Source: a virus. Taken from it: a stretch of 64,000 nucleotides of DNA. Under the pieces are notes generated by a model that saw nothing but the letters and a program-made list of their open reading frames with translations, did not search any database and was not told where the DNA came from. A program made the position numbers and the translations under genes. Shown here in pieces: positions 1-64,000 of this stretch. Position 1 is the stretch's first letter, and every line of letters starts with the position of its first letter. The stretch is from the IMG/VR virus record IMGVR_UViG_3300021960_000027, positions 32,001 to 96,000 of that record. One strand, written 5' to 3'.

Positions 1-369
1 GGCTACGAGGCGTACAGAGAGTTCATTGATTGGATGGCTTTGTACATGAGTGCCATTACTGAGCCTGCCTACTCTTCTCCTTCAGCACTAGAACTAGATG
101 TTCCATCTCAAAATTTTAAGAAAAGTGGTTTTCCTAAATTCGCAGTCGATTACGGTGATTCGTTTGGGAAGTTTATTTACACATGTCGTGTAGCACTTTC
201 ATCTGCCTCAGACCCAATCAATCCGTATCTTGAAGCATCTAAATACGTTGCTCCCAAGAACGATGTTCAGGCAAAGTATTTTTATCCTGCTGGAACGCAA
301 AGCGGAACCATAGTTTATGACCCAACTGTTCCCTACTATCCGTGGGACTGGGGAATCGGACCGCAATAA
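1..369 (+). CDS. Tail/baseplate-region protein, 5'-truncated by window edge
   Basis: Frame is open from base 1; stop overlaps the next start (TAATG at 367-371); precedes baseplate hub gene. Confidence 0.55.
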   Translation, partial: GYEAYREFIDWMALYMSAITEPAYSSPSALELDVPSQNFKKSGFPKFAVDYGDSFGKFIYTCRVALSSASDPINPYLEASKYVAPKNDVQAKYFYPAGTQSGTIVYDPTVPYYPWDWGIGPQ

Positions 370-2909
370 TGGCAGACCTAATTTATACCCCCGGAATTAG
401 TGTCATTATTGATAGTGCTTATTACGGCATTATTGATGTCTCTGACGACATTGTGGATGCAAATTTAAGCCTGAACGAGAATAGACCACACTCATTTAGG
501 GTAACGCTCTCCAATACTCGTAGGAAATACGACTCTTCTTTTGCCCCCGGCGACAGAATTTCTGTCAGGATGAAAAGGGTTCAATGGGTTCAGGTGTTTA
601 GCGGATATCTGACTGTAACACCATACTTCAGTGCATTTCCTAAGCCCGTCACTCTTGAAGCAGAATGCACTCTCAGAAATTTAAAAAACTTTTTGTGGGA
701 TTCTGCTTCCGTAAAATCGATGGATTTTATTAATCAGATAATTAATGAAGACCCTCAAAATGAAGCAAATATTCCAAAAGTTGTTAAGGAGTTGATGCAC
801 AGAGTTGCAGGTTGGAAAAGGGATAAAACCCATATTGGAAAGATTCCAGAAGACTGGGCAAAGAAGTTTGACCGGATTTATGCTTCTTTGGCAGAAGCGG
901 CAGATGCTCGCGGAGCCTCACGATCTATTGGAACTGGAGGCGACATTGGCGACACAACCGCAGGCAATGTCCCATCGCTATTCACAGATAACGCAATCCT
1001 AAATGACAATCTTGTTTGGTCGAACAGCGACATGGACATTGTGCTGTCAACGATCAGATACTTGGAATCTAGGGGTGATTACACGGCACAGGCTCGTTCT
1101 GCCTCTGCATCTGGTGCCTATCAATTTGTTGACTCAACGTGGAACAACTACGGTGGGTATGTTCACGCTAAAGATGCGCCACCTTCTGTTCAAGACGAAA
1201 AGGCTCGCCAACACATCTTAGACATCGTTGAACAGCGAGGATGGACACTGTTAGCCATACCTTACACTTGGTATTATCCCGCTGTTTTTCGTGATGCCAG
1301 TTGGCTGGACAAGGTTCCGTATCCAGAAGGTAACTCTCTTACTGTTCGTGAATATGGCGCACGATGGATTGAACAGTACAAAAAGGAATACAAAGAAGCG
1401 ACTGGCAGGAATGTCACTCCCCCCGTAGGTGAAACTGGACCGAACTTTAACCGTGGTAGGGGAGGAAGTACAAATCGGGCGAGCAGTAGTGGCACTGTAA
1501 ATACGGTAAGTACCGCAAGGGGGGTTCTTTATCCTATTCCTGAAGGAGTAACGCGACTCACTAACGCAACCTCTTCTTGGGGAGGTTTTTCAAACGGCAA
1601 AATTCCGTCCAGCGCATTGAGATATTCTTCTTCTGGAGCGTACGACTCTGGTGCATTTCAGGTCGCTGGTGAAGCGTATGAGTTAATGTATGAGGCCGCG
1701 CTAGCACAGGGCTTAGACATTCAGGCATCTTGTTATAGGTCATTTGAAAACCAGCAGAAACTTTACGATGTCAATCCAGACTTTTCTGCTACGCCGGGAA
1801 CCTCAAACCACGGATGGGGGCTGGCGTTTGACATTGGAGAACTTGTTTCCCGTTACAGCACAAAGTACAACGGGTATGACAAGGCACAGATGTTCCAGAC
1901 CCCCGAGTATCTTTGGCTAAAACAAAATGCATACAAATATGGGTTTGGTCATCCAACTTGGGCGCAAGAGGGTGGTAGTCGACCAGAGCCTTGGCACTGG
2001 GAGTTCTTTGCGTTTTCAAATTACAGAAACGGTGATCCCCCAGAGGGAACTGCCGGTGTAAATCCATTTACTGGTTTAACCGACGAGTTTTTTGGGACAG
2101 CGTCTGGAAGTGCTTATGACGCGCTACAGAATTTTTTCTACTTGCAAGGGGAGGCCGAGCAAGAACAGGCTGAACTACTGAGCGGTCCACTTGCCCTTGC
2201 AAACGATGAACCCCTTCTTTCAATCATTGAAAGGTTTTTAAAAGCAAGCGGAAGAAATTTCTGTAGTGCCCCAAACGGAGACTTCATCGCTTGGTTCCCC
2301 GACTACTTTTTTGAGTACGGTGTTTCTGGAGCGATGGACGTTCAATTAATTGAATTAATGGACTTTACTGTTTCTTGGTCTGACGACACCCTTATTACCC
2401 ACCAGTATGTGACTGGAGTTTTGCTAAACAGCGATATTGGGAACACGCCATCTGGGAGTGTGTACAAGTCTCTTTTAGACACACACGGTGTTGTCACTAT
2501 TGATACCGCAGGAATGCTTACCGCGATTATCGGTGACTTAAGTGGAAGCAACTTCCCGTGGATGTCGAACCCAGAAGAAATTTTGGCTCGCTTTGGTGCG
2601 CGTGTGAGCAATGAAAAAATTGGAACTATTGTCGGCGGTGAACAAGAGTTTTGGTATGCCGTCAACAAATTCCAACGGGCGTGGGCGGGTCAATTTACAT
2701 GCTCTGCTCCAACAACATTTATGCCAGAACTTTTCCCCGGCATGGCGTTGAGAATCCCAGAACTTGGTGTTCAGTTTTACATCTCAAGCGTTTCCCACAG
2801 CATTGACATGAACGGCGGGTTCAGAACGAATGCGACACTGATGGCTCCAAGTCGGATTGGGGAAGGTGGCATTTTTATGTTGCCGAAAGGGGGTTCTTCT
2901 GATGGCTAG
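369..2909 (+). CDS. Baseplate hub / tail-associated lysin with internal lysozyme-like transglycosylase and M15 (VanY-like) peptidase domains
   Basis: ESRGDY..ASGAYQF..STW..APPSVQD (Rpf/SLT-like lysozyme); YRSFENQ..PGTSNHGWGLAFDI..EPWHWEF (M15 Zn peptidase); hub-like C-terminus FMPELFPGM..FYISSVSH; start taken at TAATG overlap. Confidence 0.8.
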   Translation: MADLIYTPGISVIIDSAYYGIIDVSDDIVDANLSLNENRPHSFRVTLSNTRRKYDSSFAPGDRISVRMKRVQWVQVFSGYLTVTPYFSAFPKPVTLEAECTLRNLKNFLWDSASVKSMDFINQIINEDPQNEANIPKVVKELMHRVAGWKRDKTHIGKIPEDWAKKFDRIYASLAEAADARGASRSIGTGGDIGDTTAGNVPSLFTDNAILNDNLVWSNSDMDIVLSTIRYLESRGDYTAQARSASASGAYQFVDSTWNNYGGYVHAKDAPPSVQDEKARQHILDIVEQRGWTLLAIPYTWYYPAVFRDASWLDKVPYPEGNSLTVREYGARWIEQYKKEYKEATGRNVTPPVGETGPNFNRGRGGSTNRASSSGTVNTVSTARGVLYPIPEGVTRLTNATSSWGGFSNGKIPSSALRYSSSGAYDSGAFQVAGEAYELMYEAALAQGLDIQASCYRSFENQQKLYDVNPDFSATPGTSNHGWGLAFDIGELVSRYSTKYNGYDKAQMFQTPEYLWLKQNAYKYGFGHPTWAQEGGSRPEPWHWEFFAFSNYRNGDPPEGTAGVNPFTGLTDEFFGTASGSAYDALQNFFYLQGEAEQEQAELLSGPLALANDEPLLSIIERFLKASGRNFCSAPNGDFIAWFPDYFFEYGVSGAMDVQLIELMDFTVSWSDDTLITHQYVTGVLLNSDIGNTPSGSVYKSLLDTHGVVTIDTAGMLTAIIGDLSGSNFPWMSNPEEILARFGARVSNEKIGTIVGGEQEFWYAVNKFQRAWAGQFTCSAPTTFMPELFPGMALRIPELGVQFYISSVSHSIDMNGGFRTNATLMAPSRIGEGGIFMLPKGGSSDG

Positions 2910-3489
2910 GCGATTTCAAAATTCATCCCAACCACTATCTCCGTCAATGGCAAGTTCAAAAATCGTTTTTGTTTCTTCAGTCGACCGTGGGTCTTATCTG
3001 GAAAAGAAAAATCGGGTTTCAGTTATCGATGTTGCATCTGGAGCAACGTTAATTGTTCCCCTCAGTCGTTCATCAAGGTTTTTCCCACGGGAGGGTGAGG
3101 TTTGGCTAATTGAGCGGTCAGAAGGAGGATGGCGATTTAATTCGATGGTTGGTGATCGAAGAAATCCAGTTGTTTCTAATTGGCTTCAGACTGGAGATTT
3201 TTTAGAAGAGTCAGGATTGTTGACTCATTCAATATTTGCGGGAAACTCTTCGTTTAACCATCCGCAGTCTAAGTCTGGTGGTTACATCGGAGAGATTAGA
3301 ACTATTTCTTACACAGTTTCTTTACCCCCCGATGGGTGGCTTCTGTGTAATGGTGCCACCTACTACAAGTGGTGGTATCCAGTTTTGTATTCGGTTATCA
3401 ACAACTATTACGGGGTTTCAACCGACGCGACATTTAGCGTTCCGTCCTTTGGTAGTTCAACTGTCAAGTACATCATTTGTGCTTATTAA
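2902..3489 (+). CDS. Baseplate spike-like protein with C-terminal tail-collar domain
   Basis: IGEIR..PPDGWLLCNGATY..YPVLYSVI..YG..TFSVP tail-collar signature; lies between hub and gp25-like gene. Confidence 0.65.
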   Translation: MARRFQNSSQPLSPSMASSKIVFVSSVDRGSYLEKKNRVSVIDVASGATLIVPLSRSSRFFPREGEVWLIERSEGGWRFNSMVGDRRNPVVSNWLQTGDFLEESGLLTHSIFAGNSSFNHPQSKSGGYIGEIRTISYTVSLPPDGWLLCNGATYYKWWYPVLYSVINNYYGVSTDATFSVPSFGSSTVKYIICAY

Positions 3490-3497
3490 GGAGAGAG

Positions 3498-3932
3498 ATG
3501 AAGACGTTTGCTCTTGAATCCGGTGACCTAGTTGTATCTAACGGTTCTTATATGACTGTCTCTGGCGCGCAACGAATGCAACAGCAAATCGGACTCTCTC
3601 TGATGGAGCCGACCGGCATAGATCGATTTCACCCTCAGTGGGGTTCGATTCTTGACCAACTCATTGGTACTTCTATGACATCTGACATTACAGAGCGAGT
3701 AAAAACTGAAGTTTACCGAGTCATAAAAAACATTGCCGCGCTTCAAAACTCGGCAATCCAGCGAAGTGCAACTGTTGGGTCAAAGCCACAAGTAACTCCT
3801 GATGAACTCATCACTGGGGTTACTGGGGTTTCTGTCGAACAAGTCCGTGACGCAATCAACGTAAAAATTTCTCTTTCAACTGCTGGACGAGAAACCGTAA
3901 CTGTCAATACTTCTATTGACGGAGGAATCTGA
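3498..3932 (+). CDS. Baseplate wedge subunit, gp25/GPW-like
   Basis: GDLV..RFHPQWGS..LIG pattern; size; AGGAG RBS; precedes baseplate J. Confidence 0.75.
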   Translation: MKTFALESGDLVVSNGSYMTVSGAQRMQQQIGLSLMEPTGIDRFHPQWGSILDQLIGTSMTSDITERVKTEVYRVIKNIAALQNSAIQRSATVGSKPQVTPDELITGVTGVSVEQVRDAINVKISLSTAGRETVTVNTSIDGGI

Positions 3933-3933
3933 A

Positions 3934-6459
3934 ATGCCTACTCCATCTGACATTGTTTCCCAAATGCGAACATCGCTTTCGATTAGCGAACCTGATTTGG
4001 ATACGTCCATTGGGACACCGATTAGAAAGATTCTTGATGTTGTCGGAGAGGCAATCGCAGAGGCGTACATTGACAGTTACCTAACTTCGTATCAATATGA
4101 CATTGATGCTCGCTCAGGCTCTGACCTAGATAGTTTTGTCTCACTGTTCGGATTTTCCCGACAGCAGGCGCGTAGGTCAACGGGAACTGTTGTGCTACAG
4201 CGTAACTCACCTGCCGAATCAGCGTTTTTGATTCCTGTTGGGACGCAGTTCGCTACTTCGACCTCGCCGGTTTACGTTGTTCAAACATTGTCTGCAAACG
4301 TATTTCCTCAGGGTGCGACAAGCATTTCGGTAACCGTGCAGGCATCTGTTGCTGGTGCTACCGGCAACATCACGGCGAACTCTTTGACCAGAAGCGTGAC
4401 GAGTCTTTCTGGTATTACCGCTCTCACAAACCCAGCACCATTGTCTGGTGGTTCTGACGCTGAGTCCGATGAGCAGTTGCGCGATCGCTTTAAGAAGTCA
4501 GTGTTCCGCAACCTTTCTGGAACCGAAGACATGTTTTTGGGTGTTGCCCTTGACGATGAGGACACGATTGCCGCGACCGTTATCGGACCATCTGAAAATT
4601 GGACGGAACAAATTGAAATGGTTTCTGGCGTTGCAACTTCTATCGCGGCTCCAGTTCTTGCAAAGTACAAACTTCAAAATGTCAACAGTGTCGTTACCGG
4701 AACGGTCAATCTTGTTACAGCAGATCACGTTTTGTCTGTTGGGGATACCGTTCGTATCTATGGCATAACCTCAACTAATAGTTCGGATGTATTGCCCAAT
4801 GGTTCTTGGATTATTAGAGATGTTGGTGGTGGGGCAGGAACTGAGGCTGATATTTACTTGCAATCGCTAGATGGCGAAACTGTATGGTATGAAACGCTGG
4901 CTGGAACAATCGGTGTTGCTGATGCGTATTTGGAGAAACTTGACCGGATTAAATACATTTACCCAAGTGGATATGCATTTGGTGCCGACCTTAAGGGCGG
5001 GGATTTTTTGACCCCAAACGTGCATTATCAGTTTGATTACACGGCGGTTCCCCCGACTGTTACCAGTTTAGATTCCGACAACTGCCCAGATGGTATCTAC
5101 GAACTTTCATTTAACTATGTCCCCCAATCTTCGCGAAGCAATCCCCCTCAGGGGATTAGTAACACGGTAGACATTTACGTTTCTGGACAGCGTTCTGTTC
5201 AAGGTACTGAAATTGCAATTATTGACGGACGGGTGGTTGCGGAACTTCCATCTGAAACCAACTCATACAAGAATTTCACTAGAAACGATGGTTCGTTTGC
5301 TGAAGCGGGAAATGCGATTGCTCGCCTTTCCTTCCAGCCAACCATTAATCTTCCAAGCACACTGACTGTTCACTCTTCAACCTTGCAGTTAAACACAGAT
5401 TATTGGGCTGTTTCTGACCGAACCGTGACTTCTGGAGCATGGGATTCTTTTGGTGGAATTGAGTTTAGTGCAAGTTCTCTGCCGTTATCAGCAGAAATTT
5501 CTTCATCAACTAACGCATCTCCGATTGTTATCACCACCAATGCCTCTCATACATTTTTAACAGGAATGCGAGTTTTGGTAGAGAACCATGACAACACGGG
5601 AGCGAATGGAATTTTTACTGTCCAAGCGGTAACAAGTACAACCATCACCCTTGCTGATTCAACGGGAACTGGAACTGGAACTGCAACAGGGAACGTTTAT
5701 TTGTATCAGCCAGTAACGGTTCAGTATGACTACAACGAGATTCCGCGTGATGTTCAGTCAGAGGCAGAGTCTTGGCGAATGATTACTACAGACGTAATGG
5801 TTCACTACGGCAATCCGATTCTGTTAAAAATGAATCTTGCTGTCATTCTTCGTCCCGGCTATTCACTGTCTAGTGTTCAAAGCGCAGTTGAAAACAGCAT
5901 TAATACATATCTTGATAGCCTTGAATTTGGCGGTCAGGCTCAGATAAGTGACTTACTGAATGTGATAGGTGACGTTACCGGAATTGATGCAGTACGAATT
6001 CTTTCTTCTAGGGATGTAGATTCACTGCCCATTTCTTCCGTTGACGGAAACACATCAAGTCTTCTCAACACTGGAACTATCGACATTACTTTTTCTTCTG
6101 CCCACGGACTCAGTGAAGGAGACACCGTTTATGTCTCAGAAGCACTTTTTAACTACAACGCTGGTGGGTCTTACTATCCGATTGACGGAGCATGGGTTGT
6201 TGAATCTGTACCCGACAGCGTAACTATTCGCATGTCTGGAGACATTGGCATTTATGGTTATTTAAGTGGTGGAACGGTTTACACCGAAGACTTTGGTATC
6301 CAGCGAATGAACATAGATGGCTCTCCATCTAAAGTTCTTTATGTTACAGAAGATGCCCCTCATCGTGCCACTGACATTTTGTCTAACGGTAGAGAGTTCT
6401 TTGACCTTCACTCCGTGGTAATGACTGTGAAAGCGGCCAATACTTGGGGGAGCGCGTGA
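3934..6459 (+). CDS. Baseplate J-like wedge protein with inserted beta-rich repeats
   Basis: G..LD.FV.LFGFSR..A..STG.V; IPVGTQF; GATGNI.AN; GGSDAESDEQLRDR signature. Confidence 0.85.
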   Translation: MPTPSDIVSQMRTSLSISEPDLDTSIGTPIRKILDVVGEAIAEAYIDSYLTSYQYDIDARSGSDLDSFVSLFGFSRQQARRSTGTVVLQRNSPAESAFLIPVGTQFATSTSPVYVVQTLSANVFPQGATSISVTVQASVAGATGNITANSLTRSVTSLSGITALTNPAPLSGGSDAESDEQLRDRFKKSVFRNLSGTEDMFLGVALDDEDTIAATVIGPSENWTEQIEMVSGVATSIAAPVLAKYKLQNVNSVVTGTVNLVTADHVLSVGDTVRIYGITSTNSSDVLPNGSWIIRDVGGGAGTEADIYLQSLDGETVWYETLAGTIGVADAYLEKLDRIKYIYPSGYAFGADLKGGDFLTPNVHYQFDYTAVPPTVTSLDSDNCPDGIYELSFNYVPQSSRSNPPQGISNTVDIYVSGQRSVQGTEIAIIDGRVVAELPSETNSYKNFTRNDGSFAEAGNAIARLSFQPTINLPSTLTVHSSTLQLNTDYWAVSDRTVTSGAWDSFGGIEFSASSLPLSAEISSSTNASPIVITTNASHTFLTGMRVLVENHDNTGANGIFTVQAVTSTTITLADSTGTGTGTATGNVYLYQPVTVQYDYNEIPRDVQSEAESWRMITTDVMVHYGNPILLKMNLAVILRPGYSLSSVQSAVENSINTYLDSLEFGGQAQISDLLNVIGDVTGIDAVRILSSRDVDSLPISSVDGNTSSLLNTGTIDITFSSAHGLSEGDTVYVSEALFNYNAGGSYYPIDGAWVVESVPDSVTIRMSGDIGIYGYLSGGTVYTEDFGIQRMNIDGSPSKVLYVTEDAPHRATDILSNGREFFDLHSVVMTVKAANTWGSA

Positions 6460-9400
6460 GTGACTTAATCCGTTACCAAACGGGCAATCAGGCTTCTCCC
6501 ACTCCAGTTGGGTTTACTGAAGTAACTAATCCACTACATCCAGCGCAAAGAATCGCTTCTCGCCTCGCGCATTTTCCAGAAAACTATAACCTGAACGCAG
6601 AATCTCACCTCAGCAAGTTGCTCAAGGTTCTTCTGGGAGATAGCGGTGTGGGTTCACTACACAAGCGAATGATGTTGACTCGCCTTCAATCGCATCTTGG
6701 TTCAACCCACTTGTTTGACCTTGATGCTTTTTACGGATCAATTTTTGGCGCATACCGACGTTCTGATGAAGACATATTGGTTGACCCAATGCTTGAGGCT
6801 CAGTCTCCAGCACAATGGGATCAAACTGTTATTCGTGATGCTTCCTATCGAAGCCGAGTAGAGCAATTTGCTAAGGCAGTAAACCTTGGGGCAACAAAGG
6901 ATGGCATTGAGGTTGCCGCGGAAGCACTGCTTGGCGTTGATGTTGAAGTTCGTGAGTCTTGGATTATCGATGACCTCATCACCAATAGGTGGAGTTCTCT
7001 TGATGGAATAAATTATTCAGTTCTAAGCGAAAATACTTATCGCCAACATGAATCATCTGCTCCGCTCTATTCGCTGTCAGCAATTCGCACTACCGGACCG
7101 ATTAAGAATCGCCATCAAATTCGTATTTTCCCAAAGAGAAAACTTTCACTTGAGGAACGTTGGGACACAGCACGGGTTTTGGATCGTATCAAGCCAGCAG
7201 GTTCAGTGGTTGAAATTGATGATTCCGGCTTTGATGCTTACTCCGATGTTCGCATCGCCTCTGTTGTTTCTGATAGCGAACACTGGAAGATAAGGACTCT
7301 TATCTCTAATTCGCTAATCGATGGAATCAATTTGTACGACGAATTGAGTGATTCGTCTGGAGAATACTCTGAGAAGCCGTACACCCCGTGGGGGGAATAC
7401 CAAGGCGAGGCGTGGTCGTACATTACTAATGCCCCAACTGCGGTTGCGTTTACTGCTAATTCCGATTTTTCTGACTCAGAAAGGGTCGATCCTTCTTCCA
7501 GCGCATTGACCGTTCAGCGGAGCATTACAGCATCTGGAACAATTAACTTTTTGCCAGAATATTCTCTTTTGCCGATTCAAAGCCTTCTTTCTGGCAGATC
7601 AGTTTCAGAGGGAGTATCTGCTTCAAACCCATATTCTGGCCTAAGAAACTCTTCTGGTTCCTCAACTGCCCCCTCTGTTTTAATTGATGGAGCAAAATCA
7701 AGTGCATTAAGCAAGGTTGCTCCGCTTAAAGAATCAATCAATAAATTGGGGGCACGATTCTGGGTTACGCCAGACAGGGACTGGTGGGACACTGCACGCG
7801 ACGCACTAGAGATTCGTTTTGCAAACCCTGAATGGGTTAACTACATCGATGGTTATGTATCAAAATTCCCGTCGAATTTTAAGGTTCAGGCGTGGGACGA
7901 AATTGAGGGAACTTGGCGAACTGTTCTGACTCGCAGAATTGTAGATTCAAACCCATCTTCTGTATTTAGCCTTCCGCACGAAGGTGAGTCGGGTGAGCAT
8001 TCAAGTTATCCAGAACACTGGCGCAGAATTAATATCAAAATTTCGCCCGTTTACACATCGCACGTTCGCATCGTGTTTTCCCGTTTTGGAGAGTTTGTGA
8101 ACGGCTATCCTCACATTACTCAAATTACTGGGACTGAGTATGGTGTATGGAAAATTGAAGGCTCTGTCCACAAAGTCCTTGTCAGCATGGATGAAAATCT
8201 TTCAATTTCTGCGCTGGAAGATAAGTACCTTTCAGGTGGGGCACTGGTCAATCCAGAGGCAGAGAAAACTCGCCTGAAGGATTTTTCCCGTCAAATATGT
8301 CGCCCACCAAAAAACAGGGGAGGGGACAACGTTGCATATTCGCTGGCAGTTAAAAATGTAGATATTGGTTTCCGATTGGCATCACTAAACGATGTCCCAT
8401 TTTCGTTCACCAACTTGAACGCCCCCGTTGCCACAGTCAAAAACATTGCAGGTCAATCGGTTAATCATTACATTGAGCGTTACCCAGCCAAAAACATTCT
8501 TTCCAATGCGGGAACATTTTGGAAGTGTTCCCCGCAGATTTCTGGTAACGCTATTGCCAACCTTTATTTAGATGTTCGGGATATTGACGGGAACGCCCAG
8601 ACAGTTTCCGCATTTGACGTTGACCCAATTACCGTTGGGGCGACGGTCAACATTTACTACAGCAACACTGAAGAGAACATTGACTTCACCAATGGTGTTC
8701 CAGACGACTCCAATATTGATCCACTATTTGTCCACGGCAACATTCTTCCCCCTCTTGAGGGCGAGCCATTTACATTCCCAATAACAGATAATGCTTGGAT
8801 TGATGTAAGCAACAGTGGAACTCAGTGGAATCCGACCACACAAAGTTGGTGGTCTGGAGTTCAGTTTGTTGCTCAAGCAGATTCGACAGCGTTTACCGAC
8901 TCAACCCCGTGGACGGCAGGAACTGGGTATTCGTCTTGGCTGGGAGAGGTTGGAACAGCAATTTCCTCTGGCTCAATCATATTTAGAGTCAACGATGTTT
9001 CTGCTTCGGGTTCAATAACTTTTTCTGAGGGTGACACCGTCACGTTTACCACAACATGTGTTGTTGGTTCCGGTAGTGAAATTAGCCTGACTCTGCGCTA
9101 TTCGGTTAATGACGGCGAAGCCACTGTTGTCACATCTTCAGGAACTTCATCACTGAACTTGTCGCCATCTTTTATTAGATTCGGGCATTCATCGAATGAC
9201 GATCTGTTAGATGCCCCGTTCCCAGCAACACTCAATCATTTCTGCCTGCAATATGGAACCGCTCCAGCAGAGTTTTTGAACACGCCAAGTCTTTGGACTC
9301 GCAACGTGATCGGATCAGATAACTTTTTCGATAACGACAACCCGTCCAGCAACATTTTGGGTTCTCTCATTCGTTTGTCTGGGGCAAACGTTTCTGATAC

Positions 9401-11315
9401 ATCGACCTTTACTCGCTCAAGCAACAAGTGGGGAATTGTTGGTGGCGCACTCAACATCTTTGACCAGATGTCTTGGACACCTATCCCCAGAGACTATGTG
9501 GTGCGACGAGGAATCCTTCGCATCCCGTCTACCCCAGCACAATTCTTTAAAATGGAATTCAGTTCGCTTAACCCAGAGCCATTTGAACCATTTTTGAAAA
9601 TCAATCGTCGTGTTAAAACAATGCCATCTTTGGGTACGGCACAGCCGGGAACGTCCGGGGTTGAGCAAACAGAACAGCAGAAAACTGCACTTGCTTTGTC
9701 AAGCCGTTCACGATTTTCTGACACCATTTTCCAGTCGTTTGGGCAATCATATTCTGGCGTTCGCCTGCCAACTGCTGGTTTTTCTTCAGACAGTCTTGAG
9801 GTTTCTGCTGATCTTCGTAGAAACGGGGGCTTCGCCTACAACATGGTTCAGTGGCAACCAAATCCGATTGCCATCACAAACCATCAGTCGGGGGTTCACT
9901 CATACAACGTCGACACTGTCCCTCACGAAAATAAGGTTGCATTTTTTGTAGCAATCAAGAGCATTAAGGCTTTGCGCTCGGACTACTCGGTTCCAGATAA
10001 CACATCCACCTACGAAGATTTGTATTGGGATACGCGATCAGTAGACGAATCACTGACTGACATGACTCACTATTCTAGTGGCTACTACTCAACTGGCAGT
10101 GATCCTGCACCACTGTTGTTGACTAACTCAGAGACTGTTCGTGGAAAAGTTTTTGAGTCACAACAGCCAGTTGTTGCAGTTCAATTCGCTACCCACCAAT
10201 CAGATTCTGTTCAAGTAATTGAAGACGACCTTTTTAAGAACCCTGAATTGTACGAATATGATTTTGACAACACGGACAGTTGGCACTCAGTTGGCAACGG
10301 GTTTGTCTATTACGACACCGATGCACGATGCGCTACTGTTGTTCGCGGTGGAAGTACGTCCTCTACAATTTTGAATGGGTCGTCGGATACGGTTGAAACC
10401 GGAAGCGTCACGATTGGCGGTATCCAGTCAAAACTCGTACCTGTTTCACCAAGCGGAATGCTTTCGGTGGCATGCCGAGTTGTTTGCCCTAAGTCGTTGC
10501 GCTCTCCGCTGTACATCCAAATTGTTGGCTCTGACTCTTCTACTGTTATTTCAGAAAAAGAGTTCACGCCAACCGCTAACTCAATTTGGGAAGAAACACA
10601 CCAGTACATTTTGGGTGCATATCCATCGCTAGACCAGTCGGTTCACGTTCGGGTTGTTCAAAAAGAGTCTTATCAAGACTCTTGGCAGGTGTTTGCCATT
10701 TCACTTTTTGACGATTCTTGTCTATGGGAGTTCAGCAACACCTCTGGCGACACTTGGGTTCCTGCCTATGGAATACGAAATAACCAGAACGGAATCATTC
10801 GATTCCCCACTCCCGGCGCATCGTTGACGTATCGATTTACGGCACACAGGAAGAACATCAACTTGTCGTATGTCAAAATTAAGCCGTGGTATCAGGGTCG
10901 TGTTTTAGGAAAGAAATCGTTCCCACAGCGTGGACCAAACATGAGCATTTACGATGACCAGTTGCCTATCACTAGCGACCCAGACTTTACGACATGGACA
11001 AATCCTGTTCCTCAATCTTGGTTCACTCGTTACGAGCGAATCTTCAACGTAGAAACAGAAACCCTCTTTGGTAATACCAGATACCTGTCGGCTTACCGTC
11101 GTGAAGCAGGCGAAACAGTATCTGTTGCGGATCAAAGCATTGTTGATTCATCTCAACTCATTCGCTCCCCACAAGAGAACGTTGGGGTCACAGATACTTC
11201 TGTCAGAACCGCACATTACACTCGCAATGCATCAGAGTCGATTACCACCTCTGATGAGTCGTCCTTCTACCTACACACGGATGGAATTGCGACTGACCCA
11301 GTTGAGCCGGTCTGA
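6456..11315 (+). CDS. Large baseplate wedge / tail structural protein
   Basis: Coupled to baseplate J (GTGA overlap); N-terminal DASYRSRV..GAT..GI and RIKPAGS wedge-like motifs; beta-rich remainder. Confidence 0.65.
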   Translation: MSDLIRYQTGNQASPTPVGFTEVTNPLHPAQRIASRLAHFPENYNLNAESHLSKLLKVLLGDSGVGSLHKRMMLTRLQSHLGSTHLFDLDAFYGSIFGAYRRSDEDILVDPMLEAQSPAQWDQTVIRDASYRSRVEQFAKAVNLGATKDGIEVAAEALLGVDVEVRESWIIDDLITNRWSSLDGINYSVLSENTYRQHESSAPLYSLSAIRTTGPIKNRHQIRIFPKRKLSLEERWDTARVLDRIKPAGSVVEIDDSGFDAYSDVRIASVVSDSEHWKIRTLISNSLIDGINLYDELSDSSGEYSEKPYTPWGEYQGEAWSYITNAPTAVAFTANSDFSDSERVDPSSSALTVQRSITASGTINFLPEYSLLPIQSLLSGRSVSEGVSASNPYSGLRNSSGSSTAPSVLIDGAKSSALSKVAPLKESINKLGARFWVTPDRDWWDTARDALEIRFANPEWVNYIDGYVSKFPSNFKVQAWDEIEGTWRTVLTRRIVDSNPSSVFSLPHEGESGEHSSYPEHWRRINIKISPVYTSHVRIVFSRFGEFVNGYPHITQITGTEYGVWKIEGSVHKVLVSMDENLSISALEDKYLSGGALVNPEAEKTRLKDFSRQICRPPKNRGGDNVAYSLAVKNVDIGFRLASLNDVPFSFTNLNAPVATVKNIAGQSVNHYIERYPAKNILSNAGTFWKCSPQISGNAIANLYLDVRDIDGNAQTVSAFDVDPITVGATVNIYYSNTEENIDFTNGVPDDSNIDPLFVHGNILPPLEGEPFTFPITDNAWIDVSNSGTQWNPTTQSWWSGVQFVAQADSTAFTDSTPWTAGTGYSSWLGEVGTAISSGSIIFRVNDVSASGSITFSEGDTVTFTTTCVVGSGSEISLTLRYSVNDGEATVVTSSGTSSLNLSPSFIRFGHSSNDDLLDAPFPATLNHFCLQYGTAPAEFLNTPSLWTRNVIGSDNFFDNDNPSSNILGSLIRLSGANVSDTSTFTRSSNKWGIVGGALNIFDQMSWTPIPRDYVVRRGILRIPSTPAQFFKMEFSSLNPEPFEPFLKINRRVKTMPSLGTAQPGTSGVEQTEQQKTALALSSRSRFSDTIFQSFGQSYSGVRLPTAGFSSDSLEVSADLRRNGGFAYNMVQWQPNPIAITNHQSGVHSYNVDTVPHENKVAFFVAIKSIKALRSDYSVPDNTSTYEDLYWDTRSVDESLTDMTHYSSGYYSTGSDPAPLLLTNSETVRGKVFESQQPVVAVQFATHQSDSVQVIEDDLFKNPELYEYDFDNTDSWHSVGNGFVYYDTDARCATVVRGGSTSSTILNGSSDTVETGSVTIGGIQSKLVPVSPSGMLSVACRVVCPKSLRSPLYIQIVGSDSSTVISEKEFTPTANSIWEETHQYILGAYPSLDQSVHVRVVQKESYQDSWQVFAISLFDDSCLWEFSNTSGDTWVPAYGIRNNQNGIIRFPTPGASLTYRFTAHRKNINLSYVKIKPWYQGRVLGKKSFPQRGPNMSIYDDQLPITSDPDFTTWTNPVPQSWFTRYERIFNVETETLFGNTRYLSAYRREAGETVSVADQSIVDSSQLIRSPQENVGVTDTSVRTAHYTRNASESITTSDESSFYLHTDGIATDPVEPV

Positions 11316-11350
11316 TAGACACAATCTTTCTAAATTGATACCATAACTTA

Positions 11351-12886
11351 ATGCCGCTTTACTTTTCTGATCGCGGTTTGTACCCATTTCAGGCCGACCA
11401 CATTGCTGTCGCCATGACACGCCCAAATAACTTGATGGCTTGGGATACAGGATTGGGTAAAACTCACGGGGCAATGGCTACTGCATCTTTTCTTATTGAA
11501 GATGGAGTTATTGACTATTTGCTGATGGTTGTTGAGCGCAACAAAATGAAGGAATGGGCAGAAGACTTTAGGGCATTTACTGATCTTGAAGTTGCTATTT
11601 ACGACGGGACACCTAAGCGAAGACAAAAACTCTTAGTCGAACTCCCTCAGGTTCTCATTGCGACGTATGAAACTGCTCGCCAAGACATGGTCAAGAAAGA
11701 CCCTGCGGATTCTCGCAAACTTTCACCCAACGTGTTGACTGATGCTTACTTAGGTAAGCGAATCATGGTCGCATACGACGAGATGGCAAAGTTGGGCAAC
11801 CGAAAGAGCCTTCTTCATCGGGCGCACTCACTTGCCATTAAGAACTGGAGGGAATCAGGAGAGTGCAGAGTCCTTGGATTGACGGCAACACCAATGGAAA
11901 GAAACCCTGTCAACTACTACAACCTTGGCAGAATCCTAACTCCAGACACGATTGGCACAGTAAGCCAATTCACAAAAGAACACGTTTTGGACTACGACAT
12001 GTTTGGCAACCCTAACAAGTTCTTCAATTTGCCTTCGCTGGCTAAGAAAATGGAGCCGGTCTTGCTTCGTAAAAGAAAGACTGACCCAGATGTCATTGAC
12101 CAGTTCCCCAAAATGGTTGAGCGATTTTCGTACATTGACATGGAGCCAGAGCAAAAGCGTTTTTACGATGAGGTAAAAGATTATTTGATTTATCAGGACG
12201 ACCCATTGCTAGACCAAGTTGGATTTACCGTGCTACGAATGATCGCAGGGCACCCAGCCTCGCTTCTCTCATCGGAAGGCGAACTCGCTAATCAGTTCGT
12301 CCAATCGGTGGGAGTCGAAGCAATCAAAGGAATGGGTTCGGCAAAAATCGATGCGCTAGTCGATCATTTAAATGAGGTTGTTGTTGGTCAGGGAGCGCAG
12401 GTTGTTGTTTTCTCTTACTATGTTTCTATTATCGAACTGATTGCAAAAACTTTGAAAAAAGAAGGAATCTCTTTCTCCGTCAACCACGGGCAGATGTCTT
12501 CAACAGCAAGAGAGCAGTCAAAGAGTGAATTTCGCAGTGGCGCAGTTAATGTGTTTCTTACCAGTAGTGCTGGCGAGCGAGGAATCAATCTTCCAGAGGC
12601 AACGTACGTTGTAAACTTTGATTTGCCGACTAAGCACACTTCTTACCTTCAGCGTCTCAATCGCATCAGTCGAATTGGTAACGTAAAAAGCGACATTGTT
12701 GTCGCCCATTCGTACATTGTTAGAGACAGCATTGAAGAAGGTATTGCCAAATTGTGGCTCGGCAGAAACTATCAAAGTGACATTTTGCTTGATGGCGACC
12801 ACGACGATTTAGAGGATGAATCATTTATCTCATCTTCTGACAGAAGGGCACTGCTTCGCACCGCCGAACTCCAAGGGAAGAAGTGA
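11351..12886 (+). CDS. SNF2-family helicase
   Basis: DTGLGKT Walker A, YDEMA, LTATPMERN, LRKRKTD, SAGERGINL, QRLNRISRIG. Confidence 0.85.
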   Translation: MPLYFSDRGLYPFQADHIAVAMTRPNNLMAWDTGLGKTHGAMATASFLIEDGVIDYLLMVVERNKMKEWAEDFRAFTDLEVAIYDGTPKRRQKLLVELPQVLIATYETARQDMVKKDPADSRKLSPNVLTDAYLGKRIMVAYDEMAKLGNRKSLLHRAHSLAIKNWRESGECRVLGLTATPMERNPVNYYNLGRILTPDTIGTVSQFTKEHVLDYDMFGNPNKFFNLPSLAKKMEPVLLRKRKTDPDVIDQFPKMVERFSYIDMEPEQKRFYDEVKDYLIYQDDPLLDQVGFTVLRMIAGHPASLLSSEGELANQFVQSVGVEAIKGMGSAKIDALVDHLNEVVVGQGAQVVVFSYYVSIIELIAKTLKKEGISFSVNHGQMSSTAREQSKSEFRSGAVNVFLTSSAGERGINLPEATYVVNFDLPTKHTSYLQRLNRISRIGNVKSDIVVAHSYIVRDSIEEGIAKLWLGRNYQSDILLDGDHDDLEDESFISSSDRRALLRTAELQGKK

Positions 12887-13212
12887 TGACAACCAACTTA
12901 ATCGAACAAGCAAGTGCTTCTATTAACCAACTGGTAAACAGGCACTCGCTGGGTGACGATATTTATTGGAGTCTTTCCCCAATGCTGGTTCCTACTCCAA
13001 ACGGACCGCAAGCCGTCTACGGGTTGATGATGCACATGCGATCCCCAGTGATTGGCAACACTCTCACAACGTTCTCCATCATTGAAAACCCGCTTGACCT
13101 GTTAAACGATGATGAATTGGAACGACACGTTCAGACCGTTTGTGAAGGACTGAAGGAAAGTCGTTCTGAAATGCTCTCTTCGACCAGCCCATTACAATCG
13201 GAGATGAAATGA
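12883..13212 (+). CDS. Hypothetical protein
   Basis: Overlaps the helicase stop; in operon. Confidence 0.6.
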   Translation: MMTTNLIEQASASINQLVNRHSLGDDIYWSLSPMLVPTPNGPQAVYGLMMHMRSPVIGNTLTTFSIIENPLDLLNDDELERHVQTVCEGLKESRSEMLSSTSPLQSEMK

Positions 13213-13571
13213 CACAACGAATCACGACGATGATGGCTGAAATTGTTTGCGAGGTTGCCCAAAGGGGAATCTTAAATAGCGATTCTTTTTCTTACGAAGT
13301 TGGAGTCGGTCCGATGCCAACGTTTGATGAGGAAGAGGGCATGCAGTACGACATGCAGGCGTGGACGATTCTTCGACTTGATGAAGAAGAATCAAATACC
13401 TGCTCAACTATCTGCCTCGCCACTCCACTAGAAATTCTTTCCGAAGAGAACTTTCGGTCTGCCATTGAGAAGGCAGTCGTTGAAATCGAATTCAGTCGAC
13501 TCGCCTCGTCAATTATGGACGAGGAAGAGTTGATGGAGGTTGAGTTAATTATCTACGAAGATGAGGACTGA
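13209..13571 (+). CDS. Hypothetical acidic protein
   Basis: ATGA overlap with previous gene; GGAG RBS. Confidence 0.6.
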   Translation: MTQRITTMMAEIVCEVAQRGILNSDSFSYEVGVGPMPTFDEEEGMQYDMQAWTILRLDEEESNTCSTICLATPLEILSEENFRSAIEKAVVEIEFSRLASSIMDEEELMEVELIIYEDED

Positions 13572-14134
13572 TTGCGAGCCTTCGCCTCGCGAGCCTTAGC
13601 CATCCGCTCAACCAGAATCGCACGCTGTTCTGGAGTAAGTTCACGCTTCTTCCGTGGGGCGGTGAACTTGACCTTGAGTTTCTTGAACTCTGCCTTAAGG
13701 CTGTCGTGGGCTTCTTTGCCCATGAAGTGACGGACAAGATCAAGTTCAACCTGACAAAACCTCCAGTTGTGCTTGTTGTGCAAGCCAGCCAAGTGGTGAG
13801 CAACTTCGTGGATGACGACAAACTCTTGCCTGCCCCAAATTCCTAGCGAGATAGTTTTAACTCCCCACTCGTCGCGTGCCATCCCACCGCTTTTACCCGC
13901 TACAACCCGAATGCTCTTGCCCCACCGGATAATGCCCGAAGAGTCGTACTTCCTCTGGACGTACTTTGATGTCAGGATTTTGTCGACCATCTTCTGGCAC
14001 TCTTCGATGGTCATCGGCTGAATCTCTCGGTTGCCTACTGAACCGTACGCCGTCTTCCGATATACGGACTGCTGAATGCCAGCGTTCCGCTCTGCCTTGT
14101 AAACCTTGCTTCTCTGGCTATCTCGCTGTGACAT
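13553..14134 (-). CDS. TIGR04338/Rv0185-like HEXXH metallohydrolase (SprT-like)
   Basis: N-terminal RDSQRSKVYKAE and VVIHEVAHHL..H...F; GGAGGG RBS and own promoter. Confidence 0.7.
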   Translation of the reverse strand: MSQRDSQRSKVYKAERNAGIQQSVYRKTAYGSVGNREIQPMTIEECQKMVDKILTSKYVQRKYDSSGIIRWGKSIRVVAGKSGGMARDEWGVKTISLGIWGRQEFVVIHEVAHHLAGLHNKHNWRFCQVELDLVRHFMGKEAHDSLKAEFKKLKVKFTAPRKKRELTPEQRAILVERMAKAREAKARNQSSSS

Positions 14135-14165
14135 CTTCCCTCCCGATGTGTTGGTTGATACAATG

Positions 14166-14194
14166 ATATTATCACATGGAAAAATCTGAGTCAA
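14166..14194 (-). promoter_or_regulatory. SigA/sigma70-type promoter for the HEXXH gene
   Basis: TTGACT-N17-TAATAT on minus strand. Confidence 0.6.
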
Positions 14195-14249
14195 ATTGTA
14201 GAATGCCGTTCGCTACCAATGATTGCTGGTACGCTGTGCTAAACAATAC

Positions 14250-14278
14250 TTGCACTGACTGTCAGGGAATGCTAAAGT
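14250..14278 (+). promoter_or_regulatory. SigA/sigma70-type promoter, divergent from the previous one
   Basis: TTGCAC-N17-TAAAGT upstream of AGGAGG RBS. Confidence 0.5.
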
Positions 14279-14299
14279 CGTCTCAGGAGGACAACCAAC

Positions 14300-14644
14300 A
14301 TGATGTACGATCCAAAGGCAATGCTCGTTTTGACCAAGCGATTGGTCGGGGAAATGAAGGGCAAGTTTTCTTCAACCCTTGACCCAGACTCAAGGCAGTA
14401 TCTCAAGGAGACGCTGGAGAATCTTTCTTCACTGAGTGGAGATCGTCAGTGCGTAAAGGTCGACCTAGAGTTCGTTACGTTCATCGACCAAGCAATGTGT
14501 CAGTGGATTGAAGAGCAGATCAGCGAGTTGTACGGCAACTACAGCGTGTCTTCAACCAAGATGCTCAACCATTTTCGTCAAGTGAAAAGCGATCTTGACG
14601 AGTCAGTCTTGGACTGGGCACGGACAGCAATTTTTACCGACTGA
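14300..14644 (+). CDS. Hypothetical protein
   Basis: Strong AGGAGG RBS; 114-aa ORF. Confidence 0.7.
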   Translation: MMYDPKAMLVLTKRLVGEMKGKFSSTLDPDSRQYLKETLENLSSLSGDRQCVKVDLEFVTFIDQAMCQWIEEQISELYGNYSVSSTKMLNHFRQVKSDLDESVLDWARTAIFTD

Positions 14645-14670
14645 GAATCAACTGGGGGAAAGGAGGAACA

Positions 14671-14889
14671 GTGGCAAAAAACAATCAGCCATCAATCAAA
14701 AAGGACGTACGGAAAGTCATTCGTCGTGCTGAGGAAAGTGGATGGGTTGTTGAGTACACCCGAAATGGTCACATTAAGTGGGTGGCTCCAGACGGAGTTA
14801 CGATATTGATTTGTCCGTCAACCGGCTCTAGTCGGTCATGGAAGAATCATCTTGCTCGCTTGCGTCGACACGGGATCACAGAAAAATAA
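14671..14889 (+). CDS. hicA: HicA-like (dsRBD-fold) mRNA interferase family protein
   Basis: 72 aa, basic; AEESGWVV..TRNGHIKW..PDG..PST..LRRHG pattern; AGGAGG RBS. Confidence 0.65.
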   Translation: MAKNNQPSIKKDVRKVIRRAEESGWVVEYTRNGHIKWVAPDGVTILICPSTGSSRSWKNHLARLRRHGITEK

Positions 14890-14933
14890 TCTGTGATTTG
14901 TATGGGAAGACATTCCGCGTGGTAATGTCGTCC

Positions 14934-15350
14934 CGTGGTTCTCAACCTCATTGGTACATCACCTTCACTCCGGTGGTCGGGGTTCGCCCGTTATAGCGAC
15001 GTACGGTCGTGGGAGGTCGTTACACCCCACCGAAAGGCTAGTCGTACCTATCAGCCATAACGAGTCGATCACCAGCGTCGGGTTCCAAGGCGTGCCCGTT
15101 CCCCGACACTGATACGAGAACCATGCTGAGTCGACATATACCGGCAACGGATGTAAAACACGGTCATCATTGACTGTGGGGTAAAGCAGGGAAACCTGTG
15201 TGACACATCTCTGGGCTGACGGGAACCCATGCGGAGTTCAGCCCCAGACCCTCTGAGCGCGAAACCAGCCAGAGAAAGATTTATCTTTCTTTGTCGCGTT
15301 CAGGGGGGTCTGGGCACCCCATCGGAGTTCAAGGGTAAGAGATACTGTCA
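14934..15350 (+). ncRNA. Candidate large structured non-coding RNA (class unknown)
   Basis: About 500 bp without a credible ORF; at least 10 nested helices found by eye with G-U pairs and GAAA/GCAA/UUCG tetraloops on + strand. Confidence 0.55.
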
Positions 15351-15404
15351 ATAAGATTCTTTCTACTTCTAAGAGATGTAAGTATTTAAGTCTTTGGAGT
15401 TCTG

Positions 15405-15782
15405 ATGCCTGTTGTTCGTAATTTGGTTCGTAGTGCGTCTGGTGAAACCTATTATCATGCTTCTTTGTATGAATTCCGTCAGGGTGAGATCGTGAAGCCT
15501 GCGTCTCAGGGGTTGAAGGCGAATTGGAACGAGACGAATCCTGAGTATGCGTATGCGATGAAGTCTCTTGATGATGCGTGGCGGTGGGCTGATAAGGGTC
15601 ATCAGAATCATGTGTATTACGATCATCAGGGCGAGTATTTGGCTTGTATGCATTGGCCGATGGTGTTTGAGGTGGTTGCGGTGAATCCTGCGGATGTTGT
15701 GGATGAGGATATGCCGTGGAGTGGTGTGATGTCGAAGTCTGGGTTTCGGGTAGTTCGCCAGATGCCTGATCCTGATTTGTGA
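15405..15782 (+). CDS. Arr-like (rifampin ADP-ribosyltransferase fold) protein
   Basis: YYHAS..F..GEIVKP..YAYA...A..WA..VFEV pattern of H-Y-type ARTs. Confidence 0.5.
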   Translation: MPVVRNLVRSASGETYYHASLYEFRQGEIVKPASQGLKANWNETNPEYAYAMKSLDDAWRWADKGHQNHVYYDHQGEYLACMHWPMVFEVVAVNPADVVDEDMPWSGVMSKSGFRVVRQMPDPDL

Positions 15783-15842
15783 TACTGTCTGCGTGGTAGT
15801 TTTAACTGGATAAGAGTTGTACCGCACAACCTTGAGGTCTTT

Positions 15843-17252
15843 ATGAAAACATTGTTTGATCTGATTCCTGAACCCAACGAAAGTCGTTCTGCTTCGCTCA
15901 AAACTGCGATTAGCGTTCCAAAAGATTTTCCTGTTCAGCCAGACCCAAACGGTAATGCGACTTGTGGTGTGTGTGGGTTGTCTTGGGATGACGATGTTGT
16001 GACATCGTTTACGCCCGTTCCCGCTGGTCGTTGTCCTTTTGAATATTTCCATGAAGATTGGGACGAAGAGGACGATGAGGACGATGAGTTTTCGTCTTAT
16101 GCTTCGCGCAAGACGGCGGGTGATTATTCTCATTGGAATGAAGAAGCAGATCGAATGCGGTATTTGGATGAGAAGGATTACGAGCCAGACCCGTATGACT
16201 CTTATGAATCTTCTGGCGGTTATGACCATTGGGACGAAGAGGACGAAGATGACATTGAGTCACTGAGTTCTCGCAAAGTTGCTGGCGATGCTCCCGTGTG
16301 TCAAATCTGTAGTGGCACGGGTGCAGGAGTACAATTTTCTATGTTTCCTCAGGTTGAGGGATATTCGTTTGGTGAGATTTGCGTTGATTGTGAAGAGCGG
16401 TTGGCGATTGAGCAGTCGGAACTTTCAGCGGATGACGATCTTTCTTTGATGTACGGTGCGTCACGCAAGACTGCTGGCGCAATGCTTCAGATTGTTTGGG
16501 AAAACGATAAGGGTGACCCAGAAGTCCACAGGGCTGGTTGCGGTAATCTTGCTAAGTACAAGAGGGGCGTTGACAATCCGACGGAGTATGCGTCACTGAA
16601 AGATGTGACGTTTGATATCTATCCTCCCGATGATTTTGGGTATGACGAGGGCGATTGGGAGATTTATGCTCCGAAGGTTCACAGTTGCGTGAAAGGATTG
16701 CCGAAGACTGCCGGTCTGCTTATCTACAAGATTGAGACACCTAAGGGTGTTCTTCCTTACGATTTTGAGACTGAGCAAGATGCCAAAGATTTTGCGATGG
16801 CAAGTTTGTCTTGGACAGGAACGAAGTATCGAATCATCAAGAAGCGCAGGGTCGCCGGTAGTAAAGTTTCTGCTTGGGATGCGCCTTCTGAAAATGACCA
16901 GTATGACGCACCGATGCATTCAAAGATGTATCCAGAGATTGTGATTTATGCTCCGGGCACAATGGCCGCGACAATTATTGTCCCCGATTATTACGCAGAT
17001 AAGTGGATTCCAAAAGAATTGCTTATTTCTCCAAGCGTTACTCGCGTGAAGGCTGGAGCGCATTTTGATGTCTATCCAATCAGTGTTGATGGATACGCTT
17101 TCTCTGAGGGTATGCCAATCGATATCCCTCTAGCGTTCATTCCCGGTTTGGCTGATGAGTGGAGCGGAAGTTCTCAGCAGTGGCATTTGGATGAAATGAA
17201 TCGTCTGTATGGCACTGATTACAAGTTTAAGACTGTTGCGAAGCGGAGGTAA
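15843..17252 (+). CDS. Modular acidic polyprotein-like protein with repeated SRKTAG-type linkers
   Basis: GAGG RBS; six unrelated segments (two with CxxC) separated by LKTA, ASRKTAG, SSRKVAG, ASRKTAG, PKTAG, RRVAG. Confidence 0.7.
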   Translation: MKTLFDLIPEPNESRSASLKTAISVPKDFPVQPDPNGNATCGVCGLSWDDDVVTSFTPVPAGRCPFEYFHEDWDEEDDEDDEFSSYASRKTAGDYSHWNEEADRMRYLDEKDYEPDPYDSYESSGGYDHWDEEDEDDIESLSSRKVAGDAPVCQICSGTGAGVQFSMFPQVEGYSFGEICVDCEERLAIEQSELSADDDLSLMYGASRKTAGAMLQIVWENDKGDPEVHRAGCGNLAKYKRGVDNPTEYASLKDVTFDIYPPDDFGYDEGDWEIYAPKVHSCVKGLPKTAGLLIYKIETPKGVLPYDFETEQDAKDFAMASLSWTGTKYRIIKKRRVAGSKVSAWDAPSENDQYDAPMHSKMYPEIVIYAPGTMAATIIVPDYYADKWIPKELLISPSVTRVKAGAHFDVYPISVDGYAFSEGMPIDIPLAFIPGLADEWSGSSQQWHLDEMNRLYGTDYKFKTVAKRR

Positions 17253-17255
17253 GCA

Positions 17256-17546
17256 GTGGCTAACTATGAGGTTTTGAAATCAAAGCATGCTTCGTTGTCT
17301 ACTACTAACGAGGATGTTGTGACGGTGCTTGGTTCGATTCGCACGATTACCGTGCTGAACCACGATGCGTCAAACCTTTTGTATTTCAATGTTGGTGCAG
17401 TTGATCCGGGTGCAGTTACTTCTGCCGCGGACAATTCTTACTGTGTTCCCGTGAGCGGTGAGGTGACTGTTAAGTTGTCTTCACACGGTGCGGTTGTCCG
17501 TCTTATTGGAAGCGGAAACGCTTACTCTGTTCAAGCAATTCAATAA
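17256..17546 (+). CDS. Hypothetical beta-rich protein (possible virion protein)
   Basis: GGAGG RBS; 96-aa ORF. Confidence 0.65.
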   Translation: MANYEVLKSKHASLSTTNEDVVTVLGSIRTITVLNHDASNLLYFNVGAVDPGAVTSAADNSYCVPVSGEVTVKLSSHGAVVRLIGSGNAYSVQAIQ

Positions 17547-17557
17547 AGGAATACCTA

Positions 17558-18142
17558 ATGGCTCTTAAATTAGTTCATGCAGGTCAAAATAATAATTTGA
17601 CCATGACGGTCACTTCACAAGGTTCTTCCTTGGTAGTTGTCAATTTGACTCCCGACTTTGGTCAAATGCTTCCAAGTGGCAGTTCTTTTAGTAACAGTAT
17701 TGCTCTTGATCGGAGCAAGGGTGCCGATTTCAACGTCAAGTATGTTTTGGACATTCTTGAGAAAGAATTGCGAGCAGTTTTTTCTAAAAACGAAGAGGGT
17801 TCAACGACTGCCTCTCGCAAAACTTCAGCACAGGCCGACCAGTTTTATCAAGACCTGTTCGTCACCGCGATGGAGGGTGGAGTTAATTTTTGGGCAGAGG
17901 TACAGGACTACGATCCGAGCAATCTTACTGCCACTCTGATTGACCTCATGGACGGGAAGAAGTACGAGGTAAATCGTTCAACTCTTCTTAAAGGGTACAA
18001 GTTGGCTCAAAATACTCCTTCTCACTGGTGGTCAATCGACAACAAGCCCCCAATGATTCCTAATGAAGAATGGGATTATGACGCTTGGGATGCCAACCTC
18101 GTTGTTCAGTTGGGTCTGTTTGAAGACATGGTGTACGGCTAA
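17558..18142 (+). CDS. Two-module hypothetical protein with ASRKTSA linker
   Basis: AAGGA RBS; C-terminal module TAMEGGVNFWA..YDAWDANLVVQLGLFEDMVYG resembles a standalone phage protein. Confidence 0.7.
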   Translation: MALKLVHAGQNNNLTMTVTSQGSSLVVVNLTPDFGQMLPSGSSFSNSIALDRSKGADFNVKYVLDILEKELRAVFSKNEEGSTTASRKTSAQADQFYQDLFVTAMEGGVNFWAEVQDYDPSNLTATLIDLMDGKKYEVNRSTLLKGYKLAQNTPSHWWSIDNKPPMIPNEEWDYDAWDANLVVQLGLFEDMVYG

Positions 18143-18144
18143 CC

Positions 18145-18387
18145 ATGTTTACTGCTCCCCGTCCATCTTTTTCTGGGGAGACAGCATGGCTAGGTTTAAT
18201 TGCTTACGTCTTTGCGTATGACATCATTGCGCTTAGGTCTGGAAGGTCAACGTTAAGCGCGGCGTTCTACAACGGTGTTCAAAAGAAGCATTCTGCGTTT
18301 CTTTTGATCTTGGCGTGGGGCGCACTCACAGGTCACCTGTTCCATCTCATCCCCAGAAAGTACGATGTGTTCCACATCCTTGATTGA
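18145..18387 (+). CDS. Small two-TM membrane protein
   Basis: Two hydrophobic helices (AWLGLIAYVFAYDIIAL; AFLLILAWGALTGHLF). Confidence 0.65.
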   Translation: MFTAPRPSFSGETAWLGLIAYVFAYDIIALRSGRSTLSAAFYNGVQKKHSAFLLILAWGALTGHLFHLIPRKYDVFHILD

Positions 18388-18392
18388 TTGCC

Positions 18393-18527
18393 ATGAAGTC
18401 GTTTATCACATTCAAAGTTGATGCCCCGAAGAAAAAGCGTCCCGGCGTTCACGCCAAACGCGGTCAATCAGCAATGCCTGCATCGAAGAAGTACAAGAAG
18501 AAGTACCGAGGTCAGGGGCGACCGTAG
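18393..18527 (+). CDS. 44-aa basic peptide ending KKYRGQGRP (not in ORF track)
   Basis: Translated by hand: MKSFITFKVDAPKKKRPGVHAKRGQSAMPASKKYKKKYRGQGRP; fills the gap after the membrane gene. Confidence 0.65.
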   Translation: MKSFITFKVDAPKKKRPGVHAKRGQSAMPASKKYKKKYRGQGRP

Positions 18528-18528
18528 T

Positions 18529-18774
18529 TCAGCGTAAGTGCCTTTCGATGCATTCACGACAACAGCGGGGATGAAGATCACCTAGCCGAGTTCCCTTTTT
18601 ATGGATAACTGGCGATACTTCTGTGTCAAGCCGGAGGCTCTTGTTGCACCTTGCGTATCGGTCTTTCCCAACCATGTTGACAATGTGATATGTTTCGTCC
18701 CAGTGGGATGCAGATGCCCAACGAGAACGTTCGGCAGGTAGAAGCCGAATCTGTTTGTAAGTTAGGTCGTTCAT
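18529..18774 (-). CDS. Hypothetical protein, possible Zn-binding (H..C..CxxC)
   Basis: Fills gap; divergent from DinG; TTGACA upstream on minus strand. Confidence 0.55.
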   Translation of the reverse strand: MNDLTYKQIRLLPAERSRWASASHWDETYHIVNMVGKDRYARCNKSLRLDTEVSPVIHKKGTRLGDLHPRCCRECIERHLR

Positions 18775-18842
18775 AATCCAAAAGTTTGATAGAACATTCT
18801 TGATCTTGTCAAGCGCAGTTAGTAGCGACTACCAGCAATGAT

Positions 18843-18871
18843 TTGCACATAGGGTCTAAGGGGGGTAACAT
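18843..18871 (+). promoter_or_regulatory. SigA-type promoter giving a probable leaderless dinG mRNA
   Basis: TTGCAC-N17-TAACAT, then 7 nt to ATG 18879 with no SD downstream of the -10. Confidence 0.5.
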
Positions 18872-18878
18872 CTTGACC

Positions 18879-20813
18879 ATGACAACCGCCGAACTCGTTT
18901 CATATCTTGATGCAATCGGCATCATCGCCAACGCAATGCCAGTCTACGAAGAGCGACCAGAGCAAAACCAACTTGCTCAATCTATTGAATCTGCGCTGGC
19001 AGACGAAGTTACACTGATCGCCCAAGGCGGGTGCGGGGTCGGCAAATCATTTGCCTCTCTTCTTCCAGCAATCGTGTCTCGCAAAAAGACTGTGTATGCA
19101 ACAGCGACCAAGGCTTTGCAAGATCAAATCGCCAACAAAGACTTGCCGTTCCTCTCCCAGCATTTCGATTTCAACTTTGCAATCGTCAAAGGTAGGTCGA
19201 ACTACGTCTGCATGAACGAAGTTCACAACTTGGACGACGAGTTATTGAAGTCTTCAGTCCTGAATAGCATCGAATCGAACCCAGACATGGAGGGTGTCGA
19301 AGCAGACTTTCCGAACATTGATATGGGTGAATGGAAAGACCTCACCGTTTCTGCCGAAGATTGCCTTGGCTCTGCCTGCCCATTTTTTGAAAATTGTTTT
19401 TCAGAGCGTGCCCGTCAGCGAGCAAAGACTGCCGACATCGTTGTGGTCAATCACTCGGTGCTTGTCTTTGATGCGCTCGTCGCTTCTCTGGGGGTGACCG
19501 CAAGCGGAGAGCGGTTGGGCATGATTGGCGATTACGACCAACTTATTGTTGATGAGGCTCACGAACTTGAGTCATACACAACGAACGCTCTTGGGTCGTC
19601 GCTTTCTGAGGGGACATTCTCTCAACTGTGTTCTTCGTACAACTCTGCGATGCATCGTGTTGATGAAGATGTGTCAAAGAGCGTTGGTCAAATTATGGAC
19701 TTGGTAAAGCGACTGTTTAAGTCTTTGCCAGAGGGACGGGTTACGTCTGAGTTTGCTGAAACCAAGCGCGGTCTTGTTGAGGAACTTTGCGAGTGCCTGA
19801 CTAACTCGGCAGAGAAACTTTCTCAGTCAGTACCTGTCGGTGCGCCGTCAACTGTTTCAAATCGCGTCAAGCAACTTCGGCGCAGGTTTGATTCGGCGGT
19901 GCAAAAGTTGCGTTTCTTTATTGATGGTGACGACGACAAGATTGTTCGCTTTGTAGAGATCGACCGAAACGAAAACGCCCGACTTGAAATTAAGCCCATT
20001 CACGTTGGCGAGTGGCTTAACGATTTTGTGTGGAGCCAATGCACTCCTGTTTTGATGTCTGCGACAATTCTTATCGATGGGTCACCGACATACATCGCTG
20101 ATCGGCTTGGAATCGAATCTGGTCGTGCTGTCGATTCTGGTTCTCCGTTTGATTGGAGCCGTCAAGGAATCTTGTATGTTCCGTCAACTGACGATATCTG
20201 TGAGCCACTTGGTGAGCGAGTTGCCAACTGGCGACAGCAGTCAATCAAGGTGATGGGAGAATTGATTGAAGAATCGGACGGGGGTGCGCTCGTCCTCTTT
20301 ACTTCGTACACAGATATGAAGAATGCGTATGAGGCTCTTGCTGATTCGATTCCTCACCGAGTCTTGATGCAAGGTGATGCTCCTGTCGTTCAACTTGCAG
20401 ACGAATTCCGCAAGGACAGGAACTCTGTTCTGTTCGCTACTCGCTCGTTTTTTACTGGCATGGACATTCAAGGGGATTCTCTCCGTCTTGTCATCATCAG
20501 CAAGATGCCGTTTCCCGTTCCAACTGAGCCGGTGTTTGAGGCTCGCTGTAGCCAGATTGAGCGAAACGGTGGCAACGCTTTCTTTGACATGTCTATCCCA
20601 GAGATGTCTCTTGTTCTTCAGCAGGGGTTTGGTCGGCTGATTCGCTCAAAGAATGATGACGGAGTCGTCGCCATTCTTGATCCTCGCCTGAAAACAAAGC
20701 GGTATGGCTCAACTGTACTGCGCTCCCTTCCCCCAGTTTCTATGACATCAGACCTGAACGTGACCAAGGCATACCTTCGCTCACTGTCGGGAAAAGATAG
20801 TTCTATGATTTGA
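18879..20813 (+). CDS. dinG: DinG/XPD-family ATP-dependent helicase
   Basis: RPEQ Q-motif, GCGVGKS, TKALQDQ, KGRSNYVC, Fe-S Cys cluster, DEAH, SAT, LFTSY, QGFGRLIR..DDG. Confidence 0.9.
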   Translation: MTTAELVSYLDAIGIIANAMPVYEERPEQNQLAQSIESALADEVTLIAQGGCGVGKSFASLLPAIVSRKKTVYATATKALQDQIANKDLPFLSQHFDFNFAIVKGRSNYVCMNEVHNLDDELLKSSVLNSIESNPDMEGVEADFPNIDMGEWKDLTVSAEDCLGSACPFFENCFSERARQRAKTADIVVVNHSVLVFDALVASLGVTASGERLGMIGDYDQLIVDEAHELESYTTNALGSSLSEGTFSQLCSSYNSAMHRVDEDVSKSVGQIMDLVKRLFKSLPEGRVTSEFAETKRGLVEELCECLTNSAEKLSQSVPVGAPSTVSNRVKQLRRRFDSAVQKLRFFIDGDDDKIVRFVEIDRNENARLEIKPIHVGEWLNDFVWSQCTPVLMSATILIDGSPTYIADRLGIESGRAVDSGSPFDWSRQGILYVPSTDDICEPLGERVANWRQQSIKVMGELIEESDGGALVLFTSYTDMKNAYEALADSIPHRVLMQGDAPVVQLADEFRKDRNSVLFATRSFFTGMDIQGDSLRLVIISKMPFPVPTEPVFEARCSQIERNGGNAFFDMSIPEMSLVLQQGFGRLIRSKNDDGVVAILDPRLKTKRYGSTVLRSLPPVSMTSDLNVTKAYLRSLSGKDSSMI

Positions 20814-20838
20814 CTCTGTCACACCCATCCTGTACTAT
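20810..20838 (+). promoter_or_regulatory. SigA-type promoter
   Basis: TTGACT-N17-TACTAT upstream of AAGGAG RBS. Confidence 0.65.
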
Positions 20839-20868
20839 TTGAATATGACACAAAAAGGAGACACCAGC

Positions 20869-21534
20869 ATGAATGCAACCACCGCCATCGAAGCCGTCGA
20901 AAAGGGCACGATTCCCTTTGGAGATTTTCTCCGTACGGTCGCTAAGAAAGAATCATCTGTTGAAACTTCTGTCGACCTTCCTTCACCAACGGTCATCTCA
21001 CCTGAGGTTCGTGCAGAAATTGTCAAGTTTGTTTCTGAAACTCTCGGAAACGGAATCACCCCATCTGAGCGTCGCCCGCTGACGGCAGAAGAAGTGGTGT
21101 CGCTCATGGAAGAGCGTTTGATGATTGACAAGATTGATTCAATCATTAAGGATCGCAAAGACTCTCATCGGAGTGCAATCTTCAACCACATGGACATTGA
21201 AGACGAGTCCGTTGGCAACTTTGGTGAGCGCGACAGCAAGGGTCATCTCTTGAACAAGTCCGCTGTCATTGCAAGTGGCACTGGCAAGAAGTTCACCCGT
21301 GAGATTCGTACCTCATCTCCTTCGCTCTCTGCGGAAGACCTTGAGCAGATGGTCAACGACCCATCGGTTGATTTCACTCACGACGACTACCTTGCCTGCA
21401 CCACTCAGGTTCGTGCGCTGGATGAGGCAAAGGTTTTGCTTCACCTTCGCAAGCGTCCAGAAATTGTTGACGCTCTTGCAAAGGCGACAAAGGTCGGCTC
21501 GCAAACGAGCGCACTTTACGTTCGTAAGGGTTAG
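20869..21534 (+). CDS. Hypothetical protein
   Basis: Own promoter, AAGGAG RBS and downstream terminator. Confidence 0.75.
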   Translation: MNATTAIEAVEKGTIPFGDFLRTVAKKESSVETSVDLPSPTVISPEVRAEIVKFVSETLGNGITPSERRPLTAEEVVSLMEERLMIDKIDSIIKDRKDSHRSAIFNHMDIEDESVGNFGERDSKGHLLNKSAVIASGTGKKFTREIRTSSPSLSAEDLEQMVNDPSVDFTHDDYLACTTQVRALDEAKVLLHLRKRPEIVDALAKATKVGSQTSALYVRKG

Positions 21535-21567
21535 TCCACTGGCGACATTTGTCGCAGTGCATTATTC

Positions 21568-21618
21568 TCGGCGTAGTGGGAGGTGTTTCAGTCTTCTACC
21601 TCCCACTACGTCGATTTT
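21568..21618 (+). terminator. Stem-loop, probable intrinsic terminator
   Basis: tcggcgtagtgggaggt/acctcccactacgtcga 17-bp stem followed by tttt. Confidence 0.55.
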
Positions 21619-21641
21619 GTAGATCAGTCAGTGAGGGAAAT

Positions 21642-22004
21642 GTGAAGTCAGTAGAGCGGATGTTGATTCAGCCAGAGGGCATTGATCCATCCACCATGAT
21701 GTTTGAAAGTTTGTCAGAATCAGCAAAGCAACCGACGTTTACTACAGGAGAGGTTGCAAAATTATTCTTCGGTCGTTCAGTGCATTGGTTTCGTTGGAGA
21801 ATTCGTAAGGGCGACACCATGCTTGATGGAGTAGAGGTTGAAGTTCATCGCGATGAGTCAACAAAGATTCGTGCATACTCACTGAGCGACATTGAGAAGA
21901 TTGCTCACGGGCTGGCATCCAACAGTGCTATTAGCCCAACTCAACTGATTCAATGCCTTCGCATTTTGCGAGCGCAGGGAATCCTTCACGATTTAATTTA
22001 TTAA
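21642..22004 (+). CDS. MerR-like HTH DNA-binding protein
   Basis: FTTGEVAKLFFGRSVHWFRW..RAYSLSDIEKIAH; GTG start chosen downstream of terminator. Confidence 0.65.
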   Translation: MKSVERMLIQPEGIDPSTMMFESLSESAKQPTFTTGEVAKLFFGRSVHWFRWRIRKGDTMLDGVEVEVHRDESTKIRAYSLSDIEKIAHGLASNSAISPTQLIQCLRILRAQGILHDLIY

Positions 22005-22014
22005 GGAGAAGCAG

Positions 22015-22590
22015 ATGGTTTCAGAATCACAGAAGTTGCCCGGACCGAGATGTAGAGAAATGGTTGACGGTGGTGTCATGTCATTTCCATGCATGCTTGA
22101 CTTGGGGCACATCGGTCCGCACGAAGCAGTAGAGGTTCCTGCGTCTGGTCGTCGTCGTCAACTTTGGCTTGAGGAAAATGTTTCTGAGCAACAGCCTGTT
22201 ACCGCAAGTCAGCCACAACAAGAACAGCCCAGCCCTAGCGTGGACATTAGGCAAACGGTCATTGACCTTTTAATGAATGATGCCAGTGTTCGTCAGATTG
22301 CTAACGGAGAGGTTTCTCATCCAGTATTAGACATTGAACACATCAACCCACAGCATGTGCGAGAGCAGGCTGTTATGGCTGTCCTCAATAATCGTGACAT
22401 TAATGCTCTTCCCGCGGCAGTTTCTTCTTGGGCGACGGGTATGGTTTCAATGACCAGCCTGTCTGCACTTTGGATGATGGCTCAAGAACACTTTAACAAT
22501 GGGCACTCCGCTGTTGTTTTAACAAAGGAATTCGTTGAGAAACTTGTTCCAACACAAATTCGACCAGCACAAACTGACGAAGGAGAATAG
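22015..22590 (+). CDS. Hypothetical protein with N-terminal C..C..GHxGxH metal-binding motif
   Basis: AAGGAG RBS; CREM..CMLDLGHIGPH. Confidence 0.65.
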   Translation: MVSESQKLPGPRCREMVDGGVMSFPCMLDLGHIGPHEAVEVPASGRRRQLWLEENVSEQQPVTASQPQQEQPSPSVDIRQTVIDLLMNDASVRQIANGEVSHPVLDIEHINPQHVREQAVMAVLNNRDINALPAAVSSWATGMVSMTSLSALWMMAQEHFNNGHSAVVLTKEFVEKLVPTQIRPAQTDEGE

Positions 22591-23006
22591 TGAAACATTT
22601 CGACACTGAGTTAGACAAACAGTCTTCTTACCGCCGAGTAGTCGAAAAGGAAATCGTTCAGGAAGTAAAGCCTGAGCCACAGATCAAGCAGTCGTTTGTT
22701 GCGCCCAGCAACTCTCAGACTCACGCCTTTTCTCATCCAGAACAATGGAACTGGGAGCAATTACGAGATTACGTTGTGTCTCAAATTGAGCAACGCTTTG
22801 GGGCATTCCCACGCGATCCGGTAGTAGAAGCATCAATCTTTCGCTCGTTCTACGGTCGGTGGAAAGAGAAGTCTGGATTAATTGCTGTCGCGGCATTTGA
22901 GGCGCATGGTGGGTACTGGCGTTCTGCCCCGATTACGGTCAGTCGTTTTACCAAGGGTTCGGATGATTATTTTGCAAGCATCATTGCATCTAATATTTCC
23001 GCATGA
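22590..23006 (+). CDS. Hypothetical protein (possible replication initiator partner)
   Basis: Coupled directly upstream of DnaC-like gene. Confidence 0.6.
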   Translation: MKHFDTELDKQSSYRRVVEKEIVQEVKPEPQIKQSFVAPSNSQTHAFSHPEQWNWEQLRDYVVSQIEQRFGAFPRDPVVEASIFRSFYGRWKEKSGLIAVAAFEAHGGYWRSAPITVSRFTKGSDDYFASIIASNISA

Positions 23007-23830
23007 AACTCGCCCCAATCCCAAATCATATTTTGCTTCCGTCCGACATGGAGTTGAGACGGATTGCATCCAACCATCGGATTCGCAAACCAGATGACTG
23101 CAACACTTGTGGTGGTCAAAAGACTTTTAGGTTTTGGAACGAGGACAGAACAGAGGTAGTTGACTGGGAGTGCAACTGTGAGGATCAGTATGTTCTCTCG
23201 TTGTATTTTGCAAGCCGTGGAATTTCACGCAGGGACTCCACCATTTCTTGGGCTGACATGACCGCAGTTCCACAGGCAGGCATTGAGTGGCGAAACAATT
23301 ATCTTTCAAATGCAGATGCATTTGTTCGCAATGGGTTTGGTGCCGTTCTTATTGGTGATTCAGGAACTGGTAAGTCTGCATTGGTCAATCTCATGCTTCG
23401 CACACTGATGTTTTTGGGTTACGACGGATATTTCATCCGTTACCCATCTTTGCTTGATTGGGTTCCAAAGACTTGGCAAGACGAAGAGGAAGACCACTTC
23501 TTTAAGAAGAGGGTTGTTAACGCTGGGGTACTGGTCATTGATGACTTGGGTGGCTCAACTTCAGAGATTGAAAAATCTTCCCCAGAGTTTGCGATGAGGG
23601 CAATCGACAACATCCTTCGACATCGACTGAGCGTAGGCGTTCCAACATTTATTACATCTCGCCTATCGGCAGACAAATTGCAGTCAATCTTTGGTCAATC
23701 AATCAGCGACCTCATTCGTGAATCATCCAGCATTCATGTTCTTCGTGGAGAATCTTTCCGTCATACGGGGGAAGACCCGTTTGTTGCTGATATCAAGAAT
23801 GGTATGTCTCGTCCGGTGGTGTTTGGCTGA
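23003..23830 (+). CDS. dnaC: DnaC/IstB-like helicase loader
   Basis: N-terminal CxxC..CxC, GDSGTGKS, LVIDDLG, PTFITS; upstream of DnaB. Confidence 0.8.
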   Translation: MKLAPIPNHILLPSDMELRRIASNHRIRKPDDCNTCGGQKTFRFWNEDRTEVVDWECNCEDQYVLSLYFASRGISRRDSTISWADMTAVPQAGIEWRNNYLSNADAFVRNGFGAVLIGDSGTGKSALVNLMLRTLMFLGYDGYFIRYPSLLDWVPKTWQDEEEDHFFKKRVVNAGVLVIDDLGGSTSEIEKSSPEFAMRAIDNILRHRLSVGVPTFITSRLSADKLQSIFGQSISDLIRESSSIHVLRGESFRHTGEDPFVADIKNGMSRPVVFG

Positions 23831-25137
23831 TGGCAACACAGTTTGAAAAGGTTTTCATTCAGCACCTCACAATTTCAGAGTCGATGGAAAAGATTGTGGA
23901 GATGGGCGTTTCTCCAGATGTCTTTGTCGATCACGAACTCAAGGCAATCTATTCATTCGCACTCCAGTATTGGCATCAGGATCATTCGGGTGGTATTGCT
24001 CCATCTTCGGATGCGCTTAAGACTCACTTTTCAAACGTGCTGGCAGAACATGAGATTGACGTTGAGTACGAGCCAGAAGATTCTTTGGAATGGTCGGTAG
24101 AGGCTCTTCGTGGTTCCTTTATTGACCGTCAGTGGCAGTCATGGGTGCGTGATTTTGCTACCGACATGTCAGGGGCAGACATTCTTGATAAGCCTGAGGT
24201 TTTGACCGAAGCACTTGACCGTCTTATGGGAATCCAAACTGCAATGTCACGAAAGACAGAGCAGGTTGACATCAGGGACGGCATGTCAGACAGGCTTACC
24301 GAGTATCTTCGTCGTGAGTCCGAGCGGGGCAACAATGTCATTCGTGGCATTCCGTTTGGAATGGAGCAAATCGATTCTCATACAAACGGTATTCTTCCCG
24401 GGGAACTCTGTGTTCTCGCGGCCGGTCCGAAAACGGGTAAATCGTTTATGCTCCTTTATTCAGCACTTCAGTATTGGAAGGCTGGTGGAGTGCCAGTCCT
24501 TTTTACGCTGGAGAACTCTGTTGAGATGACGCAAGACAGACTTGCCTGCATGGAACTCGGTATTGACGCTCGTCGTTGGAATCGGGGAGAGTGCGACGAA
24601 GGTGAACTTCAAAGAATTCGTGAGTGGACAGATGCTCTTCGCAACTCTGAGCGACCATTTTGGATTCTCCAGCCTGAACCCGGAAAGCGGACGGTCGACT
24701 TAATGATTCGTCAAGCGCGAGTTCTTGGCAACGCCGCGTTCATTGACCAGTTAACTTTTGTTGATGTACCAAAAGCAAGCGACCGCTCTCCACGGCACAT
24801 TCAAATCAGAGACATTCTCCATGACTTAAAGTCGATTATTTCTTCCGGCAATCGGATTCCATGTTTGATGGCTCATCAGATTAATCGTGAGGGAGTAAAG
24901 TCAGCAGAGCGAAGTGGGAAGTTGGAGATGTACCACTTGGCAGAATCTGCTGAGGTTGAAAGAACTGCCGACTGGGTTTTTGGACTTTGGCAGGGCGAAG
25001 GTTTGAGGCAGGCTGGTCGTGCGTACATCCAGATGCTCGCGGCTCGTCGTGAAGACCTTGTCGATTGGGAAGCAGTTTGGCGACCTCATATTGGTCAGAT
25101 TGCAGTCCGTGGTCAAGTAGATTTGAGTCAGGTGTGA
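23830..25137 (+). CDS. dnaB: DnaB-like replicative helicase
   Basis: AGPKTGKS, FTLEN, FIDQL, HQINREG, LAESAEVERTADWV. Confidence 0.9.
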   Translation: MATQFEKVFIQHLTISESMEKIVEMGVSPDVFVDHELKAIYSFALQYWHQDHSGGIAPSSDALKTHFSNVLAEHEIDVEYEPEDSLEWSVEALRGSFIDRQWQSWVRDFATDMSGADILDKPEVLTEALDRLMGIQTAMSRKTEQVDIRDGMSDRLTEYLRRESERGNNVIRGIPFGMEQIDSHTNGILPGELCVLAAGPKTGKSFMLLYSALQYWKAGGVPVLFTLENSVEMTQDRLACMELGIDARRWNRGECDEGELQRIREWTDALRNSERPFWILQPEPGKRTVDLMIRQARVLGNAAFIDQLTFVDVPKASDRSPRHIQIRDILHDLKSIISSGNRIPCLMAHQINREGVKSAERSGKLEMYHLAESAEVERTADWVFGLWQGEGLRQAGRAYIQMLAARREDLVDWEAVWRPHIGQIAVRGQVDLSQV

Positions 25138-26156
25138 CAAAATTTTCTCACCTTCCTGATGGCGAGAAAAAGCGTCTTTGTCTTGACCTGTTGCGTGAAT
25201 TCAACGCAAAGAACATTCGTGAATCGGGGGATGAGTTAATCCATTCCTGCCCTCTTCCATTTGGCATGCACAGAAATGGCGACTCAAATCCTTCAGCATC
25301 TTTGAACTGGCAGAAGTTGGTTTTTAATTGCTTGGGGTGCGGTGGCAAAGGCTCATTGCTTTGGTTCATCTCTGTCATGCGCGGAGAATCCACCGAAGAT
25401 GCAAGGGGATGGCTTTCCGCTCAAACTGGAGTAAACGGTGTTCAGGAAATCGGTGCGTTGATGCAGTTTCTTGATTCATTGAATGAGTCACCAGAGGATA
25501 ACGACCACTCGGTCATGCCACGCTACAACTCTCGTATCTTGGAACCGTGGCTGGTAGATCACCCATACTTTTCTTTTCGTCGCCTGCCAGAACAAAATGT
25601 CAAAGATTCAAAAATTGGATTCGATGGCTCAAGCATTATCATTCCACACTTCTGGAATGAAGAACTTGTCGGCTGGCAAGCAAGACGGTTAGTCAAGGAT
25701 CAGGGACCGAAATACAAATCGACCCCAGAGTTTCCACGGGATAGAACCCTCTACAACTACAATCGCCATTCAGACACAGTGGTGGTAGTTGAGTCTCCAA
25801 TGTCTGTCATCTCTAAGCGTCACCTCTTCCACCTAGAGGCAACATTTGGCGCGGCAGTTACCACTAAACAATGTTCTCTTATTGCAAACCATCGTGGTCG
25901 TATCATTTTGTTTTTTGATAACGATGAGGCTGGGTGGAAGGCAACAACAACGGTTGGTGATTGGCTTTGCCAACGTCAAAGCAACGTGTTCGCCGTTGAC
26001 AATCCGTACGCGGCTGACCCTGCCGACATGAGCGATGAGATGTTCAGCAGACTTGTATCAAATAATGTAGTACCGTATGTTCTTTGGAGCAGACCGTCTA
26101 GTTTAAAGGAAATGGATGATGGGTTTCACCAAGTACAGTCGTGGGAAAGTTCTTAA
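25134..26156 (+). CDS. dnaG: DNA primase (Zn finger + TOPRIM)
   Basis: CPLP..H..D.NPSAS..FNCLGCG; PKYK; VVESPM; FFDNDEAG; DPAD; GTGA overlap with dnaB. Confidence 0.85.
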   Translation: MTKFSHLPDGEKKRLCLDLLREFNAKNIRESGDELIHSCPLPFGMHRNGDSNPSASLNWQKLVFNCLGCGGKGSLLWFISVMRGESTEDARGWLSAQTGVNGVQEIGALMQFLDSLNESPEDNDHSVMPRYNSRILEPWLVDHPYFSFRRLPEQNVKDSKIGFDGSSIIIPHFWNEELVGWQARRLVKDQGPKYKSTPEFPRDRTLYNYNRHSDTVVVVESPMSVISKRHLFHLEATFGAAVTTKQCSLIANHRGRIILFFDNDEAGWKATTTVGDWLCQRQSNVFAVDNPYAADPADMSDEMFSRLVSNNVVPYVLWSRPSSLKEMDDGFHQVQSWESS

Positions 26157-26259
26157 GAGTGAAGAAGAGTCATCCGATAATCAGGATGGATCAGAGCAAG
26201 AAAGACTCCAAAGAATTACGGATGCTCTTGCAGAAGACGGCGAGGGAACAGAGGACTGA
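26116..26259 (+). CDS. 47-aa acidic protein overlapping primase end (not in ORF track)
   Basis: AAGGA RBS then MMGFTKYSRGKVLKSEEESSDNQDGSEQERLQRITDALAEDGEGTED in the third frame. Confidence 0.45.
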   Translation: MMGFTKYSRGKVLKSEEESSDNQDGSEQERLQRITDALAEDGEGTED

Positions 26260-26884
26260 ACCCTTTCTTGTTGGGGGTCAGCCTTGGTTTTCTTCCAGCA
26301 CGGCAATAGAGCCACTTAGATTTGTTTGGGACACCAATAGTTTTTACAGAAGGCTCGGTGTTGAACCCAGCGCAACCCGTGGAGAAATTGGCGTTGCGTA
26401 TCGCGATAATCCGAATCGTGATGATCCCTACCTAACCCATATTGCCAAGACTCTAGTGGATAAGAGCATTAGGCTTCGTTACGACTGGACTCCACTCGGT
26501 ATGTTCTGGTCAGACGACCAACGGCTACAGCACGCCATTGAAGAGGCGTTAGATCAATCCGGTGAAATTGAATCCCTAGAAACTGCAACGGGGAGTGTTG
26601 CAGAGTGGGGATTTTTTGTTCTTGGAGTTGACCAAAACGATGTAGAAGAGTCTTCTGTTGTGCTGTGGCGAAGTGCGGTTATTGAGTGCCTATCTCAATT
26701 TACTGAAGTACCTCCCATCGCTGTTGGGATTGGGGCGCAGTCTTCCGACCCGACCATTGTGGTTCGGGACAAAAGAATTATTTTTTTCGCACCGAACATG
26801 CTTGACGATCAACTTGCTAGGCAGTATGCTTCAGATGTCGTCGCGTCCGTGGCGACAATCGACCCAGAATCACTCACCAATTAG
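26222..26884 (+). CDS. J-domain-like (DnaJ-like) protein
   Basis: WDTNSFYRRLGV..ATRGEI..AY..L.D...R..YD J-domain pattern, canonical HPD absent; start uncertain (track start 26141). Confidence 0.55.
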   Translation: MLLQKTAREQRTEPFLVGGQPWFSSSTAIEPLRFVWDTNSFYRRLGVEPSATRGEIGVAYRDNPNRDDPYLTHIAKTLVDKSIRLRYDWTPLGMFWSDDQRLQHAIEEALDQSGEIESLETATGSVAEWGFFVLGVDQNDVEESSVVLWRSAVIECLSQFTEVPPIAVGIGAQSSDPTIVVRDKRIIFFAPNMLDDQLARQYASDVVASVATIDPESLTN

Positions 26885-26896
26885 GGGGTAACCAAC

Positions 26897-27820
26897 ATGT
26901 CAGATTTTGACTTCCGCTCAGGTGCGGTAGCCGCGAAAGAATCATCGGAGAAGAAGTCTCCAAGTGGCTCTGCGAAGACCGAGTATTTCAACCTGAAAGA
27001 TGGTGAAAGCACCATCCTTCGTTTCTTGACCGACGTAGATGAAATCATCACTGTCGATCAGCACACTTTTGTGTCAACTCGCCCTGCTCCATCTGGATAC
27101 ACCGGCAAGTTTCCTCAGGCAATGAATGCCATTTGCCGTCGTGACCCTGCATTCGGTGGAACCTACGCAGATTGTTTTATCTGTGACCACCTTGCAATCG
27201 AAGAAAAGAAGTTCGCGGCAAAGCCCCGTGCATGGGCACTCGCGGCAGTTCGTGAACCAGTTTACGAAAACGGAACTCTCGTTGGTTTGCGCGATGCAGT
27301 GCGTCGTGTTCCAGAAGTTATTGATGGTCGTGAAACAGGTCGGGAGATTGAAGAAAAGGCAGTCGTCATTGTGAACATGGCGTTCCATAACTTCTTCTCC
27401 CATGTCTTTGGGCATGCCAACTCCGCGGCAAACGGTGGAACCTTGCTCAATCGTGACTATGAGATTCGTCGCTCAGGTAGCGGACTGCAAACGTCATACA
27501 CCATTACTGGACTTGACAAGATTACGATGGAAGACGGCAAGATTTATGACTTGCGTGATCCCGACATCATGGCTCGCTACCGTCCATATCCTGACTTGAC
27601 TCAGATTCTTGTTGATCGTTCATCTGATGATTACTATGCACGGTTCTTTGATACCCGTGTGCCTCACCCACAGCAGGGTGCTGGCTCTTCATCTTCATCC
27701 CCCAGTGGTGAGCAAGGAATGCGTTTTGCAGTGAGCGCACCAACCAACGACATGCCTACTATGCCGACGAGTGCATCGGCAGAGGACATCATGTCTCGCG
27801 TAACTGCACGCAATGCTTGA
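26897..27820 (+). CDS. Single-stranded DNA-binding protein (gp32-like)
   Basis: FNLKDGES.ILRFL, H..C..CxxC Zn site, RDYEIRRSGSGLQTSY, low-complexity tail; between primase and polymerase. Confidence 0.7.
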   Translation: MSDFDFRSGAVAAKESSEKKSPSGSAKTEYFNLKDGESTILRFLTDVDEIITVDQHTFVSTRPAPSGYTGKFPQAMNAICRRDPAFGGTYADCFICDHLAIEEKKFAAKPRAWALAAVREPVYENGTLVGLRDAVRRVPEVIDGRETGREIEEKAVVIVNMAFHNFFSHVFGHANSAANGGTLLNRDYEIRRSGSGLQTSYTITGLDKITMEDGKIYDLRDPDIMARYRPYPDLTQILVDRSSDDYYARFFDTRVPHPQQGAGSSSSSPSGEQGMRFAVSAPTNDMPTMPTSASAEDIMSRVTARNA

Positions 27821-27859
27821 TTGAATGAAGGCGGTCATTTAATCAGGCAAAGAACGGTT

Positions 27860-27914
27860 TGCCCAGAGACACAAATCCCCCCCATCGTGTCTCTGGGCAG
27901 ACCAACCAAGGGGG
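27860..27914 (+). promoter_or_regulatory. Hairpin with C7 loop just upstream of dnaE RBS
   Basis: 13-bp perfect stem tgcccagagacac/gtgtctctgggca; loop aaatcccccccatc; GGGGG at 27910-27914. Confidence 0.45.
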
Positions 27915-27918
27915 CGTT

Positions 27919-30900
27919 GTGTATTTTGTAGTTGAGTCATTTTCCGTTGACAGAGTAACCAGTGGTTTACTGTCTGGTGTGCCAGTCCCCTCAGTAATTG
28001 AGGATGCTGATGGTGGCTACAGATGGTTACTTGTACCCGATGGTTTAGTCATTACATCTCATTGGGAAAATGCCTATCGATTGGGTGCGATGGGAGTTTT
28101 GTCTATTTCTGATGGGCAACTTTTCTTTGCAACGACGAATTCTGTTATGCAGTCAAGTGGAGGCTTTTCTTTTTCTGTCCCTTCTTCTGAACTGGTTGCT
28201 GTTGAGTCACTCCCATCTTCTTCCGATTTAGCGTTGTACGAATCTCGCTCTCCGATCATTTCTGAAAGTGGATTTGTTCACCTCCATGCCCATAGCGAAT
28301 TTTCCCCACTAGATGGATTGGCGACAGTTCAAGAAATGGTTGATGAGGCGGTTCGCCACAACCAGTCCGCTATTGCTGTTACCGATCACGGAGTTTGTGC
28401 CGCGCATCCAGAGTTGGCAAAGGTTGCTCGTCGCGCTGGCATCAAGCCGGTGTTTGGAATTGAGGCGAACTTTGTTAACCATCGCAGAGTCAAGGAATCG
28501 GTTGGAGATTATTATCACCTCATTCTTTGGGCGCAAAACGAGCGTGGGCTAAGGAATCTTTGGAGTGCTTCAAGTGAGGCATACAGAGATGGTTTTTACG
28601 GCAGGGCGAGAATGGATTGGGATACTCTTTCTCGCAACAACGATGGGGTTATGTGTTCAACAGCATGCCTGCGTGGTCCGCTTTCTGACATGATTTTGGA
28701 CGGGGATGAAGACGGTGTTCGTGCAAGCCTCTCTCGCCTACAGGCATTGTTCGGGGATCGCCTTTACGTCGAACTTCACACGAATCAGTTGCCACAACAA
28801 AGGGTTGTTAACGAGGCACTGGTGCAGTTGGCGCAGGAGTTTTCTCTTCCCACTATCGCTGTTGCTGACTCTCATTATGCGTGCCAGTCAGACCACAAAG
28901 CCCATAAGGTTTGGATCGCGGCACAGACAAACAAGTCGCTACAAGATGAAGGTGATTTGTTTGCTGGGGATGAGCATTATCACATTTCTTCAGTAGATGA
29001 AATCCGTCAGTCACTGAGTTACTTGCCACAGTCAGTGGTAGATGAATCTATCTTTCAGACATCTGTTGTCGCTGATCTTTGCAACGCTGGGTTAGAGTCT
29101 CGCAAGTCAACTCCTGTCTTTCACCGCAAGGGCGAAGACAGTGGTTCAGATAAAGATGCCAGAGTGCTTCGTCAGATGTGTTTGGACGCTTGGTCAAAAG
29201 TTGCTGATAAGCCGAATCAGGAAGAGTACGTCGAAAGACTGGAAGAAGAACTTGACCTGCTGGTATCAAAAAAATTCTGTGGCTACATCCTTCTTGTTGC
29301 CGACTATTGCCGTTGGTGTAAAGAGAACATGATTCTGATGGGACCGGGGCGTGGTTCTGCCGCGGGTTCCTTGGTTTGCTATCTCACTGGTATTACTGAG
29401 GTTGACCCGATTGATGCGAGGCTTTTGTTTGAGCGGTTTTTGACTCCGGGCAGAACTTCTCTTCCAGACATTGACTCAGACTTTCCAGCATCTAAGAGGG
29501 ATGTAATTACTCAGTACATTGTTGATCGCTGGGGAGAGGATCGTGTTGTACGGGTAGGGACTCATATTCGTCTTGCCAACCGTGGTGTGATGCGCGACCT
29601 TGCCCGTGTACTTAGGGACTCTCTTTCGATTGATTACCGAGATGTTGATGCTGTCTCAAAGATTATTGAAGACGCTGAGTCTGGTACTGCCGGTCTTGGT
29701 TTAAGTTGGGATGAGTTGTGGGGTCAGGTTGGAGATGAGTTGTCTCCATATCAACTTAAGTATCCAGAATGGTTTGAGTACGCAGACAAGTTTGTAGGTC
29801 GATTGAAGTCGTACGGCAAGCACGCGGCTGGGGTTGTAATTGACCCAGAGCGTTCAATTATTGACCGTCTTCCCCTTCGTGGTGGGGAAAGTGAACAACC
29901 AATTACTGAATTTGCGATGGAAGATTTAGAGGAACTTGGGTACGTCAAGTTTGACCTGCTGACTCTTCGTACTCTGGACACAATTCAGGTGTGTTTGGAT
30001 TCAATTCGTGAAGACGAAAAACTTTCGTTAGGTTCACCTAACATTTACGAATGGAACGAAGAATACAACGACCCTCAAGTTTGGGACATGCTGTGTGAGG
30101 GAGAGACGCTTGGCGTTTTTCAAATCGAAACATCTGCTGGCACGAAACTGACAAAGAGGTTCAAGCCACGTTCGATTGATGACCTCTGCGCCATTCTCAC
30201 GTTGGTACGACCCGGACCGATTAGGTCTGGACTAACCGAAACCTACTTGTCTAGGAGAAGTGGCTCTGAACCAGTTCTCTCAATGCACCCACTGTTGGAC
30301 AACGTTTTGGATAAGACGTATCAAACAATGATTTATCAAGAGGACATCATGGCTGTCTGCCGAACTCTTGGTGGTTACACGACCGAAGAGGCAGATGAAG
30401 TACGTTCAATTCTTGGCAAGAAAAAGGTGGACAAGGTCGAATCAGAGGGTCGGCGTTTCATCAGTCGTTGTGTAGAGAATGGCGTTGAGTCAGATATTGC
30501 AATTCGTCTTTGGGATCAAATGCAAGAGTTTGCTCGCTATGCGTTCAACAGATCACACTCATGGTCATACGCTCTTCTTGCTTACTGGACTGCGTGGCTC
30601 AAGTGTCATTATCCAGTTCACTTCAGCGCGGCGGTTTTGTCTACTGTTAAAAAAGAGCGCATTCCACAGTTTGTAGAAATGACTCGCAGAATGGGTTATC
30701 AGGTTCTTCCCCCAGACATCAACGAGTCAAAAGACGGGTTCACAATTAGTGCTGACCGTATGTCGATTAGGTACGGACTTGATTCAGTTAAGAATGTTGG
30801 CTCTTCCGCAATGCAGGCAGTTTTGGTTGGTCAACCTTACGAATCAATGGATGATTTTTTGGAGCGAAAGGGTCGTGCCTGCCACATGGGGCATGTTGAG

Positions 30901-31560
30901 TTGCTTGCCCAACTGGGTGCGTTTGACAAAATCAGCGGAATGCATCGCGCACAATTAGAGCAGTGGCTTAGTGATATTCGCTCTGGTAAATCGAAGGATT
31001 GTGCGTGGAAAGATGAATCAGTTACTGGTGCGCCAAACGATTTGCCATGTACGTTTGACTGGGCAACTGAGGTTCGTATCGGTAAATCTGGTAAGCCATT
31101 GAAGACAAAGCCAGTGCCAAAGCGGTGCGGTAAAACTTGCCGAAATTACACTGAGCGTTCTGATTCAGAAATGCCAGAAAATGTTCCAGTTCATTCTGAT
31201 GCTTTGATTCGTAATCGTGAGATGGACATGCTTGGCGTGTATTTGTCTAGCACTCCGTTTGATGATGTTGATAATGAAGTTAGATCATCCGTTGTTACAG
31301 CCCACCAGTTGGAGTCTCTTCCAACTGGAACCTACATCACTCTCGGAATTGTTACCGCTGTCCGCAAGAGGAACGATAAGGCAAACCGGCAAATGGCTTT
31401 TGTTGATATTTTGACTGAGCAGGGAACGTTGTCTACTGTCACCTTTTCGGGTGAGTGGGCGAGGTATCATGGGGACATTGTTGTTAGCAAAATGATGCTG
31501 GCAAGAGTTAAGACGAACAAGCGTGGAACACAAATTATTGATGTTGCACCAATCATTTGA
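27919..31560 (+). CDS. dnaE: DNA polymerase III alpha subunit
   Basis: FVHLHAHSEFSPLDG PHP, TDHG, GPGRGSAAGS, PDIDSDF, KHAAG, KFDLL, YAFNRSHS, C-terminal OB fold; start uncertain. Confidence 0.95.
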   Translation: MYFVVESFSVDRVTSGLLSGVPVPSVIEDADGGYRWLLVPDGLVITSHWENAYRLGAMGVLSISDGQLFFATTNSVMQSSGGFSFSVPSSELVAVESLPSSSDLALYESRSPIISESGFVHLHAHSEFSPLDGLATVQEMVDEAVRHNQSAIAVTDHGVCAAHPELAKVARRAGIKPVFGIEANFVNHRRVKESVGDYYHLILWAQNERGLRNLWSASSEAYRDGFYGRARMDWDTLSRNNDGVMCSTACLRGPLSDMILDGDEDGVRASLSRLQALFGDRLYVELHTNQLPQQRVVNEALVQLAQEFSLPTIAVADSHYACQSDHKAHKVWIAAQTNKSLQDEGDLFAGDEHYHISSVDEIRQSLSYLPQSVVDESIFQTSVVADLCNAGLESRKSTPVFHRKGEDSGSDKDARVLRQMCLDAWSKVADKPNQEEYVERLEEELDLLVSKKFCGYILLVADYCRWCKENMILMGPGRGSAAGSLVCYLTGITEVDPIDARLLFERFLTPGRTSLPDIDSDFPASKRDVITQYIVDRWGEDRVVRVGTHIRLANRGVMRDLARVLRDSLSIDYRDVDAVSKIIEDAESGTAGLGLSWDELWGQVGDELSPYQLKYPEWFEYADKFVGRLKSYGKHAAGVVIDPERSIIDRLPLRGGESEQPITEFAMEDLEELGYVKFDLLTLRTLDTIQVCLDSIREDEKLSLGSPNIYEWNEEYNDPQVWDMLCEGETLGVFQIETSAGTKLTKRFKPRSIDDLCAILTLVRPGPIRSGLTETYLSRRSGSEPVLSMHPLLDNVLDKTYQTMIYQEDIMAVCRTLGGYTTEEADEVRSILGKKKVDKVESEGRRFISRCVENGVESDIAIRLWDQMQEFARYAFNRSHSWSYALLAYWTAWLKCHYPVHFSAAVLSTVKKERIPQFVEMTRRMGYQVLPPDINESKDGFTISADRMSIRYGLDSVKNVGSSAMQAVLVGQPYESMDDFLERKGRACHMGHVELLAQLGAFDKISGMHRAQLEQWLSDIRSGKSKDCAWKDESVTGAPNDLPCTFDWATEVRIGKSGKPLKTKPVPKRCGKTCRNYTERSDSEMPENVPVHSDALIRNREMDMLGVYLSSTPFDDVDNEVRSSVVTAHQLESLPTGTYITLGIVTAVRKRNDKANRQMAFVDILTEQGTLSTVTFSGEWARYHGDIVVSKMMLARVKTNKRGTQIIDVAPII

Positions 31561-31574
31561 GATAGGAGAACACG

Positions 31575-32687
31575 ATGGCTTCTTCGGCAAAGCAAAAGGC
31601 ACTTGAGGCTTTTATGGCTAAGGCAAGAAAGACGTACGGAGAGGAAACTTTTGTTCTGTCGCCAACGGTGACTGCTTACGATGTCATCCCGACTGGTTCA
31701 ATCACTTTGGATTACCACTTGTCTGTTGGTGGATGGACTGTTGGTCGGTTGCATGAAGTTTGGGGAGCAGAGGGTGTTGGCAAAACAACTTTGTGCTTGC
31801 TTTCTGTTGCAGAGGCTCAGAAGAAGTTCCCTGACAAGATTGTTGCTTGGATTGATGTCGAATACCGACTTGATAAGGCATGGGCGGTAAGTCACGGAGT
31901 TGATTTGGAACGCCTTCTGCATGTTCAACCAAAGGATGCAGAGGATGTCGCAGACCAAGTTAAAGACCTTTGCCGTTCTGAACTTGTTTCACTTATCGTT
32001 GTCGACTCCATTGGGGCGATGATTCCCGAGCGAGAAAAAGAGAAGGACGCTGGAGACGCTGTTGTTGGTCGGCAGGCTCAGATTGTTACCCGAATGGTAA
32101 AGATCGCGGCAGGCGTTGCCTCCGAAACGCAGACAACAATCATCTTTATCAATCAGGTTCGTGCGAATGTTGGGGGGTATGGTTCACCCACTACAACAGG
32201 TGGAGGGCATGCGCTCAAGCACTGCACAACAACCAAGTTGATGGTTAAGCGTCAGGGTGGTATGTCGCCAATGAGCGCAAAAATTGAGGGTGAAGATCGA
32301 ATTGTTGGTCATCATATTGCAGTCGACATCCAGCGCAACTCAGTTGCTCCAGCCTACCGAGTAGCAACCTTTCCTCTCATTCATGTTGCTACCGACAAGT
32401 TCGGTCCAGTTGGGGTTGATGATGCTGATGAAGCGACAACAATCGGGTTAAAGACTGGAATTATTCAGCAGGCAGGTGCTTGGTACACCAACACTATTAG
32501 CGGTGAGCGCGTGCAGGGTAGGGAGTCTGTAGTTGAGTCTTTGCGTAACGACCGAGATTTGATTAAGGCTGTACGCAAGCGTGCATTAGCCCTTGTTGCT
32601 GGAGAGGTAGAGGTCTTCGATGACTATCAATCTCAACTTGATGAGTTAGAAGATGATGACGAAGGGGAAGTCATTGAGTCTGATTAA
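31575..32687 (+). CDS. recA: RecA recombinase
   Basis: IPTGSITLD, GAEGVGKTT, IDVE, VVDSIGAM, FINQVR, TTGGHALKH, GAWY. Confidence 0.95.
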   Translation: MASSAKQKALEAFMAKARKTYGEETFVLSPTVTAYDVIPTGSITLDYHLSVGGWTVGRLHEVWGAEGVGKTTLCLLSVAEAQKKFPDKIVAWIDVEYRLDKAWAVSHGVDLERLLHVQPKDAEDVADQVKDLCRSELVSLIVVDSIGAMIPEREKEKDAGDAVVGRQAQIVTRMVKIAAGVASETQTTIIFINQVRANVGGYGSPTTTGGGHALKHCTTTKLMVKRQGGMSPMSAKIEGEDRIVGHHIAVDIQRNSVAPAYRVATFPLIHVATDKFGPVGVDDADEATTIGLKTGIIQQAGAWYTNTISGERVQGRESVVESLRNDRDLIKAVRKRALALVAGEVEVFDDYQSQLDELEDDDEGEVIESD

Positions 32688-33030
32688 GAAGTTGTCTGAC
32701 AAGCATGAGTCATTTGTTGCCGACTTGATTGGTGCGAGAAAGAGCCGTGCTTCTGGAAGTCAATGGAATGACCAGACGGATGGTCGGCAGAACAGGTATG
32801 AAAGCGAGTTTGCCTTTGCGTTCGATTGCAAGTGCGCTCTCCCTCAAACAAAATCTGTTTCTGTAACCAGAGAGATGTGGCAAAAACTGGAAGACCAATC
32901 ACACGGTGAGAGGTCGATGCTTCCCATTCGTTTTTACCAAACTGACAGGGGAGACGTTTGGCGTGATTTGGTTGTTCTAAACTTAAATGATTTTGTCGAA
33001 CTGATGGAAAGGGCAAATGAGAATGGCTAA
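32674..33030 (+). CDS. PD-(D/E)XK Holliday-junction resolvase-like nuclease
   Basis: HE..VA..IG..ASGS..D..DCK pattern; follows recA. Confidence 0.55.
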   Translation: MSLIKKLSDKHESFVADLIGARKSRASGSQWNDQTDGRQNRYESEFAFAFDCKCALPQTKSVSVTREMWQKLEDQSHGERSMLPIRFYQTDRGDVWRDLVVLNLNDFVELMERANENG

Positions 33031-33772
33031 GTCACCGCACTCTCCTATCTTTAGAAAAGCACTGGAGTCAATTTCTCAGGGTGGGATTCTCGCTCCATCT
33101 ATTCGTTCATATTTGACTGAGCCAAAGTTTGATGGGTTTGACATCAAGATTCGTGGAATGAACAAGCGTAAGCACGACAACTACTTCCACCCCTCAACGC
33201 ACCCCATTTGGTCAGAGCGAGCCTTGTACCTTTATCTGACTGTGCCAGAAGCACTGGGTAACGGGATTGACAATCCAATGTCTATTTTCTCCATGACGGC
33301 AGGAACTATATGGCATGAAATTATCGGACATATTCTTAAGGACGAATTGGGTCTGTTGTCTGAACTTGAGATTCCCGTTCAGTGTTCAGAAACACTGAGT
33401 CGCGGAAGCATGGATGGGATCGTCGCTGGGCGAGACGAGATATTTGAGTTCAAAACTGCAAGAGATACGGTCGTGAACCGCATCAAGAGTGTGGATGATT
33501 ACATCAACAATCACTGGAACTACTACCTTCAGGCTCAGGAGTACATGCGTATGTCGGGCTACAAGAAGGAGCGAGTTTTGGTGATGGGAAGCACGTTCCC
33601 ATTTGACATGAGGGAATTTGTGATTGATTTTGATCCCAAAACGTCTGCCTCAGTTAAAGAAAAATATTTACGAGTTCGTGAAGCGGTCGCATCTGGAAAG
33701 AATGCTCCCCAGTGCGATGGTTGTTCGTATGTGACTTACGGATGCCCAGCCAAGTTATTGTGTGAGAATTAG
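33017..33772 (+). CDS. Cas4/RecB-like PD-(D/E)XK exonuclease
   Basis: FHPS, GTIWHE, GSMDGI..EFKT, QAQEYM, C-terminal CxxC..C. Confidence 0.75.
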   Translation: MRMAKSPHSPIFRKALESISQGGILAPSIRSYLTEPKFDGFDIKIRGMNKRKHDNYFHPSTHPIWSERALYLYLTVPEALGNGIDNPMSIFSMTAGTIWHEIIGHILKDELGLLSELEIPVQCSETLSRGSMDGIVAGRDEIFEFKTARDTVVNRIKSVDDYINNHWNYYLQAQEYMRMSGYKKERVLVMGSTFPFDMREFVIDFDPKTSASVKEKYLRVREAVASGKNAPQCDGCSYVTYGCPAKLLCEN

Positions 33773-34353
33773 TGAAACTCCCCACTTTTTCTCCTGCGAT
33801 CACCGTCCTCTCGGTAGACCAATCTTTGGTTAATTCTGGATGGGTTCTACTTCGTGTTGGTCAAGAAATTTCTGTTCTTGACTTTGGAACAATCCACACC
33901 AGACCACAATCTGGATTGAGTGGTTTTGCAGATTCGTTTGAGCGTGGCGACCATCTGTTCGGTGCGTTTAGGGCACTCTTGATGATTACAGAGCCAGACA
34001 TTATTCTTCACGAAATGCCAGCAATTATGAATCGCGTTTCAACACGAAACAGGGAGGCGGGGACTGTTTCTGCAATGGCACTGAGGTGCGCCATTTCGTC
34101 TTTGGGCTTGCGTGGGCGAGTCAGAATGATTCAGGCACAGCATGCCAAGAAGGTTGTTACAGGTGATGTTAAGGCAGACAAAAAGAAGGTTAAGGAATCG
34201 GTTTCTGCGTTGGGGTGGTTTGGGGATTCAACATTCAACGAGCATGTTTCTGACGCGACTGCGCTTGCCCTAACCGCTATGATCGATGGTGTTCTTGACG
34301 AAGTTCTTAAGACGGTTGATAAGGGTTTGCCACCTGTAGGGGAGGTCAAGTAA
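33772..34353 (+). CDS. ruvC: RuvC-like Holliday junction resolvase
   Basis: LSVDQSLVNSGW, HEMP, AKKVVTG..KADKKKV, EHVSDA.ALA. Confidence 0.8.
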   Translation: MKLPTFSPAITVLSVDQSLVNSGWVLLRVGQEISVLDFGTIHTRPQSGLSGFADSFERGDHLFGAFRALLMITEPDIILHEMPAIMNRVSTRNREAGTVSAMALRCAISSLGLRGRVRMIQAQHAKKVVTGDVKADKKKVKESVSALGWFGDSTFNEHVSDATALALTAMIDGVLDEVLKTVDKGLPPVGEVK

Positions 34354-35033
34354 TGGTTCAGCGTTTGAAAACTAGGGCAAGTGGTGCGCTTGGTTCTATT
34401 GTTGAGGCCAAGGTTGAGGTAGAAAACATGGACGAAGATATCGACATCAAAGTTGATGTAGAAAAGAACGAGCGAACACCGAAGTTTTCTCGGATGAGGC
34501 TTGACTGGGATTCCCGCGATAGGTCGGTTATTTCTAGCACTCGTTCGGTTGTTGATCGCAGGATGGCGAGCGAGTTCTCCGATGCGTTCCTTTTGATGGC
34601 TGAGATTTATGACATCATTCGGGAGCCGGTAATTGGAGACGATGGTTTGCCAGTTCGTGATGCAAGCGGATTTGTTGTTTGGGCGCAGAATGAATCGGGT
34701 GGTTTTGTGGAGGATTTTAGTCGTCTTACTCACCACCAGCGTCGTCACTACATTGGCATCATCACGACGCGCCTCTTTGGTTGGGAGCAGTCATGTGCCG
34801 ATTTGTGGGCTGAGTCTATGTTTGCAAAGGCTCAATTTGAGGAACGTTTTGCAATCGCATTTGACGAACCTATGAGCGGAACGGTAGATGATCGTCGCGC
34901 GGCAGGCAATCGTGACGCGGCAGAAGAACGCTACTACGCGATTATGCTCACTCATCTTTCTCGTAGGGCAGATGCTCTTGTTCGTTCAATGGACAGATTG
35001 AGCCAGAGGTTAAAGGACTTGGTGGTCGAATGA
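34353..35033 (+). CDS. Hypothetical helical protein
   Basis: TAATG coupling; GGAGG RBS. Confidence 0.7.
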   Translation: MVQRLKTRASGALGSIVEAKVEVENMDEDIDIKVDVEKNERTPKFSRMRLDWDSRDRSVISSTRSVVDRRMASEFSDAFLLMAEIYDIIREPVIGDDGLPVRDASGFVVWAQNESGGFVEDFSRLTHHQRRHYIGIITTRLFGWEQSCADLWAESMFAKAQFEERFAIAFDEPMSGTVDDRRAAGNRDAAEERYYAIMLTHLSRRADALVRSMDRLSQRLKDLVVE

Positions 35034-35269
35034 AAATTAAGCCTGTTTTGGGATACGAAGAGTGGGTTAATATCGGTCAGAAGAATGGCTGGATTGGGGC
35101 ATGCGTTTGCTCTACCCATGATGGCATCCCTTCGTCAGAAGAAGAAGATTCTTCTTTTGAGAATGGTGACGATGTGTGCATGTGGATTTTCCGTCGCTAT
35201 GACAACCAAGGTCATGGCAAGAAGGTGGAAGAAAATCATTCACCCTCTGTGTGGAGGAAAAACACCTAA
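35030..35269 (+). CDS. Hypothetical Cys/His protein
   Basis: ATGA overlap; CSTHDGIP..DDVC. Confidence 0.6.
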   Translation: MKIKPVLGYEEWVNIGQKNGWIGACVCSTHDGIPSSEEEDSSFENGDDVCMWIFRRYDNQGHGKKVEENHSPSVWRKNT

Positions 35270-35372
35270 ATCGACCGTGAGAGTTTGGGTATTTTTAAAA
35301 AAATTTTGATGTTTATGCAACACGCCGAATAAAGTTGCTCTATTCTTTCCTTGTGCAGTACAAGGAGACGGT

Positions 35373-35729
35373 GTGTCGGGTTATCAACCAGTAGAACTAG
35401 ACGTAGACCTATTGCGCTCCTTGTTCAGAAATCTTTCTGCGTTCCGTTCCATATACGAATCAGAAGGGGTAGACGTTATTCAGTCCCCCAACGGTGACGA
35501 GTGGTGCTTGTGGGACGTTGAATACTTGTACCAAGTTGCCATAGAAAGATTGCCCTTGAGACAGTCACAGGCAATACAACTATTTCTATTTGACAACCTA
35601 AGAGAATCTGATGTTGCAGGAATGATGGGTCTAAAGCCATCAAACCCCATAGGCATGTATGCCACCTCTGGACTAGAGCGTCTTCTAACTTGGATAAATA
35701 ACGACGAATTAGAAAACTTTACGTTGTAG
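35373..35729 (+). CDS. Sigma-factor region-4-like HTH protein
   Basis: LPLRQSQAIQL..LRESDVAGMMGL..GLERL; AAGGAG RBS. Confidence 0.6.
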   Translation: MSGYQPVELDVDLLRSLFRNLSAFRSIYESEGVDVIQSPNGDEWCLWDVEYLYQVAIERLPLRQSQAIQLFLFDNLRESDVAGMMGLKPSNPIGMYATSGLERLLTWINNDELENFTL

Positions 35730-35739
35730 GGAGGCATTC

Positions 35740-36090
35740 ATGGCAAGGATGAGGTTTGGGGTTCACAAGGCACTTGAGGAAGAGGCGAATGCAATTATTG
35801 CAGAATCTCTTAAAGGTGTAACTTCTCACGCGGCAAAGTCCGACATTCTAACTCCTTGGAAAGAGCAGGAGCGGAGAAGGCGAGAGGTTTATGTAAAGGG
35901 TGGTTCGCCCGATCCTGCCATCCGAAAAGGAATGTTTAAAAAAGCGGCTAATCGAACTCACCCACAGTTGAATTCACGCGAGGGAATTGCGCCACCATTG
36001 CAGGGCGCACCTTCTTCTCTCTCTGCTTGGGTTTCAGAAAACGGATGGTCAGGACCGGATGCTCCACCGGGAGAAGATTTAGGTGACTGA
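35740..36090 (+). CDS. Hypothetical protein
   Basis: GGAGG RBS; 116 aa. Confidence 0.65.
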   Translation: MARMRFGVHKALEEEANAIIAESLKGVTSHAAKSDILTPWKEQERRRREVYVKGGSPDPAIRKGMFKKAANRTHPQLNSREGIAPPLQGAPSSLSAWVSENGWSGPDAPPGEDLGD

Positions 36091-36736
36091 ATACTCAGAT
36101 ATTGATTATTCATTTTCTACTTCTCCATCTCCCATTGAAGTTTCTCTTGGTGGCAGAAAATACGCTTTTACATCCCACAAGAAATGCAAGGTTTGTAACT
36201 GCGATTTGCGGTTTGAGATTGATGAAAAGTTGTTGCTCGGTCGTTCGTACCGTTCGATACTTCGTTCTCTTCCAGAGGATTACCAAGAGGATGGCTCTTC
36301 GGTAATAACGATTGACAACTTAAAAAACCATGCCAAGAATCATCTGCCCTCAGATGTTGCGGTAAGTCGGGCGATAATTGAACAGCATGCTGAGGATGTT
36401 GGTCGTGCGATTGATTCTGCCGAAGGAACATTGGTTGATGCATACTCCGTAGCCAATGAAGTTATGAGACTTGGCTTTGAGCGGATTGTTATGGGGGAAA
36501 TAAAGGTTGGCCTTGACCACACTCTTGTAGCCGCAAAAATGGTTTCTGACATGGAAGACAAGGCCGGTCAAGGAGTTGACACCGCCGCGTTTGGTCAAAT
36601 GGTGGTTTTGCTCCTTCAGCATGTTAGAAATATCATGTCGCAAGAGCAGTTTCAACTACTTTCATCTTCTTTTAAAAACGACCCGCTGTTTGCCTCATTG
36701 GAGGCACAAACTGCCCCCAAGGAAATATCTTCTTAG
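36083..36736 (+). CDS. Hypothetical CxxC/HTH protein (possible small terminase-like)
   Basis: CKVC..SYRSI..NH..NH followed by helical region; near terminase. Confidence 0.5.
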   Translation: MTEYSDIDYSFSTSPSPIEVSLGGRKYAFTSHKKCKVCNCDLRFEIDEKLLLGRSYRSILRSLPEDYQEDGSSVITIDNLKNHAKNHLPSDVAVSRAIIEQHAEDVGRAIDSAEGTLVDAYSVANEVMRLGFERIVMGEIKVGLDHTLVAAKMVSDMEDKAGQGVDTAAFGQMVVLLLQHVRNIMSQEQFQLLSSSFKNDPLFASLEAQTAPKEISS

Positions 36737-36745
36737 TTCTATGAG

Positions 36746-36774
36746 TTGACAGTTGATGTTAGGGGCGATAAATT
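36746..36774 (+). promoter_or_regulatory. SigA-type promoter
   Basis: TTGACA-N17-TAAATT upstream of AAGGAGG RBS. Confidence 0.65.
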
Positions 36775-36810
36775 TGCTCAACCAGCCAAACAGTTTTCAA
36801 GGAGGAAATT

Positions 36811-37812
36811 GTGTTTTTAAGAAGTGCCCCAACCGAAACGATTGCAACGCTTATTGAAAAGGTTGATGATCCTACGGAATCTTTGTCCATGACAGGTTCT
36901 TCAATTCGACTGGATCATGTCAGCGGTTCTATTGACTTGAATGGTCGTGAAGTTCCGCTGACCGAAGAGAGCATGATTGCGATTGGCAACTGGCTCAATA
37001 TTCCCACTCCATTTTTGAAGCGTCTTGACGACGATCTTCGCTCAAATCTTCTTAACGAAATGCTGTGGCGTTCACCGTCTCAAACAATCGCAAAGGTTAA
37101 CGAAGAGGGCTTGAAGATTTTGAAGGCTCCAAACTCAAAAGAGATTGAACCCCCTCGTCTTGTCGAAACCGCGGCAAGGGTAATGGGCGAAGATGCCATT
37201 GTTGTTGATTTTGAACACACGATTGAGCAATTCCGTTTTGACGTTGTTGTCGGTGACGATGATGGCTACGGAGTTGGTGGAGATAGTCGCTTAGGTGATT
37301 TAACAAAAGGTGGATTGAGGTTTGCACAGAATCTTAAGCAAAATCTTGCTCCGTGGGTTCAGCCGTATTTTTATCGTTTAATTTGCACGAACGGAATGGA
37401 AATTCGTGATGACGGATTGAAGGTTGAAGGTCGTGGAAACTCGGTAGAGAGCGTTCTGGAAGAATTGGAACTCGCGGCACAGCGTGCATTCTCCCGTGTC
37501 GAATCTCAGATTGCACACTTTTATGATCTTCGTAACGACAGGGTGGGTAATCCAGAGCGTGTTCTTGCACGAATGGCGCGTGAGCGCGGTTTGGCAGAGC
37601 GTGCAACGGTAACAATTATTGATCGTTTGCCTTCGGTTATTCAAGAAGATGGGTCTGCAACAATGTTTGACCTTATTAACTTGATTACCAACGCGGCTAA
37701 CGACCCTACTGTTCGTCGGTGGGGAGCAAGGCGTGAACTTGAGACGTTTGGAGGAATGATGGTTGGAGATCATGTCGACCGTTGTTCAAATTGCGCCAGT
37801 CGTCTTAACTAA
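36811..37812 (+). CDS. DUF932-like protein
   Basis: YRLICTNGM motif and T.FDLIN.IT..A C-terminal motif. Confidence 0.65.
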   Translation: MFLRSAPTETIATLIEKVDDPTESLSMTGSSIRLDHVSGSIDLNGREVPLTEESMIAIGNWLNIPTPFLKRLDDDLRSNLLNEMLWRSPSQTIAKVNEEGLKILKAPNSKEIEPPRLVETAARVMGEDAIVVDFEHTIEQFRFDVVVGDDDGYGVGGDSRLGDLTKGGLRFAQNLKQNLAPWVQPYFYRLICTNGMEIRDDGLKVEGRGNSVESVLEELELAAQRAFSRVESQIAHFYDLRNDRVGNPERVLARMARERGLAERATVTIIDRLPSVIQEDGSATMFDLINLITNAANDPTVRRWGARRELETFGGMMVGDHVDRCSNCASRLN

Positions 37813-37860
37813 AACATAAGCAACTGCCCCAGTGGTGGTGGTAAGCAGTTGCTTTGTCAG

Positions 37861-37901
37861 GGGGGTCTTTTCTTGCATAAGTAAGAAAAGACCCCCTTTT
37901 T
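37861..37901 (+). terminator. Intrinsic terminator, preceded by a second hairpin at 37818-37854
   Basis: gggggtcttttctt/aagaaaagaccccc stem plus ttttt. Confidence 0.8.
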
Positions 37902-37947
37902 GTTTAGTTATGCAGAAACATTCATAAAAATGCGTTAAGGTGGAAAA

Positions 37948-38328
37948 ATGTCAGATATGAACCTAAATTCGTTAATAGACCTCTACGACTCAGACTTCTT
38001 TGTGATAGAGCAAATAGCAAAGAAACTAAACGAGTCGTCGGGTAAATTGCGTCAAGTTGAGGGTTTCCGAAAAGAGGTTATAGAACGCTTTGAAGAGGCC
38101 GGTTTGAAAGTCGACGTTAAGACTTGGTCAACAAACATGGATGGGGCGTATGCCTTTGATATTGAAATTGTTGACCGATGCGAAAGGCTATCTCACGGAT
38201 TTGACCACGACCGTCAGGCTTGGGAGGTTCAAAATGCTATTTTAGGACTAGACGATCCCGGCTCGTTTGATAGAAGTGGTCGACTAATAACCCCTCCAAA
38301 GAATACTTCATTTATAAACAAGCCATAA
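37948..38328 (+). CDS. Hypothetical protein
   Basis: Directly abuts terminase; GFDHDRQAWEV. Confidence 0.65.
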   Translation: MSDMNLNSLIDLYDSDFFVIEQIAKKLNESSGKLRQVEGFRKEVIERFEEAGLKVDVKTWSTNMDGAYAFDIEIVDRCERLSHGFDHDRQAWEVQNAILGLDDPGSFDRSGRLITPPKNTSFINKP

Positions 38329-40329
38329 ATGCCAAAACCAGCCCCGATTAGCACCGAAAAAGCAATTAATGGTTTTCTTGGTGAGTCATTGCCCAATGAC
38401 ATCATTGAGTTTGTCATCAGTGACCGCTGGCTCAACCGGCCAAATTTGTATCCCCGCCAAGCCACTCTTTTAAAATTGATCTTTTTGCAGGAAGAGTTGT
38501 TTACTGAATATGATTTAGATGTTTTAGGTGAGTGGGGAGAGGGCTTTCGTCTCACCGAAATGCCACCAGATGAATCGACTTGGAGGTTTTCTGGCGACTG
38601 GGGTATTCAACCTGATTCGATTGACAGGTTGAGGTATCTCAGAGACGTTGAGGGTAGAAAGTGGTTTAGAACTATCTTGAACGTTTCTGGTCGACGTTCA
38701 GGCAAGGGTCACTTAGGTGCTATTTGTGGTGCTTACGTTTTGTGGAACTACATTGCAAAGGGCGACCCACGATGGGACTTTGGTGTTGACCAAGACAAGC
38801 GTTTGTCGTGTCAAGTTTTTGCTGGCAAGAAAGATCAGGCAAAGGCTAACCAATGGAGAGACTTAGTAAATGTCATCCTTGGTGCGCCATGCTTTGCTCC
38901 GTATGTCAATACTCCACTGACAGAGTCTCTTACTGTCATGGCTCCCGTTGACCACATCCGAATCGACAATCTTCGTCGTCGGGGAATTAAAACAGACATG
39001 GATTTATCTACGTTTGAAATTGTTCCTAAAGAAGCAACCACAATGGCCGCGCGTGGTCCGTCATCTTTCATGCAATTTTACGATGAAATGGCGCACATGG
39101 TTGGAACAACTGGCGGTTCTCGTTCCGCTGGGGAAGTATGGGAATCTGCTACTCCAGCACTTGACCAGTTCAAAAAAGAAGCATTCATTTATTGTGGCTC
39201 TTCACCTTGGGAGATGACGGGAAAGTTTTACGAGTTGTGTCAGCAAGCGTTGACGATTGAAGCAGATACGCAAAAGGCGGTTTATCCAGAAAGCCTGATT
39301 ATCCAGTTGGCTTCTTGGGACATTTACGAAGATTGGGAAAGGACTCTCCATCGCTTCCCTCTTTCTCCTGCGTACATGAAAAACAGGAGCGAAAGACAAG
39401 ACGTTGAAATTCAGGAAAGGTTTTTTCTTCCTCTAAAGGGTTCTATTCAGGAATACGACTCAGCCATGCAACGTCTTGAGCGTGCAAATCCAGACACTTT
39501 CCGAGTTGAGCGTCGTGCAAAATGGGCTACTGCCCTAGATGCGTATCTGCCGGAGGAACATATTAGAAAGATGTTTGGTCCGTGGAAGGGTCAAACATTA
39601 ACGATGCAGTCTTCAGGATTGCCGACGACTGACTACGCGATGCATGGCGACCCCGGCAAAACTGGGTCAAACTTTGGGTTTGCAGTTGCCCACAAAGAGT
39701 GGGTTGAAGGTTCTGAAATTCCACATGTTGTGTTTGACTTCATCATCGGTTGGTCACCCGGAGATTTTGCAAGTCTTGAAATGGACTACATTGCCATTGA
39801 AGATGAAATCAAAGCGTTAGTGGATGGCTTTCTTCCCACAGACGTTTCTTTTGACCAATGGAACAGCATCGGGCTAATTCAAAGATTACAAAAGCACGCA
39901 AACCGAAACTTCAAGCCATGTACGGTTTACGAAAGAACTGCTACTGCTTCAACTAACTGGCGCACGGCAGAAACCTTCAAAGCGGCACTAAGTCTTGGCC
40001 TGCTCCATGCTCCCTATTATGAGTTGGCAGAATTGGAATGCCTGTTTCTCAGGAAACTTGCAGGTGACAAAGTTGACCACCCTTCAACTGGACCGTGTAC
40101 AACCAAGGACGTTTACGACGCAATGAGTATCGTTGTGTACAAACTGATTGGTGATGAAATTGCATCGTTCCTTGGTCAAGAGTTTTCTGATTTGAAAATT
40201 TCAGGAACAATGCCCGGACCGCAATCTCAAGCGTCTATTGAAAATCAATTTACCGCATTCAGTCAGGGAGTATCTAGGCAGGGTTCTGGTCGGGGTGCAG
40301 TATCTGGCGGTCGCTTCTTACGGCAGTGA
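38329..40329 (+). CDS. terL: Terminase large subunit
   Basis: LYPRQ, GRRSGKG Walker A, FYDEMAH Walker B, SSPW..GKFYE, HGDPG, FDQWNS, KDVYDA nuclease acids. Confidence 0.85.
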   Translation: MPKPAPISTEKAINGFLGESLPNDIIEFVISDRWLNRPNLYPRQATLLKLIFLQEELFTEYDLDVLGEWGEGFRLTEMPPDESTWRFSGDWGIQPDSIDRLRYLRDVEGRKWFRTILNVSGRRSGKGHLGAICGAYVLWNYIAKGDPRWDFGVDQDKRLSCQVFAGKKDQAKANQWRDLVNVILGAPCFAPYVNTPLTESLTVMAPVDHIRIDNLRRRGIKTDMDLSTFEIVPKEATTMAARGPSSFMQFYDEMAHMVGTTGGSRSAGEVWESATPALDQFKKEAFIYCGSSPWEMTGKFYELCQQALTIEADTQKAVYPESLIIQLASWDIYEDWERTLHRFPLSPAYMKNRSERQDVEIQERFFLPLKGSIQEYDSAMQRLERANPDTFRVERRAKWATALDAYLPEEHIRKMFGPWKGQTLTMQSSGLPTTDYAMHGDPGKTGSNFGFAVAHKEWVEGSEIPHVVFDFIIGWSPGDFASLEMDYIAIEDEIKALVDGFLPTDVSFDQWNSIGLIQRLQKHANRNFKPCTVYERTATASTNWRTAETFKAALSLGLLHAPYYELAELECLFLRKLAGDKVDHPSTGPCTTKDVYDAMSIVVYKLIGDEIASFLGQEFSDLKISGTMPGPQSQASIENQFTAFSQGVSRQGSGRGAVSGGRFLRQ

Positions 40330-40374
40330 CCTCCTGTCGTTGCTTTAATTACAGCAACTAAGAAACAGGAAAGG

Positions 40375-42789
40375 GTGACAATGGGCGCAGTTAGAGAAAT
40401 GGGCGAGTCGCCCCTAAAGTACCAATATGGTGGTCGTGTCCAACGTATTGGTATTTTTGATTCTTCTGCACCTCCCACGCGCAGTACATATTTCACAACA
40501 GAGCCTTTTGAAACGGCAAAGAGCCGATATCGACAGCAGTCATGGGAGAATGAAAATTCTACCCTAAAGCGTCGTCCCAAAAAGGAATATCAAGAGGGCA
40601 GTGGTACAGCAGAGCAGGGTCTAGTTGCCTTCTTGGATTACATAGAATATTCTGACCGCATTTTTATCGCCTTTGTCAGTGTCAGACAGGATTACCAAGG
40701 GCGTGGGTTTGCTACCGAATTGGTCGATTGGGTGTACCGGCGAGCAAGGTCGACTGGCAGAAAAACTGTCGATTGGGGGAAGGTCTTAATCGATGCATTC
40801 CCTCTTTTTAAAAACTACAGTGAGCGTGTTGTCGATGTTGAAACGGTCGGCAAACCTGAGCGCGGTTATTATTCGTCAATAAACACTGAAAGCCCGCTAG
40901 ACCGTAGAACTGCCTCTGTGCCTCGCTACATGCGCGCTTTTGACATGGACAGGAAACAGACATACCGCGCTTACGAACCCATTGTTGCGGTGAAAGTCAG
41001 TCAAAGTAATGGTTCATTTCCTCAAAGTGAGGTTTTAGCAACAAAAGATGTTCCGTGGGAATCCGATCTTCAATCAATTATTCAGCAAGTTACTCGCGAC
41101 GCACAACGTGCGTGGGAAAAACGCCCATCTAATCTGCCAAGGTTTAGCGACCCAGTCTTTCAGTTGGTGTCTGGGGGGACAGGCGACCTTCAGCATGGAG
41201 TAATTGCTACAACTAAAAATCTTCCAAACTGGGGACAGCCAGTTGCTGTTGGGCGTTACAGTGAAACGCTTTTTCACAAGTTGTACTCAATACTTTTTGG
41301 TTATTCAGACAGAAAATTGATTTGGTCAACGTGGATGTCTGACGTAGTCAACATTTCTCCAGAGGGAGAAAGAACGCACTGGAGCGTGTCAGATAAAGAC
41401 ACTAAGATTACGGTTTACCGTGGTGTTAGCCTTCCCCCAAACGCTGACCCAACGTTGTCAGAAAAATATGGTGGAGGGGCTGGGAACGCATGGACTACTG
41501 AGTTAAGCATTGCTAAGGCTATTGCAGAGAGGGGAATGGCTGGGTTTAACTTAAGCAACTCGCCCAATCAGGTTTATAAAGTTAAACCCGGCGTATGGCT
41601 AGATGGCATCTCTAAGAAAGTCGATTACGTTATCCCCACCGTTCTTCGTGCTGAAGTTAACCTTGGAGACAATGCATCGTTGTACGAAGGTATGGGTGGA
41701 TACCGCTATCTCAGCGCGGAACAGGAAGTAAATATCAATCCGGGAACAGAGTTTACTTTGACTGGATGGATGCAGGCAGATGAAGTTCCATCTAATCCTT
41801 CAGAGCGTAAGAGAATTTGGGATGAGTACAAAACAAATGGAAATACCTATGACAATTACGATGTGACCTATCGATGGAACAGTCGATGGAATGAAGTTCG
41901 TCTTCGTCGCCGTGCTTCTTCCCCAAAAATTTATCGTGGGGTTCAGGTCAACATTGGTTTGGTTGAGTTGATTGATGCCTACGATTCTGCAAGCAGTCTT
42001 TCCTCTTTAGTTTCTGACCGTCTCATGTTGGGCTACAGAGACACTAAAAAATCTGGTGTTTCATGGACGACATCTTTAGATACAGCCAAAAGATTTGCTT
42101 GGGATTCTCATTCATCGGGTGATTCTCCAACACAGGTGTGGACGTACTCTGGGCAAAGTTATGTCGGAATGGGAGACGGGACAAAAAGACCTCCGTACTT
42201 TGCCCTTCCAGTTGTTATGGTTGCGTCTGCTCCGGTTGGGAAATCAAATACAGAGTTAGCGTGGGGCGACGCTACTTCAAGGGACAAAAATTGGTTTTCT
42301 TCTACTGAATCAGAAATTCGACTTGAGCAGGGAACCCCTATCTCCTTGGATCACTCTTTGCTGTATCTTCCAAGCAAGGATCGACTTGTTAAATATTTAA
42401 ATGAATATTTGAAAAATAAAGGTTTTTATCCAATCGAATCGTACCCCGGTTCATCTCCCGTCAAGATAAACACCCCGTTAAGACTGAGTGCTTCTCGCTC
42501 CGAAGCATCATCGTGGCGCGGTTTAGTCGCCCGCGACTACTGGAACGAGGCTCCTGCGGTACTTCTTGTGGATAAGTCTGCAAGAAAAAACACTTACGAA
42601 GTTTATGTTAATGGGAAACAGGTTTCCAGAGAGTGGAAACTGGATGACGCAAAGTCCCGTGCCGAGAAAGAAATCGGACGTAATTTGTCGTGGTCACGCG
42701 CTCGTACAGAAGATGTCAAGGCTTTCCATTATTATTTTGGATGGACATCTGAGTTCACCGACCCACAGATCGTTTATTTCGGCGTTTAG
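40375..42789 (+). CDS. Polyvalent protein: GNAT acetyltransferase + two ADP-ribosyltransferase-like domains + unknown C-terminal module
   Basis: VSVRQDYQGRGFATEL (GNAT motif A); VYRG..AWTT..EQEV and IYRG..SWTT..ESEI (R-S-E ART triads). Confidence 0.6.
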   Translation: MTMGAVREMGESPLKYQYGGRVQRIGIFDSSAPPTRSTYFTTEPFETAKSRYRQQSWENENSTLKRRPKKEYQEGSGTAEQGLVAFLDYIEYSDRIFIAFVSVRQDYQGRGFATELVDWVYRRARSTGRKTVDWGKVLIDAFPLFKNYSERVVDVETVGKPERGYYSSINTESPLDRRTASVPRYMRAFDMDRKQTYRAYEPIVAVKVSQSNGSFPQSEVLATKDVPWESDLQSIIQQVTRDAQRAWEKRPSNLPRFSDPVFQLVSGGTGDLQHGVIATTKNLPNWGQPVAVGRYSETLFHKLYSILFGYSDRKLIWSTWMSDVVNISPEGERTHWSVSDKDTKITVYRGVSLPPNADPTLSEKYGGGAGNAWTTELSIAKAIAERGMAGFNLSNSPNQVYKVKPGVWLDGISKKVDYVIPTVLRAEVNLGDNASLYEGMGGYRYLSAEQEVNINPGTEFTLTGWMQADEVPSNPSERKRIWDEYKTNGNTYDNYDVTYRWNSRWNEVRLRRRASSPKIYRGVQVNIGLVELIDAYDSASSLSSLVSDRLMLGYRDTKKSGVSWTTSLDTAKRFAWDSHSSGDSPTQVWTYSGQSYVGMGDGTKRPPYFALPVVMVASAPVGKSNTELAWGDATSRDKNWFSSTESEIRLEQGTPISLDHSLLYLPSKDRLVKYLNEYLKNKGFYPIESYPGSSPVKINTPLRLSASRSEASSWRGLVARDYWNEAPAVLLVDKSARKNTYEVYVNGKQVSREWKLDDAKSRAEKEIGRNLSWSRARTEDVKAFHYYFGWTSEFTDPQIVYFGV

Positions 42790-42860
42790 TCCGACACTGT
42801 CAATTAGCCATCCTTTCCCACGAAAGAGATGGACGCATCGCAACAAAGATGGAGTAAGAA

Positions 42861-43478
42861 ATGCCTCTAGTCAATGATGGAAAGAACTCGGCGTGCGACG
42901 GCATTGCCGCGGTCACCGCTTACATTGGTTTGCACTCGTCGCTGAGTGATACTGGAGCCAGCGAGGTTTCAGGCGGTTCACCGGCCTACGCTCGCCAAGC
43001 GGTCACTTGGGCAACCTCTTCCGGTGGTCAAAAGGCTAACTCATCTAGCCTTACCTTTAATGTTCCCGGCTCAACTACTGTTGTTGCATTCGGAATGTGG
43101 TCTGCTTCAACGGCAGGAACCTTCTACGGATGGATGCCGTTGAACCCCGGCGCACGGGGATTTGGTACGGCAGACTCTTCAACAGATACAATTACCTCGT
43201 TCGGTCATGGTCTGACAGCAGGAACCGCACTGTACGTTGATGACGTTTTTGCAGAGTCGCTTCCTACTGGCTTGAGTCGCAACACCACCTACTATGTCAT
43301 TTCGTCCGGTTTGACATCCGATGCATTCAAAATCAGTACGTCTTCAGGCGGTAGCGCAGTAACGATTACTGCTTCTGGAGAGGTTTTCTTCCAGACGCTC
43401 ACTCCTGAGACGTTTGGCGCACAGGGTACTTTGACTGTTAATGCTTCGGGGCTTGTTATCGACGCAACCGGCATCTGA
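42861..43478 (+). CDS. Virion structural protein
   Basis: YIGLH..EVSGGS.AYARQAVTW..F.VP motif typical of phage structural proteins, with HGL..G beta insert. Confidence 0.65.
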   Translation: MPLVNDGKNSACDGIAAVTAYIGLHSSLSDTGASEVSGGSPAYARQAVTWATSSGGQKANSSSLTFNVPGSTTVVAFGMWSASTAGTFYGWMPLNPGARGFGTADSSTDTITSFGHGLTAGTALYVDDVFAESLPTGLSRNTTYYVISSGLTSDAFKISTSSGGSAVTITASGEVFFQTLTPETFGAQGTLTVNASGLVIDATGI

Positions 43479-43490
43479 TCGGAGTGCCGG

Positions 43491-46400
43491 ATGACGGCTA
43501 TTTACTCAAATCTCCGTGCAGGCACGATCACCGATAACCCACTCGGTTCAACTGATACAACAATTAACTCTGCTGAATTTGCAGACCTTCCAGTTGTTGC
43601 TTCCCCCGATTATCTATGGCTAACCCTTGATCCTGAGTCGGCAGTTTCTACTCCAGAAATTGTTAAGGTCACAGCCCACTCTTCTGGGGCAACCTCTGTA
43701 ACAGTTGTTCGTGGCGAGCAAACATCTCTGGGTGGTAACGCATCTCGCTCGCATAGTCAAGATACTCGCTGGGTAGCATCGTGGACTGCCGAAGACGGCG
43801 AGTTGATGCCACACCGTGTTCTTACAGCCAAGGGCGACATTCTCGCGGCAACGGGGGCGAACACGATTGATCGCTTGGGAGTTGGAACCGATGGCTATTT
43901 TCTAAAAGCCGATTCAGGAGAATCGACTGGACTCGTCTGGGGTCAGGTCGATTTCTCTACTGCCAACCTTGATGACCTCGGTGATGTCACGATCACCAGC
44001 GCACAGGCAGGTCAGTTTGTTCAGTGGAATGGCACTGCATGGGTTAATGCGGTCATGCCGTCTGGGGAACCGATTGGTCACCAAGACAAAACTGAAAGCA
44101 CTATTTCTTTCTCAAATTCCACGCGTGTCTTTACGATTGCGCCAGTTTCTTCATCCCATGTTGTTTGGTGCAAGGGCGTTAAGCACACCAAAACCTCTTC
44201 TGAAACTGTAACCATTCCCGATACAACGGGTTTGTACTACGTCTACTACAACGAGTCCGGCACGCTGGGCTACAAAACAACCTATTTTGTCTGGGACACT
44301 GACACCCCAACTGCCTACATTTACTGGAACGCAACAACTGGTGAGGCAGAGTTTTTTGCAGACGAACGTCATGGGATAACTCTTGATTGGCAGACTCACG
44401 AATATCTTCACCGCACACGGGGTGCAGTTATTGCGAGTGGGTTTGGGGCATCAAATTATGTGACAGATGGCAACGGCGGTTCTGACGGACACGCTCAGTT
44501 AGATATTGCCAACGGTACGTTTTTTGATGAAGACCTTCAGGTAGACATCACCCATTCCGCAACTCCCACAGCAAACACTTGGGAGCAGGTTCTTCAGGGC
44601 GCGGCAGAAATTCCCGTCATGTATCAGGTGGGAACAGAATGGCAACTTGATACTGCTACTGAATTCCCAATTAAGGCTGGCACTGCGCTCCCTCGCTACA
44701 ACTCTGTTTCAGGCTCAACGTGGTCGCTCACTGATTTAGGTAATTCTAAGTTTGGTGTTTCGTGGATTGTTGCAACCAACAATCTTAATGAACCTGTTAT
44801 CGCCATCATGGGGCAGGGCGAATACAACAACATTGGTGAGGCAGAAGCAACGACTTGGGAAGAGTTAGACCTAACTGGTTTTCCTGTCTTTGAATTTCGT
44901 GTTTTGTACAAAATCGCTTTTCAGGTTGCATCGGGATACACCAACACAATCAAAGCCGCGATTCGTGGGGTCTACGATTTACGGCGAACAACAGTTGCTG
45001 GAGATTCAATCCCCACTATTCCAGTCGCTGACCACGGTTCCTTAACTGGTCTTGCGGATGACGATCACACTCAGTATCTCAATGAATCTCGCCATGATGC
45101 GTTAGACCACAGCACTGCGCTTGGTTCGGCGGTCGTCAGTGACCTAAGTGATGTTTCATCTACCTCACCCACATCCGGTCAGATTCTTAAGTGGAGTGGC
45201 TCGGACTGGAGTCCGTCTGACATAACACTTGGCACGGAAACAAGTGGTGATTACGTCGAATCTTTGACGGCAGGAACGGGCGTTTCAGTCGGCACCGCAA
45301 CTGGAGAAGGTTCTACCCCAACCATTGCGATTGGTCAGTCGGTAGGTACTACTGACGATGTCACATTTAACACCGTCACTGGAACAAACGGGATCATTAC
45401 GCTTACCACTTCAGGTGCGCCAACATCTTCGCTTTCTGATGGTGCCATCGCCATTGATACATCAAACAACATTTTGTACATCAGGTCTGGTGGAGCATGG
45501 ATTGAGTCATCTGGCGGTGGAGCAAGTGTTTCTGTTTCAGATACCGCTCCATCTTCTCCAGATGTAGGTGACCTGTGGTTTGAGTCGGATACTGGAGACG
45601 TATTCGTTTACTACGACTCAGCGTGGATTGACATTGGCGGTACGTCTGTTGCGAACATTGCCACCTCCGATACCGCCCCCTCTTCTCCAGCCAATGGAGA
45701 CATCTGGTTTGAGACTGATACCGCTAAGACATTCGTATGGTATGACGATGGTTCTAGTCAGCAATGGGTAGAGATTGGCGCGGCAAGTTCGTCTGCTACT
45801 GGTTCTTCTGGTGCGATTCAGTTTGCTAACGGTAACAGTGCGTTCTCCAGCGACGGTGCGAACCTGTTCTGGGACGACACGAACAACCGACTCGGTGTAG
45901 GCACTAACAGCCCTGCTGTTGCGTTGGATGTTGTAGGTACTACTGATACTGATTATTTGACTGTTGGGGGCGAGAACGTCACCCCGTATACGGGTAAGCG
46001 CAACCTTCTTATCAATGGTGCGATGCAGGTTTACCAGCGCGCATCTTCTGGTGATGTCCTTGCCTCTGAGGGTTACAGGTGTGCTGACCGTTGGAAGTCT
46101 TACCGAACTGTAAATGCGGCTGGCACCCTTTCTGTAAACACCACTGATGCCCCCGAAGGGTTCAACAACTCTTTGAACTACGCTTGCACCTCAGCAGAAG
46201 CAACCCCCACTAACGAAACTTTTGTGTCACAAGTTCTTGAGGGTCAAGATGTTCAGCATGTTGGCTACGGGAAATCATGGTGCAAGCAGGTAACCGTTTC
46301 GTTCTGGGTCAAATCAAATGTGACAGGGACATTCAATGTCTGGTTCTTCCGCTGGGACGGAACTCGCCACATTGGTCGTTCCTACACGATCAACTCTGCT

Positions 46401-47009
46401 GACACTTGGGAATACAAGACCGTGCTTGTTCCAGCAGACACATCGAACGCTGTAGCCAACGATAATACTCAGGGCTGGGAGGTACGCTTCTATCTCGCGG
46501 CACAATCAACTTGGACGGGTGGCACCGAGGCTTCAGCGTGGTCTGCTGTTTCCGACAATAACCGCGCCCCCGGTAACGCCAACATTAACTCCAGCACATC
46601 TAACTATTGGCGTGTCACAGGCGTACAGGTTGAGGTTGGTGATAAGGCGACACCGTTTGAACACCGTTCCTTTGGCGAAGAACTTGCCTTGTGTCAAAGG
46701 TACTACTTCAAACCACCACAGCATTATTACAGCACGCTGGCTTACGGAACATGGATTGATTTCAGCGCGTTCCTCCGAGCATCAATGCCGATACCTGTCA
46801 CAATGCGTGCCAACCCCAGCGTCACCTACTCGTCATACTTTGTCTACGGTGCTGGTGGATCACGGACAGGTAGTGGAACAATCTATGTTTATGGACAAGA
46901 TGCAGGGATGCTAGTCCTCGGATTTGGTCATTCTGGTTCAAGTCCGGGTGGCGGGTATGTCGGCACAATCACAGCACCTAGCGGATTTGAGGTGAACGCA
47001 GAATTATGA
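43491..47009 (+). CDS. Long tail fibre protein
   Basis: EIVKVT..VVRG, TAKGDIL, LDDLGDV, DHGSLTGLADDDHTQY, DTAPSSP..GDLWF repeats, NRLGVGT, RNLLING..ELALCQRYY. Confidence 0.85.
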   Translation: MTAIYSNLRAGTITDNPLGSTDTTINSAEFADLPVVASPDYLWLTLDPESAVSTPEIVKVTAHSSGATSVTVVRGEQTSLGGNASRSHSQDTRWVASWTAEDGELMPHRVLTAKGDILAATGANTIDRLGVGTDGYFLKADSGESTGLVWGQVDFSTANLDDLGDVTITSAQAGQFVQWNGTAWVNAVMPSGEPIGHQDKTESTISFSNSTRVFTIAPVSSSHVVWCKGVKHTKTSSETVTIPDTTGLYYVYYNESGTLGYKTTYFVWDTDTPTAYIYWNATTGEAEFFADERHGITLDWQTHEYLHRTRGAVIASGFGASNYVTDGNGGSDGHAQLDIANGTFFDEDLQVDITHSATPTANTWEQVLQGAAEIPVMYQVGTEWQLDTATEFPIKAGTALPRYNSVSGSTWSLTDLGNSKFGVSWIVATNNLNEPVIAIMGQGEYNNIGEAEATTWEELDLTGFPVFEFRVLYKIAFQVASGYTNTIKAAIRGVYDLRRTTVAGDSIPTIPVADHGSLTGLADDDHTQYLNESRHDALDHSTALGSAVVSDLSDVSSTSPTSGQILKWSGSDWSPSDITLGTETSGDYVESLTAGTGVSVGTATGEGSTPTIAIGQSVGTTDDVTFNTVTGTNGIITLTTSGAPTSSLSDGAIAIDTSNNILYIRSGGAWIESSGGGASVSVSDTAPSSPDVGDLWFESDTGDVFVYYDSAWIDIGGTSVANIATSDTAPSSPANGDIWFETDTAKTFVWYDDGSSQQWVEIGAASSSATGSSGAIQFANGNSAFSSDGANLFWDDTNNRLGVGTNSPAVALDVVGTTDTDYLTVGGENVTPYTGKRNLLINGAMQVYQRASSGDVLASEGYRCADRWKSYRTVNAAGTLSVNTTDAPEGFNNSLNYACTSAEATPTNETFVSQVLEGQDVQHVGYGKSWCKQVTVSFWVKSNVTGTFNVWFFRWDGTRHIGRSYTINSADTWEYKTVLVPADTSNAVANDNTQGWEVRFYLAAQSTWTGGTEASAWSAVSDNNRAPGNANINSSTSNYWRVTGVQVEVGDKATPFEHRSFGEELALCQRYYFKPPQHYYSTLAYGTWIDFSAFLRASMPIPVTMRANPSVTYSSYFVYGAGGSRTGSGTIYVYGQDAGMLVLGFGHSGSSPGGGYVGTITAPSGFEVNAEL

Positions 47010-47245
47010 CGACTTATTACACTCAGACAATCACTCAAACAACTGGAGATATCACTGTTGTCTTTGCTGAACTAGATAACGGCGACACTCTTTGCTTTCC
47101 AAACGAATCAGGTAACCCTGATTACGAGGAATACCTTGAGTGGGTCGCTTTAGGTAACACAGCAACGGCGTACACAGTTCCTTCCGTTGACGAGTATTTC
47201 CCCCCATCAGATTCTGAAATCATGTTCACAATGGAGGTCATCTAA
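47006..47245 (+). CDS. Small fibre-associated protein
   Basis: P...NPDYEEYLEWVALGNT motif typical of genes following CQRYY-type fibres. Confidence 0.65.
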   Translation: MTTYYTQTITQTTGDITVVFAELDNGDTLCFPNESGNPDYEEYLEWVALGNTATAYTVPSVDEYFPPSDSEIMFTMEVI

Positions 47246-47604
47246 TGGCAATGACATACAAGAGGCTTGCCGGTCCCCTGACCGCCACAACCTCAACAAC
47301 ATCTATCTACACCGTGCCTCAAAACACTACGACAGTGGTTAAAGAGTTTATGTTGACGAATTACTCTGCTTCTGCCGCGACTATCACCGTGTATGTTAAA
47401 GAAGCCAATGTAACTTTAGGGGACGCTCACATCATCATTTCTGACTTGTCACTTTCGGCAGACGAAACTTTTTCGATGTCGGCCTCGCTTGTTCTACACA
47501 ATGACGGTGGCGTAGCCAGCGCAACGACCTCTGACCAAATTCATGTGGTTGCAAGTGTCGGTAGTGCAATCAACATTGTGATGAACGGAATTGAGGATGC
47601 CTAA
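47245..47604 (+). CDS. Beta-sandwich virion protein
   Basis: IYTVP..TTVVK..LTN..; TAATG coupling. Confidence 0.65.
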   Translation: MAMTYKRLAGPLTATTSTTSIYTVPQNTTTVVKEFMLTNYSASAATITVYVKEANVTLGDAHIIISDLSLSADETFSMSASLVLHNDGGVASATTSDQIHVVASVGSAINIVMNGIEDA

Positions 47605-48380
47605 TGGGAAAGTTCCATCGACGGAACAACCAAGGCCGCGGCAAGCAGTTGTTGTTTCAGACAACAGTATTTCAAGAAGAAATCGTTGAGACTTTAGAGA
47701 CAGCAGATTCTCCTAACCCAATTTACGGGTCGGGTGTGGACGGAAGCATTACCTTAAATGGTTCTTCTTCGGGAACAGATGCGATCACAGGGAGCGGGAC
47801 TTCCTACACTCTTGCTAGAGACTTGTTTTGTAAAAATCTTAGTATCGGTTCTTCCGTACATTTGAATACAAATGGATATCGCGTATTTGTTCAGGGAACT
47901 CTTACCCTGTCTTCCAGTTCCCGAATTGGCTTTACTACCGGACACTCAACCGCTGGTAGTATTCAACAAGGTGGTGCTATCAACACTTCCGTGACACATA
48001 GTTTGGGTGGGGATAGCGCAACTGAAACGGCTACTGATCCAACAACGGCAGAAGGCGGGACTCTTTATTACAAGCAGGCACTTCAGGCGTATCGTGGATA
48101 TTCAATTACTGCCGGTTCAACTTCTCCATCTTTTTTGCGTGGTGGGGCAGGGGGAACTGCCGGTGCGGGGGGTGGAGTAGTGATTATTTGCGCTCGCTAT
48201 ATTGCCCAACGTTCTGGTTCATCTAAAATAGCCGCGCCCGGAACGCAGGGAACTGGTGGGGGTGGCGGTGGAGTAGTTATTATTATTTCTTCTGGTTCTT
48301 CTCTTTCTTCTGGGGTAAATACAGAAGTTGTCGGCGGTACAGGTTGCGGTAATGGAACCGCTATTTACTTACAGGCATAA
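47604..48380 (+). CDS. Glycine-rich virion/fibre protein
   Basis: YGSGVDG..TLARD..NL.I..LNTNGYRVFV.GTLT and GGGVVII motifs; paralogue of next gene. Confidence 0.7.
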   Translation: MGKFHRRNNQGRGKQLLFQTTVFQEEIVETLETADSPNPIYGSGVDGSITLNGSSSGTDAITGSGTSYTLARDLFCKNLSIGSSVHLNTNGYRVFVQGTLTLSSSSRIGFTTGHSTAGSIQQGGAINTSVTHSLGGDSATETATDPTTAEGGTLYYKQALQAYRGYSITAGSTSPSFLRGGAGGTAGAGGGVVIICARYIAQRSGSSKIAAPGTQGTGGGGGGVVIIISSGSSLSSGVNTEVVGGTGCGNGTAIYLQA

Positions 48381-48382
48381 TC

Positions 48383-50260
48383 GTGGCACGCACTAGACGG
48401 TTTAACAGTGTTCTTCGTAAATTGGAGAAGGCCGCGTCTGAGGGCACGACAGTTAATGATTGGTTGTTTGGTTCTGGAGAGCATGGTGATGTGACCGTCG
48501 CTAACGGTCAAACCGTCACACTGGATTCTGACAAATACTATGAGAATCTGACTGTAAATTCTGGGGGAACGCTGTTTACTAACGGCTTCCGTGTATTTGT
48601 CAACGGCACACTGACAAACAATGGTACTATCGGCTTTCCCTCTGGCTCTGCTGATGTTACAACAAACCCATCAAGCATTTCTCGCCGTAGCCATACTGCG
48701 GTCAGTTACGGAATTGGTGAGGCTTCTAATACCGTAACTGAAGGAGAGTTATATGATTTAGATGACGTTATTGGTGGCTATTACATAACAGCGTCTGGTT
48801 CTATTCGCGGTCTTCAAGGTGGCGACCCCGGTACAGACGGGTCTGATGGAAGCATTACGGCTAACGCAACAGCAGGTAATGCCGGTAGTGCTGGTACTTA
48901 TCCGGGTGCCGCGGTGGGTGCCCCCGGCGGTGCAGGCAATCCCGGTACGTCAGGTAACGCGGCAACGGCTGGTACTGCTGGAGGTAGGGGAGCCGGTGGG
49001 GGAGTTGTACTCATCATTGCCCGTACGGTTACTGGTTCTGGAGAAATTGTTAGTTTTGGTACGGCGGGAACAAGCGGTAATGTTGCGACGCAAGGTACTG
49101 ACGGCTCGGATGGGACTTCTGCCCCCAATATCGCGGCGTATGCAAACCCCGGAAATACCCACACTTCCGGTCACAATGCTGGTTCTGGATCACACCCAGC
49201 AAACAGTCTTGTACCCAACTTGAGTCACAATGCTACGGCGTACAGTGCTGGACATAACGCGGGTCACGGGCATCACCCCGCTAACGGTCCGCATGGAAAC
49301 ACTGGTCATAACGCGACGGCGCATGCGAACGGACATAACGCTGGACATGGTCATCATCCCGCTGGCGGTCCGCATGGTAACCACGGACATCACGCCAGCA
49401 CAACTCGGTCAAACCACCACCACCATGTTCAAAACCATCATCATGTTCGATCAAATCACCATCACCACACGCAAACCAACCATCACCACCACACCGACTC
49501 TCACCATCACACGCGATCAAACCACCACCACCACACCCGAACAAACCATCACCACACCGTAGGACCAGTTCGTTCTAACAGCCATCATCACTTTAGGTCG
49601 AACTACCACTCAGGAAACCACAGGTCTAACCACCATTTCCACGGGCGATCAAACCACCATCATCACCATCACACTCAGTCGAATCACCACCACCACACCC
49701 AAACAAACCATCACCACCATGTTCAAAACCATCATCATGTTCGATCAAATCACCATCACCACACTCAGACAAATCACCACCACCACACCGATTCTCACCA
49801 CCACACGCGAACGAATCATCACCACCACACGGCTGGCGACGCAGGTCACCCCGCAAACGGAGCAATGGCTCCAAATCACCACGCCTCGGTGAACTACGCA
49901 CATAACTCTGGTACTACAGCCCACCCCGCTGGCGGTTCGCTCGCTCCTAACCACAGTGCCTCGGCTCATCCCGCTGGTCATAATGCCGGTAACGCAAACC
50001 ACGCGGCAAATGGAACTCTTACCACAAATCACAATGCTTCATCGCACCCCGCAGGGCACAACGTCACTCACAACCCAAATTATTCAGGAGGTTCTGGGGG
50101 AGGGAAAGGCACTGGTGGAACTGCTACTGATGGCAACGCTGGCAACCAAGGACAAAAGGGTGCTATTATTGTTGTGACCAGACAAATGGACTCTAATGTC
50201 CGCTCGGCTCAGTTGGGCAACCACTCCAACTATGCCAGAATTATAGATGTGGATGGATAG
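48383..50260 (+). CDS. Glycine-rich virion/fibre protein with a very large histidine-rich insertion
   Basis: Same FGSG..NLTV..TNGFRVFV.GTLT and GGGVVLII motifs as upstream paralogue, plus GHNAG repeats and (S/T)NHHHH core. Confidence 0.8.
   Translation: MARTRRFNSVLRKLEKAASEGTTVNDWLFGSGEHGDVTVANGQTVTLDSDKYYENLTVNSGGTLFTNGFRVFVNGTLTNNGTIGFPSGSADVTTNPSSISRRSHTAVSYGIGEASNTVTEGELYDLDDVIGGYYITASGSIRGLQGGDPGTDGSDGSITANATAGNAGSAGTYPGAAVGAPGGAGNPGTSGNAATAGTAGGRGAGGGVVLIIARTVTGSGEIVSFGTAGTSGNVATQGTDGSDGTSAPNIAAYANPGNTHTSGHNAGSGSHPANSLVPNLSHNATAYSAGHNAGHGHHPANGPHGNTGHNATAHANGHNAGHGHHPAGGPHGNHGHHASTTRSNHHHHVQNHHHVRSNHHHHTQTNHHHHTDSHHHTRSNHHHHTRTNHHHTVGPVRSNSHHHFRSNYHSGNHRSNHHFHGRSNHHHHHHTQSNHHHHTQTNHHHHVQNHHHVRSNHHHHTQTNHHHHTDSHHHTRTNHHHHTAGDAGHPANGAMAPNHHASVNYAHNSGTTAHPAGGSLAPNHSASAHPAGHNAGNANHAANGTLTTNHNASSHPAGHNVTHNPNYSGGSGGGKGTGGTATDGNAGNQGQKGAIIVVTRQMDSNVRSAQLGNHSNYARIIDVDG
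49412..49810 (+). repeat. 105-bp direct repeat (49412-49516 and 49706-49810) in the poly-His core
   Basis: Both copies encode identical NHHHHVQNHHHVRSNHHHHTQTNHHHHTDSHHHTR with synonymous differences. Confidence 0.9.
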
Positions 50261-50267
50261 GTGAATT

Positions 50268-50510
50268 ATGTTTGAAAGCATGTCAACTGAAGACAAGATC
50301 GCTTTGTGTGATGAGCAAGTATCTCAAGTAGATCGTAACATCTACTCTTATATGCTCACCCTCGGATTAGACCCAGATGCTGGAGACGCTACAGCAGTGA
50401 CCGTTGATTCTTCCGAATCAGATTATGTACAGAGTCTTCAGCAAAGCATTATTGATGCTGTTGCTCGGCGTGCATTTATTGTCGGAATTAAAACTGCTCT
50501 TAGTGCGTGA
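50268..50510 (+). CDS. Small acidic helical protein
   Basis: AGGTG RBS; in operon. Confidence 0.65.
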   Translation: MFESMSTEDKIALCDEQVSQVDRNIYSYMLTLGLDPDAGDATAVTVDSSESDYVQSLQQSIIDAVARRAFIVGIKTALSA

Positions 50511-50692
50511 TGTTGTCAGACAGCAGTCCAACACATAAGTTGTATGCTTGCTGTTTGATGGCTGGAGTTAATCCATCTTCTCTGACTAAAGAGTGGATAA
50601 TGACAGCACCTGAGGGAACCGTACAGTACGACTTAGAAATATTTCTTCAAATTGCATTGAATGAGTTTCAGTCTGATAATCTAAATACCTAA
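50507..50692 (+). CDS. Small hypothetical protein
   Basis: GTGA and TAATG coupling on either side. Confidence 0.55.
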   Translation: MMLSDSSPTHKLYACCLMAGVNPSSLTKEWIMTAPEGTVQYDLEIFLQIALNEFQSDNLNT

Positions 50693-51396
50693 TGGCCTGC
50701 CCAACTTTTCATTTTGCTGGTCACCGCAGTAACTACATTTTGATCGGTGACGATGTGGTTGATGCAGACGTATGCGATGACATTATCTCAAGATGTTTAG
50801 CCAACTATGATGATTTCTTTTACCCCGGACCGACTTTAGGTGGGGTAGACGTTGCTACAAAATCTAGTATGGATTTTGATTTTGGGGTAGATTCTGTTGT
50901 TAGCAAAGGTTTTGATCCAGAGCCGTGGGCGACGTACGAATCAATTATGAGTAATGCCCTCACTACAATTATTAGTGAGTATCAGTCTAGTTTTTTTGAT
51001 CTTTGGCGAGTGCCTAATTTAGTGGACACCGGATTCCGTCTTCAGCATTACGCAAAAAATTACGGTTACTACAGGGAACACATTGACGGTTGTGTTTGGG
51101 GACCAGTTTCTTCTCGTACAAGAATCTTTGGTGTAGTAATTTATTTAAATGACATTGATTCTGGTGGGGAAACACATTTTCCCATTCAAGAAGAGAAGGT
51201 GCAGGCAAGGGCGGGTCGGATTGCATTGTTTCCTGCCGCGTGGACACATCCTCACGCCGGTCTTCCTGCACATAGTAGTGACAAGTGGATGATTAGTTCA
51301 TTTATCACATGCACTCCAGACGATGACTATTTAGAGTATGATATTGAATCTGGAGAAATGAAGTCCCCCAATAATCAGTCAGGAGATGATGCGTGA
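50692..51396 (+). CDS. 2OG-Fe(II) oxygenase (prolyl-4-hydroxylase-like)
   Basis: EHID..VIYLND..GGETHF..FPA.WTHPHAG..KW. Confidence 0.9.
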   Translation: MACPTFHFAGHRSNYILIGDDVVDADVCDDIISRCLANYDDFFYPGPTLGGVDVATKSSMDFDFGVDSVVSKGFDPEPWATYESIMSNALTTIISEYQSSFFDLWRVPNLVDTGFRLQHYAKNYGYYREHIDGCVWGPVSSRTRIFGVVIYLNDIDSGGETHFPIQEEKVQARAGRIALFPAAWTHPHAGLPAHSSDKWMISSFITCTPDDDYLEYDIESGEMKSPNNQSGDDA

Positions 51397-52007
51397 AAAA
51401 GGGAGAGGCAGTAGGGGTAGAGGTAGCACCTTGCATTGTCGTTTATGAAGATGTGTTTGATGCCACCATTTTTTTGCGTACTCTTGTTCAAGAATGTGAA
51501 AACGAAGAAGGTTTTCTTAATTGGACAAGAGACACTGTAGGTGATGGAGAAGTAACTGATAAGCGAACTTCTATGAGTTGTAGCATCGATAACTTGCGTG
51601 ATGCAGAAGAATATTCAGAGACGCTTAACGAAAATACAAAATTGTTGATTGATGAGTGGATGCAAATTTTCCCCAAAATTGACGACGTAGTTTGGTCATA
51701 CCGCAGTTCCTACGACCTTCCTTTGCGCGGAGATCAGGGATACCGAGTTTTGCGTTACCGAGGTGGCGAAGAATATCAAGCCCATCACGACCACGGTCCG
51801 GGTAACAACAGGGTTCTCAGCATCGTTGCTTTTATTAACGATGGATACACGGGGGGCGAACTGGTATTTCCTACCTTTGATGTAACCGTGACTCCTAAGG
51901 CGGGGAGTGTTGTTGCCTTTCCGTCTAACTTCCCCTACAAGCACATTGCTAAACCTGTAGGCGAGGATGGTTCGGCTAAGTATTCGCTTGTTTCGTGGTT
52001 TGAGTGA
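51393..52007 (+). CDS. 2OG-Fe(II) oxygenase (prolyl-4-hydroxylase-like)
   Basis: LRY..Y.AHHD..RVLS..INDGYTGGELVF..FPSNFPYKH..PV..KYSLVSW. Confidence 0.9.
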   Translation: MKKGEAVGVEVAPCIVVYEDVFDATIFLRTLVQECENEEGFLNWTRDTVGDGEVTDKRTSMSCSIDNLRDAEEYSETLNENTKLLIDEWMQIFPKIDDVVWSYRSSYDLPLRGDQGYRVLRYRGGEEYQAHHDHGPGNNRVLSIVAFINDGYTGGELVFPTFDVTVTPKAGSVVAFPSNFPYKHIAKPVGEDGSAKYSLVSWFE

Positions 52008-53515
52008 TGCATAAGCACATTGTAATTGTTGGCTCAGGAACCGCCGGACTAACCACTGCCATTAGCCTCAAGTCGTGGTTTCAAATGTACGACATTACCG
52101 TTGTGTCGTCTAAGAACATTGGCATCATTGGGGTTGGAGAAGGTTCTACTGAGCATTGGCGCGGTTTTCAAAATGACATGGATATTCCCATTGAAGGGTT
52201 GCTGACTAAATCAAAGGCAACCCATAAATACGGGATTGCGTTTGAAAATTGGACAACTCACACCCCTCATTACTACCACTCTGTTTCTCACGGTCCAATT
52301 ACTATCGGTAACTTTGCGGGTTCTTACGCCTACTGCATTGAGAACGATTTGCAACTGACTAAGACTCTTTCTTGGCGGGGCATGAAAGACGGCAAGATTC
52401 CTTATAGCGAAGACAAGGAAGGCAACGAAAATACTCATCTTAATACCAACCAATATCACTTTGATACACACGCTCTTAACGATTTTTTGAAAGTAATTGC
52501 TGTTGAACGCGGTGTGTACTTTGTTGAGGATGAAGTTGACTTTGTTGTCAAGGACGAAGAAGGTTGGGTTGACTCTCTTTATTTGAAGAGGGCTAGGGGC
52601 AGAATTAAAGCCGATCTATTTATTGACGCTTCAGGCTTTAATCGTGTGCTTTTAAAAGAGATGGACGACCAAACGTTTGTCGATTACGGAAAATATTTAC
52701 CTTGCGATAGTGCAGTAGTTTTTCCAACTCCCTCGCGCGAAGATGGAAAAATCCTTCCTTTTACTCGTTCTCGCGCCTTAAGTTCTGGATGGCTGTGGGA
52801 GATTCCGACTCAAGAACGTAGGGGAAATGGATACGTCTATTCTTCTAAGTACATTTCTGACGATGAAGCACAGAAAGAGGCGTTTGACGCGGCGGGCTAT
52901 GAGTCTGAAGAAAGCCGTATCCTTCGGTTTGAATCTGGTTACATGAAAAAGACTTGGCAAAAGAACGTTGTGGCAGTTGGCTTGTCTTCTGGTTTTATTG
53001 AACCTTTGGAGGCAACATCTATTTCTATGTCGCTACAGCAGGCTCGCTTAATTGCTTCCTATTTACCGACGTTTAATAAAGAGTCGCGATTCATGGTGGA
53101 TGAGTACCATCGACTTATGGATCAAATTATGGAAAACACTTTGTCCATGATTTCTCTCCACTACATTTCTGACCGTACGGACTCTGAGATGTGGAGAGAT
53201 CAGCAGAACGCCCCCAAGCCAGAACTGTTAGAACGGCTTTTAGGGTTGTGGGCAGAACGTTGCCCAGAGATTCACGACATGCCCCATTCTGGATTTGAGT
53301 TATTTAATCCTGTACACTTGTGGCATGTAGCGCAAGGTCAAGGTTTGATTGATAAAGACTTAGCCACTATGCAACTGGATGCCTACGGTTCTCGCGGTCC
53401 ATCTCGTCAGCATATTAATCAGGTAACTGCCGAGTATATGAGGGGAGATATCGTTGACCACCGAGAAGCACTCCAGCGACTTGCCGAACGATTTGAAGAT
53501 AGTCAGTCCAAGTAG
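52004..53515 (+). CDS. Tryptophan-halogenase-family flavin-dependent halogenase
   Basis: GSGTAG, IGVGEGS, ATHKYGI (catalytic Lys position), FIDASGF, WLWEIP (WxWxIP), GFIEPLEATSI. Confidence 0.9.
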   Translation: MMHKHIVIVGSGTAGLTTAISLKSWFQMYDITVVSSKNIGIIGVGEGSTEHWRGFQNDMDIPIEGLLTKSKATHKYGIAFENWTTHTPHYYHSVSHGPITIGNFAGSYAYCIENDLQLTKTLSWRGMKDGKIPYSEDKEGNENTHLNTNQYHFDTHALNDFLKVIAVERGVYFVEDEVDFVVKDEEGWVDSLYLKRARGRIKADLFIDASGFNRVLLKEMDDQTFVDYGKYLPCDSAVVFPTPSREDGKILPFTRSRALSSGWLWEIPTQERRGNGYVYSSKYISDDEAQKEAFDAAGYESEESRILRFESGYMKKTWQKNVVAVGLSSGFIEPLEATSISMSLQQARLIASYLPTFNKESRFMVDEYHRLMDQIMENTLSMISLHYISDRTDSEMWRDQQNAPKPELLERLLGLWAERCPEIHDMPHSGFELFNPVHLWHVAQGQGLIDKDLATMQLDAYGSRGPSRQHINQVTAEYMRGDIVDHREALQRLAERFEDSQSK

Positions 53516-54305
53516 TATTCACGAAATTCAGCCGAAACCGGGGCAGGTGTTTATGGCACCTCAGACTCCCATTTTGTTTCACGAAAAGTCGTTACCCATT
53601 AACAACACCCGCTCATGGCCTGACTGGTGGAAAGAAGTCGATTCGACTGAGGGAAGTGTCCGACGCTGTGCTGGAACGGCTGATTACATCAGCCTTGGTT
53701 TGACGATTCCGTTGTGGGCTAACCTCAAACTGCGCCCTTCCCCTAACAAGCGTCAGTGGGAGTCACAATTCGATATTGCTGGTGACCACCCATTCAGTGT
53801 TGAGGGTTTTAGTTTTGAGCAAACTGGGGCGATTCCTGTCACTGAGGTGCGCGGCATTAAGCGTGCAAACTATGTCAAGATCATTAATCCGTGGGTTATT
53901 AAGACTGCTCCCGGTTGGTCTTGCATGTTTCTTCCTGACATGTATCAGCCAGACCCTAATTGGACGATTCTTCCGGCGGTAGTCAACACGGATTATTACC
54001 ATCATGCCCATATTGTTATTAATGTTTTAGCCGAGGACGAGTTCACTATTCCTGTGGGCTATCCGATGCAACACATCATCCCGTTTGAACGATCCACTAC
54101 AGGCATTGAGATGCAATATGGTGATCGAAATGCGTATGAGATCATGGATCAGGCAGGGTTCGGCACTCCATTTATCCCGCGCAACATGAAATCTAAGTAC
54201 AAGAAGACTCAGCGTGAAATGGATGCTGGTGTTGAAAAGTGTCCTGTTGTTGGTCATACAGAAAAAGTAAAAAAACAGCGCAGGTGGTTCAGCAAGAATA
54301 AATAG
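53454..54305 (+). CDS. Hypothetical beta-barrel/cupin-like protein of the type found next to phage oxygenase clusters
   Basis: PDWWK..VRRCAG..KIINPWVIKTAPGWSCMF..LPAVVNTD..IPF.R; start uncertain. Confidence 0.6.
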   Translation: MTTEKHSSDLPNDLKIVSPSSIHEIQPKPGQVFMAPQTPILFHEKSLPINNTRSWPDWWKEVDSTEGSVRRCAGTADYISLGLTIPLWANLKLRPSPNKRQWESQFDIAGDHPFSVEGFSFEQTGAIPVTEVRGIKRANYVKIINPWVIKTAPGWSCMFLPDMYQPDPNWTILPAVVNTDYYHHAHIVINVLAEDEFTIPVGYPMQHIIPFERSTTGIEMQYGDRNAYEIMDQAGFGTPFIPRNMKSKYKKTQREMDAGVEKCPVVGHTEKVKKQRRWFSKNK

Positions 54306-54345
54306 TCTGATGTATTCTTCGTGTTAAGTATGACCGGAGTGGCGC

Positions 54346-55719
54346 ATGGCTATTGATTTCCCAAATTCCCCATCGACTAATGACACCTACACGGTCAATG
54401 GGCGCACCTATATCTGGAATGGCGAGAAATGGTTGAGGGCACAGCCCGAACTGACCTCGGTCGTCCCCACCCTGACGGTGTCGAATGACCTAACTGTAGA
54501 CACAGACACTCTGCATGTCGATTCTACGAATAATCGTGTCGGTATCGGCACGACTAGTCCTAGCCAAACATTAGATGTTGTCGGCAAACTAGATGTGAGC
54601 GACGATGTTGACATTGGTGGAGGCAACTTTGGCTACCGATTGAACGCGACCGCAGACGATTCTTATGTGGCGCACCTTGGTTCAAACTCACCGACCGCAA
54701 AGATTGACATGTTTTCTGCGGATAGCACTAATTTGTATGTTGCTACCGCTGGCGTACATTTGGACATACCTAGTTTCGACCCGCTTTTGGGTGAGTCGGC
54801 TGAACCAACTCTTAGTATCAAATTCACTGACACCACCGCAGTCAGGATCAAAAAAGTAGGAAGCACGTTCGACACCAGCCTGCTCAACGGTAATGTCGGT
54901 ATCGGCACAACCAGCCCTAGTCATACTCTTGATGTGAACGGCAAAGCCGTTGTCGGTGGCGGTGACAACCAAACTCCCGATGCGTCTGGTAATGGTCACC
55001 TAATGATTGACGGCTCTGGGTACACAGGGTTTGCTTCCCTTGATGGTACAGCGATGTGGGTTGGTCACAACTCTGGCTCTCGCAAGTTGTATCTGGCTAC
55101 TGATGAGACCGCCCGTCTCACCGTTGACGGTACTGGCAATGTCGGTATCAATGACACCACGCCGTCGTACACGTTGGATGTCAACGGAGACATCAACACG
55201 ACAAGTAAGTATTTGAGAGGCGGTAAGGCGACGGGTGACACTCTGCTGGCTAGTGGTTCGTTTAGTTCTACGGGCGTTGCAATCACCAGCGTGTTCTCTA
55301 GCAGTTATGCAAACTACAGGATTTTGCTGACAGTCAAGAACAGTAACTCTGGTGAACTTTACTATCGAATGATGAACGGAGGGACTTGGTACACCTCTTC
55401 GGTCTACGAGATTCAAAGATTGTACGCTCAGGGAACTTCTGTTGGTGGCACCCGAACGCAAGCGAACAGTTATGGTCGGGTTGGTTACATGGGTGGGGGC
55501 TACTGGTCATCTGCTGAAATGACCATTTACAACCCGTACATAACTAGAGAAACGGATGTTGCTTCGCATGAAGTGTACGGCGACAACGCTTACAAGGGGA
55601 TGATTGAAGTAGATCACTCACAGGTTGGGACTTCAACTTCTTTTGATGGCATCTTTATCGGAGCCGCGGCAGGAGGAACTATGTACGGTTCCTATCGTGT
55701 GTATGGGATAGCGCAATGA
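54346..55719 (+). CDS. Tail fibre / receptor-binding protein
   Basis: MAIDFPNSP N-terminus; repeated (N/R)VGIGTTSP..LDV. Confidence 0.8.
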   Translation: MAIDFPNSPSTNDTYTVNGRTYIWNGEKWLRAQPELTSVVPTLTVSNDLTVDTDTLHVDSTNNRVGIGTTSPSQTLDVVGKLDVSDDVDIGGGNFGYRLNATADDSYVAHLGSNSPTAKIDMFSADSTNLYVATAGVHLDIPSFDPLLGESAEPTLSIKFTDTTAVRIKKVGSTFDTSLLNGNVGIGTTSPSHTLDVNGKAVVGGGDNQTPDASGNGHLMIDGSGYTGFASLDGTAMWVGHNSGSRKLYLATDETARLTVDGTGNVGINDTTPSYTLDVNGDINTTSKYLRGGKATGDTLLASGSFSSTGVAITSVFSSSYANYRILLTVKNSNSGELYYRMMNGGTWYTSSVYEIQRLYAQGTSVGGTRTQANSYGRVGYMGGGYWSSAEMTIYNPYITRETDVASHEVYGDNAYKGMIEVDHSQVGTSTSFDGIFIGAAAGGTMYGSYRVYGIAQ

Positions 55720-55994
55720 TGAAACACATTCACAATGTTGAAACTGGCGAAGAGTACGACATTGAATTTACCGAAGAAGAGATTGCGTCGCTAGATGCTT
55801 TGCAGAATGAATCAGCACGAATAACTGCCAAAGAGAAAAGAGACATGCTTCTGAAAGACTCAGACTGGCGTGTTCTTCCCCACTCTCCATCAGATGTTGA
55901 AGCGTGGGCTGTTTACCGTCAACAGTTGCGTGATCTCCCATCTGACCCTGCTTGGCCTTATGTTGAGTTCCCTGATCCACCGGAGGCTAACTAA
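55716..55994 (+). CDS. Tail fibre assembly chaperone
   Basis: RDMLLKDSDW..W..YRQQLRDLP..WP...P.PP. Confidence 0.85.
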   Translation: MMKHIHNVETGEEYDIEFTEEEIASLDALQNESARITAKEKRDMLLKDSDWRVLPHSPSDVEAWAVYRQQLRDLPSDPAWPYVEFPDPPEAN

Positions 55995-57493
55995 TGGCTA
56001 TCAACTTTCCTGATTCCCCCTCCGTAAACGACACCCATACAGTTGGTGACAAGACTTGGACTTGGGACGGTACTGCTTGGAACGTAGTTGTTGGGGGCAT
56101 CCCCACAACCATCAATGAACTTACAATCACAAACGACCTGACAGTTGATACAAACACCCTTTATGTCGATTCTACAAACAACCGGCTTGGTATCGGTACA
56201 ACCAGCCCTGCGACGACATTAGACGTTGAAGGTGCAATCGAAGGTCACGCGATCAGCGCATCTACAGATGCGGTTCTTAACCTGAAGGCATCATACGCGC
56301 AACTCCAGTTAACAGACACCGACGACAGCACCTACATCCATTACTCGTATAGTGGTGGCGTACTTCGCCATCGCTACAACAGTTACAACGCAAATGAGTT
56401 CCTCACGCTTGACGCAGTGAATGGGAGGGTCGGTATCGGTACAACCAACCCTGCAACGACTTTGGAAGTAGCCGGTGCCGCGGCTCATATCCGTATTACT
56501 GACTCGGATACTGCTGGCACTACTGGTATTGATTTTTACGACAGCAACGGCACGGCAGATGTTGAGTTGGAGGTTGGTAACTCTACTCAGTATTTTGCGA
56601 TCAAAACCGCTGGTTCTGAGGCGATGCGTATTGATTCGTCGGGCAATGTCGGTATCGGTACAACCAGTCCAAATCAGAAACTTGATGTTGATGGCAACCT
56701 TGCTGTTCGTGGCAAAATGGTCACAGGATTATCCACATTCACCCAAGAACCGTGGGCTAACTCAACTATTGCTCTAGGTAACTACGGGTTCGTTGGGACA
56801 GAAGGTTCCTATGGGACATCGCTGGTGTGGAACTGGGAACGTGGTACAGATTCTGGTTACTACAGTTTGGGTGTCAACTCGTACACTTCCGCGGCTGGTA
56901 TCCACATGCGTAACGATGGTATTCGTTTCCAGTTTGATTCGTCATGGGGTGCTACATCGGAACCCACGACCAGAATGCAGGTGCTTGCGACTGGAGTCAA
57001 CATACTCACACAGGTACAGAGTCAGCGAATACTTCCGTTTTCAGATAACACATACAACTTGGGCGACGGGGTTTTGAGGTGGGCAAATATATACGGTGCC
57101 ACCGGGTCAGTAAATAGTTCAGACATTAGGGATAAGACAGACATTTTGGATTTGGATTACGGTCTTGAGTTTATTCAAAGTCTTAGACCTGTCAAATACC
57201 GATTTGATGACAGAGATGCTGAAGCACCCGGAGTTAGAACACACATGGGTTTCATTGCTCAAGAAGTTGCCGAGGCAATGGGTCAAGAGGCAACAAACAG
57301 AGGTGTTTGGACAAGTACGCTAAATTCTGTTTTGGAAACGACAGATGAAGAAGGAAACACTATAACCATCACAAGAGATCGTCAGGGTTTGCGTTACTCC
57401 GAGTTCATCGCCCCCATAGTGAAGTCTGTACAAGAGTTGTCGTCTATGGTTGCCACTTTGACTGCCCGTATTGAAGCGTTAGAGACTAACTAA
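55994..57493 (+). CDS. Tail fibre with C-terminal intramolecular chaperone (peptidase S74)
   Basis: MAINFPDSP; GIGTT.P repeats; SSDIRDKTDI..LRPVKY..GFIAQEV..LRYSEFIAPIVKSVQEL. Confidence 0.9.
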   Translation: MAINFPDSPSVNDTHTVGDKTWTWDGTAWNVVVGGIPTTINELTITNDLTVDTNTLYVDSTNNRLGIGTTSPATTLDVEGAIEGHAISASTDAVLNLKASYAQLQLTDTDDSTYIHYSYSGGVLRHRYNSYNANEFLTLDAVNGRVGIGTTNPATTLEVAGAAAHIRITDSDTAGTTGIDFYDSNGTADVELEVGNSTQYFAIKTAGSEAMRIDSSGNVGIGTTSPNQKLDVDGNLAVRGKMVTGLSTFTQEPWANSTIALGNYGFVGTEGSYGTSLVWNWERGTDSGYYSLGVNSYTSAAGIHMRNDGIRFQFDSSWGATSEPTTRMQVLATGVNILTQVQSQRILPFSDNTYNLGDGVLRWANIYGATGSVNSSDIRDKTDILDLDYGLEFIQSLRPVKYRFDDRDAEAPGVRTHMGFIAQEVAEAMGQEATNRGVWTSTLNSVLETTDEEGNTITITRDRQGLRYSEFIAPIVKSVQELSSMVATLTARIEALETN

Positions 57494-57506
57494 AAGGAGT
57501 GAATAA

Positions 57507-57659
57507 ATGAATGCAAGTATTGAAGAAGTACAGGGAATTATTGATTCATTGTTGGAGCAAGTAAAAACATTGTCTCTTCAGAATGCAATTTTGAACGGAA
57601 AAATTAGGTTGCTTTCTTCCACTTCACCTACCGATCAGAAAGATTCTTCTGACGAATAA
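57507..57659 (+). CDS. 50-aa coiled-coil protein (not in ORF track)
   Basis: AAGGAG RBS; MNASIEEVQGIIDSLLEQVKTLSLQNAILNGKIRLL... Confidence 0.6.
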   Translation: MNASIEEVQGIIDSLLEQVKTLSLQNAILNGKIRLLSSTSPTDQKDSSDE

Positions 57660-57706
57660 ATATCTTATTACCCTGCCTCGGTTGGCGTAAGACAGGTTAA
57701 GAGGCG

Positions 57707-59974
57707 ATGGCTGAACTTCGTTATTCAATCGGCTCACTGGAAGTCGCTCAAGGTGCGTTGGCGGGAACCTCTCTTCCCGTACCAACGGTGTACGCGACTG
57801 GCAGGGTTTCGGGTTCGATTGCTTCGATGGGGTCAGGAAAAAAATCTTCTTCTGTAGATTCTTTTGCCTACTTTTTGACCGAATCTTCTGCGAGTGGTCA
57901 ACGAAAGGCAATTCCTTCTTCGTCATCTGATGTTACGATTTCATTATCTTGTGCTGGAGACAGGAATTCTAAATCAACTGCAAATTCTTCTGTTGGAACT
58001 GCTCTTCTTGTAAACGCAGTCCGCAATTCATCAAATGATGGCGCAACAAGAATTGCATTTCCGCTTTTCTCAACTTGTGCGAAGTCTGGGGGAGGCTCTG
58101 GGAATTCAAATATTTCACTTGCTCCGTATGGAGGTGGGGGCAAGGGAATTTCTTTAGATTCCATTCTTGCAATGATGGTTTCTCAGGAAACATCTGTGGT
58201 TCCATCAATTAGTGGTTCGTCAACTATCTCTTTTGCGCTTCCCAATTACGGGACAGGAAGTCCGCAAGACATTGGCGCAAGTAGAATGCCGGTGGCTGTC
58301 GAAGCGGTTGCGGAAGGCTCTCCGACAAAAACTGCTTCCTCTTCACTGCTGTTTGGTCTTTCGGCGTTGTCGACCTGTTCACGCTCTGTTGGAGCGGAGT
58401 CTTCTACAGACATTGCTATCGAAGCAGACTGTGGGGCAACCAAGTCAAATGCAGGGGAAGGTCAGGTTGAATGCAGTGTAGAAACCACTTCTTTTGTATC
58501 ACGAAACCTGATCGCCCAGTCGATTGTTGATTTCGCTTTTCAATGCGAATCAAGTCAAGTAACAGTTGTAGAGATTCATTATGGTTCAGGTTCTTCATCG
58601 CTTGCGTTTGGTTTTGAAGCGACGATTTCTTCCGTCAGCCGATCTGGTGTTGCAGGCAATGCTGTTGTTTCTGGAGCAACTACTGCTCAGTGCAATCGTA
58701 CGGCAGATGATGTCACTGCTAAAACGTCTGCCGTTCTTGAAGTTTCTGTTGACTGCAAAAAGGCGATACCAAGTTCTGGTGATACTTCCATTTCTGTATT
58801 GGCAGATGTCGCTTCGGAAAAGCAGATCGAAGCGGTCGGAGAGTCGTCTGTCTCAATAGCACTTCCTGTCGCATCAACGAAAGATACTGATTCCGAGTCT
58901 TCTGCCTCGCTGTCTATTGCTACTGCTGTTGAGGCATTGAGAGACGCAGAGCCAACGACAAAACTTCCGTTGTTGATTTCGACAAGAGCGCAAAGCGGAC
59001 CGGCTTCAACAAGACAGGTAATTTCTCTTCGCACCTTCTCACTTGCTTACCCGAATAAAGTTGTGTCTGAATCTCCTGTTGGGGTTGCAGTTCATGGCGA
59101 AGGGCACGCAGTTGGAGAGAGAATAGTTGGCTCTTTCTTGTCGGTCGGGGTGCGTGGATATGTTGGTGCTACCAAATCTGTGCCTCAAGAATCTTCTGTT
59201 GAAACGTCTGTTCGTGTTGGGGCACTTTCACTAAAAGACGTTCCGCAAGAGAGTTCACAGGCAGTTGGTGTTGCAGGAACATCTGTATGTGTTCGTGCAA
59301 CCACGGATGCGTCTGGTCAATGCCCAGCATCAAGTTCCTCTAATACGTTTGCGCTTCGTCGTCAATATGTGACGGCAGAGGTTGAGGTTTCAGTTGCTGG
59401 TGGGGGTGTCCCACTGAAGGGTGCTGTTCCAACGGGTATTTTGGCAGAGGCAATATTGCCGGTTGCGTTGTCCTCAAAGTCTCTTCTGGCTTCATCATCT
59501 GTCCCATACACAATTACGTTCATCCCACTCTCTGTTGCCGATCACAGTGGGTCTGGAGAATCAAGTCTTGGTGCAACAATTTCGGTCAGTGCCGTCAAGG
59601 AGTCGATTGAGAATTCACTGCTTGAGGTTTCCTCTATTGTCGGGGGAGATGTTGGTTTCCGAAACTCATTCCCAGACTCAATCATTCTCTCCATGTTCGC
59701 TGGAACATCATTGGCAGAAGTCGGGGACGCAGGCATTCTTGCCGGTCCGACCATCTACAAGTTTGGCGAAAGAGTTGTTGTTTTTGAGGCCGCGGCAGAA
59801 TCCAATGGACAGGACAGAATGTCTGTTGATAGTTCTGGGGCTAGGATTACGATTACCGAAGAGGGTGTTAGTTCAGACGACGAAGTGAAGGTGTCGACAA
59901 GAGCCTCGCGAGTCTCAGTTACTCAAACTGGAGGAAATCGTCCGACCAGTAGGATTACTCGCCCGACCAACTAG
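57707..59974 (+). CDS. Ser/Ala/Val-rich protein with ~20-residue periodicity (probable fibrous virion protein)
   Basis: 755 aa of degenerate 20-aa units; GAGG RBS. Confidence 0.65.
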   Translation: MAELRYSIGSLEVAQGALAGTSLPVPTVYATGRVSGSIASMGSGKKSSSVDSFAYFLTESSASGQRKAIPSSSSDVTISLSCAGDRNSKSTANSSVGTALLVNAVRNSSNDGATRIAFPLFSTCAKSGGGSGNSNISLAPYGGGGKGISLDSILAMMVSQETSVVPSISGSSTISFALPNYGTGSPQDIGASRMPVAVEAVAEGSPTKTASSSLLFGLSALSTCSRSVGAESSTDIAIEADCGATKSNAGEGQVECSVETTSFVSRNLIAQSIVDFAFQCESSQVTVVEIHYGSGSSSLAFGFEATISSVSRSGVAGNAVVSGATTAQCNRTADDVTAKTSAVLEVSVDCKKAIPSSGDTSISVLADVASEKQIEAVGESSVSIALPVASTKDTDSESSASLSIATAVEALRDAEPTTKLPLLISTRAQSGPASTRQVISLRTFSLAYPNKVVSESPVGVAVHGEGHAVGERIVGSFLSVGVRGYVGATKSVPQESSVETSVRVGALSLKDVPQESSQAVGVAGTSVCVRATTDASGQCPASSSSNTFALRRQYVTAEVEVSVAGGGVPLKGAVPTGILAEAILPVALSSKSLLASSSVPYTITFIPLSVADHSGSGESSLGATISVSAVKESIENSLLEVSSIVGGDVGFRNSFPDSIILSMFAGTSLAEVGDAGILAGPTIYKFGERVVVFEAAAESNGQDRMSVDSSGARITITEEGVSSDDEVKVSTRASRVSVTQTGGNRPTSRITRPTN

Positions 59975-60067
59975 GGTTGATTATTTTATTTCATTTGTGT
60001 TACAATCGCTGATAACACAAACGCTACCTTTGACAAAGTAGCCCTACCGCCAAGGGAAAGTCGAAAC

Positions 60068-60622
60068 ATGCTTTTTAAATATTACTTGCTGTTGCCCGTG
60101 TTGTTTTTTAGTTCGGTCTGGTCGTGGTCAACCCAAGGTGACCCACCAGCACCGCCAGAACTGTCGTATTCTGAGGTCGTTGAGTTCGATCCGGTTGTTA
60201 ATGTCTCAACCACATCAACCATTCCTTCAACAACCGCATCAACCACATCAACCATTCCTCCAGCAACTACCGTTCCCGAAACGACAACAACTGTTTCGGG
60301 CTTTGATGATGCTGAGTGTCCAGAGATTTGGGATGTCGCTCTCAGCGTTGGGTGGAAGCAAGAGTGGCTTCCATTGCTGGACAAGATTGTCATTGCCGAA
60401 AGTCAATGTACGGAATCCATCGTTTCTCGCACCAAGGATTATGGATACACGCAAATCAACTGGTCTGCCCACGGCTCACGACTTACTGCCAACGGGGTGA
60501 GTCGGGAAGACTTGCTGGTTGCTGAAATCAATTTACGAGAAGCACTTTGGATTGCCGTGTACGCAGAAGAGCATTACGGGTGCTGGAGCCAGCCGTGGTA
60601 CATGTCAGGAAAATGGTGTTGA
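60068..60622 (+). CDS. Signal-peptide/Thr-linker lysozyme-like (SLT) transglycosylase
   Basis: Hydrophobic N-terminus, Thr-rich linker, AESQC..DYGYTQIN..NL..A..W.PW. Confidence 0.7.
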   Translation: MLFKYYLLLPVLFFSSVWSWSTQGDPPAPPELSYSEVVEFDPVVNVSTTSTIPSTTASTTSTIPPATTVPETTTTVSGFDDAECPEIWDVALSVGWKQEWLPLLDKIVIAESQCTESIVSRTKDYGYTQINWSAHGSRLTANGVSREDLLVAEINLREALWIAVYAEEHYGCWSQPWYMSGKWC

Positions 60623-60688
60623 GCATCCTCCTGTAAATTACATTATTGTGATATGCTTCCCCGATGGCTTTAGGGAGTAGTCAACTGC

Positions 60689-60928
60689 GTGTTTACGCGT
60701 GAATCGTGGATGGACAGGTCTTCCTGCCAAACGTACCCAACTGAAGTGTTTTTTCCAGACGAGTCTTCTCGTAAAAAGGATAAGGGTCGTGAGGCAATGT
60801 TGATTTGCTCCACTTGTCCCGTTCGTTCGGAGTGCTGGGATTATGCATGCCGATTCAAAGTGACTCACGGTGTATGGGCAGGTGTACTTTTAACCCCAAG
60901 AGGAAGAAGGGTAGATGTCGTTGAGTGA
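60689..60928 (+). CDS. whiB: WhiB-family Fe-S transcription factor
   Basis: W...SC..FFP..IC.TCPVR.EC..GVWAG. Confidence 0.9.
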   Translation: MFTRESWMDRSSCQTYPTEVFFPDESSRKKDKGREAMLICSTCPVRSECWDYACRFKVTHGVWAGVLLTPRGRRVDVVE

Positions 60929-61466
60929 CCATGTAACAAGAGAAGAGTTTGATTCTCTTTTGGAGTACGTTCGTGAACTTGGGGTTAAACCCCCGATGAT
61001 GAACAGCCAAGAATTAACCGAGTTAGACGAAGTCAGGTCTGCTCTGGAAAGTTATCGGTCTTCTATTGAGGGCATCGTTTCCGACTGGAAAGCCATGCTC
61101 ATCAGACCAATGCCCATCGATGCATACGCAATTACACTTGCACTTGCCTTGGCTCAGGTAGCCAATGAAATTCATTTTCAAGATAAGGCTTCGGGATGTA
61201 CTGGCTGTGAGAAGAAACTTATGCCAAGCACCGTAGACATTGTGCGAAAGACTTACACGGCAACGTCAGGTCAAAGTGAGGCGATTAGGGGATTCATTCA
61301 GTGGGCTTCACAGCATCTTTCGGTTGCATTTGAAAACGACGACCCAGAGGCGAAGGTAATTGTTTCAAACCTCGCCGCGGCAGAGATGATTGATGTCATC
61401 GATTCTGCGTGGAGTCAGAAGTTAGTGCAGACACCAAGTCAGATTAGTGATACGTTAGAGAGTTAG
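60915..61466 (+). CDS. Hypothetical protein
   Basis: Overlaps whiB end; 183 aa. Confidence 0.6.
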   Translation: MSLSDHVTREEFDSLLEYVRELGVKPPMMNSQELTELDEVRSALESYRSSIEGIVSDWKAMLIRPMPIDAYAITLALALAQVANEIHFQDKASGCTGCEKKLMPSTVDIVRKTYTATSGQSEAIRGFIQWASQHLSVAFENDDPEAKVIVSNLAAAEMIDVIDSAWSQKLVQTPSQISDTLES

Positions 61467-61495
61467 TCCCGAAGTCAAATTAGGAGGCATATCAA

Positions 61496-61759
61496 ATGGC
61501 AGTCACCAAGGAAGACTCAGCGAGTGTTTTCATGGAAATACTCAAGTCGTCTAGCACGAAGAAAGAGGTTTGCTCTTTTCAGGCTCTCATTGACGGGATG
61601 GATGAAAAACTCCAGTCTGTTGTGGTTTCCGCTCTTGGCAATCAGGAATTTACGACTGCCTCTATCTATCGAACTCTTCAAGCGATGGGCTTCAAGATCG
61701 GTCGTGAATCTATCTCTCATCACCGAAATCTTGACTGTCGTTGTCGGGAGGAAAAATAA
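61496..61759 (+). CDS. Small HTH/Zn-binding protein
   Basis: C..IYRTL..G..I...HR..CRC; AGGAGG RBS. Confidence 0.65.
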   Translation: MAVTKEDSASVFMEILKSSSTKKEVCSFQALIDGMDEKLQSVVVSALGNQEFTTASIYRTLQAMGFKIGRESISHHRNLDCRCREEK

Positions 61760-62790
61760 TGCCTAAGCAAGATTCCTCGTTTGGTGAACTTGATCCATTC
61801 CAGTTATTCACTGAAAACGAGCAGTTAAGGAATGCTCTTCAGCGACAGCAAAGGGCTACCGCTACAGCGAAGAGAAAGACTGAAGACTTGGTCGCCGCGG
61901 TTTATCAAGCCGCGAGCGACGCGGCCATTTCGTTCGGCAAGCCATCCAAGGTTTCTAGGCCACCTTCAGACAAGCGCAAGGGTGGGGAAGAGGTTGCACT
62001 GATTCATGCGACCGACTGGCAGTTGGGTAAGAAAACGGGTTCTTACGACATCGAAACTTGCGAAAAGCGCATCATGCAGTTCGCAGGGAAAATCGAAAAG
62101 TTGACCAACATTCAGCGGGCAGATCATCCAGTCAAAAAATGTCATGTGATGTTCGGTGGAGACATGGTAGAGGGAACAAGTATCTTCCCCGGTCAGGCTT
62201 GGGAAGTTGAGGCACATTTGTTTGAGCAGTTGTTTGCTACTGCACGACTGATGGAGTCTTTTGTCAATCACATGCTTTCCATTTTTGATGAGGTCAGTGT
62301 TACCTGTGAGTATGGCAATCACGGTCGTTTGGGGCGCAAGGGTGAGAATCCTGCTGGAGACAATATTGACCGCATGGCGTATTCCATTGCTGGAGACAAG
62401 TTTGCCGACAATAAGCGGGTGTCATGGAAGACCAGTGGCGACTGGTATCAAACAGTAGAGATTGGTAAGTACCGCGCCCTGCTGGTACACGGTGACGAGA
62501 TTAAGTCATTCGGTGGAAACACCCCAGCGTTTGGCATTTTGAGAAAGTGCAATCAGTGGGCGAGCGGAGTTGTTGAATCGTTCCAAGACGTTTACATGGG
62601 TCACTTCCACACTCCGATGACACTGACAATGGCAAACGGTGGTCAGATTTATGTGTCTGGCTCTCCAGAATCTGAGAACGCTTATGCCGCGGAATTTGTC
62701 GCGGCAACGGGACAGCCATCACAACGTCTTCACTTCGTCAGCCCCGATGCAGGCAAAGTGACTGCGTCTTACCTTGTCTGGCTGGACTAA
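61759..62790 (+). CDS. Calcineurin-like metallophosphoesterase
   Basis: TDWQLG, GGDMVEG, GNHGR, VHGD, GHFH. Confidence 0.8.
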   Translation: MPKQDSSFGELDPFQLFTENEQLRNALQRQQRATATAKRKTEDLVAAVYQAASDAAISFGKPSKVSRPPSDKRKGGEEVALIHATDWQLGKKTGSYDIETCEKRIMQFAGKIEKLTNIQRADHPVKKCHVMFGGDMVEGTSIFPGQAWEVEAHLFEQLFATARLMESFVNHMLSIFDEVSVTCEYGNHGRLGRKGENPAGDNIDRMAYSIAGDKFADNKRVSWKTSGDWYQTVEIGKYRALLVHGDEIKSFGGNTPAFGILRKCNQWASGVVESFQDVYMGHFHTPMTLTMANGGQIYVSGSPESENAYAAEFVAATGQPSQRLHFVSPDAGKVTASYLVWLD

Positions 62791-63200
62791 TGATACCCGT
62801 CGTTGTTGTCTGGAAAGATGCCCATTCTGGTTCTAACTCTTGGCTTCAGGTCGACGGCTACGAGGATGATGGTGACTGTCAGATTCTTTCTATGGGATTT
62901 TTTTGTGAAAATCTAAAAAATGGTCACGTTGCGCTGGCACAATCGGTAGACCCCGATAATAATGTCGATTCCCTACTCTTCATTCCTGAAGAGATGGTGC
63001 AGGGGATTGTCGTATTGAACGGGAAAGGGTTTCCAGAGCGTGATGAAGATGGATCGATTGACACTACAGGACTTGGCTCAAATAAAGTTTTTTCTTCAGA
63101 GGGTTGTGCCTCGCGGGGAGGACGAGCAGAAGCAGTTGGTTCGGTTGATCTCTCTGACGGAAGCGTCGTTTTTGACGAAAACCAATTAACGCTTTTTTGA
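62790..63200 (+). CDS. Hypothetical protein
   Basis: V.WKDAH..S.GF..LAQS..IP..MV motif common in phage hypotheticals; TAATG coupling. Confidence 0.65.
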   Translation: MIPVVVVWKDAHSGSNSWLQVDGYEDDGDCQILSMGFFCENLKNGHVALAQSVDPDNNVDSLLFIPEEMVQGIVVLNGKGFPERDEDGSIDTTGLGSNKVFSSEGCASRGGRAEAVGSVDLSDGSVVFDENQLTLF

Positions 63201-63225
63201 CCAACCGGAGTGGTATTGTTGGGGC

Positions 63226-63702
63226 ATGGAAGTTTGCGGTGAGCCACACCCAGCAATGCCCGAAACATTTTGCCAAACTCCACTAGGTGTTTCACACGCT
63301 GACCACATCTGCGGTTCGGTGGTATGGGACAATGAAGATTTTTCTATGCCTTTGCCAGTGGCTGGAGCAAAGAAGTCTTCTTCTCGCTCTGACCTTTTGC
63401 GACTTGCTCGCCAAGCATCGTCTTTTGAGGGGCGAGTTCCAATTAGCGATGTCGACCCAAAGGTGATTGATCGGGTTGAATCGATTGTGATGAAGATTGC
63501 TTCCCGTGGAGAACCATTCACTACCGATTTGGTTTGGTATGAACTTGGAGAGGACGATGGGTTTTCTGACCGCCGTCATCTTGGTTCAATCATGTTGAGG
63601 CTGGCGAAGAGGAATCTCATTAAGAAAACCGGCTACGCGGTTCAATCCGAGCGCAGAAGTGGTGCCCCAGTCAACCAGTGGGTGATTGTGGGGAGTGATT
63701 GA
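63226..63702 (+). CDS. Hypothetical protein, C-terminal winged-helix-like
   Basis: FTTDLVW..LGSIM..LIKKTG..S.R..W. Confidence 0.6.
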   Translation: MEVCGEPHPAMPETFCQTPLGVSHADHICGSVVWDNEDFSMPLPVAGAKKSSSRSDLLRLARQASSFEGRVPISDVDPKVIDRVESIVMKIASRGEPFTTDLVWYELGEDDGFSDRRHLGSIMLRLAKRNLIKKTGYAVQSERRSGAPVNQWVIVGSD

Positions 63703-63773
63703 TTTGGAGCCGACAGTCGTTTTCTTCTATGATAATTTCAGTTTCGATTTGACCTATTCCATTGGGGGATCAA

Positions 63774-63941
63774 ATGGCAGTTAAAGTTGCAGTTGCTAAG
63801 TCAGAGGACATCGATGAAAGACTTCCAGAAGGAGAGTTTCTTGTTGAGGTTCTTCCGAACGGTGAAGTACATCTTGCGTTTCGCGGGGATCGCTATGAGC
63901 GTTGGGGCATGGGCACTTGGGAGCCGACAAAGAGTGGATGA
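63774..63941 (+). CDS. 55-aa hypothetical protein (not in ORF track)
   Basis: GGGGG RBS; MAVKVAVAKSEDIDERLPEGEFLVEVLPNGEVHLAFRG... Confidence 0.5.
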   Translation: MAVKVAVAKSEDIDERLPEGEFLVEVLPNGEVHLAFRGDRYERWGMGTWEPTKSG

Positions 63942-64000
63942 GCAAGTTGAAGAACTGTCAATCCCAATCGGTGGTTATTTGTGGTATTGCCTAGAACACA

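Follow-up and report, generated by a model that had tools for sequence, protein, structure and literature searches.

GOLLD and ROOL are large "ornate" RNAs that are frequent in phages and prophages and constitute Rfam families, and their genes often adjoin tRNA genes; large structured RNAs without an assigned function are uncommon. The element described here resembles them in being several hundred nucleotides long, phage-borne, non-coding, rich in hairpins and kept in sequence. It differs in its size (about 400 nt, shorter than GOLLD and ROOL), in a genome where ARAGORN finds no tRNA gene, and in giving no Rfam match to either family, whose models are absent even among the matches at E up to 10. 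A preprint (bioRxiv 10.1101/2024.12.08.627333) describes large structured RNAs, several of them phage-borne, that form unusual assemblies. Structured-RNA candidates of viruses have also been collected by comparative genomics, with 10,006 listed by Fremin, Bhatt and Kyrpides 2023 (PMC10690425). As an intergenic, conserved and well-folding IMG/VR phage stretch, the element is of the kind which that survey lists by the thousands; however, the survey requires covarying clusters of homologous intergenic regions, whereas no homologue of the element was found in IMG/VR. Novelty was judged against Rfam 15 and a limited literature search.

The window analysed is a 64,000-nt stretch of a 118-kb record of an uncultured tailed phage that occurs in marine, estuarine and sediment samples. 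Our main reading, to which we assign a probability of roughly 0.4, is that positions 14934 to about 15335 encode, on the + strand, a structured non-coding RNA whose family is absent from Rfam 15 and from the papers of a limited literature search. The features of the locus are as follows.

14671-14889, + strand: upstream HicA-like gene, 72 aa; context, outside the RNA
14890-15404, + strand: whole non-coding gap of 515 nt, with the HicA-like gene on its 5' side and orf125 on its 3' side
14923-14928, + strand: TAATGT -10-like box with TGG before it, a putative weak promoter of the element's own
14948-15332, + strand: conserved core, with few variant differences relative to the flanking genes
15324-15333/15393-15403, + strand: predicted helix over the Shine-Dalgarno (SD) sequence GGAG (15396-15399) of orf125, probability 0.85-0.92 in context 14800-15500
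15345-15373, + strand: late-promoter-like bipartite motif CTGTC-N20-TAAG, at the 3' limit of the element
15405-15782, + strand: downstream gene orf125, 125 aa, codon log-odds +0.26; context

The + strand holds 127 of the 134 called ORFs of the genome, which is densely filled with ORFs elsewhere, making the 515-nt spacer unusual. The HicA-like protein matches PHROG 2089 (E 2.6e-13) and shares 33-43% identity with phage genes that carry the annotation "HicA-like toxin", but its score with Pfam HicA_toxin (20.2 bits) is under the cut-off of 27. orf125 is an orphan, a protein search of 5.8 billion clusters having returned only orf125 itself, and the region around the element is variable. A mini-tmRNA is a further small RNA gene of the same phage genome. 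When its 3' end was scanned against bacterial genome contigs, eight MAG contigs from several phyla were found, with only 26-28 identical letters, and the host is not assignable from these matches.

The initial annotation had taken the stretch to be non-coding, and codon usage agrees, with negative scores in all six frames. Indeed, the codon log-odds over 14890-15404 range from -0.16 to -0.36, against +0.26 ± 0.10 for real genes, there are 3-8 stops per frame, and no + strand ORF longer than 53 aa is present. Small protein genes inside the gap were ruled out by this negative coding potential, and a tmRNA coding piece by the absence of a tag-like frame from the six translations. The G+C content is 0.52 for 14890-15404 and 0.554 for 14934-15350, compared with 0.478 genome-wide. 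The conserved non-coding block itself is real. It was also proposed to belong to no known class and to lack tRNA and tmRNA hallmarks, in accordance with the searches: Rfam 15 (4227 models) gave no match at the gathering score in the whole window, and ARAGORN found neither tRNA nor tmRNA in window or genome. At E up to 10, only three weak matches were returned for 14800-15500, to a microRNA, a snoRNA and a lncRNA model, with 16-23 bits against cut-offs of 47-100.

Folding energies gave a mixed picture. Folding was better than in shuffled sequence for the + strand of 14890-15404 (-192.4 kcal/mol, z -4.19, equalled by 0 of 100 shuffles), with similar values for the - strand (-182.8 kcal/mol, z -3.82) and for 14930-15355 (z -4.11). 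However, the background of this genome is broad: 22 random 420-nt windows have a mean z of -1.0 (sd 1.6), two of them at or below -3.7, with values of -5.3 and -6.5 in further windows. In a distant relative, a gap without homology to the element folds with a z of -4.44. After G+C regression, the stretch ranks 5th among about 840 windows. The GNRA and UUCG loops had been offered as an argument for RNA, which did not hold, GNRA loops on stems of at least 3 bp showing no enrichment (2 observed, 0.71 expected, P = 0.16) and their count being matched by 21% of genome windows. In this genome, fold z-scores and GNRA loops spotted by eye are poor evidence. Both results favour an explanation without any RNA-level function, namely a G+C-rich spacer whose hairpins arose by chance and whose near-identity among strains stems from recent recombination (a mosaic block). 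The variable neighbourhood with its orphan gene points the same way. We consider this explanation unlikely, given a G+C content 8 points above that of the genome, a spacer length atypical of such dense packing, and the variant data discussed below.

The quoted helix arms of at least 5 letters were all located at their positions, including those of cagcgtcggg/cccgacactg, which nonetheless contains one C.A mismatch (15076/15108); in three pairs of neighbouring helices, the drawn model uses one nucleotide twice. Over 14934-15350, the full two-domain model amounts to -152.3 kcal/mol, 13 kcal/mol higher than the minimum of -165.7. Pair probabilities support 9 of the 15 drawn helices in at least some sequence contexts, among them cgttat/ataacg, gtacggt/gtcgtac and the 15073/15111 helix. 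The following drawn structures were evaluated.

14934-15125, + strand: domain 1 as drawn, closing helix 14934-14943/15116-15125, probability 0.00-0.84 by context
15009-15030, + strand: hairpin gtggg/cccac, pair probability 0.87-0.91 across the four contexts
15141-15150, + strand: hairpin ccg-GCAA-cgg, pair probability 0.73-0.97
15159-15178, + strand: 8-bp hairpin cacggtca-UCAU-tgactgtg, pair probability 0.98-0.99
15187-15198, + strand: hairpin cagg-GAAA-cctg, pair probability 0.92-0.98
15243-15314, + strand: long hairpin (about 30 bp, bulge of 7 nt), pair probability 0.75-0.98

The two-domain architecture as drawn was not upheld, the other six helices lacking ensemble support. These include both closing stems of domain 2 (0.00-0.27), where the 3' arm also overlaps the recurring promoter-like motif; ggtggtcg/cgatcacc, the UUCG hairpin, ccGAAAgg and gggctga/tcagccc reach 0.05 at most. 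A competing long-range helix, 14967-14976/15319-15328, attains 0.49-0.99 in two contexts, and the global fold shifts with the length of sequence folded, a dependence on context that again suits a chance-folded spacer. In the proposed RNA, the five hairpins at 15009-15030, 15141-15150, 15159-15178, 15187-15198 and 15243-15314 are predicted to form stably, and longer-range helices, for which there are several candidate patterns, would tie them together.

The initial annotation had all G-U pairs reading on the + strand, but the preference for that strand is confined to part of the element. The three hairpins and domain 2 follow it: hairpin 15159-15178 folds with -10.1 on the + strand vs -5.2 on the - strand, the long hairpin, with 3 G-U pairs, with -46.3 vs -36.1, and the 3' half of the element is 7-11 kcal/mol stabler on the + strand. 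Domain 1 alone does not, being better on the - strand (-79.3 vs -66.9). Changes between variants at 15070, 15242 and 15402 (C>T) and at 15398 (A>G) leave a G-U pair on the + strand and a mismatch on the - strand in predicted pairs. Substitutions of these two kinds are, however, generally the most frequent, and there are only four such sites.

That both strands fold about alike, with domain 1 better on the - strand, is what would be expected of an element acting as DNA, either as a regulatory region to which proteins bind or as an origin of replication or a region for primer RNA, lying before the replication genes; conservation fits a DNA site equally well. Genes for a helicase (18843), DnaB (23830), primase (25065) and DnaE (27859) lie 3.5-13 kb away on the 3' side. 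In addition, ACTGTCAAT has a direct copy at 15344-15352 and an inverted copy (8/9) at 15169-15177, within hairpin 15159-15178 (pair I16), and the only IMG/VR relative has, 3' of its helicase, a 507-nt gap with one ATTGACA and two copies of CTGTCAAT. Nevertheless, we hold a DNA-level role to be improbable. The block is rich in G+C (0.554), not in A+T, and lacks both iterons and tandem repeats; the paired-site changes yield G-U on the + strand only, and binding sites would not call for 385 nt at about 99% identity. The cumulative G-C skew climbs nearly genome-wide, with local dips only; a skew-based replication origin at the element was ruled out, there being no turning point, and the local skew change nearby is a property of the adjoining genes.

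As to transcription, the TAATGT box that had been proposed just 5' of the element is present at 14923-14928 but went unreported by the promoter scan, and the promoter/terminator scan found neither a promoter nor a terminator of the element's own. No convincing terminator was seen on either side. The search for a phage sigma factor found none, and that for a T7-type RNA polymerase was uninformative, with no match in any control genome. One metatranscriptome library, in which DNA may be present, contains two short contigs: one, of 202 nt, maps to 14943-15144, and the other, of 162 nt, to the HicA-like gene (cover 14770-14890). Contigs of RNA libraries give neither strand, ends nor level, and this cover has little bearing on expression, because only parts passing the 80% similarity limit could align. 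In the proposed scheme, the RNA would be transcribed with, or right after, the small non-late cassette of orf114 and the HicA-like gene.

Searches of IMG/VR, of JGI metagenome contigs and of cultured phages yielded no homologue beyond the strain level, as would be expected of a spacer. A distant blastn comparison of the gap with 50,697 phage records returned nothing, and searches for IMG/VR relatives through the HicA-like protein, orf125, orf469 and the SNF2 helicase returned none. A helicase alignment search of IMG/VR identified one locus, at 48% identity, where blastn, nhmmer, a genome search and local alignment (P = 0.48) detected no similarity to the element. Closer helicase relatives, at 55-66% identity (P0002-P0007), are encoded on contigs of 5-124 kb. 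Scans for loop and junction patterns gave chance matches, at 26, 7 and 0 IMG/VR loci and at 5 loci in JGI metagenome contigs; nhmmer and blastn extended none of them past the pattern. The phage genome contains no paralogue, and there is no cultured relative, since the helicase reaches at most 28% identity to cultured phages by tblastn. A retron was ruled out, no reverse transcriptase having been found.

In sharp contrast with the flanking genes, the core is nearly invariant among strain-level variants. X5 and X10, two variant lineages that come from other studies, differ in it by about 1%, compared with 11-17% in the flanking genes. Counting only sites more than about 31 nt away from contig ends, X5 shows 4 differences in 325 nt of core against 17 in 155 nt of orf125 (Fisher P = 4e-6), and in X10 the core has 1 in 140 nt, compared with 10 in 59 nt for the HicA-like gene (Fisher P = 2e-5). 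The contrast persists when X10 is counted over the whole piece (P = 1e-4) and under the most conservative placing of the unlisted differences of X5 (P = 0.005), of which up to 5 are possible within 14916-14947. Gene order is the same in X5, one contig of which spans the element into orf125, while its loose ends are similar to orf114 and to the start of the HicA-like gene. Pieces from two more runs of other studies, X8 and X9, are 99-100% identical to the element. Parts of the element uncovered in the variant runs do not count as absence, and in total 5 places of the core are changed, all in strain-level variants.

As judged from comparing these sequences, the conservation of the core between diverged flanks is the strongest argument for function. 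About 385 nt appear to be kept in sequence, beyond the stems alone, which would exceed the needs of a terminator or a leader. Recent recombination between strains would produce an identical conservation pattern, as the spacer explanation holds; against it, X5 and X10 carry different private changes and yet share the same conserved block, with flanks diverged on the visible side, and the X8 and X9 pieces match it as well.

The 3' end of the element raises the possibility of a role in cis. In the T4 genes e, soc and I-TevI, read-through transcripts bury the ribosome-binding site of a late gene in a hairpin. The likeness here lies in the late-promoter-like motif, which is placed inside or after the 5' arm of the predicted helix over the orf125 SD; the difference is that it concerns the last ~80 nt of the element only, and that the contrast depends on the start site. 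CTGTC-N20-22-TAAG occurs in 9 copies on the + strand of the genome and in none on the - strand, whereas 200 block shuffles averaged 1.33 and never exceeded 5; a gene start follows every copy. For the RNA reading, the copy at 15345-15373 would set the 3' limit of the element and, if it acts as a promoter, start the next unit. Alternatively, the block could be an intercistronic structure of the mRNA itself, forming the structured end of an early or middle transcript and acting as a processing or stability element and as an insulator of orf125. The long hairpin would then be an RNase III-type site or a protective 3' hairpin, with read-through hiding the SD of orf125 and transcripts from the motif being translatable.

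Several observations are consistent with this role in cis. Read-through from the HicA-like gene into orf125 is likely, since no terminator separates the two; in particular, no T run follows the 3' end of the long hairpin, whose near-perfect pairing is of a size that would suit a dsRNase substrate. The late-promoter-like motif is in place, and the SD helix, with a probability of up to 0.92, still pairs after three of the four variant changes: 15398 A>G, 15402 C>T and 15333 G>A preserve it, and 15333 G>T breaks it. The computed probability that the SD is unpaired is 0.11-0.21 for long transcripts, and for all starts up to 15362, vs 0.65 for a start at 15375. This contrast, however, hinges on the true start site, because short transcripts starting at 15345-15362 also have the SD paired, locally with 15364-15368 (unpaired 0.11-0.12). 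Moreover, an SD mechanism requires ~80 nt, not 385 nt at about 99% identity, and the remaining copies of the motif have no such structured block upstream. Overall, a cis-acting structure is, in our view, a serious but rather doubtful explanation.

The proximity of the HicA-like gene suggests yet another role, as an RNA partner of its product: an RNA antitoxin or regulator in place of HicB, or a dsRNA-like ligand of the dsRBD-type fold. In type III toxin-antitoxin systems (ToxI-like), an RNA antitoxin with tandem direct repeats is processed by the toxin. The locus shares with them a non-coding RNA beside a small toxin-like gene without a protein antitoxin, the genome giving no match to HicB (PF15919, PF05534) up to an E of 0.1, and the element lies directly after that gene and contains a long double-stranded hairpin. 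On the other hand, it is 3' of the gene instead of 5', the toxin family differs, and the tandem repeats typical of known RNA antitoxins are absent from 14890-15404, where only two-copy dispersed repeats of 73-80% identity occur. The HicA-like genes are solitary in 3 of 3 cultured phages examined, with following gaps of at most 83 nt. The gene here also evolves fast (15% different in X10; below 80% identity or unassembled in X5) beside a nearly fixed RNA, and its product scores under the Pfam cut-off. A HicA-RNA module was rejected on the solitary genes of the cultured phages and the missing tandem repeats, and we regard any such partnership as very improbable.

Returning to the structured non-coding RNA that we favour, the molecule would not be the leader of a single gene but a stand-alone stable RNA, which may bind a protein of the phage or the host as a scaffold or decoy, or form an assembly of RNA alone. 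A bolder and distinctly tentative proposal, which we think less probable than not by some way, is that the block is the first of a new class, a large (~400 nt) phage RNA with a defined tertiary fold, expressed early and trans-acting, with a factor of the host or of the phage as its target. The element is a good candidate only, conserved, non-coding and well folded, and one among many thousands in viral metagenomes (PMC10690425). Should it be a new large RNA, its near-fixed sequence in a hypervariable phage region would make it tractable for structure work, and it would provide a lead toward an RNA-based step of infection. If it does represent a new class, a lineage of uncultured marine/estuarine phages that also carries a tag-less mini-tmRNA may manipulate its host through several RNAs.

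The G+C-rich element considered here (~14934-15335) lies within a 515-nt gap (14890-15404) bordered on one side by a 72-aa HicA-like gene (PHROG 2089) and on the other by an orphan gene, orf125:

15405-15782, + strand: orf125, no Pfam or PHROG match

The gap is non-coding. Its codon log-odds lie between -0.16 and -0.36 whichever of the six frames is read, compared with +0.26 ± 0.10 for real genes, and each frame contains 3-8 stops. G+C content is 0.554 across 14934-15350 and 0.478 in the genome, and no tandem repeats were found in the element. In a search of 5.8 billion protein clusters (word-index search, lengths 68-219 only), the sole match to orf125 was itself.

The virus record (117,937 bases, the window being bases 32001-96000) is classified as complete, its ends being direct terminal repeats. 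At only 127 bases (genome 1-127 and 117811-117937), the repeat resembles the overlap left when a circular or circularly permuted genome is assembled more than it does a true long terminal repeat. According to a crude ORF call, the + strand carries 127 of 134 ORFs. Tail and baseplate genes and an SNF2 helicase are located upstream of the element, and orf125 is followed downstream by a 469-aa gene and then by helicase, DnaB, primase, DnaE, and RecA genes. No helicase of cultured phages was more than 28% identical to that of this phage.

Conservation between strains is the strongest evidence for the element. Ten public runs, labelled as marine, estuary, mangrove, sediment, and seawater metagenomes, contain the stretch wholly or partly: four are its possible source, and the other six, which come from four studies, contain 13-29% of its words; variants were compared in four of these six. 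Strict difference counts were confined to positions at least ~31 nt inside the contig ends, for which differences are listed. In the mangrove variant X5, one contig spans the element into orf125, with 4 differences in 325 nt of the core versus 17 in 155 nt of orf125 (P = 4e-6); when all unlisted differences were conservatively assigned to the element, the counts were 17/489 versus 17/186 (P = 0.005). Since this contig continues into orf125 and loose ends of X5 resemble orf114, a gene of the small upstream cassette, and the beginning of the HicA-like gene, the context of the element is the same in X5. In X10, from a seawater RNA library, differences numbered 1 in 140 nt for the element and 10 in 59 nt for the HicA-like gene (P = 2e-5), or 6/202 versus 18/121 over whole pieces (P = 1e-4). 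Pieces of X8 and X9 were 100% and ~99% identical, respectively. The conserved block runs from ~14948 to 15332, near the limits proposed in the initial annotation, and differences become frequent again from 15333; orf125 differs by ~11% between strains, first and second codon positions included. The reading that best fits a ~385-nt non-coding block of high G+C content, with many stable hairpins and an almost invariant sequence flanked by genes that have diverged, is a structured RNA of a new family, encoded on the + strand; we give it a probability of roughly 40%.

Folding of the element goes beyond chance relative to shuffled sequence, but only mildly relative to its own genome. None of 100 shuffles folded as well as the gap on either strand (z -4.19 on the + strand, -3.82 on the - strand) or as 14930-15355 (z -4.11). 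Among 22 random 420-nt windows of the genome (mean z -1.0, sd 1.6), two reached -3.7 or lower; after regression on G+C, the element ranks fifth of ~840 windows. That the block reflects mosaicism or chance is an unlikely reading. Two other 420-nt windows of the same genome fold more strongly than the element: genome 10361-10780, outside the window (z -6.5), and window 27781-28200, where the DnaE gene begins (z -5.3).

All helix arms of at least 5 letters quoted in the initial annotation were found in place, with one internal C.A mismatch; in each of three pairs of helices, the two members share a nucleotide. Local hairpins at 15009-15030, 15141-15150, 15159-15178, 15187-15198, and 15243-15314 are robust (probabilities 0.73-0.99). 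In contrast, ensemble probabilities do not exceed 0.05 for ggtggtcg/cgatcacc, the UUCG hairpin, ccGAAAgg, and gggctga/tcagccc, or 0.27 for the closing stems of domain 2 (15201-15350), and the complete by-eye model lies 13 kcal/mol above the minimum. The closing helix of domain 1 (14934/15125) varies from 0.00 to 0.84 with the flanks included, and a rival 10-bp helix (14967-14976/15319-15328) takes 0.49-0.99 in two contexts, so that predicted thermodynamics does not fix the long-range helix pattern. GNRA loops are not enriched: two such hairpins (stems of at least 3 bp) compare with 0.71 expected (P = 0.16), and 21% of genome windows have as many.

The claimed + strand preference held for the three hairpins (-23.6 versus -13.0 kcal/mol), domain 2 (-70.8 versus -63.3), and its long hairpin (-46.3 versus -36.1), but not for domain 1 alone, which folds better on the - strand (-79.3 versus -66.9). 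Core changes fall at predicted unpaired places (14948, 14949, and, mostly unpaired, 15092), and the remaining ones (15070, 15242) are C>T opposite G. Three changes in the 3' flank, at 15398 (A>G), 15402 (C>T), and 15333 (G>A), likewise retain + strand pairing; 15333 G>T does not. This pattern leans towards a + strand RNA, in changes that are few and of the commonest kinds. A site acting as DNA seems improbable. A replication origin is unlikely, since cumulative skew climbs over nearly the whole genome and does not turn at the element, and the block is G+C-rich without iterons.

The 3' edge coincides with a repeated signal. The 9-mer ACTGTCAAT occurs four times in the genome (window 3900, 15344, 42796, 63954), three copies preceding genes that begin ATGCCT (Met-Pro). 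The bipartite pattern CTGTC-N20-22-TAAG has 9 copies on the + strand and none on the - strand (mean 1.33 and at most 5 in 200 block shuffles), every copy shortly ahead of a gene start. Copies from the pattern search include:

window 3461, + strand: CTGTC-N20-22-TAAG
window 15345, + strand: CTGTC-N20-22-TAAG, extending to 15373
window 15785, + strand: CTGTC-N20-22-TAAG, the next copy
window 40334, + strand: CTGTC-N20-22-TAAG
65235, 65277, and 75276, + strand: CTGTC-N20-22-TAAG, beyond the window's end

The pattern is a candidate phage-specific late promoter, though no sigma factor was found in the phage genome; no reverse transcriptase was found there either, and a search for T7-type polymerase gave no signal in any control genome and is hence uninformative. 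Given the copy at 15345-15373, the 3' arm of the domain 2 closing stem belongs to a signal that resembles a promoter for orf125, which places the end of the element proper before ~15340. The TAATGT box described as -10-like was not picked up by the promoter scan, and no terminator-like sites were detected in or beside the element; canonical terminator-like hairpins are present elsewhere in the genome. The new-family RNA would be made together with the upstream non-late cassette and would act free-standing. Alternatively, and with a somewhat lower probability, the same transcript segment may serve processing and stability and, in read-through transcripts, hide the ribosome site of orf125: the Shine-Dalgarno GGAG (15396-15399) is predicted to be unpaired with a probability of 0.11-0.21 in long transcripts versus 0.65 for a start at 15375.

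The element matches no Rfam family, a search of the rest of the phage genome likewise gave no match to one, and the element is not a tRNA or tmRNA. A separate small RNA gene was observed elsewhere:

genome 7012-7093 (L034:7012-7093), + strand: 82-nt mini-tmRNA, outside the window, 24.9 kb before its start

It has a tRNA-like domain with acceptor stem, G3-U70, and T arm, 13 nt replacing the entire mRNA-like part; it scores 46.9 bits against Rfam tmRNA (cut-off 47; E 3e-17 in a 1-kb search) and is missed by ARAGORN. Its last 26-28 letters recur unchanged at the 3' ends of genes in several MAGs (contigs L038-L045): tmRNA genes in three from Bacteroidales, and tRNA-Ala genes in others from Phycisphaerales and Myxococcota. 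Such short and widely distributed matches do not identify a host. The phage has strong Shine-Dalgarno sites and TTGACA/TAnnnT-like promoters, which would speak against a Bacteroidota host.

No HicB was found in the phage genome. In three cultured phages, the HicA-like gene is not followed by a long gap, so the link between such a gene and the element looks accidental; a role as RNA partner of the HicA-like protein is very improbable. Scans of IMG/VR, JGI metagenome contigs, and cultured phages yielded no true homologue of the element. The only IMG/VR relative, L002 (helicase 48% identical), has a 507-nt non-coding gap (L002:13251-13757) downstream of its SNF2 helicase, which folds with z -4.44, has no Rfam match, and is not alignable to the element gap; CTGTCAAT occurs twice in L002 (13500, 13572), only in this gap.

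The element is a solid candidate RNA with real conservation. A comparative-genomics survey of structured RNAs in viruses (PMC10690425) gives 10,006 candidates. If real, the element would represent a new RNA family among the large phage-borne structured RNAs of unknown function.

What the first reader, a model, noticed from the sequence alone, without database searches (positions are those of the whole stretch)
47604..54305. Candidate new system: poly-histidine virion fibre with a dedicated tailoring-enzyme cassette
Seen: within the tail-fibre region, a His/Asn-rich structural gene is followed by two small proteins, two 2OG-Fe(II) oxygenases, a flavin-dependent halogenase and a cupin-like protein. 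All abut or overlap, and fibre genes then resume. Known: 2OG oxygenases can beta-hydroxylate His and Asn in proteins (FIH, NO66). Beta-hydroxy-His and -Asp are Fe(III) ligands in siderophores. Trp-halogenase-family enzymes act on electron-rich aromatics. Phage oxygenase and halogenase genes are usually labelled auxiliary metabolic genes with no known substrate. Inferred: here the substrate is the adjacent (S/T)NHHHH repeat array, in RiPP-like logic. The product would be a hydroxylated or halogenated metal-loaded fibre for receptor mimicry (iron-uptake 'Trojan horse'), adhesion, cross-linking or protease resistance.
Basis: partly seen in the sequence, partly recalled or inferred. Interest (0 to 1): 0.88.

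Follow-up and report, generated by a model that had tools for sequence, protein, structure and literature searches.

The report
Histidine-rich phage fibre with enzyme cassette
An uncultured 118-kb tailed phage carries a histidine-packed, fibre-type protein that is inherited as one block with hydroxylase-like enzymes, a halogenase and a partner protein, which makes that protein a concrete but unproven candidate for what viral halogenases act on.

Summary
At 47245-54305, nine abutting + strand genes lie between tail-fibre genes. They encode a small protein, an insert-free Gly-rich beta-solenoid protein and its 625-aa paralogue. That paralogue carries a 315-residue insert with 30.8% His. Then come two small proteins, two oxygenases, a flavin-dependent halogenase and a 283-aa protein. 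One label is wrong: the last gene has a dUTPase fold, not a cupin fold. The oxygenases are prolyl-4-hydroxylase-like, not FIH/NO66-like.

Of 57 distinct long paralogues in IMG/VR, 38 have at least 6 kb downstream, and 38 of 38 have halogenase, oxygenase and dUTPase-fold genes nearby. The converse fails: 0 of 55 loci with more distant viral halogenases hold this fibre family. Syn9 has the same enzyme set, described in 2010 (Iyer et al.).

Best reading (about 0.45): the insert is a metal-binding out-and-back needle of the T4 gp37 HxH kind, and the cassette tailors it. No modification or virion location is shown. The scan flagged this module before on other DNA (21 notes, at least 19 genomes). 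I rate it a new variant of a known kind, interest 0.62.

The parts
47245..47604 (+). p119: small protein, first gene of the conserved module
   Evidence: phrog_1276, unknown function, 7.9e-7. A homologue lies directly upstream of the paralogue pair in most related loci. The atlas shows only viral hypothetical clusters.
47604..48380 (+). Insert-free Gly-rich beta-solenoid protein (258 aa), paralogue of the next gene
   Evidence: BLASTP to the N-terminus of the 625-aa protein: 33% over 102 aa, E 3e-9. Model pLDDT 88.8. Best solved matches are beta-solenoid adhesins and tailspikes at Z 5-6.6 only. BFVD matches are giant-virus collagen-like proteins, E 2.2e-10. A short paralogue lies directly upstream of the long one in 53 of 56 cases with room.
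48383..50260 (+). Long paralogue (625 aa): the same scaffold with a His/Asn-rich insert
   Evidence: No Pfam hit. 171 relatives at E <= 0.001. 220 related stretches in IMG/VR. 16.0% His.
49133..50077 (+). The insert (residues 251-565): 30.8% His, 32 HxH motifs, HP(A)G-type flanks and a Tyr/Phe-bearing centre
   Evidence: 154 synonymous against 45 non-synonymous differences to L003, which carries extra segments of 27 and 26 residues at residues 286 and 508, one on each side of the centre.
49410..49536 (+). First copy of a 127-nt direct repeat (residues about 343-385, (S/T)NHHHH units)
   Evidence: the repeat finder family D1; TRF period 24.
49704..49830 (+). Second copy of the 127-nt direct repeat, 91% identical (residues about 441-483)
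   Evidence: A contig of run X4 joins 49417 to 49712 and so skips 294 nt, exactly the spacing of the two copies.
50268..50510 (+). s80: small helical protein conserved behind the long paralogue
   Evidence: Homologues in 33 of 38 complete modules, often a second copy before the last oxygenase. No family found.
50507..50692 (+). s61: small ORF seen only in the closest relatives
   Evidence: Hits in 3 loci only, all from the two nearest contigs.
50692..51396 (+). Oxygenase A, prolyl-4-hydroxylase-like 2OG-Fe(II) oxygenase
   Evidence: PF13640 8.5e-11; phrog_61 4.8e-32; 3itq/5hv0 P4H 3.7e-6; H130-x-D132, H188 and K198 present.
51393..52007 (+). Oxygenase B, prolyl-4-hydroxylase-like 2OG-Fe(II) oxygenase
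   Evidence: PF13640 5.6e-14; 3itq/5hv0 1.8e-8, 2jig 8.5e-4, 5c5t 0.097; H131-x-D133 aligned to the P4H motif; 27% identical to oxygenase A.
52004..53515 (+). Flavin-dependent halogenase (Trp-halogenase family)
   Evidence: PF04820 6.6e-104. PDB profile hits 9luq 2.2e-91 and VirX1 6qgm 1.2e-65. GxGxxG at residue 10, K75, WxWxIP at 263 and E333 are invariant in 38 sequences. It is the only halogenase in the 118-kb genome.
53454..54305 (+). p283: dUTPase-fold protein with an invariant Cys, homologue of Syn9 gp43
   Evidence: Model pLDDT 87. Foldseek finds dUTPases at E 3.3e-5, TM by target 0.6-0.7. Profile against PDB aligns only the motif-3 region. The module HMM hits Syn9 gp43 at 3.4e-18. C72 is invariant. 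The gene overlaps the halogenase gene by 62 nt.
43491..47009 (+). Flank: tail fibre protein (1172 aa)
   Evidence: phrog_4492 2.1e-48 and phrog_9729 1.4e-22.
54346..57493 (+). Flank: fibre-like protein, tail-fibre assembly protein and fibre/spike protein
   Evidence: PHROG tail-fibre families.

Best explanation
The region is one copy of a widespread, block-inherited phage module. A small protein and a pair of Gly-rich beta-solenoid proteins sit among the tail-fibre genes and most likely form a fibre tip. The long member carries an insert that leaves and re-enters the scaffold at one point. That insert is packed with His (HxH) and probably folds as a metal-zipped, out-and-back needle like the iron-binding needle of T4 gp37. 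The genes that always travel with it are prolyl-4-hydroxylase-like oxygenases, a catalytically intact flavin-dependent halogenase and a dUTPase-fold partner. They most likely tailor this protein after translation. Prolines in its P-G and P-x-G motifs would be hydroxylated, and an exposed aromatic or imidazole side chain near the insert's centre would be halogenated. Shown: the genes, their families, intact catalytic motifs, purifying selection on the His frame and the block linkage. Inferred: virion location, trimeric needle, metal binding, and that this protein is the enzymes' substrate.
For: Linkage: 38 of 38 distinct long paralogues with at least 6 kb downstream have halogenase, oxygenase and p283 within 9 kb. 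The 25 viral halogenase loci of this module type (39-55% identical to this halogenase) include 24 with the paralogue pair; the 25th is cut 1.5 kb upstream. The linkage survives rearrangement: the enzyme part is inverted in L074-L078 and lies upstream in L050, L056 and L071. One contig (L040/L045) holds two diverged modules. Each set of fibre, halogenase, p283 and oxygenase has its own nearest relatives in other phages (module 1: L063, L053, L038, L073; module 2: L069, L071). So both enzyme sets were kept. In this complete 118-kb genome the only halogenase, the only two PF13640 oxygenases and the only two family members lie here. Enzymes look active: invariant GxGxxG, K75, WxWxIP and E333 in the halogenase; HxD...H and Lys in the oxygenases. 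Candidate sites: the long paralogue has 12 P-G or P-x-G motifs against 1 in the short one. Of 52 inserts, 49 hold Tyr. The insert is a selected protein feature: 154 synonymous against 45 non-synonymous changes, with extra segments in both arms of the relative. His is at least 10% in 49 of 52 inserts, against a background median of 1.9%. Precedent in print: HxH iron sites in T4 gp37 (passages of PMC11705849); predicted hydroxylation of co-encoded collagen-like or tail-collar proteins in bacteria (passages of PMC2938197); VirX1 is a trimer with a large open active site and no linked biosynthetic cluster (passages of PMC8407142).
Against: No direct evidence of any modification, of metal binding or of virion incorporation. 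Linkage alone would also arise if the block simply moves as a unit. Distance matrices of all module parts correlate (Spearman 0.53-0.82), as shared ancestry alone would give. The same enzyme trio exists without this fibre family: Syn9, and 0 of 55 more distant halogenase loci have the family, although 16 of those show p283 and about 30 an oxygenase by my count of the listing. Four cultured phage halogenase loci lack the family, and tblastn found it in none of 50,697 phage records. Trp, the family's classic substrate, is absent from this insert and present in only 28 of 52 inserts. No flavin-dependent halogenase acting on His is known to me (recalled). The scaffold domain is not phage-only: one fused form carries an O-acetyltransferase N-terminus. 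Structural matches of the scaffold are weak (best Z 6.6). The long protein itself was not modelled.
Confidence: 0.45

Rival explanations
1. The enzymes form a small biosynthetic or host-modifying unit, as proposed for Syn9. They would hydroxylate and halogenate an amino-acid-derived small molecule or a host envelope component. They sit beside the fibre genes only because both are accessory, host-range-linked cargo of the same variable island and move together.
For: Iyer et al. 2010 proposed secondary-metabolite synthesis for the Syn9 cluster of ten dioxygenases, two halogenases and a dUTPase-fold protein (passages read). The trio occurs without this fibre family in Syn9 and in 55 of the 80 best halogenase loci, often with 3-5 tandem halogenases. 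Halogenase and oxygenase are also paired in P-SSM2, HTVC008M and S-H38, away from any family member. VirX1 accepts many small aromatics.
Against: 38 of 38 linkage, kept through inversion and reordering. Two diverged enzyme sets are kept in one genome, each beside its own fibre pair. No peptide synthetase, carrier protein or exporter lies in the block. Even in Syn9 and in 14 of 55 non-module loci, Gly-rich fibre-like proteins lie nearby.
Confidence: 0.3
2. The His-rich protein is not a substrate but a helper. It would act as a metal store or chaperone, for example supplying Fe(II) to the oxygenases. Alternatively it is a plain metal-stabilised structural fibre that needs no tailoring, and the enzymes act elsewhere.
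For: HxH-rich fibres bind iron without any enzymatic tailoring in T4 gp37. 2OG oxygenases need Fe(II) (established). The insert has 32 HxH motifs.
Against: The scaffold is a beta-solenoid of adhesin type placed among fibre genes. Known metallochaperones do not have that form (recalled). This reading does not explain why a halogenase and a dUTPase-fold protein are always present too.
Confidence: 0.12
3. The cassette acts on nucleotides or DNA. The dUTPase-fold protein would bind a (deoxy)nucleotide that the oxygenases and the halogenase modify.
For: dUTPase fold with the motif-3 Asp-Tyr kept, and a GFG near the C-terminus. Phage 2OG oxygenases include nucleic-acid modifiers (PMC2938197 introduction).
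Against: Only the motif-3/4 region aligns to dUTPases, at E 0.045 or worse, and Pfam gives no dUTPase hit. The oxygenases are P4H-like, not TET/JBP- or AlkB-like. No kinase, synthase or glycosyltransferase of known hypermodification pathways lies in the block. A nucleotide role gives no reason for the tie to the fibre pair.
Confidence: 0.05

Closest known systems
Syn9-type cyanophage neighbourhood of tandem 2OG dioxygenases, Trp-type halogenases and a dUTPase-fold protein (Iyer, Abhiman, de Souza, Aravind 2010, PMC2938197)
   Same: Same three enzyme kinds, in the same local order of halogenase then dUTPase-fold protein. p283 is a homologue of Syn9 gp43 (3.4e-18), oxygenase A/B of gp50 (about 5e-20) and the halogenase of gp41/gp42. 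In Syn9 the cluster also follows the fibre genes and Gly-rich proteins gp36, gp38 and gp39.
   Different: Here there are two oxygenases and one halogenase, against ten and two. No JmjC member is present. The block is welded to a specific Gly-rich beta-solenoid pair with a His-rich insert, which my HMM does not find in Syn9. The authors proposed secondary-metabolite synthesis, not fibre tailoring. Their Figure 4 and supplement were not visible to me.
T4 gp37 receptor-binding tip needle with HxH iron sites, and the iron 'Trojan horse' idea
   Same: A fibre-region protein with many HxH motifs in a segment that goes out and comes back. Length changes occur on both sides of the centre. Metal-zipped needles of this kind are documented for T4 (passages of PMC11705849).
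   Different: No sequence relation was found. His density here is far higher (runs of 3-6 His, 30.8% of the insert). Trimer, needle and metal are inferred, not modelled. T4 has no tailoring enzymes.
VirX1, the flavin-dependent halogenase of cyanophage Syn10 (PDB 6qgm)
   Same: Same family (profile E 1.2e-65) and the same catalytic motifs. It is viral and its natural substrate is unknown.
   Different: Only a distant relative: cyanophage halogenases are about 25-34% identical to this one. Its genomic setting lacks this fibre family.
Peptidyl prolyl 4-hydroxylases acting on collagen-like or Pro-rich proteins (Bacillus anthracis P4H 3itq/5hv0, Chlamydomonas P4H 2jig, PBCV-1 viral P4H 5c5t)
   Same: Nearest solved relatives of both oxygenases, with HxD...H and Lys kept. 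The neighbouring protein has Gly-x-Pro-like and P-x-G motifs, and some relatives carry a true collagen Pfam domain.
   Different: Similarity is weak (E 1e-8 to 0.1). The substrate is untested. That PBCV-1 P4H hydroxylates viral Pro-rich repeats is recalled, not read here.
RiPP tailoring with peptide halogenases (MibH, SrpI, ChlH)
   Same: The logic of a gene-encoded substrate followed by dedicated tailoring enzymes.
   Different: The candidate substrate is a 625-aa folded protein. No leader peptide, recognition element, protease or exporter was found.

Membership tests
Flavin-dependent (Trp-type) halogenase, PF04820 | Profile match over the curated cut-off | tested here: met
   348.7 bits against a cut-off of 21; PDB profile hits down to 2.2e-91.
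Flavin-dependent (Trp-type) halogenase, PF04820 | GxGxxG flavin site, WxWxIP motif, catalytic Lys and conserved Glu | tested here: met
   G10/G12/G15, K75, W263..P268 and E333 are invariant in 38 sequences. That K75 and E333 equal PrnA K79 and E346 is recalled.
Flavin-dependent (Trp-type) halogenase, PF04820 | Halogenating activity and free-Trp substrate | not testable with these tools
   Needs an enzyme assay. The adjacent insert holds no Trp.
Prolyl-4-hydroxylase-type 2OG-Fe(II) oxygenase, PF13640 | Profile match over the cut-off, with P4H as nearest solved relatives | tested here: met
   43.1 and 53.3 bits against a cut-off of 27; 3itq/5hv0 at 3.7e-6 and 1.8e-8.
Prolyl-4-hydroxylase-type 2OG-Fe(II) oxygenase, PF13640 | HxD...H iron triad and 2OG-binding Lys | tested here: met
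   Oxygenase A: H130, D132, H188 and K198, all aligned to 3itq. Oxygenase B: H131 and D133 aligned; its distal H184 and K196 are placed by position only.
Prolyl-4-hydroxylase-type 2OG-Fe(II) oxygenase, PF13640 | Hydroxylates peptidyl proline | not testable with these tools
   Needs an assay or mass spectrometry.
   Pfam gave only PF13640 for both oxygenases at E <= 0.01. All PDB hits with E <= 1e-3 are P4H.
   Model pLDDT 87. All listed Foldseek PDB rows are dUTPases or dCTP deaminases. No Pfam hit.
dUTPase (trimeric dUTP pyrophosphatase) | dUTPase fold | tested here: met
   Foldseek E 3.3e-5, probability 1.0, TM by target 0.6-0.73.
dUTPase (trimeric dUTP pyrophosphatase) | The five conserved sequence motifs | tested here: not met
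   No Pfam dUTPase hit. The profile aligns only the motif-3/4 stretch, at E 0.045 or worse. Asp-Tyr of motif 3 is kept, but the motif-4 residues aligned differ.
Syn9 gp43-like dUTPase-fold protein with conserved Cys (Iyer et al. 2010) | Homology to gp43, a conserved Cys, and a position next to the halogenase | tested here: met
   HMM hit to gp43 at 3.4e-18. C72 invariant and C127 nearly invariant in 41 sequences. The gene is adjacent to or overlaps the halogenase gene in the loci listed.
Syn9-type dioxygenase-halogenase neighbourhood | Long tandem array of unrelated dioxygenases including a MINA/No66 JmjC member | tested here: not met
   Only two PF13640 genes in the whole genome and no JmjC hit.
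T4 gp37-type HxH metal needle | Repeated HxH motifs in an out-and-back segment | tested here: inconclusive
   32 HxH motifs. The insert sits at one point of the scaffold, and the relative has extra segments on both sides of the centre. No model of the long protein was made.
T4 gp37-type HxH metal needle | Trimer with octahedral metal sites; homology to gp37 | not tested
No gp37 family appeared in PHROGs or Pfam.
Collagen triple-helix repeat, PF01391 | Profile match | tested here: not met
   No hit for the window's protein. Eight listed relatives carry PF01391.
RiPP biosynthetic cluster | Short precursor with leader peptide, recognition element and protease or exporter | tested here: not met
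   The candidate substrate is a 625-aa protein. The small ORFs and neighbours hit no such family.

The most novel reading that the evidence does not exclude
This module is a genetically dedicated system that chemically tailors a phage receptor-binding protein. P4H-like enzymes and a flavin halogenase would hydroxylate and halogenate a metal-loaded poly-His needle on the fibre tip. Each fibre variant would carry its own cognate enzyme set. If so, the natural substrate of one large clade of viral halogenases is a virion protein, not a metabolite. That would make virion-protein halogenation a new layer of host-range variation.
Probability: 0.35. Interest if true: 0.85.

Novelty: new variant of a known kind. 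Interest (0 to 1): 0.62.

Why it matters
Halogenase genes have been noted in cyanophage genomes since 2005 and are filed as auxiliary metabolic genes with no known substrate. Passages of PMC2984593 and PMC10452541 say so, and the review PMC8407142 lists no linked gene cluster for VirX1. This module gives one clade of these enzymes a specific, gene-encoded candidate substrate that can be cloned and tested by mass spectrometry. If the candidate is right, phages would tune an adsorption organelle by enzymatic hydroxylation and halogenation. To my knowledge that has not been shown for any phage. It would also bear on the debated role of metal-binding fibres in marine iron cycling. If it is wrong, the finding still defines a widespread, sharply bounded nine-gene module and a new His-rich fibre-type family that is absent from cultured phage records.

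Tried and rejected
Near-identical DNA in 50,697 phage records: none. tblastn of the whole His protein and of its N-domain against the same records: none; the low-complexity filter may hide part of it.

I used the search for related loci on IMG/VR instead.

Profile of the short paralogue against PDB sequences: nothing (one row at E 0.29). Foldseek against PDB: no row at E <= 0.001.

Complex prediction of the halogenase with p283: no verdict (score 0.00, controls not run). This counts neither for nor against binding.

Atlas look-ups of s80 and p119: only unnamed viral or bacterial clusters.

Search for relatives through the 804-aa upstream protein, to test whether the block is optional on one backbone: no stretch matched.

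PHROG scan of five larger proteins that carry the scaffold domain (C-terminal in at least four): no tail-fibre family; one is fused to an O-acetyltransferase. I therefore dropped the argument that the domain is typically a fibre C-terminus.

Sequencing runs: no RNA holder listed, so nothing can be said on expression. The contig of X4 that skips 294 nt may be an assembler collapse across a 53-nt shared stretch, so I do not claim a length polymorphism.

Half-against-half similarity of inserts as a general sign of two arms: z > 3 in only 15 of 52, so this is not a family-wide rule.

Trp as the universal halogenation site: rejected (28 of 52 inserts, none here).

Literature searches for the fibre-halogenase link found no paper that reports it. 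These cover only the held library. Supplements, and Figure 4 of PMC2938197, could not be seen and may list neighbouring Gly-rich genes.

Rows dropped before counts: identical long paralogues (same first 150 residues) were merged, 82 to 57. The 19 with under 6 kb downstream were counted apart; 13 of those 19 still show an enzyme. In one search inserts under 40 residues and duplicates were left out.

Full report
WHAT IS THERE. The window is bases 32001-96000 of a 117,937-bp virus record with direct terminal repeats, rated complete. It is a tailed phage. It has a baseplate wedge protein, a DnaE-type polymerase, a large terminase and several tail-fibre genes. Its polymerase and terminase are only about 31-33% identical to those of the best-matching cultured phages, among them actinobacterial myoviruses. 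No near-identical DNA exists among 50,697 phage records.

Between a 1172-aa tail fibre gene (43491-47009) and three further fibre-related genes (54346-57493) lie nine abutting + strand genes. They are p119 (47245-47604), a 258-aa protein (47604-48380) and a 625-aa His-rich protein (48383-50260). Then come two small ORFs (50268-50510, 50507-50692) and two PF13640 oxygenases (50692-51396, 51393-52007). Last are a PF04820 halogenase (52004-53515) and a 283-aa protein (53454-54305). The block has fewer promoter-like and terminator-like sites than shuffled sequence.

THE HIS-RICH PROTEIN. Its first 100 or so residues are paralogous to the 258-aa neighbour (33% identity, E 3e-9). Both proteins end in similar Gly-rich strands. 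The long protein is therefore the same scaffold with an insert of about 315 residues (251-565). The insert is 30.8% His and 13.7% Asn. It has 16 runs of three or more His, ten (S/T)NHHHH units and 32 HxH motifs, with an 8-residue period (24 nt).

Two 127-nt segments (49410-49536 and 49704-49830) are 91% identical direct repeats. They flank a centre that holds the array's only Tyr and Phe.

The His frame is real. Two close relatives (halogenase 91% identical) keep the same gene order and a 689-aa version of the protein. Over the insert, window and relative differ at 154 synonymous and 45 non-synonymous codons. All indels are in frame. The two largest, 27 and 26 residues, lie at residues 286 and 508, one on each side of the centre. 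That pattern is what a hairpin-like, out-and-back segment with paired arms would show.

THE FAMILY. A word-indexed search with residues 1-250 found 171 proteins at E <= 0.001 among 8000 candidates scored. All 25 that I read have a His/Asn/Pro/Gly-rich centre. IMG/VR holds 220 related stretches, of which the best 80 were fetched.

In 52 distinct inserts His has a median of 18.8% and is at least 10% in 49. The background median for other ORFs of the same loci is 1.9%, and for the short paralogues 0.8%. His-richness is thus a property of the family, and the window's protein is its extreme.

A full HMMER scan with the short-paralogue profile found 1037 cluster representatives at E <= 0.001 and 140 at E <= 1e-10. 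The family is absent from cultured phage records by tblastn.

The short paralogue models confidently (pLDDT 88.8) as a beta-solenoid. Solved matches are weak: best Z 6.6, to adhesins, bactofilin and tailspikes, and no Foldseek row at E <= 0.001. Predicted viral structures match better, among them Pandoravirus and Orpheovirus collagen-like proteins at E 2.2e-10 to 7.4e-8. One fused form carries an O-acetyltransferase. So 'fibre' rests on gene context and fold type, not on proof.

THE ENZYMES. The halogenase is a regular member of the Trp-halogenase family (PDB 9luq 2.2e-91, VirX1 1.2e-65). Its flavin motif, Lys75, WxWxIP and Glu333 are invariant across 38 sequences.

Both oxygenases have prolyl 4-hydroxylases as their nearest solved relatives: 3itq/5hv0 at 1.8e-8 and 3.7e-6, 2jig, and the viral 5c5t. 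Both keep the HxD...H iron site and the Lys. They are not JmjC, FIH or NO66-type enzymes.

The 283-aa protein is not a cupin. Its model (pLDDT 87) has a dUTPase fold (Foldseek E 3.3e-5). Only the motif-3 region aligns to dUTPases by sequence. It has an invariant Cys and is a homologue of Syn9 gp43 (3.4e-18).

In the whole genome these are the only halogenase, the only PF13640 oxygenases and the only members of the scaffold family.

LINKAGE. I built HMMs from the window's proteins and scanned the ORFs of 82 loci. The order p119, short paralogue, long paralogue, s80, oxygenase, (variable genes), halogenase, p283, (s80), oxygenase recurs throughout.

After merging identical copies there are 57 distinct long paralogues. 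Of these, 38 have at least 6 kb downstream, and 38 of 38 have halogenase, oxygenase and p283 within 9 kb. Of the 38, 33 have s80. A short paralogue lies directly upstream in 53 of 56 cases. Of the 19 truncated cases, 13 still show an enzyme.

The linkage survives inversion of the enzyme part (L074-L078) and its placement upstream (L050, L056, L071). One contig carries two diverged modules. Each module's fibre, halogenase, p283 and oxygenase find their nearest relatives in the same other phages. The modules are therefore old, separately inherited blocks, and both enzyme sets were kept.

Other loci add further enzymes inside the block. These include a methyltransferase-like 235-aa gene in 22 loci and a further oxygenase-like gene in 16.

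THE CONVERSE. Of the best 80, 25 are of the module type (39-55% identical). Of those 25, 24 show the paralogue pair, and the last is cut 1.5 kb upstream. The other 55 (32-40% identical) show the family in 0 cases. They often have 3-5 tandem halogenases with oxygenases and p283. Fourteen of the 55 have Gly-rich ORFs of about 170-500 aa nearby.

Cultured phages behave the same way. S-H38, P-SSM2, HTVC008M and S-PM2 lack the family. Syn9 has halogenases gp41 and gp42, gp43 (the p283 homologue) and oxygenases directly behind its fibre genes and Gly-rich gp36, gp38 and gp39.

The enzyme trio is therefore older and wider than its tie to this fibre family. One halogenase clade is bound to the family.

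WHAT IS KNOWN. Iyer et al. [quoted passage not shown] They proposed synthesis of halogenated secondary metabolites. For bacterial operons they proposed that co-encoded collagen-like or tail-collar proteins are substrates of 2OG dioxygenases.

HxH iron sites of T4 gp37 and the iron Trojan-horse idea are in print (PMC11705849, passages). VirX1 of Syn10 is a trimer with a large open site and no linked gene cluster (PMC8407142, passages). Reviews still treat viral halogenases as metabolic genes of unknown role (PMC2984593 and PMC10452541, passages).

My searches of the held library found no paper that links a viral halogenase to a fibre-type protein. Earlier notes of this scan describe the same module on other DNA: 21 notes in at least 19 genomes. 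One of them led me to the 2010 paper, which I then read myself.

READING. Most likely (about 0.45) the long paralogue is a fibre-tip protein whose insert forms a metal-zipped needle of the gp37 kind. The cassette would tailor it, with P4H-like hydroxylation at its 12 P-G or P-x-G motifs (the short paralogue has 1). The halogenase would act on an exposed Tyr, Phe or His near the centre.

The main rival (about 0.3) is the metabolite or host-modification model, with linkage arising from shared mobility. The remaining weight goes to a helper or purely structural role for the His protein (0.12) and to a nucleotide substrate (0.05).

Nothing here shows a modification, a bound metal, a trimer or presence in virions. 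The habitat labels of the coded runs that hold the stretch are estuary and marine metagenomes. No RNA run was listed.

Noticed in passing
window 49417-49712: A 69.7-kb contig of coded run X4 matches the stretch with no other differences but joins 49417 to 49712. It thus skips 294 nt (98 codons), exactly the spacing of the two 127-nt direct repeats. This is either a natural length variant of the His array or an assembler collapse across a 53-nt shared stretch.
   Followed up: partly
window 57707-59974: A 755-aa Ser/Ala/Val/Gly-rich ORF directly after the fibre genes, with no PHROG hit at E <= 0.001. It is a second low-complexity protein in the structural region.
   Followed up: no
L040 and L045, 1-16400: Two complete, diverged modules lie in tandem on one 100-kb viral contig, each with a fibre pair, s80, an oxygenase, a halogenase and p283. 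Each module has different nearest relatives.
   Followed up: yes
L006 13151-13849 and 21 other loci: A gene of about 235 aa with a methyltransferase-like motif sits between the first oxygenase and the halogenase in 22 loci. An acidic protein of about 140 aa follows the long paralogue in 46 loci. Neither is present in the window.
   Followed up: partly
L118, L123, L130, L136 and similar loci: Viral contigs with 4-5 tandem halogenase genes plus oxygenases. Some have arrays of two or three proteins of about 300-380 aa with 30-37% Gly nearby. This is a separate, Syn9-like type of cluster.
   Followed up: partly
phage records of Halorubrum and Haloarcula viruses (HF1, HF2, HRTV and HCTV series): The dUTPase-fold protein p283 has weak tblastn matches (22-27% identity, E 1e-7 to 1e-3) to hypothetical proteins of 42 haloarchaeal virus records, far from any cyanophage context.
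   Followed up: no
L088 (Syn9) 11150-12328, gp39: The annotated gp39 translation repeats its Gly-rich domain after a hydrophobic, Cys-rich junction. It looks like a tandem duplication read through in one frame.
   Followed up: no
window 27859-31560 and 38329-40329: The DnaE-type polymerase and the large terminase are about 31-33% identical to their best matches among cultured phages. The terminase hits are mostly Mycobacterium, Gordonia and Rhodococcus phages, with eight Microcystis phage records also among them. The host is unknown, and no tRNA gene lies in the window.
   Followed up: partly

What the first reader, a model, noticed from the sequence alone, without database searches (positions are those of the whole stretch)
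48383..50260. The His array is a symmetric out-and-back insertion into a Gly-rich domain whose insert-free paralogue is next door
Seen: in the upstream paralogue, GGGVVIICAR is followed ~25 aa later by GGGVVIIIS. Here GGGVVLIIAR and KGAIIVVT are ~390 aa apart. The insert is nested: Gly/Thr spacer, ~27-aa GHNAG..HPA repeats, His core, ~26-aa HPA..GHNA repeats, Gly spacer. The core (49406-49828) has 65 His in 141 aa by hand count, in mostly 6- and 8-residue units, with an irregular aromatic centre (GPVRSNSHHHFRSNYHSGNH). Known: the T4 gp37 tip is a trimeric hairpin needle with Fe ions held by HxH motifs. Inferred: a much longer antiparallel needle binding many metal ions, with the centre as its tip.
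Basis: partly seen in the sequence, partly recalled or inferred. Interest (0 to 1): 0.75.

Follow-up and report, generated by a model that had tools for sequence, protein, structure and literature searches.

The report
Fold-back poly-histidine stalk on phage fibre protein
A tail-fibre-region protein of an uncultured 118-kb estuarine or marine phage carries a 378-residue, one-quarter-histidine projection whose two halves change length together in related phages, so the chain probably runs out to a tip and folds back as a two-armed, probably metal-binding stalk.

Summary
ORF 48383-50260 encodes 625 aa with 100 His. Of these, 97 lie in a 378-aa insert between two scaffold strands that are about 22 aa apart in the adjacent 258-aa paralogue. 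The core has 65 His in 141 aa.

The sequence "symmetry" comes from direct repeats, including a 127-nt duplication at 91% identity. It is not a mirrored sequence.

The protein belongs to a large, unnamed viral family: 151 protein hits and 260 IMG/VR stretches. In this family His is confined to the insert.

Close relatives show mirror-placed indels of equal length in the two halves. The nearest relative has +27/+26 aa in the arms and +3/+4 aa beside the centre. This supports an out-and-back, register-locked stalk with its tip near residues 397-413. The insert is under strong purifying selection.

AlphaFold models the scaffold confidently as a beta-solenoid-like fold but not the insert. Trimer formation, metal binding and presence in the virion remain untested.

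The gene always follows its paralogue (80 of 80 loci). It usually precedes 2OG-Fe(II) oxygenase and halogenase genes, inside a tail-fibre block.

This scan has noted the same family before on other genomes, with concordant follow-ups.

The parts
47245..47604 (+). 119-aa conserved small ORF that opens the module
   Evidence: phrog_1276, unknown function, E=7.9e-7. A homologue lies just upstream of the paralogue in 69 of 80 related IMG/VR loci.
47604..48380 (+). 258-aa insert-free paralogue: the scaffold alone, with the two anchor strands ~22 aa apart
   Evidence: Motif positions. Paralogy: E=3e-9 and 1.4e-7. A homologue sits directly upstream of the His protein in 80 of 80 loci. No Pfam family. 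The nearest ESM Atlas clusters are all viral hypothetical proteins.
48383..50260 (+). His-rich protein, 625 aa, GTG start, 100 His
   Evidence: The N-terminus matches homologues (P0001 87% identical, L004 78%).
48383..49024 (+). Scaffold, N-terminal part (aa 1-214), ending in the strand GGGVVLIIAR
   Evidence: AlphaFold2 pLDDT is mostly above 90 for aa 30-90 and 150-250. Structure search gives beta-solenoid-like matches of Z 5-6.5 only.
49025..49405 (+). Outward arm (aa 215-341): Gly/Thr spacer followed by 27-aa GHNAGHGHHPA-type repeats
   Evidence: 81-nt repeat spacing. 19 His in 127 aa. The relative L004 has one extra 27-aa unit here.
49406..49828 (+). Poly-His core: 65 His in 141 aa, in NHHHH(T/V)x(T/S)-type units of 6-8 aa. 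It holds two direct 127-nt copies (49410-49536 and 49704-49830)
   Evidence: CAC:CAT is 44:21. Amino-acid identity to L004 is 82% while synonymous sites are saturated.
49562..49621 (+). Irregular aromatic centre (aa 394-413), the inferred fold-back tip
   Evidence: The mirror-placed indel pairs against L004 put the centre at about aa 397-409. The best His-His mirror centres are 402-413.5. The geometric midpoint of the insert is aa 403.5.
49829..50155 (+). Returning arm (aa 483-591): 26-aa HPA..GHNA repeats followed by a Gly spacer
   Evidence: 78-nt repeat spacing. L004 has one extra 26-aa unit here.
50156..50260 (+). Scaffold, C-terminal part (aa 592-625): strand KGAIIVVTR and the conserved tail ..GNHSNYARIIDVDG
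   Evidence: pLDDT 83-98. The C-terminal motif is conserved across the family.
50692..52007 (+). Two 2OG-Fe(II) oxygenase genes (234 and 204 aa) that travel with the His gene
   Evidence: PF13640, E=8.5e-11 and 5.6e-14. Homologues occur in 60 and 75 of 80 related loci.
52004..53515 (+). Flavin-dependent (tryptophan-type) halogenase homologue, 503 aa
   Evidence: PF04820, E=6.6e-104. A homologue occurs in 70 of 80 related loci.
53454..54305 (+). 283-aa conserved partner of unknown function
   Evidence: phrog_7084, E=7.3e-23. A homologue occurs in 66 of 80 loci.
43491..47009 (+). Upstream 1172-aa tail-fibre gene (context)
   Evidence: phrog_4492 tail fiber protein, E=2.1e-48.
54346..57493 (+). 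Two downstream tail-fibre / tail-spike-like genes (457 and 499 aa; context)
   Evidence: phrog_9942, phrog_4636 and other tail families, E down to 1.1e-26.

Best explanation
The gene encodes a tail-fibre-module protein. It has a small single-chain, beta-solenoid-like scaffold, the same domain as the neighbouring 258-aa paralogue. Between two successive scaffold strands a 378-residue excursion leaves and returns.

The excursion is a two-armed stalk. An outward arm (Gly/Thr spacer, then 27-aa His/Asn/Gly/Pro repeats, then NHHHH units) runs to a tip around residues 397-413. A returning arm (NHHHH units, then 26-aa repeats, then a Gly spacer) lies antiparallel to it, in register.

Register is maintained by selection, so length changes are accepted only when both arms change equally. 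The stalk is therefore a projection of adjustable length.

Histidine is confined to the stalk: 97 His and 32 HxH dyads. Most probably these His side chains coordinate metal ions that staple the two arms, and perhaps several chains, together. The aromatic, irregular centre would then be presented as the distal, host-facing tip.

Shown here: the insertion, the family, the His partition, the mirrored length co-variation, purifying selection and the conserved gene neighbourhood.

Inferred: physical arm pairing, metal binding, presence in the virion, and any action of the neighbouring oxygenases and halogenase on the stalk.
For: 1. Insertion into a folded scaffold. AlphaFold2 (40-sequence alignment) models residues ~30-260 and ~565-625 together with pLDDT mostly above 90. 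This includes strands 208-217 and 594-602, which flank the insert. The paralogue has the two strands ~22 aa apart.

2. Mirrored indels in the nearest relative. L004 is an independent contig, 78% identical over residues 1-340. It differs by +27 aa in the outward arm, +26 aa in the returning arm, and +3/+4 aa on either side of the centre.

3. Mirrored indels across the family.
- Sample: 34 quasi-independent close pairs drawn from 160 unique family proteins.
- Of 11 pairs with exactly two gaps of >=2 aa, 10 have gaps of the same sign and identical length. Of these 10, 7 have (p1+p2)/length between 0.95 and 1.05 and 9 lie within 0.95-1.13.
- Position shuffling for gaps >=3 aa gave 14 mirror-matched gaps against 3.95+-2.67 expected (P=0.002).
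- The translational, direct-repeat control was not significant (8 against 4.55, P=0.18).

4. Short-insert relatives. The outward (GHNPG-type) and returning (HPGNPFHYS-type) repeats are different sequences whose copy numbers rise and fall together (alignment). Spearman 0.90 over 42 sequences, not corrected for phylogeny.

5. Position of the centre. The indel pairs give aa ~397-409, the His-His mirror score peaks at 402-413.5, and the geometric midpoint is 403.5.

6. Selection. Against L004 the insert is 86% identical in protein but 74% in DNA, with synonymous sites saturated and dN 0.096. The N-terminal scaffold has dN 0.184 and dS 1.77.

7. His is a property of the insert. Median insert His is 13.7%, and 134 of 160 members are >=10%, against a scaffold median of 0.7%. 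The window protein is the highest at 25.7%.

8. Context. Tail-fibre PHROG families lie on both sides. Paralogue, oxygenases, halogenase and phrog_7084 homologues are present in 80, 60/75, 70 and 66 of 80 related loci.

9. Precedent. In T4 gp37 the collar D10 is made of residues 811-881 plus 1010-1026, with the needle between them. Seven iron atoms are held by His along the trimer (passages of PMC6957217; PMC11705849).
Against: - AlphaFold2 gives no confident structure for the insert, either here (pLDDT ~35 for residues 263-559) or in a 370-aa relative with a 160-aa insert (pLDDT ~35 for 216-320).
- Several close pairs have unmatched indels away from the centre: P0147/P0152 16 aa; P0008/P0122 13 aa; P0019/P0126 30 aa against 2; P0018/P0020 9 aa; L007/P0006 74 aa. 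Arm matching is therefore a strong tendency, not a rule, and some subfamilies may be built differently.
- With all gaps >=2 aa the excess is smaller: 44 matched of 107 against 22+-5 expected.
- The 34 pairs are not fully independent. For example P0050/P0053 and P0054/P0065 probably share one event.
- A test for mirrored hydrophobic patches failed: mean r 0.02, and 1 of 55 representatives had z>2.
- No Pfam or PDB sequence match and no specific fold match links the protein to gp37.
- No relative exists in 50,697 cultured-phage records. There is therefore no virion proteomics, and virion location is inferred from neighbours only.
- Of 9 long proteins carrying the scaffold domain at their C-terminus, only 1 hit a tail-fibre PHROG and 1 hit an O-acetyltransferase.
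Confidence: 0.6

Rival explanations
1. The insert forms a gp37-type homotrimeric, six-stranded interwoven needle, with a column of Fe ions each held octahedrally by three HxH dyads on the three-fold axis.
For: - There are 32 HxH dyads in the insert.
- The out-and-back topology resembles gp37 collar D10 plus needle D11.
- His/Gly/Asn/Ser/Thr-rich composition.
- Tail-fibre gene context.
- Mirrored indels fit any antiparallel model, including this one.
Against: - No Pfam or PDB sequence similarity to gp37, and no gp37 needle among the structure matches obtained with the whole-protein model, whose insert is low-confidence.
- The scaffold folds confidently as a single-chain solenoid rather than as an interdigitated trimer.
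- HHHH runs put His on both faces of a strand, far more than an axial column needs.
- Short-insert relatives pair an HxH-type outward repeat with a single-His returning repeat. That suggests within-chain 3-His sites as readily as axial 6-His sites.
Confidence: 0.2
2. The insert is an intrinsically disordered, His-rich low-complexity loop with no fixed arm pairing. It would act as a flexible metal-, pH- or polyanion-responsive tether.
For: - pLDDT is ~35 across the insert in two AlphaFold2 runs.
- Low-complexity composition: only 19 Ile/Leu/Val/Met residues in the 378-aa insert (8 + 6 + 5 across the outward arm, core and returning arm).
- Insert length varies from 99 to 874 aa in the family.
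- The hydrophobic mirror test was negative.
Against: - Equal-length, mirror-placed indels in 10 of 11 two-gap pairs, with position P=0.002, are not expected for an unconstrained loop.
- The insert sequence is more conserved (86% aa) than the N-terminal scaffold (76% aa) while synonymous sites are saturated.
- The repeat types of the two arms differ yet keep matched copy numbers.
Confidence: 0.13
3. The protein is not a virion part. It serves the neighbouring enzymes inside the infected cell, for example as their substrate scaffold or as a metal store or chaperone for the Fe(II)-dependent oxygenases.
For: - Oxygenase and halogenase homologues accompany the gene in 75 and 70 of 80 loci.
- His-rich proteins serve as metal stores in other systems (recalled, not tested here).
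- Only 1 of 9 long proteins with the scaffold domain hit a tail-fibre PHROG.
Against: - The module lies between tail-fibre genes on both sides here. It follows fibre-like genes in other loci: 24 of 80 hit the 1172-aa fibre, and fibre-like N-termini were seen.
- The scaffold resembles adhesin and tailspike beta-helices, though only weakly (Z 5-6.5).
- Members with few His (L062, 2.8%) keep the same enzyme neighbours, so the link is not to metal storage as such.
Confidence: 0.06
4. Assembly artefact or neutral repeat expansion without function.
For: - The core holds a 127-nt direct repeat.
- Short-read contigs break there, and one 69.7-kb contig of run X4 skips 294 nt between the copies.
Against: - Contigs of run X1 tile the whole ORF with no differences, including a 301-nt contig across the unique centre. 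X1 may be the source sample.
- An independent relative, L004, has the same two-copy core and centre.
- The two copies differ at 9% of sites.
- Purifying selection.
Confidence: 0.01

Closest known systems
Needle of the phage T4 long-tail-fibre tip protein gp37 (collar D10 plus needle D11; Bartual et al. 2010, not held here, known through passages of PMC6957217 and PMC11705849)
   Same: - The chain leaves a base domain, runs to a distal receptor-binding tip and returns. D10 is made of residues 811-881 plus 1010-1026.
- His dyads (HxH) line the shaft and bind metal, with seven Fe in gp37.
- Tail-fibre gene context.
   Different: - No sequence or profile similarity, and no gp37 needle among the fold matches.
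- The base is a single-chain beta-solenoid-like domain, not the gp12-type collar.
- The excursion is about three times longer (378 aa against ~128 aa).
- His content is far higher: 97 His, with HHHH runs.
- Trimer formation and Fe binding are untested.
- The arms are built from tandem repeats whose number varies.
HxH 'iron-binding' tail fibres of marine phages (Ferrojan/Trojan Horse hypothesis; Alteromonas phage R22Y gp12, PMC11705849)
   Same: An aquatic phage, a fibre-module protein and repeated HxH motifs proposed to bind metal (passages).
   Different: - R22Y has six HxH motifs in a predicted trimeric fibre shaft. Here there are 32 HxH dyads and poly-His runs in an insert of a different scaffold.
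- Metal binding is inferred in both cases and measured in neither.
Cyanomyovirus neighbourhoods with a tryptophan-type halogenase and a 2OG-Fe(II) oxygenase (e.g. P-SSM2, NC_006883.2)
   Same: Halogenase homologues (~33% identity, 57 phage records) lie next to a 2OG-Fe(II) oxygenase and genes annotated 'tail fiber protein assembly' in P-SSM2.
   Different: The 7 neighbouring proteins I translated in P-SSM2 are not His-rich (0-1.2% His). No cultured phage record encodes the scaffold family. PMC1079782 (passage) regarded the P-SSM2 halogenase as probably a non-functional transient gene.
Beta-helix adhesins, bactofilin and tailspikes (structure level only)
   Same: The scaffold model aligns with adhesin and autotransporter beta-helices, bactofilin and the CBA120 tailspike at Z 5.3-6.5. 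It aligns with the S16 gp37-gp38 tip complex at Z 4.9.
   Different: All Z values are below 8, the range the tool calls a 'common arrangement'. Foldseek found nothing at E<=1e-3. There is no sequence relationship.

Membership tests
T4 gp37-type receptor-binding needle | Sequence or profile homology to the gp37 C-terminal region | tested here: not met
   No Pfam family at E<=0.01 for the whole protein. For residues 1-256 only a sub-threshold collagen hit appeared at E<=5. The PDB sequence search with the family profile gave two chance-level hits (E 0.15 and 0.54), neither gp37. The insert alone gave 0 hits at E<=10.
T4 gp37-type receptor-binding needle | Excursion that leaves and re-enters one base domain (out-and-back chain path) | tested here: met
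   The scaffold is modelled from residues ~30-260 plus ~565-625. Mirror-placed, equal-length indels occur in the two halves.
T4 gp37-type receptor-binding needle | Repeated HxH dyads along the shaft | tested here: met
   32 overlapping HxH dyads in the insert and 0 in the scaffold.
T4 gp37-type receptor-binding needle | Similar three-dimensional fold of the needle | tested here: inconclusive
   The insert is modelled at pLDDT ~35, so it cannot be compared. The gp37 needle is not among the Foldseek or VIA rows, which does not exclude it.
T4 gp37-type receptor-binding needle | Homotrimer with axial Fe ions | not testable with these tools
   Needs native mass spectrometry or SEC-MALS, ICP-MS and a structure.
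Collagen triple-helix repeat (PF01391) | Pfam score above the gathering threshold (27.2 bits) | tested here: not met
   10.8 bits, E=0.43, for residues 226-244. A few relatives carry precomputed PF01391 hits, and some databases name His-poor relatives 'collagen-like protein'.
Unnamed viral family 'beta-solenoid scaffold with variable insert' (this report) | Conserved N-domain (..DxYYxNLTV..TLFTNGFR..), two anchor strands and a conserved C-terminal tail | tested here: met
   151 proteins at E<=1e-3, the best at 3.6e-123. 260 IMG/VR stretches were confirmed by tblastn. Anchors were located by HMM in 160 unique proteins.
Unnamed viral family 'beta-solenoid scaffold with variable insert' (this report) | Gene pair with an insert-free paralogue directly upstream, and oxygenase and halogenase genes nearby | tested here: met
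   Window gene order. Paralogue in 80 of 80 loci, oxygenase B in 75 of 80, halogenase in 70 of 80 and the 283-aa partner in 66 of 80. Several of the 80 loci are near-identical to each other, and some are cut by contig ends.
Right-handed beta-helix adhesin / tailspike fold | Significant structural match covering the domain | tested here: inconclusive
   Best VIA Z is 6.5 (4wa0_A; rmsd 2.7 over 103 residues), within the tool's stated background range. Foldseek gave no hit at E<=1e-3.

The most novel reading that the evidence does not exclude
The stalk is a new kind of phage surface structure. It would be a single-chain, metal-zipped poly-histidine hairpin whose length is tuned by matched repeat gain and loss. 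It would also be the natural protein substrate of the co-inherited prolyl-hydroxylase-type 2OG-Fe(II) oxygenases and the viral flavin halogenase. That would give these long-puzzling phage enzymes a function in building a modified, host-facing fibre tip.
Probability: 0.25. Interest if true: 0.85.

Novelty: new variant of a known kind. Interest (0 to 1): 0.68.

Why it matters
1. It adds an uncharacterised, widespread family to the repertoire of phage host-contact structures. The evidence is 151 protein hits and 260 stretches in viral contigs, with no Pfam name, no solved relative and no cultured member.

2. The design principle was so far known only from T4 gp37: an out-and-back, His-lined projection. 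Here it is pushed to an extreme of 97 His in 378 residues.

3. The mirror-matched indels show the fold-back architecture from sequence alone. They also suggest that stalk length is an evolvable trait.

4. If the His residues bind metal, each particle could carry many more metal ions than the HxH fibres discussed for marine iron cycling.

5. The constant company of oxygenase and halogenase genes makes the stalk a concrete candidate substrate for viral halogenases, whose natural substrates are unknown.

My literature searches found no description of this family.

Tried and rejected
- Trimer prediction. Three copies of residues 250-575 with four Fe(II), using alignment A1, gave 'no answer' (score 0.00, mark 0.42; controls not run). 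This is no evidence either way.
- AlphaFold2 on the whole protein and on the short relative P0090 gave no confident insert structure, so the needle fold could not be compared.
- Foldseek against the PDB gave nothing at E<=1e-3. VIA wide search gave only generic beta-solenoid rows, Z<=6.5.
- PDB sequence searches gave nothing useful.
- Pfam gave no family. PHROG gave only phrog_13336 'unknown function', E=5.8e-4, on residues 29-84.
- Cultured phages: megablast of 47245-51400 and tblastn of the paralogue and of residues 1-256 found no match in 50,697 records.
- Mirrored hydrophobic-patch test: negative (mean r 0.02; 1 of 55 with z>2; best centres spread over 0.30-0.70). I had expected paired knobs after seeing two hydrophobic patches in P0002 and P0009. 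This did not generalise.
- Long proteins with the scaffold domain at the C-terminus. Of 9 scanned against PHROGs, 1 hit tail fibre, 1 hit O-acetyltransferase, 2 hit families of unknown function and 5 hit nothing. This gives no clear support for a fibre-tip role.
- Source names are only 'hypothetical protein' or 'collagen-like protein'.
- Sequencing runs: no RNA holder is listed, so nothing can be said on expression.
- The 294-nt skip in one X4 contig may be a real in-frame deletion between the 127-nt repeats or an assembler collapse (53 nt fit both sides). I could not decide between these.
- Rejected idea: the 26-27-aa repeats as full rungs of a beta-solenoid. Many mirrored indels are only 2-14 aa.
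- Supplementary files of papers were not consulted. They could hold virion proteomics of cyanophages with halogenase neighbourhoods.
- Bartual et al. 2010 (PMC2996694) is not held. What I say of gp37 comes from passages in PMC6957217 and PMC11705849.
- Biomaterial and metal-store analogies (His-rich jaw and beak proteins, Hpn, HRP2) are recalled only and were not used as evidence.
Full report
WHAT IS THERE

The window is bases 32001-96000 of a 117,937-bp IMG/VR virus record with direct terminal repeats, rated 100% complete. ORF 48383-50260 (+, GTG start) encodes 625 aa with 100 His.

- 65 His in the 141 aa encoded by 49406-49828.
- GGGVVLIIAR at aa 205 and KGAIIVVT at aa 592.
- The irregular centre at aa 394-413.
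- In the upstream 258-aa ORF, GGGVVIICAR at aa 189 and GGGVVIIIS at aa 221.

The two proteins are paralogues over the N-terminal domain (E=3e-9; E=1.4e-7 over query residues 50-220). His is confined to the 378 residues between the two strands: 97 His and 32 HxH dyads there, against 3 His and no HxH in the other 247 residues.

HOW THE 'SYMMETRY' IS BUILT

At DNA level the two sides are direct repeats, not mirror images.
- A 127-nt block (49410-49536) recurs at 49704-49830 with 91% identity.
- The flanking repeats have 81-nt spacing before the core and 78-nt spacing after it.
- One repeat family has copies in both arms.
- Core units are 6-8 aa.

His codons are mixed (CAC:CAT 44:21 in the core).

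FAMILY

Residues 1-240 find 151 proteins at E<=1e-3 among candidates of 343-1094 aa (120 listed). A scan of IMG/VR found 260 confirmed stretches, of which 80 loci were kept.

No source gives a name other than 'hypothetical' or, for His-poor members, 'collagen-like'. There is no Pfam family. The only PHROG hit is a weak one of unknown function. No PDB sequence relative exists, and there is no relative in 50,697 cultured-phage records.

Using HMM anchors I delimited the insert in 160 unique proteins.
- Insert length is 99-874 aa, median 246.
- Median insert His is 13.7%; 134 of 160 are >=10% and 2 of 160 are <2%.
- Median scaffold His is 0.7%.
- The window protein is the most His-rich at 25.7%.

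This sample is biased towards relatives that share words with the query.

An exhaustive phmmer search with the paralogue found 122 representatives at E<=1e-3.

STRUCTURE PREDICTION

AlphaFold2 with 40 sequences models residues ~30-260 and ~565-625 confidently (pLDDT mostly above 90). The insert 263-559 is left at ~35. A short relative, P0090 with 37 sequences, behaves the same way.

The scaffold resembles beta-solenoids only generically (VIA Z<=6.5; Foldseek nothing at E<=1e-3).

THE KEY NEW EVIDENCE: MIRRORED INDELS

The closest relative is L004, an independent 44-kb contig that is 78% identical over residues 1-340. It has the same paralogue plus His-protein pair, with 689 aa and 108 His. Against the window protein it has one extra 27-aa repeat in the first arm and one extra 26-aa repeat in the second arm. 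It also has 3 and 4 extra residues on either side of the centre.

I then aligned all insert pairs with >=55% identity and chose 34 quasi-independent pairs.
- Among the 11 pairs with exactly two gaps, 10 have gaps of the same sign and identical length, and 7 of these 10 have positions summing to 0.95-1.05 of the insert length (9 of 10 to 0.95-1.13).
- Multi-gap pairs show palindromic series, for example +5,-5 | -5,+5 and 3,2 | 2,3.
- Shuffling gap positions (gaps >=3 aa) gives 14 matched against 3.95+-2.67 (P=0.002). A direct-repeat control is not significant (P=0.18).
- With all gaps >=2 aa the excess is 44 against 22+-5.

In short-insert relatives the outward repeat (GHNPG-type) and the returning repeat (HPGNPFHYS-type) are different sequences, yet their copy numbers track each other. 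Spearman is 0.90 over 42 sequences, uncorrected for phylogeny.

Exceptions exist and are listed in the Against line. They include 13-, 16-, 30- and 74-aa one-sided indels.

A test for mirrored hydrophobic patches was negative.

The centre implied by the indel pairs is aa ~397-409. The His mirror score peaks at 402-413.5, and the geometric midpoint is 403.5.

SELECTION AND REALITY

Against L004 the insert is 86% identical in protein and 74% in DNA, with saturated synonymous sites and dN 0.096. The N-terminal scaffold has dN 0.184 and dS 1.77.

Contigs of run X1, possibly the source sample, tile the ORF without differences, including the unique centre. A 69.7-kb contig of run X4 joins 49417 to 49712, skipping 294 nt (98 codons) between the two 127-nt copies. 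This is either a natural in-frame deletion or an assembler collapse. If it is real, one recombination between the copies would shorten both arms at once and leave a single His block as the new tip.

CONTEXT

Upstream lies a 1172-aa tail-fibre gene (phrog_4492), and downstream lie two fibre or spike-like genes.

Homologues of the window's neighbouring genes occur in the 80 related loci as follows:
- paralogue: 80 loci
- 119-aa ORF: 69 loci
- the two PF13640 oxygenases: 60 and 75 loci
- PF04820 halogenase: 70 loci
- 283-aa phrog_7084 protein: 66 loci

Several loci are redundant or cut by contig ends. His-poor members such as L062 keep the enzymes.

Cultured cyanophages carry ~33%-identical halogenases (57 records). 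The P-SSM2 neighbourhood, however, has no member of this family.

INTERPRETATION

The insertion and the fold-back topology are well supported. Metal stapling is the most economical reading of a conserved, insert-restricted His load with HxH dyads, by analogy with gp37 (passages), but it is unmeasured.

The specific gp37-type trimeric Fe needle is one possibility (0.2). A single-chain hairpin stapled by within-chain His sites fits the single-chain scaffold at least as well.

Virion location is inferred from neighbours only.

COMPARISON WITH EARLIER SCAN NOTES

After reaching these conclusions I looked up the scan's notes. The same family has been reported on several other genomes. Follow-ups there independently describe length-matched, mirror-ordered arms and the oxygenase and halogenase company. 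They agree with this report but are not independent experimental evidence.

VERDICT

- Observation: confirmed.
- Novelty: a new variant of the out-and-back His-lined fibre principle, in an undescribed family.
- Interest: 0.68.

Noticed in passing
window 49417-49712: A 69.7-kb contig of run X4 skips exactly 294 nt (98 codons, in frame) between the two 127-nt direct repeats of the His core. No X4 contig covers the skipped centre. This is either a natural deletion variant or an assembler collapse (53 nt fit both sides).
   Followed up: partly
window 50692-54305, and L004-L083: The cassette of two PF13640 (prolyl-hydroxylase-type) 2OG-Fe(II) oxygenases, a PF04820 halogenase and a phrog_7084 protein follows the His gene in most related loci (60-75 of 80). 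It is kept even where the insert has few His (L062, 2.8%). The Gly-X-Y/NPG-rich arm bases would be plausible hydroxylase targets.
   Followed up: partly
short-insert relatives P0088, P0090, L079 and others (alignment A2, columns ~430-460): Many short-insert relatives have a Cys-x(8-10)-Cys pair, often with a third Cys, exactly at the inferred tip. The window protein has no Cys there, only an aromatic irregular centre.
   Followed up: no
P0198, P0205, P0223, P0225, P0267: The paralogue-type scaffold domain also occurs as the C-terminal ~220 aa of proteins of 700-1764 aa. One of these is fused to an O-antigen acetylase-type acyltransferase (P0205), and one has tail-fibre PHROG hits (P0252).
   Followed up: partly
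window 40375-42789: An 804-aa protein after the large terminase gene has an N-terminal GNAT acetyltransferase domain (PF00583, E=1e-6) and no PHROG family.
   Followed up: no
window 27859-31560: The replicative polymerase is a 1233-aa DnaE-type (Pol III alpha) enzyme. It is only ~33% identical to the nearest cultured-phage homologues (Moorella, Rossellomorea and Mycobacterium phages), so the phage is remote from cultured lineages.
   Followed up: no
L084 (P-SSM2, NC_006883.2: 173637-177714): In P-SSM2 the halogenase lies between genes annotated 'L-shaped tail fiber protein assembly' and a 2OG-Fe(II) oxygenase. The halogenase-oxygenase-fibre association therefore also exists in a cultured cyanophage that lacks the His family.
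   Followed up: partly
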